From Gnetum montanum (taxonomy: Eukaryota; Plantae; Gnetophyta), in the NCBI GenBank assembly GCA_015680685.1, contig MNCI01001451.1, positions 424,723-488,722 on the forward strand: 64,000 bases of DNA. Reading direction: 5' to 3'. The stretch's first letter is position 1. Each line of letters begins with the position of its first letter. The notes under the pieces are model-generated. The model was not told where the DNA came from. It saw only the letters and a program-made list of their open reading frames with translations, and did not search any database. Shown here one piece after another: positions 1-64,000 of this stretch. The translations under genes were made by a program, and so were the position numbers.

Positions 1-658
1 GTTGATCTTTCATCACAATATGTGTTCATTCGAATCTTGGGTTACATGCCTCATAATCAAAGTGTTGTTTTACAATTAAATGATGCAATGAAGAAACATG
101 ACATTTAAGTTCTTCATGCTAGGTATTATTCTTGTTTTTTTTGCTTATTGAGTTAGGCAATGCTGCAATGGTGCAACATGCCTTAGATATAGGGTCTTTT
201 ATTTATAAGCATACAATGTTGATCATTTGTAAATGGGCTCTAGTTTTTGATGTCCAATCTGAAGAATATTCTAAAGCTCCATGTTTTGTTGAGTTATATA
301 ATCTTCTGTTGATTTTTCAAAAAAGCTAAGTAAGAAATTGTTAGTTTTCTTGGTCACACTAAGCATATGAAGTCTATTTCTATAACTTTTGGGTTTCATA
401 GATGTTTTTTTTATTAAAATCAATTTTCTCAATCATAAAAAAGAATTAGTATTATAAGTAGGAGGAAATACCTATATTCAACCAATTACATATTCTAATC
501 TTGCTAATTCTTGCAACTTTTGACATCATAAAGGACATTTGTGTAATGCTTGTCATTTTTGCTCAAGAAAAAGGTTTCTAAAGAAAAGAAAAAATATGTT
601 TGAAGATAGCAAAAAATAATATAAAGTTGAAGATATGAAAAATCAAGTTAATGTCAAT
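1..658 (+). pseudogene. Remnant ORF1 of an older LINE (DUF4283-like region plus CX2CX4HX4C zinc knuckle), split by the LINE at 673-5880; it probably continues at ~5895-6150
   Basis: ORF 132-329 'MLIICKWALVFDVQSEEYSKAPCFVELYNL' fits the plant LINE ORF1 pattern W.P.F....PVWV.L..LP. Positions 512-553 translate as C-N-F-*-H-H-K-G-H-L-C-N-A-C. Confidence 0.7.
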
Positions 659-700
659 GATAAGAAAGATCAGGCCACGATTTGGCAGTGAGAGATTTGC

Positions 701-973
701 TTGTTAAAGGCTCTTCCCATCGGGTTGGGGAGATTCCTTCTCTTGGGAGTTGGGTCACTACTCTTAAGGGTTCTTCCACTCCCATTGGAGCCGGTTAAGA
801 GGAAAATCCTCAAGGATAATAATGATAGCTTTAAGGTTTGCCTAGAAGCAAGGAAGGCTAGTAGGCCGAGCTTACAAGATCTCCATATTAAGGAAACGAA
901 GTAAGAGCTGGATTTAGGTATTCAAGGGACCCTCTAGGGAGTCTACAAAAAATGGTCTATTAGTAGACTATGA
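701..973 (+). pseudogene. LINE ORF1 C-terminal remnant
   Basis: The 701 frame reads through decay stops '...SRPSLQDLHIKETK*ELDLGIQGTL*GVYKKWSISRL*' and ends at TGA 971-973, overlapping the ORF2 ATG (ATGA). Confidence 0.6.
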
Positions 974-3900
974 AGATTCTCTCTTGGAATTGCAAGGGGT
1001 AGGGTACTCCCTATAAAAGAAATACCCTGAGGGATTTAGTTAGGTGGCAAGGTTGTGAGATTGTCTATTTGTAAGAGACCAAACTTCAAGCAATTTAGAG
1101 AGACCTCTTGCAGTGGCCAGGGTGGGTACTACTTTTTGTCGATTGTAGGGGATGGTTGGGTGGACTTGTGACTTTCTCCAGGGTCTCGATAGATTCTCTT
1201 GTGTAGCTCGAATTGCAGCATCACCACTTATCTTCTAGTTCAAGGCATTTGGCTCACAAATCTCTATGGTCCTCAATGTTGGACTGATCGTATCCATGAG
1301 TTATTTCAAATTACTGCTAAGATCCCTAACCATAATGCATGGATCTTGATTGGTGGCTTTAATTAGAGATTGTATGATTGGGAGAAACTAGGATGGGAAT
1401 GCATAGAGCCTTTGGGAAGCCAAGAATTTTTTAAAGTTTCTCCATTATTTTGGTTTAGTTGATTCAAAAATACAAGAGTACTAATTTCCATGGAGCAATA
1501 GGGGGAAAGGATTAGACTGGGTTCTATCTAGAATCAACTGGGTTTGGGTTAGCTTAGTGTTGGTTCTTAGCAAATGCATCTTAGTCATAGCTCAGGAGCA
1601 ATGGACCTCTGATCATAGTGTTATTATGTTCTTTTTAGGACATGGTTTGCATTGCTCCCCCACACTTTTGCTTTGAGAGAACTTGGCTTAGAAAGAGATG
1701 TTTGTGGAAGTTGGTGGAGGATATATGGATCTCTTATCCCAATCAGGAGGATCCTCAAGACTTCTTAAAACAAGGCCTACAATTGCTTAAGCAAGGGATT
1801 AGGAAGTTTGCTAAGGTAGATAAATACTCTTTTAAGGTTTTTAAAGAAGAATTGCAAAAGAAATTGCAATATGTGTAGGAGCAACAAGAAAAGGGTGAAG
1901 CTTTGGAGTAAGAGGAACATGACAATTTGGCATAGCTTCAGTAGCTTATGATAGAGGAGGCCTATTGGAAAGAAAGATCACACACTAAATGGTTGAAGGA
2001 AGTTGATTGGAACACAAGATTTTTCTTCATTGCTAACTCAGCCAAAGAGTCCAAGGCAATGCATTTTGTTAAAGGGACTTAGTTGTCCATGATCTTGAGA
2101 AAATTGCATAGGTAATATAGAACTTCTAGAAAGGAATCTACGGAAGGGGGGACTCTAGTGCTATCACAATCCCCATTCAATGGGTACTTGATTGTGAGGA
2201 TGATTATAGGCTTCTTGCCCTCTTGATGAAGCAAGAACTCTTAGATGCTATTCAGTCCATGAAAATTGGTAGGGCCCCAAGGCCTAATGGCTGGCCAATT
2301 GAATTATTTAGAGAATTTTTTGTCATCATGGGAAACAACATCCTTGACTCTTTCAATCTTGTGCTTAGATTGGAACAAATTAGGAAAGAGATTAGTTGTT
2401 CTAGAATTGTACTGGTGCCAAAGATTAGGAACCCCTCTTGACTTGTTGATTTCAGACCAATCAGGATCTGTAACATGTTGCTTCGATTGTTCACAAAGAT
2501 CCTTGTTAGAAGTGTGCAACTTTTAATGCCATCTCTTGTGGGGGTTCAGTAGGCAAGGTTCATCAAGGGCAGGTACTTTCAAGATCAAATCCTTCTATTT
2601 CATGAGATCATGCATTCTATCAATAGGGCAATATTCCTAGGTGTGTTCCTTAAATTTGATATAGCCTTGGCATATGATACTGTTAGCTGGAAATCTCTTG
2701 TTGAGATAATGTTGAGGAAGGGGTTTCACCCTAGATTTGTTGAATGTGTATCCACCTCCAAGTTATAGGTACCTTCTCGTTTTGGGAGGCTTTGGGGGTT
2801 TTCCTCCCCTAAATGGGGTCTATGCCAAGGGGATCCATTGTCACCTTATCTCTTTATAATTGCTATGAATACCATGAATCCTTATTGCAGGTTTCAAGGG
2901 GTTTGAGGCTGGAGATTGAAGGTTTTATCTGCATTGCAAGTCATTACATGGATGGCACAATCCTAGCACTGAAAGAAACAATGCCTCAAGCAAAGGTCAT
3001 TACAAGGTCTCTTGGCTACATGTTCTAGGAAATGGGCTTGGTTGTCAATTCGGACAAATTAGTGGTCCACTTTATTAAGATTGATAATGTGATGAAGGAA
3101 AGAATCAATAGAACCCTATGGATTTGGCAAGGAACTTAGACGGACTCTTATCTAGGGATACCAATTTATACTTGGGGTTGTAATGGGACTTGGTCTCATT
3201 TCATCTAGAGAGTACAAACTAGGCTTGAGTAGTGGATATCTAAATTCTTAACAAGTAAGGGGAAAATCTTGCTGGCCTCTTCAGTCCTCTTTGCTGTGGC
3301 GAGGTACATTGCATTGGTTGCTTCCCACCTAATTAAGTTATCAACAAGTTAACCAAATTATCAGGTATTTTATTTGGTCAGGTGGGAAAGGAGGTACTAA
3401 ACTACATTTAGTTTGTTGGAAGAAAGTAGCTAGGCCAAAGCCTATTGAGGGCCTTGGAGTGTTAAGCATTGAAGATTCAATCATGCTTGGGCATCATGGT
3501 CTCATTAAAAGGATTTCTAACAATAACCTTGATGAAGCACCATGGATTTCAATACTAAAAAGGAAGTACCAACCATGTTGCATCCAGTAATAATTCTAAT
3601 CTTTGGTTAAACATTTGCTTGCAATTTCGTACCTTGAGTCAACTCATTTGTGAGCCAACTGCAAGCCCAAAGGATGTCATGCAAGACAACTACAGATCCA
3701 TTCCTAGGTGGCAGAATATTTGGAAGGGCAAATTGTAGGAGAAAGTAAATATGTTTAGTTAGCTCATATTTCAAAGAGTGCTCCTAGTTTGGAAATTTTT
3801 CCATGAATGAAGCTTTTTTATTAATACAACCTGCCCTTTCTATTAGACGGATTGTGAGACCCATCAACATTTCACATTGCTCTGCCATTTTGTTGTCCAC

Positions 3901-4080
3901 ATCTAGCAGGTTGCTAGTATTATTTCCCCTCATCCGCTCCATGGACACTCACCTATAGGTGCTATTCTTTGGCTTTTGTTGAGAGCAAGGAACAAATACA
4001 TCTTTTGGAGTGCCTCCTTTTCCTCGCCATCACAAATTGTTGCGAGTGGTATTTGCTTTGGAGAGAGGCTTTTGTTGTAA
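970..4080 (+). pseudogene. LINE ORF2 (APE endonuclease, reverse transcriptase, zf-RVT), degenerate
   Basis: Motifs in order: MKILSWNCKG (970), ETK, GGFN, SDH (~1608), RAPRPNG, IVLVPK, DFRPI, YMDG (YADD position, ~2946), YLGIP, FIWSG, CPF...ETHQHF...C, and ILWLLLRARNKYIF. The frame ends at TAA 4078-4080. Confidence 0.93.
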
Positions 4081-5550
4081 TGGGAGTGACACTGACTTTT
4101 GAACTAGACTATGAAGTCTTCCAATAGAATCATGCTCTCTTGGAAATGGTGAGCCATGTGGGTTGGATGTAGTTCTTTTCCCTCATGATGAGGGATCCTG
4201 ACTTGGAGGATGAGGTGTCTTTTGAACATTGGAGAGGGGACCAAATGCACTTTAGGGGTGTTTAGATTATCCTCATTGAGGAGGTAATTGCTTCTTACTT
4301 GGGGCTTCTAATGGATGGAGAAATTGTGCTTTCCACAAAAAGGGGGCTGTAAGATGTGGAGGATTTCTTTAATGGGCTGGTCCTAGAAACCTCTAGTGGG
4401 CAGGTTTCCAAATCAGCATTGTTGGCCATCTAGTAGGAGGTGTTTGAGTTACTGGATAGGTTTGTTGTTCAATCTAGCAATGTTTGGAAGCTCCAATGAG
4501 TCCACCTTGCCTTCTAGTGATGCCTACAATTAGGCTGGTAGGTTAACCTACCAAAATTCTTCCTTCTGATGCTCAAAAGGTGCAAGAGAGGACACCACTT
4601 GGGGCACATTCTAGCCCTTCTAGTCTATAGCGAAGCTGGTGGGGGGCTTTGTTGTGGAGTAGCCTTGGCATTGTTTTGGGGTTGTTTACTTGTGCAGGAG
4701 TTATCTCCAGGAGGGGGCATCTTCCTTGGCTACTCTAGCGTGGTTAGGGCTGTGTTGGAGTGGATGAGGTTGAGCTGACTTCATTGGATAGTATGTCAGA
4801 CCTCTTCTAGGAGTCAATGATTGGGCAGCAAGACCTCTTCTAGGAGTTGATGATTGGGCAACAAGACCTCTTCTTGTAGTGTCTAAAGGAAAAAACGGTT
4901 GATATTTGCAAGGAGTTAGAGGCCAAATTTACTTCTGATTTGAGCAAGGCCATGGCTAAGGTTGAAACTTGTGTTTAGATTGAGGAGTAGGCCAAAAGAG
5001 AACTATAAGAGAATGAACGAAAAAGGGAGGAGGAGCTGCATCATCACAAGTAGGAAGAGGATAATCGCCAAAGAATGTTTCGGGAGACTATGCTCTAGAG
5101 CATGTTGGAGGACTAGCTCATACAATAAATTAGGGAAGACCTATGTAGGGAGGTTGAAGAGCAATATTTCATGGAGGCACAAGAGGAGGCCTAGAGGGTC
5201 AATGACTTCTTGGAGGAGGAACAGATGTGAAAGAGTTAGGATGTGCACATGAATCTGATGCCAAGCGCTGGTTCTAGACAAGGAGATGTCCATATGTGGT
5301 TATGGAGGTTAACAATAATGTGTCCTAGGTTGGGCTATGCAAATTTATTAGGAGTACATCTAGTGGCCTTCACCTTGACAAGGCAAGGCACATAAATAGG
5401 AAGGCACAGGCCTAGCGGGAGGAGAGATACAAGGAATTTTAGGAGGTTATGGTGTTTGTCAAATTGGAACCCTATCAAAATATTCTAGATGTTGTCCATA
5501 TGCAAGATATGCCATAGTGCACTTGCGCCAAATTCCCATATCCTATTTAA
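4080..5550 (+). pseudogene. Putative LINE ORF3: plant-transposon 'env-like'/Transposase_32/PMD-like domain followed by a coiled coil, degenerate
   Basis: ATG 4080 overlaps the ORF2 stop (TAATG). One frame from 4080 to 4778 reads MGVTLTFELD...EMVSHVGWM*FF...SFEHWRGDQMHFRGV*IILIEEVIASYLGLLMDGE...LGW*VNLPKFFLLML...HHLGHILALLV. After a frameshift an E/K/R/Q-rich helix follows (~4760-5240). The 3' end is approximate. Confidence 0.7.
4797..4873 (+). repeat. 33-bp in-frame tandem duplication inside LINE ORF3
   Basis: GACCTCTTCTAGGAGT(C/T)(A/G)ATGATTGGGCA(G/A)CAA occurs twice plus a partial third copy. Confidence 0.85.
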
Positions 5551-6572
5551 TGGTTTTGTGCTATTGCTTCTGCCATGGTTTTCGTATTAGATTCTTGAGG
5601 TTTTTGGATTTTGTCTTCGACAATGCTAATCATTCAGCTATGATGCATCCACTAGGTTCCACTTTCTTTTGTATTTGTTTTCTACCCAAGGATGTAGCTA
5701 GGAGATCTTCCAACCACATTTTTTGTAACTAGAGGTAGGGTGGGTTTCCCACCTCCCTTACCTCTATGTCCCATTTGTTGGTAGGTATCTCTTCCTTCCA
5801 ATGGGGGTTTCCTCCCCACTGATTTGTACAAATTTTTGGGTTGTAATATAATCCTTAACCTTTTTTCAGAAGAAAAAAAGGATAAGAATGATCAAATGGC
5901 AATAAAGAATCCAGATAAGACAGGAGCTCCTATGTATATTTTTATTACTAGAGAAAGCAGTTCAGAAAAATAACTTGTAAGGCAAATTTTTCCTTATCTA
6001 ACAAGAATATTATTAATTCAAAGATTAAAAGTAGTGTCAACAAGAAAGTTATAGTTGATGACAAAATTCTTGACATAAGATTAATAACAAGCGATGAGGT
6101 GAAGATCTTCAACAAGTGCTACCACTTTCTTGCTTTCGAACAAATATTGGTATTAACTACAGCTCTCTATCTTGGATCCTTTTGCTATTTTAAGTTCAAG
6201 CATAGATATTGAAAAGTGATGTAAATTTTGTTAGGATTAAGTCCTTCATCCCTTCTAATAATTGATGTTTTGCACTTATTTTTTTCAAAGTATTAATTGT
6301 AAGATTTTACACCTGAGTGAGCAGTCCTAAAATTAAACAGTTTTTTCTTTCAATATTTTTTGGATGATGTTTACTTAATGTCAAGGTTGTGATGTACTCT
6401 AAATTCTCTTTGCTCATTATTCATATTTTTTTGGGTTCAGGCACCACCCCGTATTATCTATAAAAGCTAACAAGGAATTATTCTTCCCTGATTATTTTGC
6501 ATGACATTTCTTTTAAATTTTGCAGCATTGTATTTCATATATTTACTTATGTTTTTTTTCTTTTTTCTCCAG

Positions 6573-7100
6573 ATTGATTAGTGTGATTGAAGCGTTGAAA
6601 GGAAATAAAAATTTTTGGAGACTCAGCATTGGTCAGTATCAATGTTGCGACAGTTTCAGAATTTTAGGTTTTTACTATAGCCATAAGTTATTTCACATTT
6701 TCTAAATCGCACACATCATAATTTTTTTTCCAGGGATAGGAAATCCCCCTGGAACTATGGATCCAAAAGCTTATGTGCTTCAATGTTTCACTGATGCTGA
6801 ACGGAAAAAGGTGTATTCTGTTGCATGCATTATGGAATTTTCACAAATTTTTGTATCAAACAAAATAGTGATTGCAATTTTCGTGTAGACACTTTCTCCT
6901 GCAGTCAGCTAATCGGTTTTTGTTGGCAGCAGGTTGATACGTCCCTAGAGGAAGGTGCGGACGCAGTGAAGATGGTATTGTCAGAGGGCTTTTCTGAAAA
7001 TGTCGAACTATTCAATAGGAGGCAAAAGTACAGTTATTTTAAAATTGAAGAAAATCTGCACAAGGCCAAGAAATTTGAAAATGTGATTATGGAAATTTGA
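6573..7100 (+). CDS. CRS2: Last three coding exons (6573-6631, 6734-6810, 6933-7100) of a peptidyl-tRNA hydrolase / chloroplast group II intron splicing factor CRS2-family gene; 5' exons presumably lie upstream of the window
   Basis: GT-AG introns with consistent phases give (G)LISVIEALKGNKNFWRLSIG-IGNPPGTMDPKAYVLQCFTDAERKK-VDTSLEEGADAVKMVLSEGFSENVELFNRRQKY..., matching the plant PTH/CRS2 C-terminus (RLSIGIGNPPG.MD...QKY). There are no internal stops. CRS2 versus organellar PTH paralogue cannot be settled by eye. Confidence 0.85.
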
Positions 7101-7199
7101 TAACATTTTATTGTTATTTATTCAAAATTTCAGCATTTTCAGAAGACATTTCATGCATGGTATCATATTAAAGGTGATATATATTGTTCATCTACAACC

Positions 7200-7355
7200 A
7201 TTGCCTACCAGGCTCGAACCCATGACTTGGAGCTTTCACATCAAGAGCCTTACCACTAGGCTAACACATCATTAGACATATAGCCAAATTAGAACTTTAC
7301 AAAATCCATAACTTACGAGCTTTCAAATCCATAGTCATACCACTAGGCTGACACC
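7200..7355 (-). mobile_element. Two tandem tRNA-like (SINE-head) units
   Basis: The minus strand reads TAGCCTAGTGGTAAGGCT...GGGTTCGAGCC (Pol III A and B boxes). A second A-box unit, CAGCCTAGTGGTA, lies at ~7338-7350. Confidence 0.5.
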
Positions 7356-7544
7356 TCAATGTTAGTAGCTTATTTCTTAAAGTTTACGATCCCCATAGAG
7401 TCTATTGTCAAAGGTGTGATTTTATTAGAATTTCTTGTGAATTACATGTATATTGTACATTTTATAAAAGAAATTGTTGATAATGATTTTGTATGATCCA
7501 TCTTAATTGTATCATGTCATTATATTAGCATTGAGTAATAATGA

Positions 7545-7651
7545 GGCTTAGTGGTAAGACTCTTGATTTGGAAATTTCAGGTTATGGGTTTGATTGCTAT
7601 AGATATTATCGAGTTGTAAAGTTATAAAATTCTGTATCGGCTATATGTCCT
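7545..7651 (+). mobile_element. tRNA-like (SINE-head) unit, inverted relative to 7200-7355
   Basis: GCTTAGTGGTAAGACTCTTGAT...GGGTTTGAT...TGTAAAGTT...GGCTATATGTC shares its blocks with the minus-strand units. Confidence 0.45.
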
Positions 7652-7868
7652 AGGAGTACATATAGTCATCTAGTTTCGATTTCAACACACACACATCCCT
7701 CCCTCACTTCTATTACTTTTAGTAAACACAATTAACATATTCGATCTTCAAACTACCTATTATTTTATCTTTTAGTTTCAACTCATAGGTGGTGCAATCT
7801 CATTTTTACTTTGCTAATTATTGCTCTCATGGTTATTGGAATTGCTGCATGTAGATATTCTACTTCAT

Positions 7869-10800
7869 TGATAAAGTTAATTTCTGTTGTGATATGATAT
7901 TGTAGCAATGATGTCGTGGTACATGTTACGTCATTGTTGATACGATGTTTGTGGATGCATGCAACCCTATAAATATGAACACTTGGGTGCACAATCCATA
8001 GCTTTTCATTCCATCCTTAGTTAGATTTTTGTAGGTTGTTTTTGTAGCCTTAGCAATAGAGTAAATGCTCGTAGTGTGATGTTTGGTAGTTGTTTCGGTG
8101 TCTTTATTCGAGTGAATTGTACTTGGACGTAGTTCATGATGGCAATAATGATTGAGATTGTTTTCTATCATTGTAGCATTCCTTTAGTTTTATTTGTTTA
8201 CTTAGCATAATCTTCACTGTTTTCTTTGTTAATCATTTACACTCCAAGTACTCTATTTTACATGTCACTAGCAAGTAATATGAATACAATTGATTTTGAG
8301 TGCCAAGTGTAGTTATTTGGTAACCTAATAGTGACTTTGCTTGGTTTGCTCAATAGTAATTCCACTTGAATCCCAGCGTTAGCTACACAAGTTTAAGGTG
8401 TGAACGGTAGACTAGGATCGGATGTCCACTGCACTAGGCTAAGATAGGTTTATGTTTTCTTAGTTAACTAGACTTTTATCTTCAACTATGTTTACTTTAG
8501 AAGCACTTAAGAGTCTAACAACATTATCTAATCATACACCTCACTAAGAGCTAAACCATACACTTGCTTTTCACTAGCTCAAAGTGGAAAGATAACGATC
8601 TTGAACTTAACATCAATTACTAACATAATAACATTGTTTATCTGTGAATTACAATATGGTTATGCATTGGCACTTGTGATTTGTATGGTAGAGTGTTGGG
8701 ATGTTCTATTGTTCATCATTGGTGCCATTGTTGTGGATGTGTGAATGTGTGCTAAGTAATTGATTTTACAAAGTTCGTTGTATCAAAAATTGAAGAGTTA
8801 ATTTTCATAATTTTCAAATAATTCTAATAACACACACTTAACCAAGTGTCACACTTATAACATGGTTTCAACTAAGGAAAAACTATCACCTGCCAAAGAG
8901 ATGCAAAGGAGCAATGACAAAACAAATGACAATGAAGAGTGGAGTATGCCTATCATATGCTCACAATGATCTTTACCACTCTGATTTCACATTCATCTTT
9001 CACCAAGATGGGTAGTTGAGGTGGAGAGGTATACATGGCAACATTGTTTTGCCTCTAGAGCATTCAACATCCACCATGCTTCAAATAGCCTTAAGGGGAA
9101 TGAATCTAAGCCATGTGTAAAAAGGGTACCATGTGACCAAACACATGATGAGACCCTACCAACCCATAGAGGCACAAGTGCAGAGAGATGCTACTATAGA
9201 AATCAAACATTCGCATAACAAAGGAAAGCAAGGTAACTCTCTTGTTGTTCTGGAAGAACTTGATGGCAATGCATTTGTAGCAAAGAAGCTTCACCAAGAT
9301 CATGAAGTCCATTCCCAAATGCCTATTATTTGTTTAGAAGAACCTATCAAAGTGCAACTACATTTAGCCTTAGTAGAGACACCAAGAAGAGAAGCAACAA
9401 ATTCTAAGTACAAGTAGGACTCTAGGCTAAGAGCTTCTACTGAATCGCAAAGAAAAGAATACCAGAGTCATAAAAGGAGAACTACCCGACATTGTTCTCC
9501 CACTACTTCATCTTCATTCTCACGATCGTTGGTGGACTTTGATCAAAGGAAACAAAGGTACAGAGATCATGATAGGGAAAGATGTCAGATCCATGATCGA
9601 CATGACTATCACCCACGACATTTTGATGAGAAAGAGAAAGAACATGAACCACAAAGAAACAAGGATAGACATGAAGAGAGAGAGAGAGAGGTATGAGTAT
9701 CAAAGGAGGCACCACTACAACCAAGCATACGAACCCTATGATCATGATGAATCCTTGTTGGCTACTCGCAGCATGATAAACATAAAAAGAAGCTGTCTAC
9801 ATTCTAGCAAGGCACATAAGGGACAATTGCATTAAGTGGCTAGACATGAACAACATGTCTAGATTCAAGGATGAATACAATGTAGATCCACAAAACCACC
9901 TTCAAGATTCTATGATGCTTGTGCCTTGCAAAATATAGAGTGACTGGTAGAAATTAAAGTTGTTCCCAAGGACACTCATCAAAGAGGTAGAAAGCTAGTA
10001 CAAATCGTTGGAACCTGAATCAATCAGAAGATGGAGTACCATGCTTGAACTTTTCAATGATAAATACCAAACCTACTCCTGTGTGTTTAATCTTAGGAAG
10101 TAGATTCAGGGTTGGAAGCAAGGGAATCCACAAATCCCTTAATGTGGCAATGGGCAGATACTATTTGCTTCTGCATAGGTGCACATGCCATAGATTTTTC
10201 CAAAGGGAGCACCTTAGGCACATTGTCGATGGGCTAAGAAATAAAACTAGGGAAATCCTTGGGGTTTATGCCCAAGGTAGACAATTTGAAATGACTATCC
10301 ATCGAATTCAAAGATTCGTTGACTGAGTGGCAAAGGAAGAGGAAGAATTGAAGAAGAGAGAATTAATCGAAGAGTATAATAAAGATTCATCTATTCAGAA
10401 GAGAGACGTACGAGTATGTGATCAACATGTAGAAGAAACCTTGGAAGAGGCGATACAGAAAAAGACACTACCTATTCAAAAATCTGTTGTAGCTATGGCA
10501 ATCAAGGTAGAAAAGATGTGGTATTTGATGGATAACAAATTCGCTATAGCTTCAAAAATTGAGGAAAAAATAACTGAGCAAGCCTTCAGCAAAGGCAAGG
10601 AGAAAAAGAAAAAGAGATTACATATGGAAAGGAAAAGTGACTTTAGTGGCAAAATGCTTTGATTCAAGCTTAGATGATGAGGAAGGGTGTACTATATGCC
10701 AGTATGAACATCCTAAGGGGTGTTCTCTTGTGATGGCATATTTGCAAGAAACAAGGGCATATGCACTTAACCCAAGATTTATCAAGAAGAAAATGTTCAA

Positions 10801-12600
10801 ACGGTTACCTTACCCTCAAGGTAACTACCGCTAGACCTTCCAACTAGCCTACTACCCTAGTGGAGCTTATTTGTAGCCATAGGAGAAGTACCATCAATAG
10901 TGGTAGCAACCATAATCGCGGGCAATAACACCACCAAGATAGTAGTACCTATATAAGCTACTAGACCCTTATGGATACTATGTCTAGTGTTCGATATCTC
11001 CAAGAAATGTAGTAGATTAGACTCCTCAATATTATCCATCAGAGTACCATAGACCTACACCTCCAAGGATGGATTCTAGTCCTTGCATGCATCAACAAGT
11101 AGTTGGTTTGTTGAGTCAACCTCCTAACCCTTTACCACCTGTACCACCACCTGTAATGCAGGGAGAGTTTCTGTGACAATCATAGTGGAAGAGTGCTACA
11201 AGGATAGTGAATATACAGATAGAGGATCATACTAGCAATACTAAAGACAAATCAAGGAAATGTCCTTTCTTTAGGACAAGTCTAGAAAAGGTTGGTAGAA
11301 TTAGGACTTCATTGAGACAAGTTTCTCTTGTGAAAGATCCTCCTACCAACACCCTGATTCTCCAATAATTAGATCAAAAGATTATGACTGTCATGCTAAT
11401 AGAAATAGTATCAGACTGGATAAAGGTAGGACTACTTACCAAGAAAAGAATAGATCTAGGAGTCCCTTTGATTTATTTACAAGTAGCTAGAAATTCACTA
11501 TACAAGGCTCTACTAGACTTAGGTTTCAGAATAAATTTAATCCCTTAAGAAACATACAAGGCATGGAACCTACCATCATTAAAGAAGTGCAATGTTAGAG
11601 CTAGCAAACCAATCTATCACCATTCCTTTGGGACAGATAGAAGATGTGGTGACCACTATCAATGAATGGTTTTATCTAGCAAATTTTCTTGTAATTGACG
11701 TGAAAAATGGTGACTGGGAATTTTCTATCATTATGGGAAGAGCATTGCTTAGCACAATAGATGCTAAGTTAGGAATGAGAGATTTATCTATGAAATCTCT
11801 AAAGAAAATGAGCAAGAAGCCACACACACATAAAGAATTCCATGCATAACTAAAGATGATGAAGGATGTAGTTGTGGACTGAAAGTTCAAAATGTCAACA
11901 TAATCTTTACACCAGCCCACAACAGATGTGAGCAAAAAGTGTGTGAACAAAAAGAAACATGAGCCACTAAATTGAAAGACACCTGGTAGCCAAAACTAAG
12001 AACATAAAACTATCCAAAACATGCATGGAACTGTTTGACTCACTTATTAACTCCTATCCCAAGAAAATGACCCAAATTGAGAACTCACAAATGAAAATAT
12101 TAAATCATAATCGTACACCAGTAGATAGAGAAAATAAGAACTTAAAATTTAAATTTAAGAATAAACAAAAATGTATAGTTAGACCTTTTGAGATGGAAAG
12201 ACCATCTAGTCCAACAAAATATAAATCCTTAGAAGATCAAAATTTGATTGTCATCAAGATTACATGGGATGAGCACCAAAAAGCTAAGTCACTAAGGATG
12301 GTAAGGGAAGAACCTAGAGTGTATGATCCAAGGGATCTAGGGTTCATTTTTTGAACAACTGTCCATGAGTTTAGTCATGGGGGAGATACCTTATCCTAAC
12401 TTAGAAATTAATAATTGCTTTCTAACTGTTTTGTTTTCTAATTTTTGTGGTTTATAATTTTTGTTATACCTTTTTCTTTTCTTAATACTTTTTCACATTC
12501 TTTGACATCTAGGTATCTTGGTGTAGTGATCTTTACTCTTGTGACGTGTAGGTGGTTGAGTAGATGAGGAAACAACTAAGGGAACATTGTTTTATTCCCC
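7869..12600 (+). mobile_element. Element A: 3'-truncated Athila-type LTR retrotransposon (5' LTR ~7869-8718, gag, protease; no RT)
   Basis: The LTR end ...TTCATCA (8718) is followed by PBS TGGTGCCATTGTTGTGGA (decayed tRNA-Asp). Gag and protease are homologous to those of element B. A PPT-like TTTAGTCATGGGGGAG lies at 12370-12385. Both outer boundaries are approximate and no 3' LTR was found. Confidence 0.75.
8862..11849 (+). pseudogene. Element A gag and aspartic protease, degenerate
   Basis: Motifs KLKLFPRTLIKEVES*YKSL, zinc finger CTICQYEHPKGC, and protease ALLDLGF...LELANQSITIPLGQIEDVV...IIMGRALLST. Confidence 0.85.
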
Positions 12601-12619
12601 ATAAAGAGAGAAAATGCCT

Positions 12620-13960
12620 ATAGAAGTTGAGGGTGTCTTCTCTTATCTAACAACCTTAGTAGCTTGGTTATAGGCTACCATGAATTCATGGTCACTGCAT
12701 TGAATGAATACTTCTTTAATGCATTTGGTGATCAAGAAAGCATCATTAGAAATGAGGCTTAGGTTAAGTCATCCTCTTCTGAATGCAGTCAATAATAGAT
12801 ACTTCAAAGATGTCTTGCAATTGATACTCATCTAAATGATATGAAAATTTTGTTGATGTCATTATCCATTGATAAATGAACTTATCAATGGATTCATTTG
12901 GAGCTTGCTTGAGGCCAACGAAAGACATGAAGCTTGTACTTTGAGGTTCATTGAACTTGAAGCACTTAATGAATGCTACAAGTAGTTGCTCAAGAGAGGT
13001 GATAGATCCATATGGTAGGGACCTATACCATTCTAAAGTTGTTCTAGATAGTGAATTAGGGAACAACTCAACATAATATGATTATAAGGAGCCAATATCA
13101 TGCATTCATTTTTGAATGTGACCATGATTCATGGGGTCTCTCATTTTGCCATTATACATAGTAAAATGACGTGATGAAGCTTCCTTAGGCAAGATCGGCA
13201 AAGGGATTATAAAGCTGATGGTGCTATTTAAGATAATATCTAAGGAAACATGAGCATTTCCTTGTAAGCTAAGCATCTTTTCAGTTTTTTCTTCATTTCT
13301 TTGAAGATGTTGCATCATGTCGTTGAGTTTTGCAAGCAATGTGTGAATTTGTTCTAGGGACATTGATGATGGATGAAACAGCAAAAACTAGTGAAGAAGT
13401 TTGGAAAGGAGGATCATAAGACATGGAAGCACTTAGAACTAGCATAGGTATACTGAAACAAATCGGTTTGGTTGGGTATATAGGAAAAGGAAAACTACCT
13501 ATAGCTTGTGGAATGCCAAATGACTATGAAGTAGGAGTAGATAATGAAAAAGGTTGAAATGAAGGTATAGTGCATTAAGGTTGAGTAATAAAATAAAAAG
13601 TAGTTCCAAAAGATGGAACTAATGATGGAAAAATGGAGTGTAGGTTATTAACATTATTAGATGGAAAGAGTTGATAGAGTGGAGCAGTAATAACAGGGAG
13701 ATTGAATGGTTTAGTACAAAGTGGAATAAATGCAAGTGTACTACTTTGAGTAGTTGAGATGCTAACATGATGAATATGATGAAAATGGAGGTAACTTTTG
13801 CCAAGTCCCCTAGCTGGTTATCCTTCATTTTCATCTATCAAGTGGATGTCAGACTTAGAAGCAATTCTTCCTCTCCTTGTCCTGAGAGTGATATGCAGAT
13901 CAAAAGATTGATCTAGAATGTTCTTCATCCTATCTTGTTTAATTTGTAGATGAATTTGTT
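12620..13960 (-). pseudogene. Element E: Tat/Ogre-type retrotransposon gag remnant, interrupted by element D
   Basis: ORF 12764-13066 'FPNSLSRTTLEWYRSLPYGSITSLEQLLVAFIKCF...LKQAPNESI' is a Retrotrans_gag signature. Confidence 0.8.
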
Positions 13961-13965
13961 CCTAC

Positions 13966-15313
13966 TAAAACACCACCAAGAAAATTCATGTTGTAACTTT
14001 TTGGCATTGTATCCTTCACCATTAAACTTGAGATTGGAATTTTATTGTAAAATGTGAGGTTTGTAGCCCAACTTTTTGGGGTTGAAAAATGTCTCATAAT
14101 TTATAGCCTCACTTCCCAAGTGAAAAAAGTTATGTCATGTCTATATTTGATCTTTGGAAGGACAAAAATGCCTTGGGAACTTCCAAATTTTGTGTTTTCA
14201 TGGTTTTTATGTTGATCATAGCAAAAACTACACTGGAACGAACTACACCTAGTGTTCAAATTATTGGGTTTTCATTTTTTTTTGGCAAGGTTAGTGTGGT
14301 TCTAGCAAGGCCAATGAGGATACTACTTGCAACTAGTGTTGAATTTGTTGGGTTTATATTTTTCTAGCTAGACCAATGAGGATGACATAATTCCAATGTG
14401 GTTCTACAAGGACAACGTAGTTCCAATGATTCCAGTATGGTTCCACAAGGCCAACATAGTTCCAGCAAGACTAGTGTAGTTGGATGAAGCTAGCATAGTT
14501 GCCAAAGTCTGTTTACTATTTATGGTATCTAGCATAGTGTTTATGGCTTGGGTGCATTAAGACTTACCAGAAATGGATAACTATGCTAGAAATAATGGCT
14601 TGTCACACCTGCAAATTATATCAATCTATCAATAATCATGGTAGAAATTTGCAACCCCAAGCCAGCAACTGCATGACCTATAAATAAAAAACTTGAACAC
14701 ATTGAATAGGTTCTTCAGCTTTAGAACTTTTGCAGCCTTAAGCACTTGAACTTTCTAGCATTTTGAAATCTTTTAAGGAAAATTGAAAATTGGTTGACCA
14801 TTAGAGACCCTCAGCATAGTTCCCAATACCATAAGGTCAAACATAGTTTCCACCATTATTACCTTCAATGTAGCAGATCCAAGTTGAGAACTAGCAAGGA
14901 GTTTTGGCGATTGAAGTTGGGAAGAGCTTGGATCATGAGGCTGATTGCAGAACACAACCTATTGGCTTCAACAGGCTTTAAGCTTAATCCGAGCAACTCC
15001 TTGTGCATTTGGGCACATAATTTATACATATTTTGAACTTTATACTTTGAATATTCTATTATTTTCATAAAGTTTATAGTTCATTTATTGTGCAAGTTCA
15101 TTTCATGATTAATTTTTGTGTTTCCTTTTAAATTAGATCTGCATTTTTATTTAAATTTCTTACCCTTGTTAACACTTCCTAAGTCCATAGATGATTGACA
15201 AGTCCATCCACGGTACCTTGGATCCTCTTTCTTGGAGGCCTTTGGGATCCAAGGTTAAACTGTTTTACTTGATACTTTTAGTTTTCCAGCAATAAAATTT
15301 TTCAAGTGTTATA
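13966..15313 (+). repeat. Element D 5' LTR
   Basis: T(A)AAACACCACCAAG...GTGTTA(T)A, colinear with 30660-31373. Confidence 0.9.
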
Positions 15314-16419
15314 ATTTTTGGTGCTAGAAGGAGGACCTCTACCCAAGCTCTTCTCCAAATATAATTTGCTCTTTCAAAACCAATTTTTTGCAACCTTAAA
15401 TGTTTGAAACCATTTTAAAAATCTGTCAAGAAAAAGCAATGTTGCTGCTCATTTTTATGCAATCAATACCTAGCGTATTAATTGCAAGTGATTTGGGTGT
15501 TCCCACAATTTTCATAGTACTTTTTGAACTTCAAAAGGCTAGCATGGTTTCTTGCAAAAACTGTTACTTTTCCTTGTTGGAAAATTGCCTTTGGGTTTCT
15601 CAAAGGCTAGCATGGTTTTGCTTCAAAAATCCAACTTATTGTTGTAAAATTTTGTGAGAAAAGCTAGCATAGTCCTTCCCAAAATTTGAGCATAGTTTTG
15701 GAAAACCACACCCTTCACAACTACTTTTTGAAAACCAACACTCTTTTCCAAGGGGGAATATTCCTAGTGTAGCTTTTTTGGGTAGAACAAACATTCATTG
15801 TTGCCCAGTGTAGTTTTGTTGGGCAAGACAAACATTTATTACTTACCTCTAGTGTAGTTCTTGTTGGAAAAGCTAGCATAGTTATTTTTTATAAATATTA
15901 AAATTGCTACATTTTATTAAGGGCAGTGCACACCACTACCATTGCAACGTGCAGTACACCTACAGTTGCAGTTCCAACCATTTTTCAGCTACAACCCTTT
16001 ACACCTTGGGCAATTCCACTTGCTAGAATTTTTGTTTAATTAATTAAATTAATTAAACCAAAATTAATATAATTATCAATGTCTTTTAGCTAGTCAATAG
16101 TTTTTCCCATCAACTTGATAGACATGACATCCAACCAATATTCAGTGAGGGTCTATGACCTAAAAGGTCCAATGGTGGCTAAGCATAGGCAATCGCTCAG
16201 ATAGAGGGGTTGAAACCCAAATTTTAGCATAATAGATGAAAATTACTATAATTTCATTTAAGTCAAAATCCAAACCATCTTGCTTATTCCATGTATAGAA
16301 GCTAAATCCAGACATGACTATTAGCTGATCCATCATAACAGGAAGGAGTACATTCCTTTCCCATACGATAAAATACCACTAAATGATACTTACATGTGCA
16401 TCTTATCTCAATTGATTGA

Positions 16420-19400
16420 GATGGATGAGCCAAGTGAAGAGTCAAGCTTAAGGGATCATCATGAAGACATGATGAATTTGAGGCTAAACTTGAACCTAAC
16501 AACTTTCTAGGAAGCCACTTCCAACAGTCAGGCCCCCAAGCCATTGCATCCACTTAGGTCTCTTCTTCCTCTTTTGTAGGGTAAGTCCCTCAACCCTCAT
16601 CTCTCCTTTATCCTATCATGTCTAGGCTAGCACCCATCATAGTGGTCCACTAGGCACAATCGATGATCCAAGAAACTCCTCTTTTCTCTTCTATGCCTTT
16701 CACCATGTAGCCTCGATCGACATGACCATTGCCTGTGGCCTTTACCAATGCTCATCCATTGTTCATTCTAGTGGGTTCCATAGTGGGACCTCAAGTAACC
16801 CAAGCATCACATACACCATTCATGCCCTTTGTCCCATAAGTACTAGCATAAACCTCCTTCTCATTGTTTTATCCCCCTGTGACAATGATAACCCAACCTC
16901 TTCCCTCTATGCCACAATTGATTGTGAGGCCACAGGCCTCCTAATTTACATCGCAACCTTATGTACAAATGCCACAACTTGTGGGAATGCCTCAAGGCTT
17001 GGATAAGGTATTCCAGATAATTCAAGACCGTATAGAAGAGTTACAAAAAATTAAAGCCTCAACTACACAAACAATTAAGATCATGGACTTCTATCAAGAT
17101 GATCCTATTAGTCTATTGTCCTAAGGATAACTCTTCCTCCAGGTATCCCCATATCCTAGTTTATGAACTATAATGATGAAGGTGACTCCAATGATTACTT
17201 GATCATCATTCACTCTAGGTGCCTATTGCTATAGGCTTGGCCTCACACCATAATGAGAATCTTCCCTATGTCTCTTGTAGGGAAGACCTTAGATTGGTAT
17301 TGCACATTGGCCTGACAATCTATATCATCACTTGAAGACTTGACATCATAATTTATGAACCATTTCAAGTACAACTTGAAATCAAATACCACCCTAGACC
17401 AATTGATGAAAATCAAATAGGGGTTCCTTAAATTGGTTTAGAAGTTCATCCAAACATGGAATGTTCTATTTTATGAGATTCCCAAATCCATAGTTGAGAT
17501 CCGCCTTCTAAATATCTTCAAGGGGGTTATCAATGCTTTTATCAAGTCTAGAATTTATTACCTAGAACCATGAATAATTAGTTAAGCCTTCTCATAGATC
17601 ATGAACATAAAGAATGCTACCAAGGCTAGTCATGACCCCACCTATGTGGTGTACAAAAATCAACACATGCAAAAGAACAAGGAGAAGGGGAGGTAAAACC
17701 ATGTAGTTGTGCCCAATGTGGCCAATGACAACAAAACTACTTAGGAACCTAAAACAAAACAACCCAAGGCCCCCACCACAACTAACCAATCATCGACATT
17801 TAGGGCCTCTAGATTAAGAAACACAAGGCATAACTTTGAGAGGAAATATTGGTTAAAGTACACTAGGTTACCTTTGAAACCGTCCAAACTCCTTGATCAG
17901 TTGCTTAAGAGTGGGCACATCCAATACAAATAAATGATAGAGAATGCCTATAGAAGGCATGATATATTATGAAAAATCAAAAAGAAACCCACTTTGGCAA
18001 CCAAGGATGACCCACCCATATTGAAGTACTTTAAACTCAAACAATTTTTCTATTATCATTAGTTGCTAGGCCATGATACCGACTTCCACCTAGTGCTAAA
18101 GGATGACTTGCAGAAGATGATAGATAATAGAAAGCTAGTGCTTGATATCTCTAATCTAGTTAGGCCAAAAAACCAATCTATGTACGTCTATAAGGACCTA
18201 TTGAATGATAACAATAGTTCATACACCATAGTAGCATTCAATGTGAGGATCAACTTGGGACCTACATGGGATCCATGCGTGATTTGGGTACCTCCTGGCA
18301 ATGAAAAATGTCCTTCAAGTTTGTCTTATTCAAGGACCCCTTATGTTGTAAGAATACCATCCCCAACAGTTCCCAAGAAACCCTTTGTGATTAGAGTGAC
18401 CCTTATGCTACAACCAAACCTGCAACTACAATTGAACAACATCCTCCTATGGTGACTAATGTAATGACTTCTTCATAGACCAATCATAATAAATCACCAA
18501 CTAAACAACATAAGAAATTTACACCAAAGCCTAAAACCAAGGAAAATAAGTAGGCCAAGGTATGAAAGGAGGTGGGCCTACCAAAGACTACTCTATCTCA
18601 TCAATCCCCATGAACTCTACTGCTCAAGCTGCTTCAACTAGTTAACCAAGGAAGGACCCCAAGCCACAAGGGAAGTAGAAAGAGGCCAAACTACAACTAC
18701 TAAAACATGAAGTTCACATCCTAGGGCACATGGAGGAAGCCAAAGTCAATAAGAACAAGAAGCCAACAACCAATGACAAAGACTTTCTCAATGCTATGGA
18801 ATAGGTTAAGCACTCTTTGAAATAGAAGAATACTTCCCTTAGCTTGTATGACGTGGTAATGACTTCTATTTCTCATCATGAGGTCCTAATAAAAATTTTG
18901 ACTTTAATTACCATCAGCGAGGACATCCTCACTAGTGAAAAGTCCATTCACATAGTGATGGTACCACCTTTACCAAGGGAAGAAATGAAGTCAATAGCCC
19001 TAGTGTTTTATGATAGCAAGATCAAAACTAATCTCTAGGATGGAAAGGCAATGAACGCCCCTCTATTCATAACAATAAGCATGGGACAGATGATAGGGCA
19101 ACCACCAATGTTATATCTTGCAACATTGTTGAACATTTGGATTGAATAGAACACATGCAGCACACCTCTACTTTCACTCTCAAATTCTTTAATAGATCTC
19201 AAGTTGTAGTGAAAGGTTCAATCTCCTTGGAATTCATAGTGGGGAAATAATTCCCAATAACATCTAATTTCTTGATGATGGAAGAGAGAACAAGATTCAA
19301 TCTCATCCTAGGAAGGGTTGGGATAGCTCAGTTATGAACTATTTTCTCATCCATCCACCAAGAAATTCACCTGCCTTATAAGGAAGGTGAAATAATTATT

Positions 19401-19620
19401 CATGAGGACAATGTGGTTTCCTTGGCAATCAAAAATGTTCACATAGATCAAGGTTCCAAAGTGGAGTTTTAGGAAGAAACTCCTATTGTCAATGATGAAG
19501 TCAAGAACCCTGGTAGAGCAAAAGTGGCCAAAATTGACAATGATGGGACCATGGATGCAGCATGGGAAGAGCTTCCCTTTAGTGTGGATAGTGAGGGAAA
19601 TAGAGAATACAAGATCATGT
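16420..19620 (+). pseudogene. Element D gag and protease, degenerate
   Basis: Gag IFPMSLVGKTLDWY...FMNHFKYN. Tat-type knuckle remnant YH*LLGHDTDFHLVLKDDLQKMIDNRKL. Protease end FNLILGRV...SIHQ. Boundaries are approximate. Confidence 0.75.
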
Positions 19621-19967
19621 AATGTAGACCATACACCTTTCCTAATTTTTTGAAGATTAGGAAACACTTGCATTGTTGACATATGTTTCCTATTCACTTA
19701 TCCCTATGCCCATAGTTGTGTAGCCTTCACTTTTGTTTTCTTAGCCTAGTTTAACCATTATTTACATGTATCATTTTGCCTTGCATTAATTTACCTTGTT
19801 TTAGCTTTATTTCACACATACCCTATAGTTTATCCTTATTTACAATTCACCTTTTTATGTCCTATCTATTCTTAAACATAAAACATAAAATATACCGTAA
19901 AAATTTTAAAACTTAAAAAATCTGTATTTTTTTTTAAAGTAAAACTTGTAAAAAATTTCTTTTGACG

Positions 19968-20370
19968 CATGGCTTGTCATGGCCTAAAACTGGCAAAAAC
20001 ATGCATGGCCTAAAATTGGCAAAAACATGCATGGCTTGCTATGGCCTAAAACTGGCAATGCATGACCTGCTAAGGCCTGAAACTAGCAAAGTGATGACCT
20101 GCTAAGACCTAAAACTAGAAAAATTATGGTCCATCATGGCCTAAAACTAGCAACTTGCATAGCCTACTAAGGCCTAAAAATAACATGATTATGGCTTGCC
20201 ATGCCCTAAAATTGGCAATGTGTACAACTTGTTAAGGCCTAAAACTAGCAAAACTATGGCCCACCATGGAAAATTGGCAACATGCATGGCCTGCTACGAC
20301 CTAAAACTAGCAATGCATCGCTTGCCAAGGCCTTAAACTGATGGCCTACCAAAGCGTAAAACTGATAACA
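19968..20370 (+). repeat. Tandem array of ~13 units of ~26-33 bp inside element D
   Basis: Consensus ATGGCCTGCTAAGGCCTAAAACTAGCAA plus a short variable linker. A lone copy lies at ~25356-25385. Confidence 0.9.
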
Positions 20371-20789
20371 TTTTTATGACTTGTTTATAGCCATTACACC
20401 CTATTTCACATTTTATTTTCCTAGTTAATTTGCATTTCACTTTCCCAAATTATTGCATTATAATTGTATGTTTTAACCAACGTAACCTCATAACATGAAC
20501 AAAATGTAAAATGCATAAGATGCATAAAACTAGAAATGCTAGAACATATAAGCAAAATTAAAGTTTTAATAATAATAATAATAACCAAAATGTCCATAAC
20601 CCATAGCCATATTTACATTTGTGACAAAAGTTCAAATGACATATAAAACAAAGAGTCCAATAGCCATGGCTACACTGTGTAGCAATAACATAAGAAAAAA
20701 TAATGAATAGTCTCATAACAACCAGTGGCTAGGAATAGCCACAATACCATAACATCATCAACAACAAAATAACCAAAGGCATGATCAAA

Positions 20790-23255
20790 CTAGTAGGACT
20801 AAGGTCCAACTGGAAGATGAGAAGGGTCATCACTAACATCTTGGCCATTAGGGCCACTACCATCACTTGAGCCTGTAATAAAAAAATAAATTATATAAAA
20901 AAAAGCAAACATGATTAGTAACCTATGTAGTTTAAAACATAACAAAAATGATATAAACTAAAATCATACGACACAAAAATATATTAGACATAACCAATTA
21001 AAATAAAACCTATAGCCATATTGATAAAACCAGCCAAACAATTAAAGCCTAGACAATCTAAAAACTATATAACTAGAAAACGATGACATCAAAACAAAAT
21101 AAAAATAAGAATTCTTACTTTGCTTACTAGGCAAAGGCATTGTGGGGATCCTAAGGGGTATATGTGTTTGTGCACTCAAATTGGGGATACCCCACCAACT
21201 ATGATCTATCCCATTAGCTAAGAACTTGCAATAAGCCTAAGAGTAGCATGAAGTATATCTACCAAAGTCATCCTTGAGCTACTCCATCACTATGAGCATC
21301 ACTACTTGGCTTTTGGCAATGACCTCTATTGCTATGTGGGCCAAAGGTAAGAGTTGGTCACTCTTGATCAACCCTTGGTCATCTACCTTATACCTATAAG
21401 CATGCCAACCCAAACAAAAATTGTTAAACCAAAGTGGCCTAATGAAACCAATAGGTAAACTGTAAGACTTAAAATTACACTTACCCTTCCAAATGGTAGA
21501 TAGTGCTAGGAGGATTTTGGAACAAGGTGTGGACGTAGTGATCAACTAGTAACATATTATTGGCATTGTGCTAGATAAACTCAGGCATGTCCCAGATTTT
21601 GGATAACTTATGTATGTCTCTGGTGTATATGTTATTGAATTGGTCATCCTCCACGTGGGTGTTAGGGTAATCAACTATGAACTTGATGATCAAGCTAGCG
21701 AAGTGAGGTAATAGAGTCTCCACAATAATGGCCACTATGTCCAATGCCAAGTGTGACCATACCATCACATTGAAGTTCTATAGCAGAAAGGGTAGAAACT
21801 CCTTGGTTCCTAGCCTAAACCAAAGAAATTTGGGATCCAACACCATTTCAGTAGGTGGGGTGTTGTGTCTTGATGTGTGGATGCAATACAATAGGCCAAC
21901 CAACTTAATCACCACCAAGATAGGCTTCAAGAAGACCCTACACAATCCAACGATAACAATTACAACCTTATATGACCATAACTAAATTTAACAACCATTA
22001 AAAAAATTATAGGCATAGTGTCAACATTTTTACACAAGACAAAACAACAAAATTCATAGTTTCTCAACCATTAAAACCAAAAGAAAATTTAACCAAAAAA
22101 TTTAAGAAAAACCTAAATAGCCTATTTACACAAATAGTGGAAATACACATAAAATTACACAAATTTTATGCAAAAAATGTAAAAAAATATGGAAACTAGC
22201 CTACACTAAAATTTAACCCACTACAATAGTTACAACATTCCAACTTGGATTTGATGAGGTTTTGATTAGAAATCCTAGTTTACAGTTGTAGTACAACTCT
22301 AGGAAAGCTAGAGAAAAAATTTCAAAAAACTCAAAAGAATATTGGAAATCAACACACAACAAGTAAATAACTAGTAGAGGCTTAAAATATTCATAGTAAA
22401 ATTCTAGGAATAGACTAATGAAGCTTGTACAAGATTGAAAGGTTTACAGTTTCAACAATTGAAACTTTAATTGTACAAGGGAATTTACATGCATTAGAAA
22501 ATGATAAAAATTTTGCTAACAAATTTTTTCTAAGACTACGTATTACACATACATGAAATTCAACAACAATTTGTCATCAATGTTACAATTGTATGCCTAG
22601 GAAAAATTTACATGATGACCTAAAATAATGACAAAATTTTACAAAAGCACTGGAAAAATATTAATTTTTTTTTTAAAATTCCAAAATAGATGCCAAACCC
22701 TCACACATAGCCCTAAGTATCCCCAAGAAGCTAGGAAGTTGGCAAAAATATTTCTTCCAAGTGTCAACACTAAGTTTTAGAGGGGTAAAACAATAATAAA
22801 AAAAAAAAACTACATGCACTAACTTACGGAAAAATTCATAGAAAATTAACCATAAGTCTAAAATCAATGATTCAACCACTAGTTTAACTAGAAAACAACA
22901 AAAAATAACTTCACTACCTCAAAAACCAAAAATTCTATGCCATTTTCTTGTAAAAAAAGAAAAAGAAAATAGAAAAGTCGTGTTACTTTTTCATAGAAAA
23001 CAAAAGAAAAGGCATAGACCAAACAAAAAAAAAACTTCATAACTTAATATACACTTGCCCTATGACCAAAATAATGTAGTGAATACTTGGCCATAATCCA
23101 TTTACAATGTTTAAACCATTTAGAACCAAAATCCATCCACCGTACAAGCCTAACTAAGATAAAATGCCTAGGTTCTAGGCTACAAATGCATAAAAATGAC
23201 CATGAAAGGGGTACCTAGCAGTCATTGTGGATGATCCTTCTTCAAGAAGAGGCCA
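20790..23255 (-). pseudogene. Antisense four-exon accessory gene in element D (exons ~23255-23215, 21937-21485, 21393-21119, 20872-20790), weakly PMD-like
   Basis: Three minus-strand GT-AG introns with compatible phases. The spliced frame includes LDPKFLWFRLGTKEFLP and has only isolated TAG stops. Confidence 0.6.
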
Positions 23256-26046
23256 TGGCAGGTTGGAGAGTCCCTTGGCTATAGCATCTACCTCTTCTAG
23301 GGCTAGGTTTTTTTCTTGTAGATGCTCTTCACTTGAACATCTTGGACAAACAATGACAAAAATTTGCAATTCTCCTTTACCCTCCTTGCAACTGCACTGC
23401 TTCTTGGTGAGTTTTCGCCAAACCAAGCTGAGGATGAATGGGATTGAAGTAAAAATTGATGAGAAAGATTTGATTCCAAGAGTTGCCTATTGGAGATGAG
23501 CTAGAAAAATTGATTTCAATAAAATTGTAATGTGAAAAGTACTCCAAACTTATGTATTGGAAATCTAAACACCCTACCCAAAACACCCATATAACTCCCA
23601 CATGACTCCATGTTTACAATTGGAAAGTGGGAACTACATTGGGTTAGTGGAAAAAATTAATGTATAATAACAATTTAAATTTGGATGGGCCCCACTAGGT
23701 GCCTCCTAAATACACCAATAAAAATTTTCATACACTAGGATTTAGGCATTTCAACAAGAACTACATTGGGATTAATTTCCAAATAAGCCTGGAATGGGTT
23801 CCAAGCTTCAACCACTATCAAAACACACCTCCTAGCCATCCATCCATAACATGTTAAAGCCAGTAAATCCTCATTCTAAAATTGGAAATTGTATGTTGAT
23901 GTTAGAAGGTCCCAAGCATCAAGGAAAGTCAAACCTCATAGCAAAATAAGCTATTTTAAGCTTTTAATTGATACCAAAATGATCACACAAGTTCCAAACC
24001 TTAGCTAGAGCCTTTGGAAGCTCCAAAACCTTCTAGAAATTGTTGAAAATGTTAAAAATCATTGATTTTGGAGGAACTACAATGAAGGGCATTAGAACTA
24101 AGCTAGCCAACATAGTTCTAGTGTAGTTTGCTAAGGTTTGGCTATCAAATGGATCAAAAAATCTTCAAAGTGATACATCCTAACCTTTACACCTCCCTAG
24201 AATCTCTAGTAATTTTGAAATGCCAAAGAACAAGACAAAGACAAGACAAAACTCATTTGAACCTTGAAATTACACTTGGGAATCCTAGAACTACATTGGC
24301 CAGTGTAGTCCTAGTGTATTTCCTATATGAAAAGCAAATAATAGGCAATTAACATGTCATATTAACCTCCAAATGCATCATCTTAACCTAAAATCTACTG
24401 GAGCCTTTAGAGATTAGCAAATCCTAGAAACTAAGTTGAAAATAGCCAGAATTCATCATCTTCTCCATAATCACATTAGGGCTATGTTGGCTAATGTAGT
24501 GTAAGGGGGATGGCCATGTCAAGACATGAACAAGCTTTATAATCAATAATTTTAGGCCTAAACCCTAACCATGGACATTGGTAACCTTGGGAACCTAAAA
24601 ACTTGGTTGATTGACCATCAAAACTAAGAAAAAGCTAAGATTCATATGCAACTACATTGGCGTAGATCAAAACTACATTAGCTAGCATAGTTCCAACACA
24701 GTTCTGGTTCCAAGGATAGTTTACTTTCATCATAGCATTCGCAATGGCCTAAAACTTAACTGGGAAAGCGTAGAGCTAGCTACTATTTGACGTTGTTTTA
24801 ACTATGAAAAGATCAAGTTTTATCAAACAACACTAGGACCACCCTGAACTATGCTGGCCAATGTAGTTCTAGGATTCAAGGGTCCAAAATTCACTTTCAA
24901 TTACTTGTTTTATCCTTGGAGTGATAGGTTTACAACCTTCATGTCCCTACACTACCCTAGGAAGCTGATGGAACACAAATTTCAATCTTGAGACATCACA
25001 ATCAAATTTTCCCATGTAATTATGCTGGAACCATGTTGGCTAGTGTAGTCTCTAGTCCTTAATAATATTTGGGGCTTCTAGAGGATCAAAATAATGACAA
25101 AGTTGACCAATCTTCACTTCCAATCCATTGCATTATCTACTTAGACCACTAGAATCCCAAAACTGGTCATAAAAAATCTTGAAACTCATATTTTACCAAG
25201 AACTATGCTAGGGCTTACTAGAACCAAACTGGTCAGTGTAGTTCTAATGTTGCTCTAGTGTAGTTCCAAAAAGGGATCTTATTTTTTTCTTCAAATTGAA
25301 TTAAGATGACCTTTGCAAGTGTCTAAACTTCCTCATCAACCTTGTAGCCTTTCACCATGGCCTGCTAAGGTCTAAAACTAACAAAATGTGATCCTAATTA
25401 ACCAATATTAACCATGTTTTATCACATGTTATCCACCTTGACTGGTTTAGCCTTGTTTCATTGTGTTTTGACTAGTTTTGACCATGCTATACACTATTGA
25501 CCTTCATTGTCATATAATTTGGTGTTATTAGGCTTCATTATTAGCATTTTCATATCATTTGGCCTTGTTACACCACATGTTTCTATCATTTGGCACCATT
25601 TGACCCTTAGTTGACTTAATTTGACATTAGTTCATGTCATTGGATAGTAGCATGGCATTGTTCAATCTTGCTTGAGGTCATTTGATGGGGATTCAACCCT
25701 CATTTGATCTCATTCCATGTCATTTTGCCTTTATTTCACCTTGTTCACCTTATCTCATCTCTTATGACCTTTGTTTATCATGTTTTGACCTTATTTAACA
25801 TCATTGGATGAAGTTCAAACATCGTTTGGCCTTCATTTGATCTCATTCAACCATCATTTGGCCTTCATTTGATCTTGTGTTACATCATTTAGCATTTGTT
25901 TCATCTTATTTGTCTTAACATGCCTCTTAAAACTTTGGTTGTCTTAGCTTTAACCTTGTTTGATCACTAATGTAATTTTCTTTGACCCATCTATGCATTA
26001 TCATGAAAGAACATTTTTGAGATTATTTTCTCATTTTATCACATAG

Positions 26047-29000
26047 GTGATGCTTGATGTGCTTATGGTTGATTTGCAGAATTGGAGTATGGATACCTAG
26101 ATGTAGTTTAGTCTATCTCTTAGCCTAAGTGGACCTCATGGTAAGGTTGAATGATTCATTGACCTCAATTACTTAGATCTTGAGCCTAAGAGCCTAATCA
26201 ACCACATATCCTCTATAGAAAAGCCTCTCAAATGGCCTAAAAACCTAGTTAAAACCTTTGACCTTGAGGCTGGTGACATTATTGAAGACTCTCTAGTTAA
26301 GGTTCCTATCATGACACACAATGGTGAGGAGAAAACATTGAAATTAAGTTCCTCACTGCAACCTTAGTAGGCTCAAGGCATCGCTAGGGTCCTCTAACAC
26401 AACAGTAAGACCTGTGCCTAGTCATATGAAGATATGATAGGTCTTGACCCATGTCTAGTGCAACATAACATCATACTCAATCCTTGTATTAAACTAGTTA
26501 AGTAAAAGGTTCATAAGATTAGATCAAATTTATCCCTGGTAGTTTGTCATAAGATCATGAAACTATATAAAGTTGGTTTCATTCAAGTTATTGATTATGC
26601 CAATTGAATGTTCAACATGTTGGTAGTCCCTAAGAAAAAAAAAGAGTGTATGCATTTTCATTGATTCTTGATACCTAAATAAGGCAACTACTAGAGATGA
26701 TTTCCCTTTGTCTAGCATTGACCAACTTATCGATACTACAACTAGACATGCCTTGTTATCCTTCATGGATGGGTTCTTGGGATATAACCAAGTTAGGATT
26801 AACCTAGAGCATCAGCTTTGTATGACCTTCATGAGCTGTTAGGGAATCTTTTGTTACACTACGATGCATTTTTGTCTAAAGAATGTAAGAACAACCTATC
26901 AACAAGACATGATGTATATCTTTAGTGATTACATGCTAGGGTTACTTAATGAATATGTAGGTAACATAGCCATTAAATCTAAAATGACCAATGACCACAC
27001 ACATGATCTTGACTTAGTGCTTAAATGATGTCTCAAATATGAACTTAGGCTCAATCCTAAGAAGTATGTCTTTGGTACCAAAAATGATAAGATGCTTGGC
27101 TTTATATTGTCTAAAGTAGGAATATGTGTTAATCTTGATAAGGTTAAGGCCATATCCAGCTTGGTAGTACCCAAAAAAATTAAGGCACTTCAAGGGCTAT
27201 AGGGTGAATTGAAATTTCTCTATAGGTTCATCTCAAGGCATGTAATAACCAAGTTGCTTGAGAAAGGATTTCACTATGAGTGGACAAATAAATGCCAAGA
27301 AGCCTTTGAAAACCTTAAGCAAGAGTTGGCACAACTACCTATGTTCTATCCACTACAAAAGGATAAATCTTTTTAGATCTACGTTACTATCTGTGACATG
27401 TCCATTGCCTCTTTACTCTGTCAAAAATGAGATGATGGAGTAGAGCTATAGGTATACTACCTAAGGCATGCATTAACTGCCTATGAGGCTTGATATACAC
27501 CAAAGTTGAGAAGTATTGTCTAGCCATAGTCTTCTCATTGAAGAAGTGGAGACACTACCTCTTTTGAAGCTAATTCAATGTCATATGCAAGGATAATGTT
27601 CTTAGAGCCATAATGATCAATATTTATGAAAGTAGTTGGACGGCTTGTTGGAAAGCCATAACAGTTAAGTTTGACCTATAGTACATCTCCTAAGCCTCAA
27701 CGAAAGGTCAAGCTATATTAGCACAACTCAAAACTTTCCTAGTTAAAGATCGTGTAATCATTGACCTTGAATTCCTTGATGAGCATGTTAACATTGTCAA
27801 TGAGGTACCTGAGGGCTATGAGGCTATCATGCACTTTGATAGACCTTCAACTATCCATGGGACCAATGTTGTTGCCATATTAACATCACCCTTAGGTGTA
27901 GTCCAACCCTTCACTTACCATTTTCAATTCCCACGCATCAACAATGTAGCGTAGTGTGAAGGGTTGATTAGGGGAATGATGGTAGCCCATGACCAATGAA
28001 TCAAATTCCTAATGATCAAAGGTGATTCATAACTTGTGGTTAACTAGGTGATAGAGGTTTATGCATGTAAAGCCAAACATTTGTAACTTTATTGTGACCT
28101 AGCTAAGAAACTAATGTAACAATTTACAAACGTTGGTATCCAACATATACCTTGAAGCAAGAATACCTTAGCTAATGTTATTACAACCTTAATTCTAAAT
28201 GTAACACCAAATGTGTTTAGTAAGTTACCTTAACCATGAACTATGCTATTTCCATCATGCAGGACATTGAAGATGTATCCATAGGCACTATTAATATTGC
28301 TCCTCAAAAGGAGTGGTATGACAATATTAAGTTTTACCTAATGCATGATGAATCTTCATAGAACATGAATGCTTCTTAAAAGGATGCTGTACGTAAAAGA
28401 TCAAAATAGTATGGTATTATAAGTGATAACACACTATGTCAATGATCTTATGATGGCATATTGTTAGTGTGCTTGGGCAAAATTGAAGCCCACATAGTCC
28501 TTGAGCAAGTTCATAGAAGTGGATGTGAAGGAAATGTATGACATAGAGCCATGGATGCAAAGATTAGATAACTAGGTTATTATTAGCCCTATATGGAAAG
28601 TGACTACCTGCAGAAAGCTAAAACTTGTGATACTTGTCAATGGCATAACAATTTGATACACATGCCACCAACTAAGTTATATACTACTTAGATAACTTAG
28701 CAATTTCAATAGTGGAAACTTGACATTATTGGATCTATAACATGTAAGTCTTCTGGAGGGCATAGCTTTATCATCATTGCAACCAAGTATTTTACAAAGT
28801 GGGTTGAAGCTATTTTTCTAAGGAAGATAATGTCTCAACAAGTCTATAAATTCATATTGGATACCATAGTAGCCTGTTTTGGCATACCTTTAACCATAGT
28901 CATAGATAATGGACCATAATTTAGTAGCCAAGAAACATAAGCCTTTTATCAACATCTAGGCATTGAACATTCCTTTTCATTTCCATACTATCCTCAAGCT

Positions 29001-29554
29001 AGTGGAGAAGCTAAAGCTAGCAACAAGTTCATCATAAACTTGCTTAAAAAGATGCTAAACAATAGCAGATGCAAGTGGCATGAGTGACTTGTTCATGCAC
29101 TTTGGACCTATATAACTACCTTTTGAACTAGAACTAGTGTGATCCCATATAGCTTATTTTATGGATCTAAAGCTATTTTGGCTTTTGAATTGTAGGTTCC
29201 ATCGCCAAGAGTGATTGTCTTTGACTACATCAATGATAAGTAGAACAAGGAGCTGTGTACCATGAATTTGGATTTGATTGAAGCGTGGTAGATACAAATG
29301 CTTGCTCACATCAAACAATACAGGAGAGGTAGAAGCAACAAGATTAGCGTGACCTAAACAAGTGAAAGATTAAGAAAGAAGACCTAGTCCTCAAGGTAGT
29401 TTGTAAGCATGTAGATAAGTTCTTAGTCAATTGGGAGGGGCCTTTCTAGATAACTAAAGCCTATGGCAATAGAGCCTTCAAAGTAGTAGACATAAATGAA
29501 AATGAATTGGCTAACCCCATCAACCATTTGTATCTCAAGTCTTATTACATTTAA
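26047..29554 (+). pseudogene. Element D pol: RT, RNase H, archaeal-type RNase H, integrase; degenerate
   Basis: RT: SYEDMIGLDP, LNKATTRDDFPL, FMDGFLGYNQ. aRH: MHFD...NNVA*CEGLI...GDS*LVVN. INT: LDIIG...YFTKWVEA, FGIP...DNG, PYYPQASG, NWEGPF. Stop at 29552-29554. Confidence 0.93.
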
Positions 29555-30659
29555 CATGATCTTTTTTACAGGTGAATCAATAGTTGACATTGATGACCTT
29601 TAGAACCAATAGCAAGTGAGCTTGCATTATCTATCTCTTTCTCTATCTCTCTCTTTATTTAGCACAATGAATGAATTGCAAAACTTTGCAAATCTGATGC
29701 ACATTGCATAGATCTTTCTATGTTGTAATGATAGTAACGTATGGTGGCTTGATTTATTGGTTATCTTATGTAGCGCTATGCAATGTATTGTAATGACATG
29801 TTTTCTTTGTCTTTTTTCCTTATTCTCTTGGAGTTGTGCTTGCAAGATGAAGACTAGAAGTCATTAAAAAGATGCAAATCATTGTAGTAGCAAGTTATCA
29901 CATGACCTTGATGCATGAGATTTGGTTAGCTTATGCTTGTTTTACATCACTTTTGTTACCCCTTTCAAGCCATAGCCCTGTAGCCTAATTATAACCTTTC
30001 TTACCCTAAACAATAATGATGACCTATGATCAGCATTTGTGCATTATGGCCATGTGACATTTCTTCATTATGCTCTACCATCAAGTTCATTGGATGTAAC
30101 ACATCTCATTCAACAAGAAAATCAAGTTAAACTCGGCCTTGGTACTGAAACCCAATGAAGGTTTTACCCTACAAAAGAAAAAGAAAGAAAATAAAAAGAA
30201 AATGGAAAAGCAAATTGCTAAGAAGTTGAGAGGTTAATAAAGCCCAAGAGATAGATCAATGACTTCAAACATACAAAAGGAGAAGCCTAATGGCCAAAGA
30301 AGCATTGTAATGGAGTGTCAATTGCTCAAAAACATTACCAAGTGATGAGAAATTTGAAGCACAAAGCATGAAGACTATATTGATTGATTCAAAATGTCAT
30401 TGTCATAACCATAATCATGATATGAATATTTGAAACTTATTGTTAATCCTTGTGACCATTCCTTGGTAACCAAATATAACCTTTAGCTCATATCATCTCA
30501 TCATAACCTTATCTCATCATCACAAGCACTCTTCGGTATGGTTTTATAGCTACAGAATCAAGCACAGAGAGGAAATGTTGGTGATGGACCTATAGTGATG
30601 TTTGGTATTTGTTGATGTCTTTCGGGTCAATCTTCCAAAAATCAACAAAGAGGGGCCAA

Positions 30660-31373
30660 TGAAACACCACCAAGGAAATTCATGTTGCAAATTTTTGACA
30701 TTGTATCCTTCACCATTAAATGTGAGGCTGCAATTTTAGTGTAAAATGTGAGGTTTGTAACCCATGAGCTGCAATCTCACATACCTTAACTTTTTGTGGT
30801 TGAAAAATGCCTCATAAGTTGTTATAGCCTCACTTTCCAAGTGGAAAAAGTTATGTCATCTCTATATTTGGGCTTCAGAAGGCTGAAAATGTGTTGGAAA
30901 TTGTCAAATTTGGCATGTTCATGGTTTTTATGTTGGCCATAGCCAAAACTACGTTGGAACCACCTATACCCAATGTTGGAATTTTTGGGTTTTCATTTTC
31001 CCAACAAGGTCAATGTGGTTCTAGCAAGGATACCACCTACAGCTAGCTGAAGCAACTCCTTTTGCATTTGGGGTACACAATTTGTACACATTTTGAACTT
31101 GATATTTTGAATATTCTATTATTTCAATAAATTTTATAGTTCATTTTTTGTTCAAGTTTATTCCATGATTAATTTTTGTTATTTCTTTTAAATCAAATTT
31201 GTATTTTTATTTAAATTACTTACCCTCATTAGCACTCCCTAAGTCCCTGGGTGACCGACAAGATTATCTAGGATACCTTGGATCCTCTTTCTTAGAGGTC
31301 CTGAGGATCCAAGGTTAAATTTTTTCACATAGAATTTTTGGTTTTCTAGAAACTAAATTTTTTAGGTGTTACA
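30660..31373 (+). repeat. Element D 3' LTR, with an internal deletion of ~0.65 kb relative to the 5' LTR
   Basis: TGAAACACCACC...GGTGTTACA. The alignment jumps from ~14330 to ~14990 of the 5' LTR near position 31045. Confidence 0.9.
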
Positions 31374-31378
31374 ACTAC

Positions 31379-34300
31379 ATCTTCTTTTGTTCTATGTCTA
31401 CCAGATCCTTATCTTCCTCATCATTCAACTCAATGGAATGATTAGGATCAAGAAATGGTGGTAGATTAAGAGCCTAGTCATAATTTGCCATGAGTTTAAG
31501 CACATTAGAAGTCAAGTTGTAGTGAAGCTTCCATTTGGGATAGGCTACCTTATAATTTGTGAGGATAAGTTCACTAGAAAAAGATTGATTTTTGTGAGAT
31601 CTAGTAGCTTCTAGATTTTGGAGATAACTAAAGCAGATAATGAAGCCTTAGTAATAACTATAGAAATTCTATGATTTCACAATGCTATTAACAGTGTATC
31701 AACTTATGTTTGAAAATAGGTTTGCACTTGAAATAGAAGATGAAAGAATTCAGTTTCAAAGGAAATGTTGAGATCATAAAGTTTTGACATAACATTAAAA
31801 ATTTTAACATGACATGTCAAAAAGAATTATCAATAAAAGCTATCTAGAAAACAATATAGAAGTCATGGAGAAAAAATGATGTGGCATCTATGTGTTAATG
31901 TGACATCAATAGCACTTAGAAAAAAAGGAAAAAAATAGCAAAATATAAGAAAATGCTGTAACTACAAAAAATTTGGAATAGAGAACAATCCTAAAAAACA
32001 TTTAATTCTATAGAGGTCCTTCCTCTAGGGTTAAAGATGTTGTAGTAGGAATAGTCATAACAAATGGATACCAACACAACCTAATATAAAAATTGAGCTA
32101 GACAATTCATGATCATCAAATGGTTTAGGAAAACTAACTTTTTAGATAATCTTCCTTAAATCAAAAGGAAACTTGGGGATCAAAGGATGGATCCAACAAT
32201 CCAAGCTAGACATTTAACCAACATTAGCAAGTATTAAGCAAAAACATCATGTATATGAAACAAGCACTAGAAAATGCATAAATAGAGGAAAAACACAATA
32301 TAATGTAGATGTATGATTGGTAGTAGAGAAATGCACAAAAATAGTGTGAAGCAAATCTAGGAAAAACTAGATAAAAAGATCTAGAAATATAAAAGCCCAC
32401 ATTACAACAAAGAAAAGGGAGGCTGCAAAAAATATATTCTGAGACATGTACCAGAGATTAGAGGCATCTGACGAGAAGCTATGTTACCTTGTTCTTACTT
32501 TGATGAGTGCATTGATGTAGATCTAATAGAAATAGTAGCAAATTTAGTGGATGATAATTACAAAGAGGAGATTGAATCAGTGGGTTGACTTGATTTTTAG
32601 CAAATCTTCATGTATTAGGAGGATAGTATGAAGGAGATATAATATATCAGCAAGGAAAAGTGGAAAAGTAGAAAGAGAGCTAAAGTTGCTTAACCAATCT
32701 CTTAGAAGCAAAGCACTTGTTATCATAATATGAGTGCCAAATTCAAAAAGCCAACTAGATGGTTATAGATGTTAACCCCTTTAGATTTAGAGGTGTCTTC
32801 CTATATATATGTTAGAAATGCCTTGTAGACTATGTAGGAATGATGTAGTGAGGCCCATAGAATCTTTTGAAAACTTCTAGAAGGTCCTAGATAGGAGAAG
32901 TGATGCAAAGAGTAAATTTTGATGCTAGACATTGAAAGCTTGACATAAGACATTAAACGCTAGAGACAAAAGTTGATATTAGATGTAGAAAGTAATTTTG
33001 ATTCCAGACATTGTATATTTGACATAAGACATCAAAAATAACTTGAGACAATATGTTAGAAGCTAAATATGAAATTGACGCTAAAGGTGATGTTGAATGT
33101 TGAAACTGGGACTAGTGGTAAAATGATACTGTAGATGATGTGAGACATTGAAACTATAAGAGGGGCTAAAATGATTTGATACATGACACAAGACATCATT
33201 TCTAGTGAGTTGAAGATAGGATGCTAGAAACCATGGTACAAATTATGTGAGATGTTGAAACTAGACTACTAAAGATGGATTTAAGTGGAAGAAAGTTATT
33301 AGAATGTACTCAAATATCTAAATTAAGCTAAAAATACAAAGTAGGTACATCTAAAAAATTAAAGAATGAAAATTTTTCAAGTATTGGAGGTGATGTTGAT
33401 GTCGTATTAGTGTCACCCCTAATTCCTACCTATGTTACCTAAGATAAAGCTACTTATTACCCATGGTATTGACCCAAAAAAATATCAAATGGCTCATCTA
33501 TAATATTCTTATCATCATAGACATCAATTTTTGGCATTTTGGAAAGTTCATGCCAAGACCTTAAAAGACATAATTTTTCTAACTCTAGGTGATGTTGATG
33601 TTGATGCCAACATCAAAATTAGTGTCACCTATAGAAACTCTCTTAAAAAAACCATATTTGATGACATTTTGGGATTCTAAAAGTCTCTATTAATTGTTCC
33701 TAATCATTCTCAAAAGTATGGACTTCATTTTAATCACTTTTGATAGTATTTAGAGGACCCAAATTGAGGTGTTTTTAGCAAAGTAATGCTAAGCTAGCAT
33801 CAGGATCACCTATAGAAATATCCTCTAAAACACCATCTATGGTAGCATTTTTGGGTTTTATAGGCCCTTGGTGATGGTCCCTAACCATTTTCAAAAGGAT
33901 GAGCATTATTTTAGGTACTTTCGATAGCATTTGAAGGCCCAAACTAAGGTGTTTTTAGCTAAGTGATGCTAAGTAATGTTAAAGCTTATGTTAGCATTAT
34001 CATTAGCGTTACCTATAAAAACATCCTTGAAAACACCATCCATGTAATCATTTTATACTTATACAAGTCCTTCGTAATGTATCCGAACCATTCCTAGAAG
34101 GATTGGCCTCATTTGTAGCACTTTTAGCAAGATTTGGAAGCCCAAATTGAGGTGTTTTTACCTAAGTAATGCCAAGTGATGCTAAAGATAGCATCAAATT
34201 CACCTATAGAAACACCCTCAAAAACACCATTTTCAATAGAATATTTAGCTTTTATAGGCTTCTAGTGATGGCTTCCACACATCCCCAAAATAATGAACAT

Positions 34301-35363
34301 TAGTTTGAGCACTTTTAGCAACATTTAGGGGCCCAAACTAAGGTATTTTTTGACTAAGCAATGCTAAGTAATATTGAAGCTAGCATTGGTATGAAATGTA
34401 AAAACACCATTTTTAATAGATCTTAGGCATCTAAAAGCTCCTAATAATGGCTCCTAGACATTCTCAAAATGACATACATCAATTTGGGTAGTTTTAGCAA
34501 GCTTTGAAAGAGTTGAGATGGAAAATTTTTTAAAGTATCTTCCAGTGATGTTAGAAATTATTTATAAGTGTCATTGATGGATGCTAGAAAATTTCTCTAA
34601 TTATGGAATAAGAGGAAATTCATGCTAGCATTAGTGTTAGCATTAGTAGCTAGGTTAAAATTTTTCAGCTTATGGTTAGCACCAAAGTTAGAATTTTTCA
34701 ACAGTGTCAACACTAGAATTAGAATTTTTTAGCTTAGCATCAACACCAAAGTTAGAAATTTTTTAGCTCAACATTAATATTAGAGTTATATTTTTTTTAT
34801 TATCCTACTTCATCTCCAATCTCATCATTCAAATACTTCTCACCTCTAAAATCCAACATTTTGACTTTGTTCGACTCTTAATCTTTCCAACTACTAATTA
34901 ACATTTTTTCCAAGGTAACAAATGTTAATTTTGGTAGATATGGAGGTAGTTTTAAGGGCTAGGACTAAACCTTTTTCTAATTATGGTAGGTGGTATTGAT
35001 TCCAACATTATTCAATAATTGAGGTCATTTCCAAAGTCCACAAGCTCCTTGACATCCTAATAGCATAAATTGGCATCACTTTGAGTATTAGAAAGAGTAT
35101 TGAAGGCTTATAATTATAATTTGAAAAATGTTAAAATTTTTTTTAAGTCCTTGGTAACATCAACACCTAAAACATAAAAATATTTATAAGTAGTGGAAAA
35201 AGATGATACTAACACTAGTATCAATAGAAGAGTTCGAATTGTTTAGCTCAACATTAGCATCATAGATATAGTTTTTTCTATGTTAGCATTACCTCCTATG
35301 TAATCCTCATAATCCAATTTCCCAAGTCAAATATTTCAAGATTAAACTTCAAGTTAATTTCAC
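31379..35363 (-). mobile_element. Probable 5' region or LTR of element E; it resumes at ~52951-53350 beyond element F
   Basis: Joined to the minus-strand gag through element D's TSD. Its TTAGAATTTTTTAGC repeats (34620-35290) reappear at 53210-53290 on the other side of F. No clear PBS or LTR ends were found. Confidence 0.45.
33590..34520. repeat. About five degenerate tandem units of ~180-200 bp
   Basis: CACCTATAGAAA...AAAACACCAT...CCCAAA.T.AGGTGTTTTTA recurs at ~33626, 33807, 34010, 34201 and ~34395. Confidence 0.8.
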
Positions 35364-36594
35364 TAATAGGAATCCCACCAATTGTAACCAATGGAATTGT
35401 ATCATATGAAATGTCGTACCATCTAATCATAAGATTTGAAGATCATGTTGAGTGGATTTCCAGGAATACTTGTGTATGTTGTTCCATTCAATAAACATAA
35501 AAGATATTGTAATGCATATTATCTAATAAAAACCTATGTTGTAACATCAAAGAAATGTGAAAATATTTATAATTTTTACATATTTTATGAATATAAGAAT
35601 AAAGCAATAAATAATGCATACATGCATTGCAATTCCTTGTACGACTGATGCATTACATACAAATACACACACGTGTTATAATATCTTATGGGATATGTAC
35701 AACACCATATATGGAAAATAATAAATGAATCCTAATCACAACCATGATGGTTTAACATCATGCCATATAGATTTGACCTTCTTGGGTAAGGATGAATCAT
35801 TGTAGCTCAATACAATAGAAATGAAATGGAAATGGAATGAATATTTTTGTTTTTTTTATGTTTTAAGAAATGCATGTAATGAAACAAAGGGAAAACCTTG
35901 AGATTTATTCATGACATAAAAACTAGACTTTCCACCAACCAAATGGTTCTATACTACATAAGTAAGGTAATACTTTAATAGAGTATAGCTATAATTTTTG
36001 AAAGAGATGACTCAAAATATACATACAAAATAGAAATAAAATCAATGTACCCAATGAAGGAGGAGCTTTTCACATAAACTAGATGACAAAAGACCAAAAG
36101 AGTTACTAAGTTATCAATGATATGTATGCAAGCTCATGTTGAGTATTTATAGTTTTTGAAATATAATGGTGGAGGTTCATCAATGCTTGGGCATGAACGA
36201 AGTTCTATCTATGTAAATTTGACTAATCAAAGTATACTTTTGGTACTTAAGCCTAAACCTGGGAAAGCATGAGGGTGTGTCAATGTCCCTACATTGATGC
36301 AAGGATGTCAACACAACCCCTTAATAGCACATCACGCATTAGATCTAGATAAGACATGGGACCTAAGGGAACATGTTACAAGAATTGTAAGTACTTGAAA
36401 AAAATGCCAAAAATGTTCTAAGGAGCTTGAGACAAGTATGCAACTCAAAAGAATAATAGAAGAGGTAACGGTGCATGCTCAAGAGACATGTACCTTGACC
36501 AAACATCCTAGGACTACAAACATAAAACATATGAAATAGTTCTTAAGTATAGGGCTTATAATAAACTTACAAAATGTCACTAGACAACCCATCA
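35364..36594 (-). repeat. Element F 3' LTR
   Basis: Colinear with 51708-52945 over ~1.23 kb; both end in ...CATCA on the + strand. Confidence 0.85.
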
Positions 36595-36779
36595 TTTTCA
36601 CATGACTAAGTAAAACTAGTCCCAAAGATTTAACATGTCAAAACATAAAAATAAGGACTAGGCATATGAAAAGATCCATGTAGAGGAATTATAACTATAC
36701 AAAATAGACCATAACTATGTTACAACATATGTTACCTTATTGAGAAGTATTAGGGGATGCTAGCTAAGGAAAAATTGCC

Positions 36780-39660
36780 CTTGAAATATCTTCATGGTAT
36801 GAGAAGAAGTTAGAAGTGTTGGGTATAGACGTATGGAATCTCTGCAATTGTGCCTCAAGGTCCTTCATCCTAGCTCAAAGTTGCAGATTTTACTCATGCA
36901 TCATTCCTTGTACTCATAGAAATGCTTATATATGTTTCTCTATATCTATTTTTAAATATTTGTGACTTCTCTTTACATACGAGAGATCACACTGAGCAAT
37001 CTATAACTCAGTTGTTTGTTAATGACGTTTATCTTTTAGCTCACTATGTAGTCTAACTGTAAATGTTTGAATCACATACAAATATTTTCTTTACTTTACC
37101 TACAAATCTTCTTCCAATTTCTTGAGTCTTCTCTCAAGAACTATGATTACTACATCATGAAAGATGAGGTATCTATTGTTTAGGAGGTTCATCTTCTCAT
37201 ACAATGTTATCTCACTTATGATCAATTGACAAAGTTTGGTATACAAGGTGTAAAATTTCTACTTCATCTCACTCCTTTCTCTACTTGTTCATTCATTAGA
37301 GCCACAAGTATATGTAATCTACACATCTTAACATTCAAGGTATTTGATCTATCACATGAATCTTTGTAAACTCATCCATCTCCCTAATTATCTTTTTTAC
37401 CAGCTCTTGCTACAATTTCTAGTATTCTCTCTCTATATGAAGGTAATTGTTCTAAAATTGGGTGATGATTTAACTCTCATACTCAAGCATTCATACTTGT
37501 TGAAAAAGAAAAGTACAAGTTTTTCCTTTTCTTAGCTCATTTTCTCTTATTCTTTGAACTAGTTTTTTAACATCTTCATTTGTCTATCCAAGTCATCTTT
37601 CATGAATAAGGATTCTTCCCTCATCTATCATGTTTTGAATAGTTTAGCTTGTATCCAATTGATCTACACCTTATGTGTAATTGTTAAAGGTGCAAGTATC
37701 AATGGTACAATGATTTTCAATTGTTCTTGTAACGATCATACCTTAGCTTGGCTTCACTAAAACTCCCTTAATTAGAAGGTCCTGTCAACATTGGCAATCT
37801 TAAGTTCAGCATGCACTTTTACAAGTTTTGTATCCATAGAACTATCAATATTCTTGAACATAACTTCAGGACTTAGATCTACCTTTTGCTCCTCTTTTAC
37901 CTAGTAACTATCTTTAGGTTAGTTAGTGAATGCCTAGAGTTCTTCTGCCATATGTTGGACATTGTACATGCTATATGTTAACTTGTACAATTAGGAAATA
38001 CTCCTTAATGAAACATGAGTACAAGACTGAATAGGGACCTCATGATGGATCACATGTGGATCATTCATTAAGGGGAGAAAAAATTCTAATATATCATTCC
38101 TTATACTATGTTGACCCATAATGGCTTCCATCATGTCTATGAAATTACTAGTAAGATCTCATGATTCTTCAATATAAATTATGATAGCTTTCTCCTCATC
38201 TATAATGTGCATTATGGACTAAAACTCATCATTAAGAAGAGGTTTCTAGCTTTGCCTGATGTTGAAACTAGGTGGTCAAGAGATTGATTGACTAGGTTAT
38301 TGCATCTATGTGTGTTTTGATGCCTAAGATATCATGGTTATCCTTGTGAGATGTCCATAAAGCAAGTCTAATGGCTTGATGCATTATGCCTTAGTGGAAG
38401 GTATCTCATCCTTCAAGTTTGGTACTATCCCAACAACCTTAAGACATCATCTTGGAACTATGATCATAACCTTTTCTAGGCTACCATGCTTGTAATAGTA
38501 GGATGCTTTCCTACATGATGTAGTTTTTTTTCTAGATAGCAAAATTTTTAGATCAAACTTGGAAAGACATACACCTCCCTTTAGTCCTTAGTCACATCCT
38601 CTATTTTATGAGTTAGGGATTTAAAGAGAAAATATGAGATTTTGATGATACATATCCCCCTCATTAACACCATAATTTTAGCCTCCTAAGCTAAGATACC
38701 TAATTGTATTTTAGTGGACAAGAAATTATGGGTGATAATTTTATACATTGTGTTTTTGACTAGGGGAAGATTTGGCATCTTTACATCCTCCTTGGCCATG
38801 TTAAAGTTCTCCTAAAGGACTTTTTTTCTTAGTTTAGATTCAGTATTTTAAGTCCATGACCACTAATTATGCTCTATCTCATTAGGAAATCCCATGACCC
38901 TAGCAATTGCACATGTGGATATGGAAATAGGAATTCCACCTAGAAATGACATGGTACCCTAATCTACAAGATTAAGGTAGAATTCCTCTACCTCATGTTG
39001 GTACCAAGTGAAGGTTTGAGTAACATAGCCATAGAAGCTTGTATGCTATAGTAACTCCTTAAGCTTAGGTGGATCATGAAATAGTAAAATGCCTCCCAAA
39101 ATGATGTAGTATGTCTGCAAAAAAAATTTTAGAACAAACTTGAAAAGACATATACCTTCCTTTAGTTCCTAGTCACATCATCTATTTTTAGAGTTAGGGC
39201 TTTAAAAAGAAAATATAAAATTTTGATGATACACCTTGCCATCATCAAAATCATAATTTTATCTAGCCAGGCTAAGATACCTAATGGTCTTTTGGTGGAT
39301 AAGAAATTATGGATGATGATTTTGTAGAGTGTGCTCTATAGGAAGGGAAGCTTTAACATATTTACATCTTTCTTACCCATGTCAAAGTCCTCTTGAAGGA
39401 TTTTTGTTTAGAGTTTTAGCTCAGTATTTTAAATATATGACGACCAATTATTTTCTACCTTATTAGGAAATCCCATGACTCTAGCAATTATCTATGTGGA
39501 TATGGGCATAGGGATTCCATCCACAAATGATATGGTACCATTAGCTGCAAGATTGAGGTAGAATTCCTCTACCTCATATCATTAGTAAGTGAAGGTTTAG
39601 GTAACATAGTCATAGAATCTCATATGCTACAAAAATTTCTTAAGCTTATGTTGATCAAGC
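36780..39660 (-). pseudogene. Element F env-like/Transposase_32-like ORF with C-terminal coiled coil; the N-terminal domain is tandemly duplicated
   Basis: KLKELL*HTSFYGYV...EVEEFYLNL...SFLGGIPISISTCAIARVMGFPN...ISYFLFKSL...VFPSL occurs twice. The 3' end is approximate. Confidence 0.7.
38517..39657. repeat. Diverged tandem duplication, period ~580 bp
   Basis: CAAACTTG.AAAGACATA.ACCT...TAGTCACATC...GGTAGAATTCCTCTACCTCAT...TTAAGCTTA starts at ~38554 and again at ~39135. Confidence 0.9.
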
Positions 39661-40257
39661 TTAAGGAATTGGTGGTAATTTTTCATCTTGTGAATTACTC
39701 GCTACAACACATCATTAACACATACATTCTCTTGTATGACACTCATTTTCAAGTCATCACTTACTAGCTCCTATGACACTTATTCAACAGAGTGTTGCTG
39801 AGTGTGTGCTTGATCCAAAGATCAAGAACATAATGGTATATCTCTAAATATTTGTCTTAGTGAAAGCCTTGTAAGAATGATTTTAGGATTTGGTAGTGAA
39901 TGTTCTTCCTCCTTATTTAGGATCAGTCAATCATGTGTAGGATCATAGACTAAAAATTGATATTTTTTAATCTCCTTCTTCCTTGGTCTACAAAACCTAG
40001 AATGTAATTACCTTAGCATGATGAGCTATGGAAGATGTTAAAAATCAAGTGAGTTTCTTAGGAATTATACTACAATTATAACAACTACACATTAGAACAA
40101 CGATAAGCATAATTCGTTGGAGCACAAGAAGAACATTGCCATAACTACTGAATTATGACATGCATGGCTAAGAAAAAAACTAAGGTAGAAATATTCAAAT
40201 AAATATTAAGATAATTAAGTATATGCTCAAATTAATTCATTTTCCCAAGAACATTAT

Positions 40258-41017
40258 TGATGAGCCACGATCTCGTGTCCTACCTCATCTTTTATAAATA
40301 AGAGGCAGCACCCTTTATTCAAGAGAGTTAGACGTAGACCCTTAGCCAGATTCTTGCAGCTTTGTTATTCCAGAGTTAGAATTATTTTTGTGTGCCCACA
40401 GTAGAAGTCATAGAGTGAACAGATCTTTATTCGAGAAATTTGTACCTGAGCATAGTTTTGTGTACAGCAATAAAGACAAACTTTATGATAAACCTTGTAG
40501 CATACAAATGAAGCTAATTAGTAATTAATGATTGTTTAATGCTTTCCTAGTTAATTAGTATCTCTCTCAACCTTCAACCCCCTTAGTTAAATACACTCAG
40601 TACGACCACTTCGAGCATGCATGTAGCACTTGGTAACCTAGTAACGATTAATGTTTGGTAATCCTAGCAGCGTTGCATTGGTTCAGGATGTGTACAAGAA
40701 GTGGGAACGGATACTGGTGTTAGGAACATTTAGAACTTAGTTAATGAATAGTTAATGTAAGTTAGTCACTTAGTTCTCTCTCCCTTTCTTTTATTAGCAG
40801 GAGACATAACTAGACAAAAAGCTATAAAAGTCATATACCTTAAGCTTACTTAACCATACAACTGTGACAATACAAGTTAGTTTGGGAAGACAACAATTGA
40901 TTAACCCTGAGTGTTCCATTAAGGTGTGTAAGCACCTGGTCCTTGGAGTTCAACTGGATCGCATGTGAATTGGTTGTATTCGTATGGTTGAGTGTAGGGG
41001 TACTTTGCCACTCATCA
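40258..41017 (+). repeat. Element B 5' LTR
   Basis: Direct repeat of 46217-47022 but 46 bp shorter, lacking the GATATC palindrome block. TATA-like TATAAATA at 40293-40300. Confidence 0.95.
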
Positions 41018-41161
41018 TTGGTGCCATTGCCGGGGACTTAGTTTTTTGTGTGCTGCATAGAACATAGGAAATCATTCATATCATTGGAACGTTAGAATGA
41101 ACCCTTAGGGCTAATCAAAGAAAGATAAGACAATGGTAAATTGCACACCAAACAAGACAAG

Positions 41162-44100
41162 ATGTCTTCTTCTTCGCATAAGAGCACTTCACCGCCTATG
41201 ACTAACACAAGAGGAAGTCGGCGACATAATACACATAACTAGAATCTGCCAGTTCCTTAATAGTTTCGTGTGGTATATACTCATCCCAATGAGTATGCAC
41301 CCGACTTCACCTTTATTCTCCACCAAGATGAACAACTGCGTTGGAGAGCCTTGGAGGTTAACATAGTGTTGCCTCCAGACCGATCAGTCCCCAACATGCT
41401 CCTTCGTGCTCTCTCACGAATAGGCATGCTGCTTTTATATGCAAAATATGTTGCATGCTATCATGACACAAGGGACTATCATCCCACAGAAATGAAACGT
41501 CAAAGGGACTTACGACAAGAGAGATACCATACATCCTTGAAGGGTAAATGGTTGCATGACGCTCCACACTTTTTGAGCAAAATTGAGAATGGTGAACTTG
41601 CTTCAACAAGTTCCCCACGAAATGATGTTCCTCCTCCTAACAATGATGAAGAGGTAGTGTATCAGAACCTCCACTCCACTATTCACAACCTTGGTTTTGA
41701 TACCCATGAACACGAAGTGTTCAACAAAGGAACACAAACACACGATAAGGGTAGATGTTCTGATCGTGATCACGATCGTGGCTGAGACCACTGAAGAGAA
41801 GGTAGAAAACACCATCATGGTGATGGTTCTCCTTCTTCTTCACCTTCATCGTCACCTTCACCCTGTCCTTCAGTGTCCGGATGCAGTCATAGGGAAACCA
41901 ATTGTGAGGATAAGGGAAAACAAAGTGAAAAATATTGATGGAACAGTCGAGAACGAGGATGAGGGCACTCTAAGGAATTAAGGCATAGAATAAGGGAGAG
42001 TAGGGAACCGCATAGACACCATAGACGATATGAATGAGATGATCATGAAGAATCCCTACTCGCAACTAGAAGCATGCTAGATATAACAGAGGCCGTAAGA
42101 GTTCCAACACGGCACCAAAAGGATAGTAGGATCAAGAGGTTAGACATGAACAACATCCCACGATTTGAAGGGGGATGCAACACTGATCCTCAAAATCATT
42201 TACAAGCATTTCACGATGCATTTGCCTTGCAAAACATAGAAAACAAATGGAAAAAATTGAAGTTGTTCCCAAAAATACTAGTGAAAGAAGTTGAAAGCTA
42301 GTACCGGTCCTTAGAACTGTAATTTATTCAAAGGTGGAGTACAATGTTAGAACTATTCAATGATAAGTACCAAACATACTCCCAAGTGTCTAACTTGTAG
42401 AAGAAAATCCAAGGATAGAAGCAAGGAAATCATGAACCCTTGGATGTTGCCATGGACTGCTATTACACATTGTTACATCATTGCCCTAGCCATCGTTATT
42501 CGCAGTGGGATCAACTACACCATCTCATGGATGGAATTAGGCATGAAACAAGAAGAACCCTTGGGACGTATGCCCAAGGAAGGTTATCAGAGCTTAGGTC
42601 TCATCAAATTCATTGATTGCTAGAGCAGGTAGCTAAAGAAAAAGGTGAGCTATGAAAGAGAGAAAATGCAAAAAAATATAACCAAGATCCTTCCCTTTGA
42701 AAAAGAGGAGTGAGATTTTGTGAGGAGGAAGAAGAGTCACCACTCGAAGAGATGGTGAATAGGAAAAATTTTCCTCTCCAAAAGTTAACAATAGAAGTAT
42801 CGGCAAAGGTAGACCAAATGTCGGACTCCTTGGATAGTAGGTTTGAAACTGTTCTTAAAATTGTAGAGGAGTCTAGGGAAAGAGGTAGTGATCGTGACAA
42901 AAAGAAAAAGAGAGAAGTGGAAAATGCACATAACAAGGGTAAGGGTAAAATGGCCATCACAGAAGAGTTTGTGGATTTAGACACAGACAATGATAGTGGA
43001 TGCGAGATATGCCAATATAATCATCCTAAGGGATGTTGCCCAGTGATCTCACATCTACAAGAGTCTGAGGTGTATGCACTTAACCCACGACTAAATAAAT
43101 AGCAAACACCCTGACAGTTACCTTATCCCCAAGGTAACCCAAGGCAGTTCCACCAACCTTCAACATATTATCCAAGTGGAACTCCACCACAACCCATTGA
43201 GCAACATCAATAGTGGTAATACCCACAGTCATGGGGGATGCCACCACCAAGGCAAGAATACCCCTACTGGCAACCTGACCCATATGGCTACTACGTGTAG
43301 CATCCAATCTCTCCATGTGACTCTATTAGTCACATTACATCACAACATCACTACCAAGCCTATGAGTATTATAGAACTCCTTCTTCTAGGGAAGATAACC
43401 CACAAACATACCATCCTTCAAATCCATCTGCAACTCTCACACCAATAACTCCATTACCATCCGCTCTAGCAATGCAAGGGGAACTCCCTACTCACCCGCA
43501 ACAACGCAATGCTGCAAGGGCTGTAAATCCTCAACTCGCTGTTGGTTTTGATAACCATATGAAGAAAAGACCTTTCTTCAAAGCCAACAGTCCAACTAAG
43601 CCCTTACAACCACAAGCGGTTGAACCTCTGAATGCCTCCCCATCAAATAAGGCTTCAGAGCTGCCTTCGAACCAAACATTGAGCTGAACGCATACGGTTA
43701 TGTTAACACATGCCGTTACTAACTGGATTAAGGTTGACCACCTTCCCAGCAAATTCTCTGATCCTGGAAGCCCCCTAATCTATCTCCAAATCGCTAGGAT
43801 TGAGCGATGCAAAGCTCTTCTAGATTCAGGTTTTGGAGTTAACTTAATATCACAAGAAATGTACAAAGCCTGGAACCTGCCTCCATTAAAGAAGAGTAAT
43901 ATTCGCCTAGAGTTGGCCAACCAATCCATCATTGTTCCCTTGGGATTGGTGGAGGACATCATCACCACTGTGTGTGGGTGGTCGTACCCAGCTAATTTCC
44001 TAGTGATACAAGTGAATAACGGTAAAGGGGACTTCCCAATAATAATGGGAAGGACATGGCTAAGTACTATAGATGCACGCCTAGGTATTCATGATCCTTC

Positions 44101-44218
44101 CATGGAAATATCTAAGGAGAATACTTTTGGAAAGATCAAGAAGAAGAAGGTTCCATGCATCCCATACAGTGTACAGGGTGCAATTGCATGCAGAAATCAT
44201 GGGTTGTGCAAAGTTTAG
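41162..44218 (+). pseudogene. Element B gag (long N-terminal extension) and aspartic protease
   Basis: ATG 41162. Gag KLKLFPKILVKEVES*YRSL...HHCPSH. Zinc finger CEICQYNHPKGCC. Athila-type protease DPGSPLI...ALLDSGFGVNLI...LELANQS...PIIMGRTWLST (ORF 43700-44218). Confidence 0.9.
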
Positions 44219-46216
44219 CATTACTTGTATGCAATCGGTGTGCACAAGACATTAAGATACAAGAGTGCCTGTATGCAGTGGTCACACAACATGAAGACAC
44301 CTAGTGGCTAATAGCTGATCAAGATAGCAACTCACTAATGTGCATGGAACTAACTGAGCCCTCAGTTCCTTTTAAAGTTTTTTTTTACATATTTTTGTTT
44401 TACAAATTTCTTTAAATTTTCTTGTTTTTATTTTTTTGTTTTTGTCTTTGTCTGTTGTTTTGATTTTGTTAGATTTTTCACCTAATAAGTGCTCCTGATG
44501 GTGGTATGAACTGTATTTTATGGATTGCTAATGTTTGGTTTTTACCTTTGAGTTATAATGTTGATACTAAGGTATGGTTCTTTTGATATAATAGGCAATG
44601 AGTTCATGTCATCCATGCATCCATGAATTTCTATGATCTCTCTTGGCTTGGAACTGTATAGTCCCTTTCTTTAATAATAAAACTATTTACAAATTGGTGA
44701 TTGGGCATTTCTCAAACTAAGGAAGGATTGAAGGATTGAAAAGGATGTGACTTCAAAGGGATTTGATGCATTTTTGCTGGCTATTCTCTTAGGTGTTTGG
44801 ATGTTTTCTTCTTGAGTTTTCCTTAGCATTCCAACATTGCTCCATTATTGGGAAGCTAAGCCAATAAAAATAAGTCTTTGCATGGTGTGGTTGTCACGCA
44901 GAAAAAAAAAAACAAAACAAAACAATGAGAATTCAAAGCACACCCCTTAGAAAAAATAATCATCTGGGCTACAAGCATTGGTTATGGAACTAAACAAACA
45001 TGTTCCCTCTAACTAAGGCGCTCTCTCACTTCCTACTTTTCCCTTTTTTGTTTCCTCGGAATGGAGGTGACTCTTTCATGAAAGCATTCTTGTTACTTCA
45101 AGTGGATGGGTTGGCCGAGTGTATTAATGCAAAGTCACTAGAAGTGGATTGTTTGAGGCTGGATTTGGAATGAGATCTACTCAGTCACATTAACCATAAA
45201 TACATAAGGGGTTGTACACCACCTTGTTCTTAGGACTCCATTCCATTCTCTTCTCCCCATCATTATTTCTCCATTTTCCACCTCATTGCCAGTTATATTA
45301 GTCGTCTATATTTTGGTTGATGCATTGTTTTCTCCTTGGTGAATTCTTAGGGTTAAGAATTTAACTCTTGCTTCCAAATGACATTTCCAGAGCCTATGAA
45401 CTCTTTGAATGTGGGATTGTCAAGGCATAAAGGGCATGAGCGTGCTTTGGGGGGGATCCACTAGCATTCCTATTTGGTGCATCAATTAACTTCTTTCCCT
45501 TAAACATTCCTGCAATCAACATTTGTTGAGTTCATTCCCATCTCTGACATCCATTTTATCAGCGTTGCCATTGTTTCTTTTTCTCCATATTTCTTATTCC
45601 TTATGTTTTTCCATTCTATCACTACCGGAGGATTGCTCTTAGTCATGGGGGCCTTGGTCCAATTTTTTTAATTTTCCTAACCCCTACACCTTGGGTAGTC
45701 ATCAGTGTTATATCTCTAGAATCCATATTAGCCATATCACAACTCAGCCAATGGACCTTACACCGAGGCAAGGTATCAACTATATTATGATTTACTTATT
45801 TTTGCTCATATGTGATTGTGTTGTTTGTGCAGATTGAAATTATACAGCAATGGACTGGACGTACAGGAAACACTCAGGATGGACTGGTGCTAGAACAGTT
45901 GTCCAAGGAACAAGACTGATGACGCGGTTATAGATGGACAATGGAAGGCGCAATCCTGGCATCGGTAGCAACATGCCTTTTTCTTTTTTCTCTCTCTCTC
46001 TCTCTTCTCTCTCAGCTGCTAAATAAGGCTGGATGTCAATTGTGTATAGTGTTCATTCTTGTAGTCATGAATACTAATATTGTCATGTCTTGTAATGATT
46101 GATCCATTTACACGTCATCCCATTCACCATTAGTTTTCATTCAAGTAAATAATCCCATACCTTCCCAATATTTTGTAAGGAACTCAAGGACAAGTTTTCA
46201 TTCAGTCATGGGGGTA

Positions 46217-47022
46217 TGATGAGCCACGATATCGTGTACGTGATATCGCATTCGCCACGCGATATCGTATATGCGATATCACGTCCTGCCTCATGTTCTA
46301 TAAATAAGAGGTAGTGCCCTTTGTTTAAGAGAGTTAGACTTAGACCCTTAGCCAGATTCTTGTAGTTTTGTTATTCCAGAGTTAGAATTATTTTTGTGTC
46401 CCCATAGTAGGAGTCATAGAGTGAACAGATCTTTATTCGAGCAATTTGTACCTGAGCACAATTTTGTGTATGACAATAAAGATGAACTTTATGATAAACC
46501 TTACAGCATATAGATTAAGATAATTAGAATTAATGATTTTTTAATGCTTTCCTAGTTAATTAATATCTCTCTCAACCTTCAACCCCCTTAGTTAAATACA
46601 CTTAGTACGACCGCTTTGACTATGCGTGTAGCACTTGGTAACCTAGTAATGATTAGTGTTTGGTAATCCTAGCAGCGTTGCATTGGTTCAGGATGTGTAT
46701 GGAAACTGGGAACAGATACTGGTGTTAGGAACATTTAGAACTTAGTTAATGAATAGTTAAGGTAAGTTAGTCACTTAGTTCTCTCTCCATTTCTTTTATT
46801 ACTAGGAGACATAAATAGACAAAAAGCTATAAAAATCATATACCTCAAGCTTACTTAACCATACAACCATGAAAATACAAGTAAGTTTGGGAAGATAATG
46901 ATTGATTAACCCCGAGTGTTCCATTAAGGCATGTAAGCACTTAGTCCTTGGAGTTCGACCATATCATGCATGAAACACTCATATTCATATGGTTGAGTGT
47001 AGGGGTACCTCACCACTCATCA
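46217..47022 (+). repeat. Element B 3' LTR
   Basis: Direct repeat of 40258-41017, followed by TSD ATTAT. Confidence 0.95.
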
Positions 47023-48899
47023 ATTATAATAAAACACACAGCTTGAACTAGACAAATAACATCAACAAGAAGAATAATAAAAGAAAGTATGTAATATAAT
47101 TACTATAAATCAATCTTTGATAAAGTCTAGCAGAGTTTTTCTTATTTGGGGCACCAGGGATAAGAAAAACAAATAAGAAGAAAGAAAATACCATGATAAA
47201 TGAATTTGGATCCACCCCTAGTTTATATGGGTTCATTGATATAGAGGGGGATGCACTAGTGTAGGGACACTAAAGCCACTACATTAATGTAAGGAGTGCA
47301 TTAATGCATATTCAAAATGATAAAAGTTATTAATTTTAGCTACTCATGTTGTTTACTCATCTTTTTCAATGCCCAAGAATACAAATAAATATAAAAACTT
47401 ATCTAATACATCTTAGATCAAATTGAACAAGTCACAAGAAGAGTAAGAAGATCAAAACATTAAAATATAATATTGGGTAACATCCAAGCTAATGGAATAT
47501 GATTTAAATTATCAATTTCATGCATTTCCATGAATCAAGGGCTAGTAAAAACAAGTTAGAGAAATGAAAGGTAATTAAAGAAACAAAGAATTAAATAAAA
47601 AACACAATTGAGATAAAGTGAGAGAAGTTTATCATGATCAAAACTTGAAGCTCATAGAATTTACACTCACACAAATGGGAGCCTAATCAAGTGTCTTATT
47701 GCATGTAATCACTACCATATCTAGGAGGTAAGATTGAGGTTATAAGCTTATAATGTCAAGATATCAAGGATTCACAAGTGAATCCTCCCCATAGCAAGCA
47801 CCTACCTTTCTTTTCCTTGTAAACCCTCTTGATGGAACACCCATGGATTTCCAATAACTAGTAAGACATAAATAGTAAACACAATTTCATCCACTTGGAT
47901 AAATAAATAACATCCTCTTCATTTCTTGATCAATTGCTTGTCATATAAAACAATGCATAGAGTGAATTTAAAGAGATGGAGAATGAATGATAGATAAGAG
48001 AGAAAATATAAGGGTGCAACATTACTAGATTTTGAATTAATAATTCAATTAGCTCATGAGAGTACATGAGCATGTTCTACATCCTACAAGAGATCCAATA
48101 TCACATCCCTTTAAAGCTACTTATCCATAAAATAGGGATTGACCTCTAAGTCCCCTTTCTAAGCATAAGGTCACACCTACAACTTACTAGCATCATTTAT
48201 CCTTGATTTTCTTGTGATTTAACGATTGGTAAAATTGAATTAAGTTAAAATATCATAGATTATCTAGAAGTCAAGATTCTAGTTTGGTTTTCCTCCATCC
48301 ATGCACGTATGCATTGTAGGTTTCCCAAATTTTGTTTTACCAGAAATCTCTTATCAATCCGTTTGATTGTGCTAACAAATATAATCATAGTAGTGATTTA
48401 ACTATCATCACCAAGTGATTTAAATTCTTATGATGCTTATGATTATGATTTGAATAAGAGATTATGATCTTGAATCCTATGAATAAATAGATTTAGGATT
48501 TTTATGGAAGCAACATATAACATTACCAAAGTTTACTAAGAGAGATACTTATAGGTCTTCATGTCCATGGGTAGGGATGGAGTAGGAGATTATCTTATAC
48601 TATTATATTTGAGAGTCAAGTGATCTAGACAATAGGTTGAACATGAGACAGTCTATACGTGGATATTGATTCAATTTTCTATTTTGATGTTGCTTAAGCA
48701 ACTATACAATTGGTCTAAGATGGTACAAATACCAATTTGAATGAATTGATAAGTTTGGGATCATTTCTCTCTTTTCATTAACTCTTCTTTTCTTTATTTT
48801 TATTNTTCTTTTTATCATAATAGAGGATCTTTTGATGATGTGTGAGAATTTTGAGAATGAAAAAAATGCAAAATCACCACATAGAGTCTTTAAATTATA

Positions 48900-51600
48900 T
48901 AAATATTGGAATCCATTCCTCATTATATGACATACATAGGTTCATGAGAATCATACCCTCTTTTAACTAGGATGGCAAGGCATGGTAAGCACATGCACCT
49001 TGGTCCAACCACATAGATCAAATCCATTGCAATGGTTACAAGGATCCTCAATGACACATAAATTCATTGCTAGCAACCAAGCACTTATTTATGATTTCAA
49101 AGCTCATGCCTTAATAGGTAGATCCACCACCTACCCACAGGTCTAGTAACATTAACTTCAATAGCTCATGAGATGAGTCCTAGCTCCCTGCTAAATTTGA
49201 ACCTGGTTTACTAGTGATGGATAGAGGAAATGTAGATAGATGAACTCTATTGTATGGTCATTCCATTGATCAAGGCTCCTATTTAGAAATTCTCAATACT
49301 CTTGCATGATAATCACATTTGTAACTCATTCATCCATGATTGGCCTCTTAGATGAGCATTTAGAAAACACACTAATTTATTTTCCCATACATACAAAAGC
49401 ATACTTAAAGAAAAGCTATAAATGATTACTATTTAAGCTCACAAAGTATAAAAATCATAACTAAACATATCCAATTTATTAAGCATCAATTCCATGACTA
49501 ATCCCATAGTGCTTATGTTTATACTTAGGGTAGAATTTTCTGCCTTGGAAGTTTGGACTTTTTTCCATAATTAAATTAATAGGTATGTGGTAACATTATT
49601 CAATATCCTACCTGAAAGCTAAATTAATGTGTAGAAAATATTAAAATATTTAACTTTTTTGGGTTGCAATTAACTAGGGATTCCATCCTTCATGGAACTA
49701 GGAAGTAGAAGGTGTTATTACTACTTTTGTGAAGGAGGTTGATGGGTAGGACTACTTATGATAGGTAAGTACTCTTGAGGTGTCACATGTGGAGATTGGT
49801 AAGTACTTGCCTAGATACCTTGGAAGTAGGGTTTAGTATGAAGCACCATTTGTTATTGCATTAGAATAGGAATATTTCATGTAGTAGTATGTTAAGGATT
49901 TGGAGTTTACCACTATTGGTATTATTGCATGGGCTATCGATACATACCTCTAGGATAGTACAATGTTCAAAGGCAAGAAGTTCTTATTTGTCTCTTTATG
50001 AACCTAGGATTTAGAGGTATTCCAACTTTTTCCATTTAACCAATTAAGTGAATCATGATTGGGTCGCACCATGGGTCATGAGGATTTATAGAATACCCAT
50101 AAGGACCCTCATCACTAAAGGATAAGAAAGCCTTATTTAGATCTTTCTTGAAGCTTTTAGATTAACAAATCTTATCCTTATCCTTGCCATCATAATTCTT
50201 TATATGTTTAAGTGATGTAATTACTTTACTATAGCTTTAACCATCTTATTCTCAATGCCCTTAAAGATAATCATTATCTTATCATCCATTGCTTCCCAAA
50301 CCTAGTCCACCTTTTGGATTAAGTTTGTCAAGATCTTTTTTGTTCTGACTTGGTATCGTACAAAGACCTTAATTGTAGTGGAATGTTTGGTTGTACCTTT
50401 AATATTTTTAACCATATTTTTATATGTAGGATCACAATTTTACTCCTTGGTTGATTGTCACTTTTGCTATTCAACTTTCACACTTGCAATGATGTTTAGA
50501 AGTGCTTTGATTTTTGCCATGGACTTTTTGTATACTTGGTCCATCATGTACATTTCACCCTAAACCCTTATCTTCTATCTTAGGTCTTCCATGATATGCA
50601 TCAATTATTATCTTTAACTAGAGACATGAATTGGATAGTGGTGGATAATTTTCATGCATATTTCCATGACAATGTTCAATAGCTCATGGGCTTCCTACCT
50701 TCATCTAGTTATCTCCTTCCTAATGTTTGAAATATAGGAATAAGTCTAAAATTTAGTGTAGAAGATTTGGATCATGTCTAATTATTTTTAAATTTATTTT
50801 AAGGCCAAATACCTATACCACATTTTTTCATGATTGATGAAGGTGCAAAAAAATAATCGTAGCTTCTACCAATCATTGTCAATCCTTTATAGATAGCAGT
50901 TATTGTTAAATACATACATGTGAAGTTAAGGATCATCTCTAGTAAGCCCTTTATATGTTAGGACATCAACCATGTAAATTCATTTAATATGACTATCAGA
51001 AATATGCTTCCATAAAATATAGATAAATTCAATGAATTTATGATAGTTATCCTAGTTAAACAAAGAGGCATCATTGTTACTAGGTGGTCCAAACAAGTGC
51101 AAATGCTAGAACTTGGAGAGTAGATCAGCACCATGAGTCTAAGCTACATTTTGATGAGTGGTATCTAATCATGGATCTTTATGATGGATTTGACCTTTTC
51201 CTTTCTTATTTACTTTATCATCCTCATCTTCATCCAAATGGTTAAATGGAAAGCTATGGTGATCCTCCTCTTCCATTGTTTGGTCTTAAAGCTCTTATGT
51301 ATTCCAAGATTTGTGGTCATTGTAAACTGGATTTGAAGCCACATAAAATGCATAATCATCCTCCATGATAATGTTGGTTAGGATATTTTTGAGATCATGT
51401 GATGCAACCTCAACTAGTCCCTTAGAGAACTATCCATAAGCATCATGCCACCTCCCTTGCTTATCTGGGTAATAAGATAAAATGATTGGTGGTAGGATTG
51501 TAATGTTTGAGTATTCAAGTGTGATGTAATCCCTCCATTTAGTACCATGTTCTCTAGTAGACGCTCTTGATGGACTTTAAATTTTCTTCACCATATCATT
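48900..51600 (-). pseudogene. Element F gag and protease remnant
   Basis: The minus strand at 50600-51000 reads DDP*LHMYVFNNNCYL*RIDNDW*KLRLFFCTFINHEKMWYRYL...KF*TYSYISNIRKEI, homologous to the gag of A, B and C. The protease remnant (~49330-48900) is weak. Confidence 0.7.
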
Positions 51601-51707
51601 CATGGTAATAACCTACACACAGTGCTAAAGAAACAAATCCTTAGGTTGAAAAAATGTATAAGTATTTTTAGGTAATACACTAATGTCTTTACTAGTAATG
51701 ATACTAA

Positions 51708-52945
51708 TGATAGGGATCCCATTAGTTTTAACAAATGGAATTATATAATATGAAACATATTACAATATAGTCATAAGTTTCAAAGATGATATTTAGTGGA
51801 TTTTCAAGAATACATGTGTATATTGTTGCATTTAATGTACATAAATGATATTATAATACATATCATATAGTGAGAACTTGTGTCTTGACAGTTGACAAAT
51901 AATAGAGTATTTATCATTTTTATGTATTTTATAAATATATGAATAAATCAATAAACAATACATATGCATCACAATCCATCATAGAATAAATGCAATGCTT
52001 ACAAATACACACACATGTCACAATCCCTCATGGGATAGATGCAACACCATACATGAAAAGCAATAAATGGCTCCTAGTCACAACCTCAATGGCCTAACAC
52101 CATGCCATATAGTTGTAACCTCCTTGGATAAGGATGACTCATCACAACTCAATATAATAGAAATGAAATGAATATTTTTGGTATTTTTAAGTTGTAAGGT
52201 ATCCAAGTCATGAAACAAAGGGAAAATCATGAGTTTTATTTACTACACAAACACTAGACTCTTTATTGACTAATCAATTTTAAAGTAAGTAATGAAGGTA
52301 GAACTTTGATAGAGTCTAGCTATACTTTTGAAAGTAATGACTCAAAATACATATACAAAGTAGAAAGGAAGTCAACTTAACTAAGAGATAAGGAGCTCTA
52401 CATGCAAACTAGATGGAAAAAGCCCAAAAAATAACTAATCTATTAATGATATGTATGAAATCTCATCTTAAGTATTTATAGTTTTCTCGATGTAATGGTG
52501 GAGGTTTCTTAATTATTAGGCATAAATTGAGGTCCATCGATGCAACCTTGACCATTTAGAGCATACTTTTGGCACTTATATCTAAACTTGGGTATGTAAG
52601 GGATGCATCAATGTTCCTACATTGATGTATGAGGGTTCACTAACATAGGGATCTTAGTGCACCCCCTCCCCCCCTACCAAGATAGCAAATGTTAGGTCCA
52701 AATAAGAACTAGAATCTAAGGGAACATATCATAAGAATCTCAAGGCATTTGAATGATATTAGAATAGTCTTAAGAAGAGTGAGACATGCACATAATCCAA
52801 AAGTATTATACAAGATGTAAGAATGCATGCCTAGGAGATAAAACCTTAATTGCACATGCTAGGACTACAAACACAGGATACATGAAATACTTCTTGGGTT
52901 TAGAACTTACAATGGATTTACAAAATGCCACTAGAAAACTCATCA
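51708..52945 (-). repeat. Element F 5' LTR
   Basis: Colinear with 35364-36594 and adjacent to the decayed PBS. Confidence 0.85.
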
Positions 52946-53886
52946 TCCACTTAACTATAGGGTTAAATTTGAAAATGATAAGCCTATGAATATGGGATTA
53001 AAAATAAATGGATTTTCTATTAAGCTCTAGAAAAATTTTATAGAATTTGAGAGACCAAGAGTATGAACATCTACCTTCCTAGCATCTTCCACATGCTCAA
53101 TGACCACTACAACTTGTCATGGTAAATCATGAGTTTAGTTCAGCAGCCAAGTCCACAATAGTCTAATCATTGATCTTAACACAATGTCAACATTAATTTG
53201 GTAGTACTAACATCACTATTGTAGACTTAGAATTTTTTAGCATCAGTGTTACTTCTCTAGAGTTAAAATATTTTTAGCTCCAATGTTAGTCCTAGGACAC
53301 TTAGCCAAAATATCCTTGTTTTAGCTCCAAATTGATTCTAGATAATTTCTATACTATTTTTATCCATATATTCATCCTATAAAGATTTTGTTTCACTTCA
53401 TTACTTATAAATTGATCCTTTATTATTAGTTTTATCTCCCTTATGTTTTTTTACTAATATTTGTAACTTTGGCCCCCCATAGGATGTAAACATTTATCAT
53501 TCACTTAATTATGCATCTTTATTATTTGGAAAAAAATTGAAATCCTTTCTCTTATATTAAGCTCATGGATTAAGTATTTCAACACTTAATTATGGAGGTG
53601 TTCTTGTGAGATTGAGAAAGAACAATTTTGTAGAAACATTACCATTATCAATAACCTTCTTATTAAAAATAGTTTTAATATTTTAGTTAATAGTATTCCT
53701 ATTAGATGAGGAAAGTTTTTTATATCAGCTAATTGTCAAAGTTGATTAATACTCTCTCTAGCATTAATAAAAATATATGAGCTTTTATCTTATTTGGGTT
53801 CTTTATTATCATTTGATCATTCTTATTGTTGACATTAACTTGATTTTTCATATTTTCAACTTCATATTAATTTTTATCTTCAATGT

Positions 53887-54653
53887 TGATGAGTGGCGAG
53901 GTATCCCTACACTCAACCATACGAATACGAGCGTGTACACACAATTTGGTCAAACTCCGCAGATGAGGTGTATGATATTTGTCACATATGGTTTAGTCCA
54001 GATGAGGTGTATGATATGTTCCTAATTCTAACGCTACTCCTGAAGGCAATGGAAAAGAATATTAACTAAGCCAAGCTAGGAGAAAAAGGTAAGAAAATAT
54101 AATCTAGCCTAAGTGCGATGAGGAACCGATTCCTTGATCAACCGTACACATATTGGACCTTGTGCATGACTACCACTAGGATTACCAAGTGTAGATCCTA
54201 GGTACGCCACTGGGCTACCAAGTAGTCACACTTAAATGCTCGTAATCAAGTCGTACTCGTTCTGCATTCTAGGAGTTTAAGGGTGAGAGAGAGAAAACAG
54301 TAAATAACATTAAATAAATAAACAAAAAAATAAATAACAAAGTGAATGCTACAATGATGAAGTAATCTCGATCTTTATTGCTGGTCATGTACATGTCCAA
54401 GTATGCCACACTTGAATAAAGACACCGTACAATCACATTCACCATACTGCGGGCAAACACGGGAAAATAAACTATCTGTGGAGTGGCTAAACTACCAAAG
54501 CTTCGCTACTTCTATTCTAGCATGATGAACAAGGGAGAGCTACTTCTTATTTATAAACATTGCGGCGCACTGTGATATCGCGTACGCAATATCGTAGGGA
54601 AGACGCGATATTGCGTACGCGATATCATGGCCTATGTGAATCACATCTCATCA
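53887..54653 (-). repeat. Element C 3' LTR
   Basis: Highly similar to 59214-60024 apart from two indels. Confidence 0.95.
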
Positions 54654-54820
54654 TACCCCCACGACTAAATAAAAACTCGTCCTTGAGTTAAAAAGAGAAC
54701 AAGTTCCATTTATTACACAGTGGATAGCTATGGGATTATTAACTGGAAAAAGAAATAAAATGATGCCACAGTGTGGGAAGACACAACACAGAAAAAATAC
54801 TACACTACAAAAAATGGAAC

Positions 54821-55421
54821 TCATGTAGTTCCTGGTGGTGGTGGCTCCTCCATGGGTGCTTTCCCTTTGTCATGTGCTCTAGACTTTGAAACTTGATGGC
54901 ATTGAAGTATGGCCTGTAGTTTCTCCTCTTCAGTCAGAGGGTCTTGTGTGCCTTGGCGTGCATGTAAGTTTGCACTTATGCCATAGAGGCATCCCAGTTA
55001 GCCTTCTCTTTTTCTTCCGCCACCCTTTTATTTTCTGTCAATAGTTTATTAAGTTGCTTGGTTCTAAAAGTGTCCAGCTAGTTCTAAGCAACCTTTGGCC
55101 CTGTATTCGGAAGGTTTAATACTTCCAAAATGGCTTGAACAGAGAAGTCAACAGTCACACCACAATTTTCAACCATGGTGTCTTCTTCTTTATTGTGCCA
55201 AAATTGGTACATTTCCCCTAAGTACCGGCACCGCTTTCAGAGAGGGTATCTCCTACTTTTGCTTGCCCGGACCGTATGGTAGGAGGATCTTCTTAATGAA
55301 TGCTAAATGATTGTTCCTCCTATTTTGCATGTTGTCCGGTAGGATCTTGTCTTCCACCTCTCTGAGATCGTTTGATCACACCTTGAGTAGGACCTTCTTG
55401 TTGTCCACGGTTCAGGGCCAT
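54821..55421 (-). pseudogene. Element C truncated env-like ORF, preceded by a splice acceptor
   Basis: CTAAT...GTGATTGCAG|ATG at 55421. The ORF contains EMYQFWHNKEEDTMVENCGVTVDFSVQAILEVLNLPNTG and ends DKGKAPMEEPPPPGTT*. Confidence 0.6.
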
Positions 55422-56786
55422 CTGCAATCACACGGGACCAATCATTAGTAAGGTTGTTACCAAAGGTAGGTTATACCTTACTGCTTGCCTTAATAGATTT
55501 ACTTTATTTCTGTGTGATGTTAATTATTGGAAGAACATGTCTCCAAAAGATTATAGTATTGAGTCCTCTTTTCTTAGGTGGTTTCCAAATTTAATTTTCT
55601 GGTATAGCTAAGGGGATAAAATTGTTTTTGACACATTTTATTCTTAATTTTAGAACAAATTACCCTTAAAGATGTTCTTCGGGTGATGATGAATTTCAAA
55701 AAATTTATGCACTATTTGGCATGTGCCGCTCCCCCACGACTAAACTGAACACTCTGGGGTCAAGTAGGTTCAAACGGAATGAAAATCGGAGTACCAGCGA
55801 GCGAGTTATGGATATGAAAGCAAGGGATGCGTAATTGCAAGTTGTAGAGAGAAATTTGAAAAACTTCCCTTGCATGAACAGTTGCAAATAATGTGGATTA
55901 GCATAGGGGCTTCATGTATATATATATTTTTATTGAAGTTAGGGCACTTAGAGAATGTACCGAATTTTTAATATTTCTTTGAAATTAAATGATGTAAAAT
56001 AAGGACATATGGATAATTATTAAAGGGTTCTCAGGTAATTAGATGGTTTTAAAGGCACGAATAATGATCTATGGGTTTTATCAATAAGGACCTTAGGTGA
56101 TAGAGAAAAAGGCTATGTGATGATTCATAGGGACGTTGAATTGGAGGAATAGTAATAAGGGAAAGAATATCTTGAACAATACACCGAGGGTAATAAATGG
56201 TGTGTATGAGCTAGAGAATCAGTGAAGATTACAAAAACTTACACAAGTGGGTCCTCCCCAAAGCAGGTTCCAACCTATAATGCCCTTGTGTAACCACACT
56301 TAAAGTGTTCGTGGGCACTAGAAGGGTTAAATGTAATCCGAACTAACTCCACAAAACACACACATGTAAATATCATCGGAATGAGATGTAAATTCTATGC
56401 TACATGGGACACAAGCTACAATTACATGAACAGTGAGGTGAGATGAACTGAAGAAAGGGATCGGAGAGATTAGGACATGAGGTAACTGACCCAGGGCATA
56501 ATGAATTCTGCGTGTAAAGAATGATTAACATGTCATTAACCCATCGTTCCAAGATTAGGACCAAGTCCATCCTTCTAATAAGTGACATCGCAGTGTTTCA
56601 TCCCATGATAAACAACTATGAGAGTACCATAACAACAAGGCGTATGATCACTTGGCGTTTAGTACAAGGGAGGAGTGATTTTTGTTTTATGGCACTTCCT
56701 TTTTCTTTTCTCTTTCTTTTTTTTTCACTTTACTGAATCTAGAGAAATTGCCAACCTTCAGGCATGGGTGCATGTCTTTCCAGTGG

Positions 56787-57404
56787 NNNNNNNNNNNNNN
56801 NNNNNNNNNNNNNNNNNNNNNNNNNNNNNNNNNNNNNNNNNNNNNNNNNNNNNNNNNNNNNNNNNNNNNNNNNNNNNNNNNNNNNNNNNNNNNNNNNNNN
56901 NNNNNNNNNNNNNNNNNNNNNNNNNNNNNNNNNNNNNNNNNNNNNNNNNNNNNNNNNNNNNNNNNNNNNNNNNNNNNNNNNNNNNNNNNNNNNNNNNNNN
57001 NNNNNNNNNNNNNNNNNNNNNNNNNNNNNNNNNNNNNNNNNNNNNNNNNNNNNNNNNNNNNNNNNNNNNNNNNNNNNNNNNNNNNNNNNNNNNNNNNNNN
57101 NNNNNNNNNNNNNNNNNNNNNNNNNNNNNNNNNNNNNNNNNNNNNNNNNNNNNNNNNNNNNNNNNNNNNNNNNNNNNNNNNNNNNNNNNNNNNNNNNNNN
57201 NNNNNNNNNNNNNNNNNNNNNNNNNNNNNNNNNNNNNNNNNNNNNNNNNNNNNNNNNNNNNNNNNNNNNNNNNNNNNNNNNNNNNNNNNNNNNNNNNNNN
57301 NNNNNNNNNNNNNNNNNNNNNNNNNNNNNNNNNNNNNNNNNNNNNNNNNNNNNNNNNNNNNNNNNNNNNNNNNNNNNNNNNNNNNNNNNNNNNNNNNNNN
57401 NNNN
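56787..57404. other. Assembly gap (618 N)
   Basis: Run of N. Confidence 1.
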
Positions 57405-59139
57405 GTGGCCCTGATGAAGTTACATGAGGCATTGGGTTTGAAGGTAAGGATGCACCATAGGGTTGGACTTGTGCTAGGTTGGAAGGTGCAGTGGCTTCAG
57501 AATTGTGTTGTCCCTTCCTACAGCCATGTTTAAAGAAAGGACGCTTTTGATGTTGAGGAGGCTCTTCACTACTGTTAGTAGTAGTAGCACAAGTGTTGTT
57601 CATGGATTGAGGTGGTACAAACACCTTAGGAACAATTGGTGGCATTGTGGAAGGAGGGAAAGGATAAGAACGTTGAAAGTTAGGAGGAGTATAAGGTGCA
57701 CAAGGTGGTGGTTGTGTTGGAGGTATGGGCTGATGGTATTATGGTGAGATAGAGTATGGTGGCCCAAATGGAAAGATAGGATGTTGAACATGACAAGCAT
57801 TTGAGTTTGGAAAATATGAAGGGTGCCTCCAGTCTACGGGTGGTCTCCCCCACGACTGGGATGGTTTTCACTGTGATCGAACACAGGATCTCTGTACGAA
57901 CTCTGGATGTAACGTGTTTCCCCAATGCTCATATAAATGTAACAATATTGGGCATTGGCCTTTGGGGTGATCGTACATGCATATGTTGCATTCATATGTA
58001 TGATTAGCAGTTGAGCACTTATTCCCTTTATTCTTTTTTTCCGAATGTCTAATGTTTTGTCCTGCTTCTTGGGTTGTCAAAACTCTATCTCCAATGGTGT
58101 TGTTAAATTCTTCACTCTTTTGATACATCCATTCCAACATCTTATTGATCTTTGCCTCGGCTTCTTCTAACAATTTTTGTATTGGAAAAGATGATGTTTC
58201 CATGTTGAGATTTGTTGATTTCTCCTTGTTATGATCAGGGACCTTTGTTAAGTTGAAATTTTGGTCCCATTGATGTTTTTCAACACTCTCCCATCTAGCT
58301 ATTTCTCCTTCTTCTTTTGCTACCCTTTGAATAAGCTCTTGAATTTGATGGGTTCGTAGTTGGTATAGTTGACCTTGGGCATACATTTCTAAGGTCTCTC
58401 TTGTTTCATTACGGAGCCCATCAATGATATGGTACATTAGCCTTTCCTCGGAAAACCCATGGCCTGGACAGTTGTTTAACAATGTGTAATATTTTTCTAA
58501 GGCCATGTCCAAGGGTTCATGTTGTGCATGTTTCCATCCTTGGATTTGTTTCCTCAAGGCTGACACTCTTGCGTAGGTTTGATATTTTTCATTAAAAACT
58601 TCTACCATTATTAACCAATGTCGTATTGAATTTGGTTTTAACGATCTATACCATACTTTCGCTTGGTCAACGAGTGTCATTGGGAAGAGCTTAAGTTTTT
58701 GCCAACTGTTATCGATGTTGTTCCATGTGCAGGCATCGTAGAAGGCTAGTAAATGTTGATGAAGATCTAAGTCATAGCCTCCTGAAAATGTAGAAAAGTT
58801 GTGTAAATTAAGCCTGGGTAGTCAGCTCTCTTTACGATGCCTACGTGAGATTCAAACAACCTCTTATATTTGCGTTAGGCTTGTAGTGGCCAGTGGGGGT
58901 TCATCGTCATCGGGTAAGTTAGGCTTTCTTGTGTTGCGATGATGTTTTTTTTGTTCATGTTTATAAGAAACTCCCACTTCAGGTTGTATACTCCAATCTT
59001 CATTGTCATATAGTTCGTTGGTTCTCCAATGAACTTCCTCACTAAGTGTGGCGTTATTATCATCTTGTAGGAGAGACATTGTTGTGTGTGAATTTATGTG
59101 TGACTTTCTATAATTACTTCTTTTTAAGAGATATATCAT
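57405..59139 (-). pseudogene. Element C gag
   Basis: ORF 57868-58680 reads AKVWYRSLKPNSIRHW...LLNNCPGHG...IIDGLRNETR...CNICMYDHPKGQCP. The KRPFF motif is shared with B. Confidence 0.9.
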
Positions 59140-59213
59140 TAAGTTCTTATATAGTGACCTTGTATAATATAACTAATCTAGATAACTAGCACCATCCCTG
59201 GCAACGGCGCCAA

Positions 59214-60024
59214 TGATGAGTGGCGAGGTACCCTTACACTCAACCATACGAATACGAGCGTGTACGCGCGATTTGGTCGAACTCCGCAGATGGACTAGTT
59301 GTGACACCTAGATAGTTATCCTTAGGTTGCAGTTCGCTATCTTCCCACTTGGACTAGTGTTATATTTGTCACGTATGGTTTAGTCCAGATGAGGTGTGTG
59401 ATATGTTCCTAATTATAATGCTACTCTTGAAGGCAATGAAAAAGAATATTAACTAAGCTAAGTTAGGAGGAAAAGGTAAGAAAATCTAATCTAGCCTAAG
59501 TGCAATGAGGAACTGATTCCTTGATCAACCGTACACATCTTGGACCTCGTGCATGACTACCACTAGGATTACCAAGCGTAGATCCTAGGTACGCCACTGG
59601 GCTACCAAGTAGTCATACTTAAATGCTCGTAATCAAGTCGTACTCGTTTCACGTTCTAGGAGTTTAAGGGTGAGAGAGAGAAAATAGTAAATAACATTAA
59701 ATAAATAAAAAAACAAATAAATAACAAAGTGAATGCTGCAATGATGAAGTAATCTCGATCTTTATTGCCATTCATGTGTGTGTCCAAGTACGTCACACTT
59801 GAATAAAGACACCGTACAATCACATTCACCACACTGCGGGCAGACATGGGAAAATAAACTATCTCTGGAGTGGCTAAACTACCAGAGCTTTGCTACTTCT
59901 ATTCTAGCATGATGAACAAGGGAGAGCCGCTTCTTATTTATAAACATTGCGGCGCACTGTGATATCGTGTACGCGATATCACGGGGGATGCGATATCGTG
60001 GCCTATGCGAATCGTGTCTCATCA
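59214..60024 (-). repeat. Element C 5' LTR
   Basis: Adjacent to the PBS; flanked by TSD AACGT at 60025-60029. Confidence 0.95.
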
Positions 60025-62466
60025 AACGTTAATATATGTTCTCTTTTCTTTAAAATATTTTTTCTTGGTAGAAAAGGATAAGTATTAAACAAATATCCTT
60101 CACGATGATAAAGTTATAAGAATTAGGAAGATTCTAATATGTAATTACTAAATATTAATATTTTCACTTTCTTGTAACACAAATTTCTTTTATGATTGAG
60201 AAGATTAGTTTCAATAATAAAGCATCTACAAAATCCAAAAGTTATAGAATTACAATTCATATACTTTACGATACTAAGAAGACTAATAATTTCATGTTTA
60301 GTCTTTTGAGAAATCAACAGGAGATTACATAATATGATAAAACATGGAACATCATAGCATATTCTTTGGATTGGACATCAAAATATCTAAGGCATGCTAC
60401 ACAATCGAAGCATAGACTAGCTTAATAAGCAAAAAGGAATGAGAATAGTTCCTAATATGAAGGACTTGGATGTCATGTTTTTTCATCACATAATTTTAAC
60501 TATGAAATTAAACTTCAATTATGAAGTAAGTAACCTAAAATTTAAATGAACACATATTGTGATGAAAGAACAACCAATAATTCATATACTATATCAAGAA
60601 GAATAAAATCAAGTGTCTTAATTACATCAATATCACTAAAAGAAGGTGTTACCAATTTTTTATTACCAACTTGTAAATATACATTTTAGGAATTAATAAA
60701 AATTTTTGCATCGATAGAAAAAGTAGAAATTTCAACATTAGTTGAAGAAGTTGAAAGTCATATAAAATACCCCCTAGCAAAATCCTAAAGAAATCAGATT
60801 CTTTGTAGAAAAGTCAAAAAGAGAAAAATCAAATCCACTAAAAAAAATCAAATTTTCTAGATAAATATCATATCCATTAAAGAAAAACTATATTCTTAAG
60901 AAAAAAATAATAGATTTGTTTAAAAAATGGAATTTTTTTCTATATGACCAAAATTAATACAACTTTTTTAAAGGGTAGAAACTTTTCAAATATATTATAT
61001 TTTACCAATTTTATCCCTACTATGTATTAGAGCCATGCTCTTTGAATACATCAATTCATACAAGTTAACTTAGCAATAATGAAGTTGGTAATAATGTGAC
61101 CTTCATCACTCTTTAAGTTGGTTTAATATGAACATGTTTTTTTTGAGGGGGAAGGGGAAAGGGGATGGTAAACGACTAAAAAATAAAAAATGACATTAAA
61201 AAAATTCATATTACACCAAATCAATAAAGGTAGAGCCTAAAAAACATGCAATAGTTTTATGCCTTTTTAGGTTTTCATCCTTATAACCAATTTATTAAAA
61301 CCTCCCATCTAGGGTTGGGAAAGAATTAGGCCTTACCCTCATTTAGAAGCACACATGAGTTTTCAATTCTCACTAAAGGGTTCCTTGTAAAGAGAAAGTA
61401 AAAAATCTCTCTAGAGATAAAAGAAAATATAAATAAGGAAAATGAACAAATAGTAACAAAAGCTAAATCATTTCTATCCTTGAGCCTTGAAGAAAAAGAA
61501 ACTATACTATATGAAATAAATTAATTGTTTAACTTTCATTAAAAGCTTTTTTACTTAAATTTATAGCTAAAAAGAAACATCTTTGAGAATATGATAGTTA
61601 ACTCTTAAAGAAAAATCATAGTTATCCTCTTACTACTTGAAAATAATGGCACACTAAAGCTTTCAAATAATGTAGAGAATAGGTATCTAAAGACACTTCT
61701 AAATACAAAAAAAGAAAAGCAAATAAATCTTGTTAATGATGAAAATGATATAATTGAAGGAAGTTATTACTAATTTTTGAGTATTCTCATTCCAATCTAT
61801 TTTTAAGCTTGTATGAATTTTGGATAATCTACATTATTCTTCTATATCAAATGTCATATTTTAGGCATTTGTTCATTTGGAATTGAAGTAAGTGATGGTT
61901 TAGGAAAATTCTTAAAATTCAATGAAGCTAAATACTACTAGTTAACATCATTATGTTATTCTTCATAATATATGTTGATCTTATAATACATTTGTTACTT
62001 ATATTTCCATGTACTAATTTAACAAAGGATATACATTCTAGAGGTACATTAAATTTTATAGTGATGGAATTGATATTTTTTTAATTAGTAAAAAATATAT
62101 TAAATTTAATTTTTTTGTAATATTTTAAGTATTTAATTTATTGTTTTGGCTGAGAGGCCAACTCGTCTCTTAGGATAGGGGGGAAGGGAGTGCATTTTGT
62201 TGCCCTCCACATCACGCGCTACGTAAGACCCCATGAAATGGAAAAAAACATGAACCCAAGAGCCACACCTTTTTGTATTCTTGTTGTGCAGAATGTGAAC
62301 CAAAGAGCCATAGCTTTTCATATTCTCGCTGCACACATAAAAAGGCCAAATGCAACCAAATGCAGAATGGGAATGGGAATGAGAATGAGAATTCCATTTC
62401 CATTCTATCTCCATCTCTGTTTGCAACTGCTGTTGCAGGCCACCTGGCCCAACCAACCTAGCTTCA

Positions 62467-62866
62467 ATGACGCTAGCTTCAGAGTTCTTCTAGAGCACTG
62501 GAAAGGCACCTACGATGGTGGCCCATGCTTCAGCTACAATAACAAGCTCATCGACATACACTTCTTCAAACAAGGCAACAATAAGGTAGTAGGCCACTCG
62601 GCCCTTGCTGCATCCTTGCTTAACACCAAGGGCCACAGTATGCACACATCATTGATAATCATAATATAATTTTTGTTATAATATCTAAAAGATCCCTTCA
62701 TTTAGGTTTCTTTTTTTGTGGATAAAATTTATATATGAATTAGGCCAATATGTTTCTTGAGTAACTTTGTTTGAATGTATGTTTTAAGCATAAAATTTTG
62801 TAGATAGGGGCAGGATGAGGGGTAGAGCCAGAGGCATTCAAGGAAAGAAGGTAATGGCTACAGTTG
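62467..62866 (+). pseudogene. Possible degenerate first exons of a host gene with a Ser/Thr/Ala-rich, transit-peptide-like N-terminus
   Basis: A relatively GC-rich island reads MTLASEFF*STGKAPTMVAHASATITSSSTYTSSNKATIR**ATRPLL...RAT. A possible GT...AG intron spans 62638-62803. No family was recognised. Confidence 0.25.
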
Positions 62867-64000
62867 AAGCTACAGCCTGAGGGGAAGGATCTTCTAAAGT
62901 TTCTGTATCAACAATAGCCTTTGGTTATTAGAATCTCTTTCTAGAAACAAACTTTCTACTAGTCTTTTTATGTGTGTTTTTGTTAATTTTTTATAGTGAA
63001 TTGTAACATGTTGAACATTACATTTTGATGATTTTGTGCAATTTTCATAGTTTCACTTCAAGGTGAGCTCTTCTGTCATCAATACTTAGCATACCTTCCT
63101 ATACATTTGTATTCCCAATGCAAAAACATTTCCAAGTTTTGTTTTGTTCTTTTTTCAATGCTTTTTGGAGTGGAAGGGAATTTTAAAATTGTAATTTTTT
63201 GCTACTATCTTGAGTAATCTTTTTTTGCTACATCCTTTTTCAATGTAAAGGAACATTTGTAAGTTCATTTTCTCTTTATCTCATTGTATATTTTGTGTAG
63301 GTTTTATCATTTCTATGGGTGTGCTTTGAAATTCAGCAGTTACCATGGAGTAGATGCATTCAGTTGTTATGATTGTGACTACTTTTTTGTTTGCAATGTG
63401 CATTTTAATAAAATGCAAAAGCATTAGAATTTTTGCTAGCACATGAAAATTAGTAGCCAATTTGAGATGTCGGCCTGACTTCGATCATAATTTTAACAAT
63501 TTTTCCTGCTTATTGGGAGGACTTCAAGAGTTCAAATTTGATAATTTCTTCTTACCTTCTTGCATGTAGTGAGGCCTTTTCTTTATGTACATATTCTTTG
63601 ATTGATGGAATCTAATGGATGATATGATTGTTAACCTAGTAAATTTTAAAAATGAGAACTTTTGCACCTCTGTTAGCCTAGACCCTGGGAAGATCTCCGG
63701 CAAGATCATGCTATGATGATCCTAGCTAATGCCAAGGAAAACGGTGACGAGCTCTCTGCCGATGCACATGTCTTGCCATAATCATAAATAACCAATTATT
63801 TTCAAATCTTCCCTAGCCAAAGAGTCACTGCAAGGGAGCCAATGATTATATTTATCATGGTTATTCACAATCTCGGTTATATATAATGATATATTTATAA
63901 TCATAAACATAAATGATTATATATAATGATTATAAACATTTCATCATAAATAAAGTTGGTTATTTATAATCATTTCATTATATATATCTTATGGATAATT

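Follow-up and report, generated by a model that had tools for sequence, protein, structure and literature searches.

A decayed L1-clade LINE in Gnetum montanum with a candidate third gene behind ORF2

We analyzed a 64,000-nt stretch of Gnetum montanum DNA (the window). Its + strand, to which all features below refer unless stated otherwise, carries a 5′-truncated, decayed L1-clade LINE (673–5880) flanked by 14-bp target-site duplications (TSDs; 659–672 and 5881–5894), which pair with one mismatch. A paralogous empty site in the window (53643–53883, − strand) has a single copy of the target, in agreement with the TSD-bounded element proposed in an initial annotation of this DNA. The joined, empty form (joint 658>5881) was found in contigs of all four DNA runs. 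Contigs of four of four DNA runs (four organism labels, four studies) covered all 30 bins of the element, which rules out an assembly artefact; no second copy of the element was found within the 64,000 nt. The element has TSDs and a 3′ A-rich tail and lacks LTRs, as L1-clade LINEs do. The annotated A-rich tail is present at its 3′ end (5868–5880), although it is short; one X13 contig has three extra A there. The preceding T-rich 3′ UTR (5551–5867) shows no codon periodicity and contains a modestly stable predicted hairpin (5690–5860; z = −2.16, with 8 of 200 shuffles equally good).

The 5′ truncation has left only 300 nt of ORF1 (674–973), the gene in which plant L1s carry DUF4283/zf-CCHC or RRM, and this piece has no Pfam match. 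This remnant ends in an ATGA overlap with ORF2 (970–973), as annotated, and the junction is family-wide in related contigs. In loose-end consensus sequences of these contigs (51–58 per run, three runs shown), the ORF1 frame was stop-free and its last 30 nt fitted best in register (18/30). ORF2 (970–4080) is decayed and comprises an AP endonuclease domain from 970 (PF03372, E 0.006), a reverse transcriptase (RT) domain at ~2090–2900 (PF00078, RVT_1, E 1.5e-13), and a C-terminal CCHC-type zf-RVT at ~3690–3900 (PF13966, E 1.2e-6, above cut-off). Judged by this sequence, with an N-terminal AP endonuclease, a LINE-type RT and zf-RVT, ORF2 is that of a plant L1-clade LINE. Its database relatives were 81 L1-type proteins with 23–39% identity, mostly plant L1-type as judged by domain sets. 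ORF2 has a W..RN..F motif 20–25 codons upstream of its stop and ends where the ORF2s of RNase-H-less plant L1s end. RNase H was excluded downstream of zf-RVT: there was no Pfam match, and a profile built from 20 RNase H-bearing ORF2 tails (PF13456) gave a best E of 0.24 across six frames of 4080–5600, whereas the same profile detected the zf-RVT of the window at E 2e-8. The frame behind ORF2, for which RNase H had been named as a competing identity, is thus not RNase H.

Behind ORF2, ~1,470 nt (about 490 codons) has the appearance of a decayed gene, here called ORF3. At the junction (4078–4089), the stop TAA (4078–4080) shares an A with an ATG (4080–4082), giving the annotated TAATG (4078–4082), and a second ORF2-frame stop, TGA, follows at 4087–4089. 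Coding signal is present from the ORF2 stop onward. The N-terminal part (4080–4640, ~185 codons, decayed), a putative globular domain, had a codon-position chi2 of 30.1, equalled by 4% of 199 background tiles. A charged, helix-type segment (4802–5227; E+K+R+Q+stop, 46%), which follows a frameshift in this copy, reached 50.9, a value found in 0 of 263 background tiles. The C-terminal part (5221–5550) follows a second frameshift and ends at a TAA (5548–5550). Periodicity was not significant for 4640–4800 alone (p = 0.91) or 5221–5550 alone (p = 0.15). Of the charged coiled coil annotated as running to ~5550, a charged segment and a terminal TAA were confirmed. A tandem repeat at 4798–4874 consists of 2.3 copies of a 33-bp (11-codon) unit and preserves the frame. 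An independent base-frequency model derived from unrelated loci selected the same three frames as the initial annotation, including that of the C-terminal part, and chose the ATG frame within 4020–4470.

The ATG frame had been described as running for ~230 codons with decay-type stops. It is readable to 4778 (233 codons, 11 stops), but it is uncertain beyond ~4640, and the proposed frames show no shortage of stops (26 in-frame versus 23 and 33 off-frame, in 434 codons). Only the type of stop, not the number, is informative for the ORF3 frames. TAG made up 21 of the 26 in-frame stops, compared with 18 of the 56 off-frame ones (Fisher p = 5e-5), although this test is partly circular because frames 2 and 3 were first picked by eye; frame 1 alone, which is fixed by the ATG, gave 7/10 in-frame versus 10/27 off-frame. 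All five stops in the C-terminal part were TAG, and ORF2-frame stops had a TAG share like that of ORF3 (19/24). These observations support that the 3′ region decayed in coding fashion, as ORF2 did.

We found diverged copies of the element in related contigs. The X8 contig (4725 nt; the same copy is in X1, 2903 nt) matched 2840–3023, 3348–3703, 4174–4281 and 5151–5665 at 78–85%, with spacings of 327, 469 and 1437 nt versus 325, 471 and 1448 nt in the window. From RT through to the 3′ end, this copy is ~80% identical to the element and colinear with it, and its ORF3 region is as conserved (81–82%) as its ORF2 pieces (78–85%), with spacing off by 11 nt in 1.44 kb. The 3′ coding-like region is therefore integral to the LINE family, as had been proposed, and this family member, matching to 5665, does not end soon after ORF2. 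A nested or adjacent independent insertion was rejected because the diverged copy is colinear and there is only one TSD pair. A second copy, ~82% identical over 3964–4335, was present in X1 and X8. Among the 13 best-supported differences in the assigned frames, four replaced an in-frame stop by a sense codon (binomial p = 0.006), compared with one in each of the other frames, and the stop at 4170 was a sense codon in two contigs per run. The diverged copy kept the frame across one 3-nt indel (24/30 matches at offset +3). The 81% copy lacks 1 nt at 4279, and a listed difference at 5167 creates a stop if taken alone. Over 4086–4310, the 39 listed differences showed no signal of purifying selection (14 synonymous and 25 nonsynonymous) and no third-position excess (16/39, p = 0.20). 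No intact ORF3 was found among the copies seen. Because all of these are decayed, tests of ORF3 need family-level sequence. Contigs piled up at 4304–4340, over a motif flagged in the initial annotation; we gave this no weight, since short matches can arise by chance and depth does not measure copy number. Reads over 4040–4360 numbered zero in X20 and one in X17, the latter resembling the 81% copy; neither counts as expression evidence.

The junction itself varies. The 81% copy is identical to the window over 4078–4082 and has an ATGA at 4086–4089. In a third contig, CT replaces TA ahead of the ATG (CTATG), and the ORF2-frame stop would fall about 7–20 nt past the ATG. TAATG is therefore not invariant, since one of the three distinguishable copies lacks the TAA. 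In addition, TAATG alone is weak evidence because TG directly follows 12 of the 75 TAA within the element. The exact overlap had been taken to argue for an integral third gene; the region does belong to the family, but the argument from the overlap is weakened.

The ORF3 product had been likened to Transposase_32 (PF20167) and PMD (PF10536) proteins. We found no Pfam family at E ≤ 1, and none at E ≤ 10 with seven pieces, for a decayed query with X at stops and with HMMER filters that drop weak matches. The 5.8-billion word search yielded 213 near candidates, none at E ≤ 0.01, and 1021 longer ones, none at E ≤ 0.1. There were no hits among 1.84 billion representatives (E ≤ 1e-3) or PDB sequences (E ≤ 10), and no relatives in viral contigs, metagenome contigs or the 81 L1 proteins. 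A single-sequence structure model was unusable (mean pLDDT 36.6). PMD/PF20167-type motifs were not found when the loci, window and proteins were scanned. With no homologue or family for ORF3, direct testing at this sensitivity did not bear out the proposed link. Among 79 plant L1 loci from metagenomes, no ORF3-like region was detected (best E 0.45). An ATG-ORF of at least 100 codons at the ORF2 stop was found in 0 of the 21 plant L1 loci with at least 270 nt downstream, a criterion that misses decayed ORFs, including that of the window. Long ORFs 3′ of other L1 loci were ordinary neighbours (Transferase in L072, HSP20 in L076, B3 in L052), and those behind L044 and L075 had no match.

L1 LINEs are regarded as two-gene elements in which variation concerns the domains of ORF1 or those fused to ORF2. 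Those of plants have ORF1 and an EN-RT-zf-RVT ORF2, to which RNase H is fused in some (PMC5203782). The present element shares with them the EN-RT-zf-RVT order, the W..RN..F end, TSDs, 5′ truncation and an A-rich tail, but it differs in the ~1.5-kb coding-like region in a new frame behind ORF2, and its RT is only 23–39% identical to its best database relatives. In the literature searched, we found no description of a plant LINE with such a third gene. A stop-start overlap between consecutive LINE ORFs also occurs in SART1, a Bombyx R1-clade LINE with UAAUG translational coupling (PMC3894237); SART1 couples ORF1 to ORF2, whereas here the second overlap lies 3′ of ORF2 and varies among copies, and the coupling is putative. 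Extra coding capacity was likewise stably gained at the 3′ side of LINEs in insect TRAS/Jockey elements, where a viral SF1 helicase is fused to ORF2 (PMC6338049), but those are enzyme domains of known origin, whereas ORF3 has a separate frame and no recognisable origin. Plant LTR retrotransposons and MULEs also carry accessory ORFs (reviewed in PMC7264820). Among these are the env-like/Transposase_32 (PF20167) ORFs of Athila, of which that of Athila 14 has 487 aa with PF20167 at 133–312 (PMC11728184). PMD (PF10536) is reported for Gypsy and MULE, the only carriers named in the text consulted (PMC5418596), and is described as attaching to chromatin at DNA motifs and counteracting silencing (bioRxiv 10.1101/2024.09.27.615353). 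Like these accessory ORFs, ORF3 is in sense orientation, has ~490 codons, lies behind a polymerase gene, occurs in several copies and resembles their motifs by eye; unlike them, it is carried by a LINE and has no Pfam match.

We weighed other explanations of the 3′ region. A coding fragment from an LTR-element accessory ORF or host gene may have been captured once by a master element and have served since as its long 3′ untranslated region, the ATG near the stop arising by chance. The absent purifying-selection signal (14:25), the TG after 12/75 TAA and the non-invariant TAATG fit such a capture, and L1 3′ transduction is established (PMC7264820). We nevertheless consider it unlikely, because the ORF3 region is conserved at the level of the ORF2 pieces with a spacing difference of 11 nt in 1.44 kb, the coding signal starts at the ORF2 stop, and the deep pile-up expected of an abundant independent source at ≥80% identity was absent from every bin in 4200–5650 (depth is a rough measure). 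The idea that ORF3 is a true third gene acting in the RNP, either as another coiled-coil RNA chaperone or as an adaptor steering integration, rather than in anti-silencing, draws on the long charged helical segment and the coiled coils typical of ORF1 proteins (PMC5203782). It is distinctly improbable given the element's own upstream ORF1 with a family-wide ATGA junction, the low amounts that a third place in a reinitiation chain would imply, and the lack of an RRM or zinc-knuckle Pfam match.

It is very improbable that ORF3 extends the C terminus of ORF2, whether by frameshifting, by read-through or by fusion in the ancestor, and that the TAA arose by decay. One diverged contig does lack the TAA, deamination can turn CAA into TAA, and in plant L1s domains (RNase H) have been added at the same place (PMC5203782). 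However, there is the second ORF2-frame stop at 4087–4089, the 81% copy retains TAATG and adds ATGA at 4086–4089, no canonical slippery heptamer was seen by eye at the junction, and, as weak evidence, no longer fused protein was found in the 5.8-billion word search. Env-like ORFs have been described for Athila/Bagy-2 LTR elements, and ORF3 is likewise a sense ORF downstream of a pol-like gene, with a hydrophobic 19-mer (Kyte-Doolittle 2.0) at 4638–4694 in the ATG frame. An env-like membrane protein is still the least probable reading of all: the 19-mer falls where the frame is uncertain and periodicity is lacking, LINEs to our knowledge form no particle, and there is no Pfam match.

On balance, we favor a dead, 5′-truncated plant L1-clade LINE with a likely third gene behind ORF2, which would be translated by restart and encode a predicted nuclear, anti-silencing accessory protein. 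The element probably represents a three-gene version of the plant L1 plan that is new, with a putative function for the third gene. Ancestral ORF3 was quite likely a single open frame (4080–5550). Its translation by termination-reinitiation, as for ORF2, seems somewhat probable: ribosomes would restart at the ORF2 stop, and as third in the restart chain ORF3 would yield little product, more in keeping with a regulatory than a structural role. As a predicted nuclear accessory protein, this product may have helped the element to resist silencing. Action on chromatin like that of the PMD/Transposase_32-type proteins of LTR and MULE elements is a tentative suggestion, based on a resemblance of motifs judged by eye that none of the searches bore out. 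Slightly more doubtful is the full scenario of a long-lived plant L1 lineage that turned tricistronic through a PMD/Transposase_32-related chromatin protein, with a separate third gene, a second termination-reinitiation and thus a LINE-borne counter-silencing gene.

If true, the stable presence of a third gene downstream of ORF2 would alter the two-gene L1 plan and mean that ribosomes reinitiate twice in succession on a single eukaryotic mRNA, and ORF3 would be a new accessory protein without a detectable relative in 1.8 billion representatives. Were ORF3 PMD-like, it would bear on the origin and role of PMD and env-like transposon ORFs; a relationship to PMD/Transposase_32 would show that this domain family has passed between LTR, DNA and non-LTR elements.

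The LINE occupies positions 673–5880 (+) of the window, between target site duplications GATAAGAAAGATCA (659–672) and GATAAGAATGATCA (5881–5894), and ends in a short A-rich tail (5868–5880). A single host repeat supplies both flanks. A paralogue of this repeat at 53643–53883 (−) has the flanks joined and the target present once, and contigs of all four DNA runs likewise joined about position 658 to about 5881. This indicates that all sequence between the duplications is one insertion, as the initial annotation had assumed in describing a TSD-bounded element. The target itself (560–672 and 5881–6000) is an AT-rich repeat of very high copy number (summed depth 3,500–43,000), further copies of which lie at 53643–53883 and 60031–60574. 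Peptidyl-tRNA hydrolase-like host-gene exons lie 0.5 kb downstream on the LINE's strand (6430–7040, +; PF01195, E = 0.012 for 6721–6828, model positions 130–157, with one of four pieces matched), and a long intron probably houses the LINE. In addition, a hairpin with purine/pyrimidine-rich arms in the 3′ UTR (5690–5860; z = −2.16) may be a reverse-transcription recognition element.

Elsewhere in the window, two related LTR-bounded elements (40268–46827, +; 53887–59656, −), with LTR pairs 88–93% identical, contain gag (PF03732, E = 1.4e-13) and a weak aspartyl protease match. Neither had a long reverse transcriptase (RT)-type ORF among the ORFs listed (the second contains a 618-N gap), and they are possibly non-autonomous; a 173-aa ORF ahead of gag in the first (41264–41782) had no Pfam match. 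Degenerate tandem arrays with periods of about 32 bp and about 190 bp were found at 19953–20317 and 33610–34381, respectively.

Only 300 nt of ORF1 remain ahead of ORF2, with no Pfam support, and the ATGA overlap of the two ORFs reported earlier is present at 970–973. A loose-end consensus of related contigs (51–58 per run, three runs) fitted the final 30 nt most closely when in register (18/30) and was stop-free in the ORF1 frame, and because of this the overlap seems general among the L1s of this host. Summed contig depth at 924–1105 was 2,700–6,000, compared with 20–60 in adjacent bins; very many L1 copies in these genomes share, at ≥80%, the ORF1/ORF2 junction and the opening codons of ORF2, which may reflect a conserved signal there. 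ORF2 (970–4080) matched endonuclease (E = 0.006), RVT_1 (E = 1.5e-13), and zf-RVT (E = 1.2e-6). Its 81 database relatives were RT proteins, mostly plant L1-type by domain sets; because they were only 23–39% identical, coverage of the host lineage is probably poor.

We investigated whether the region behind ORF2 belongs to the family. Part of 3300–5900 was found in 16 runs (seven studies, seven organism labels), and contigs were compared at ≥80% in four DNA runs (labels A, B, C, and G), one of which may be the window's source; diverged copies recur between these runs, so the runs are not independent family members. A 4725-nt contig from run X8, whose copy also occurs in run X1, matched 2840–3023, 3348–3703, 4174–4281, and 5151–5665 at 78, 85, 82, and 81% identity, with spacings of 327/469/1437 nt versus 325/471/1448 nt in the window and a 3-nt frame-keeping indel near 4281; a second diverged copy spanned 3964–4335 at about 82%. 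These colinear and spanning copies indicate that the 3′ region travelled with ORF2 across about 20% divergence. A private transduction in this copy, against which the initial annotation had argued, is thereby excluded, and so is a nested insertion. An RNase H domain, which some plant ORF2s carry at this place, was also ruled out: a profile of 20 RNase-H-bearing tails detected the zf-RVT of the window (E = 2e-8), whereas its best match in 4080–5600 had E = 0.24. The ORF2 frame stops 20–25 codons past the W..RN..F motif, at about the position where plant ORF2s lacking RNase H terminate.

The ATG frame of about 230 codons described behind ORF2 was recovered as 233 codons with 11 stops from 4080, and is followed by frames at 4802–5227 and 5221–5550. 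Codon-position chi2 was 30.1 in the first frame and 50.9 in the second, compared with 16.7 for RT; 4% of 199 background tiles reached the former and none of 263 the latter, and 4640–4800 and 5221–5550 were each not significant alone. A base-frequency model trained on three unrelated loci followed the ATG frame from 4020 to about 4470, was ambiguous to about 4850, and then followed the second and third frames. Stops were not depleted (26 versus 23 and 33 in 434 codons), but their type differed: TAG, one transition away from CAG or TGG, made up 21/26 in the ORF3 frames versus 18/56 off-frame (p = 5e-5), and 19/24 in ORF2 frames. This test is partly circular because the later frames were initially picked by eye; in the ATG-fixed frame alone, TAG was 7/10 versus 10/27 off-frame. 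The assigned frames hold 13 of 40 listed differences between copies (1,442 further ones are unlisted); four of the 13 turn an in-frame stop into sense (p = 0.006), compared with one each in the other frames, and one would create a stop if taken alone. Within 4086–4310, the 39 differences (14 synonymous, 25 nonsynonymous; 16 at third positions, p = 0.20) gave no selection signal, as expected under dominant decay, and fit no selection equally well. We consider it likely that 4080–5550 is an integral, coding-derived third region.

The TAATG said to couple ORF2 to ORF3 is not invariant. A family copy of 81% identity, which made up 40% of the junction depth in X8, is identical to the window at 4078–4082 (among the 40 of 43 rows listed), has an A at 4086 creating ATGA with an ORF2-frame TGA at 4087–4089, and carries a 1-nt deletion at 4279. 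In a third contig (X1), CT replaces TA ahead of the ATG, giving CTATG; its register is ambiguous (15/30 or 17/30 matches at offsets 0 and +2), and in either register the ORF2 frame would stop about 7–20 nt past the ATG. The exactness of the overlap was thus a weaker argument than proposed, since TAATG varies and TG follows 12 of the 75 TAA in the element, but the ATG at the ORF2 end is kept in all three distinguishable copies. The proposed ORF3 end (5548–5552) also reads TAATG, with no codon periodicity behind it, probably by chance. UAAUG coupling is reported for SART1 (PMC3894237). ORF3 would be translated by termination–reinitiation at the ORF2 end, and we lean slightly towards such a translated third gene.

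As a control set, we used 79 metagenome-derived plant L1 loci (from the best 80 among 499 confirmed, the scan covering 4 of 64 parts). In 41 of them the end of ORF2 could be placed, of which 21 with ≥270 nt downstream were used, 19 shorter loci and L018 (a match from another element) being dropped. None of the 21 had an ATG-initiated ORF of ≥100 codons at the ORF2 stop (longest, 82), a count of intact ORFs only, which the window copy would itself fail. No ORF3 likeness was found among the 79 loci (best E = 0.45). Two plant L1 copies, L072 (3985–5538) and L076 (4621–5352), lie 150–300 nt upstream of another ORF on the same strand: L072 precedes an intact ORF for a BAHD transferase, and L076 one for a small heat-shock protein.

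The decayed ORF3 had no Pfam match at E ≤ 1 or E ≤ 10, and none in word searches of 5.8 billion proteins, HMMER searches of 1.84 billion representatives, PDB, or viral and metagenome contigs; a single-sequence structure model had a mean pLDDT of 36.6. By eye, residues ~28–83 (G-W..FF, E.W, H-F.G, I-L, L-G-L..D-G) resemble what we take to be the beginning of the plant mobile domain (PMD, PF10536) and Transposase_32 (PF20167), but the likeness to these two families suggested earlier failed the direct profile test at E ≤ 10. ORF3 has a charged composition in its second half, where E/K/R/Q/stop make up 46%; one hydrophobic 19-mer occurs at 4638, in a stretch of uncertain frame.

The initial observation was largely right. 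Literature searches listed no paper describing an additional ORF downstream of ORF2 in a plant LINE, and the novelty of this putative three-gene plan is provisional. Our leading guess, offered tentatively and quite possibly wrong, is that the ORF3 product would be a PMD-type nuclear protein countering silencing. It draws by analogy on Athila, whose accessory ORFs of similar size likewise lie behind pol and are predicted to be nuclear (PMC11728184), on PMDs carried by Gypsy and MULE elements, for which anti-silencing is proposed (PMC5418596), and on host PMD-C proteins, described in bioRxiv 2024.09.27.615353 as countering Polycomb at DNA motifs.
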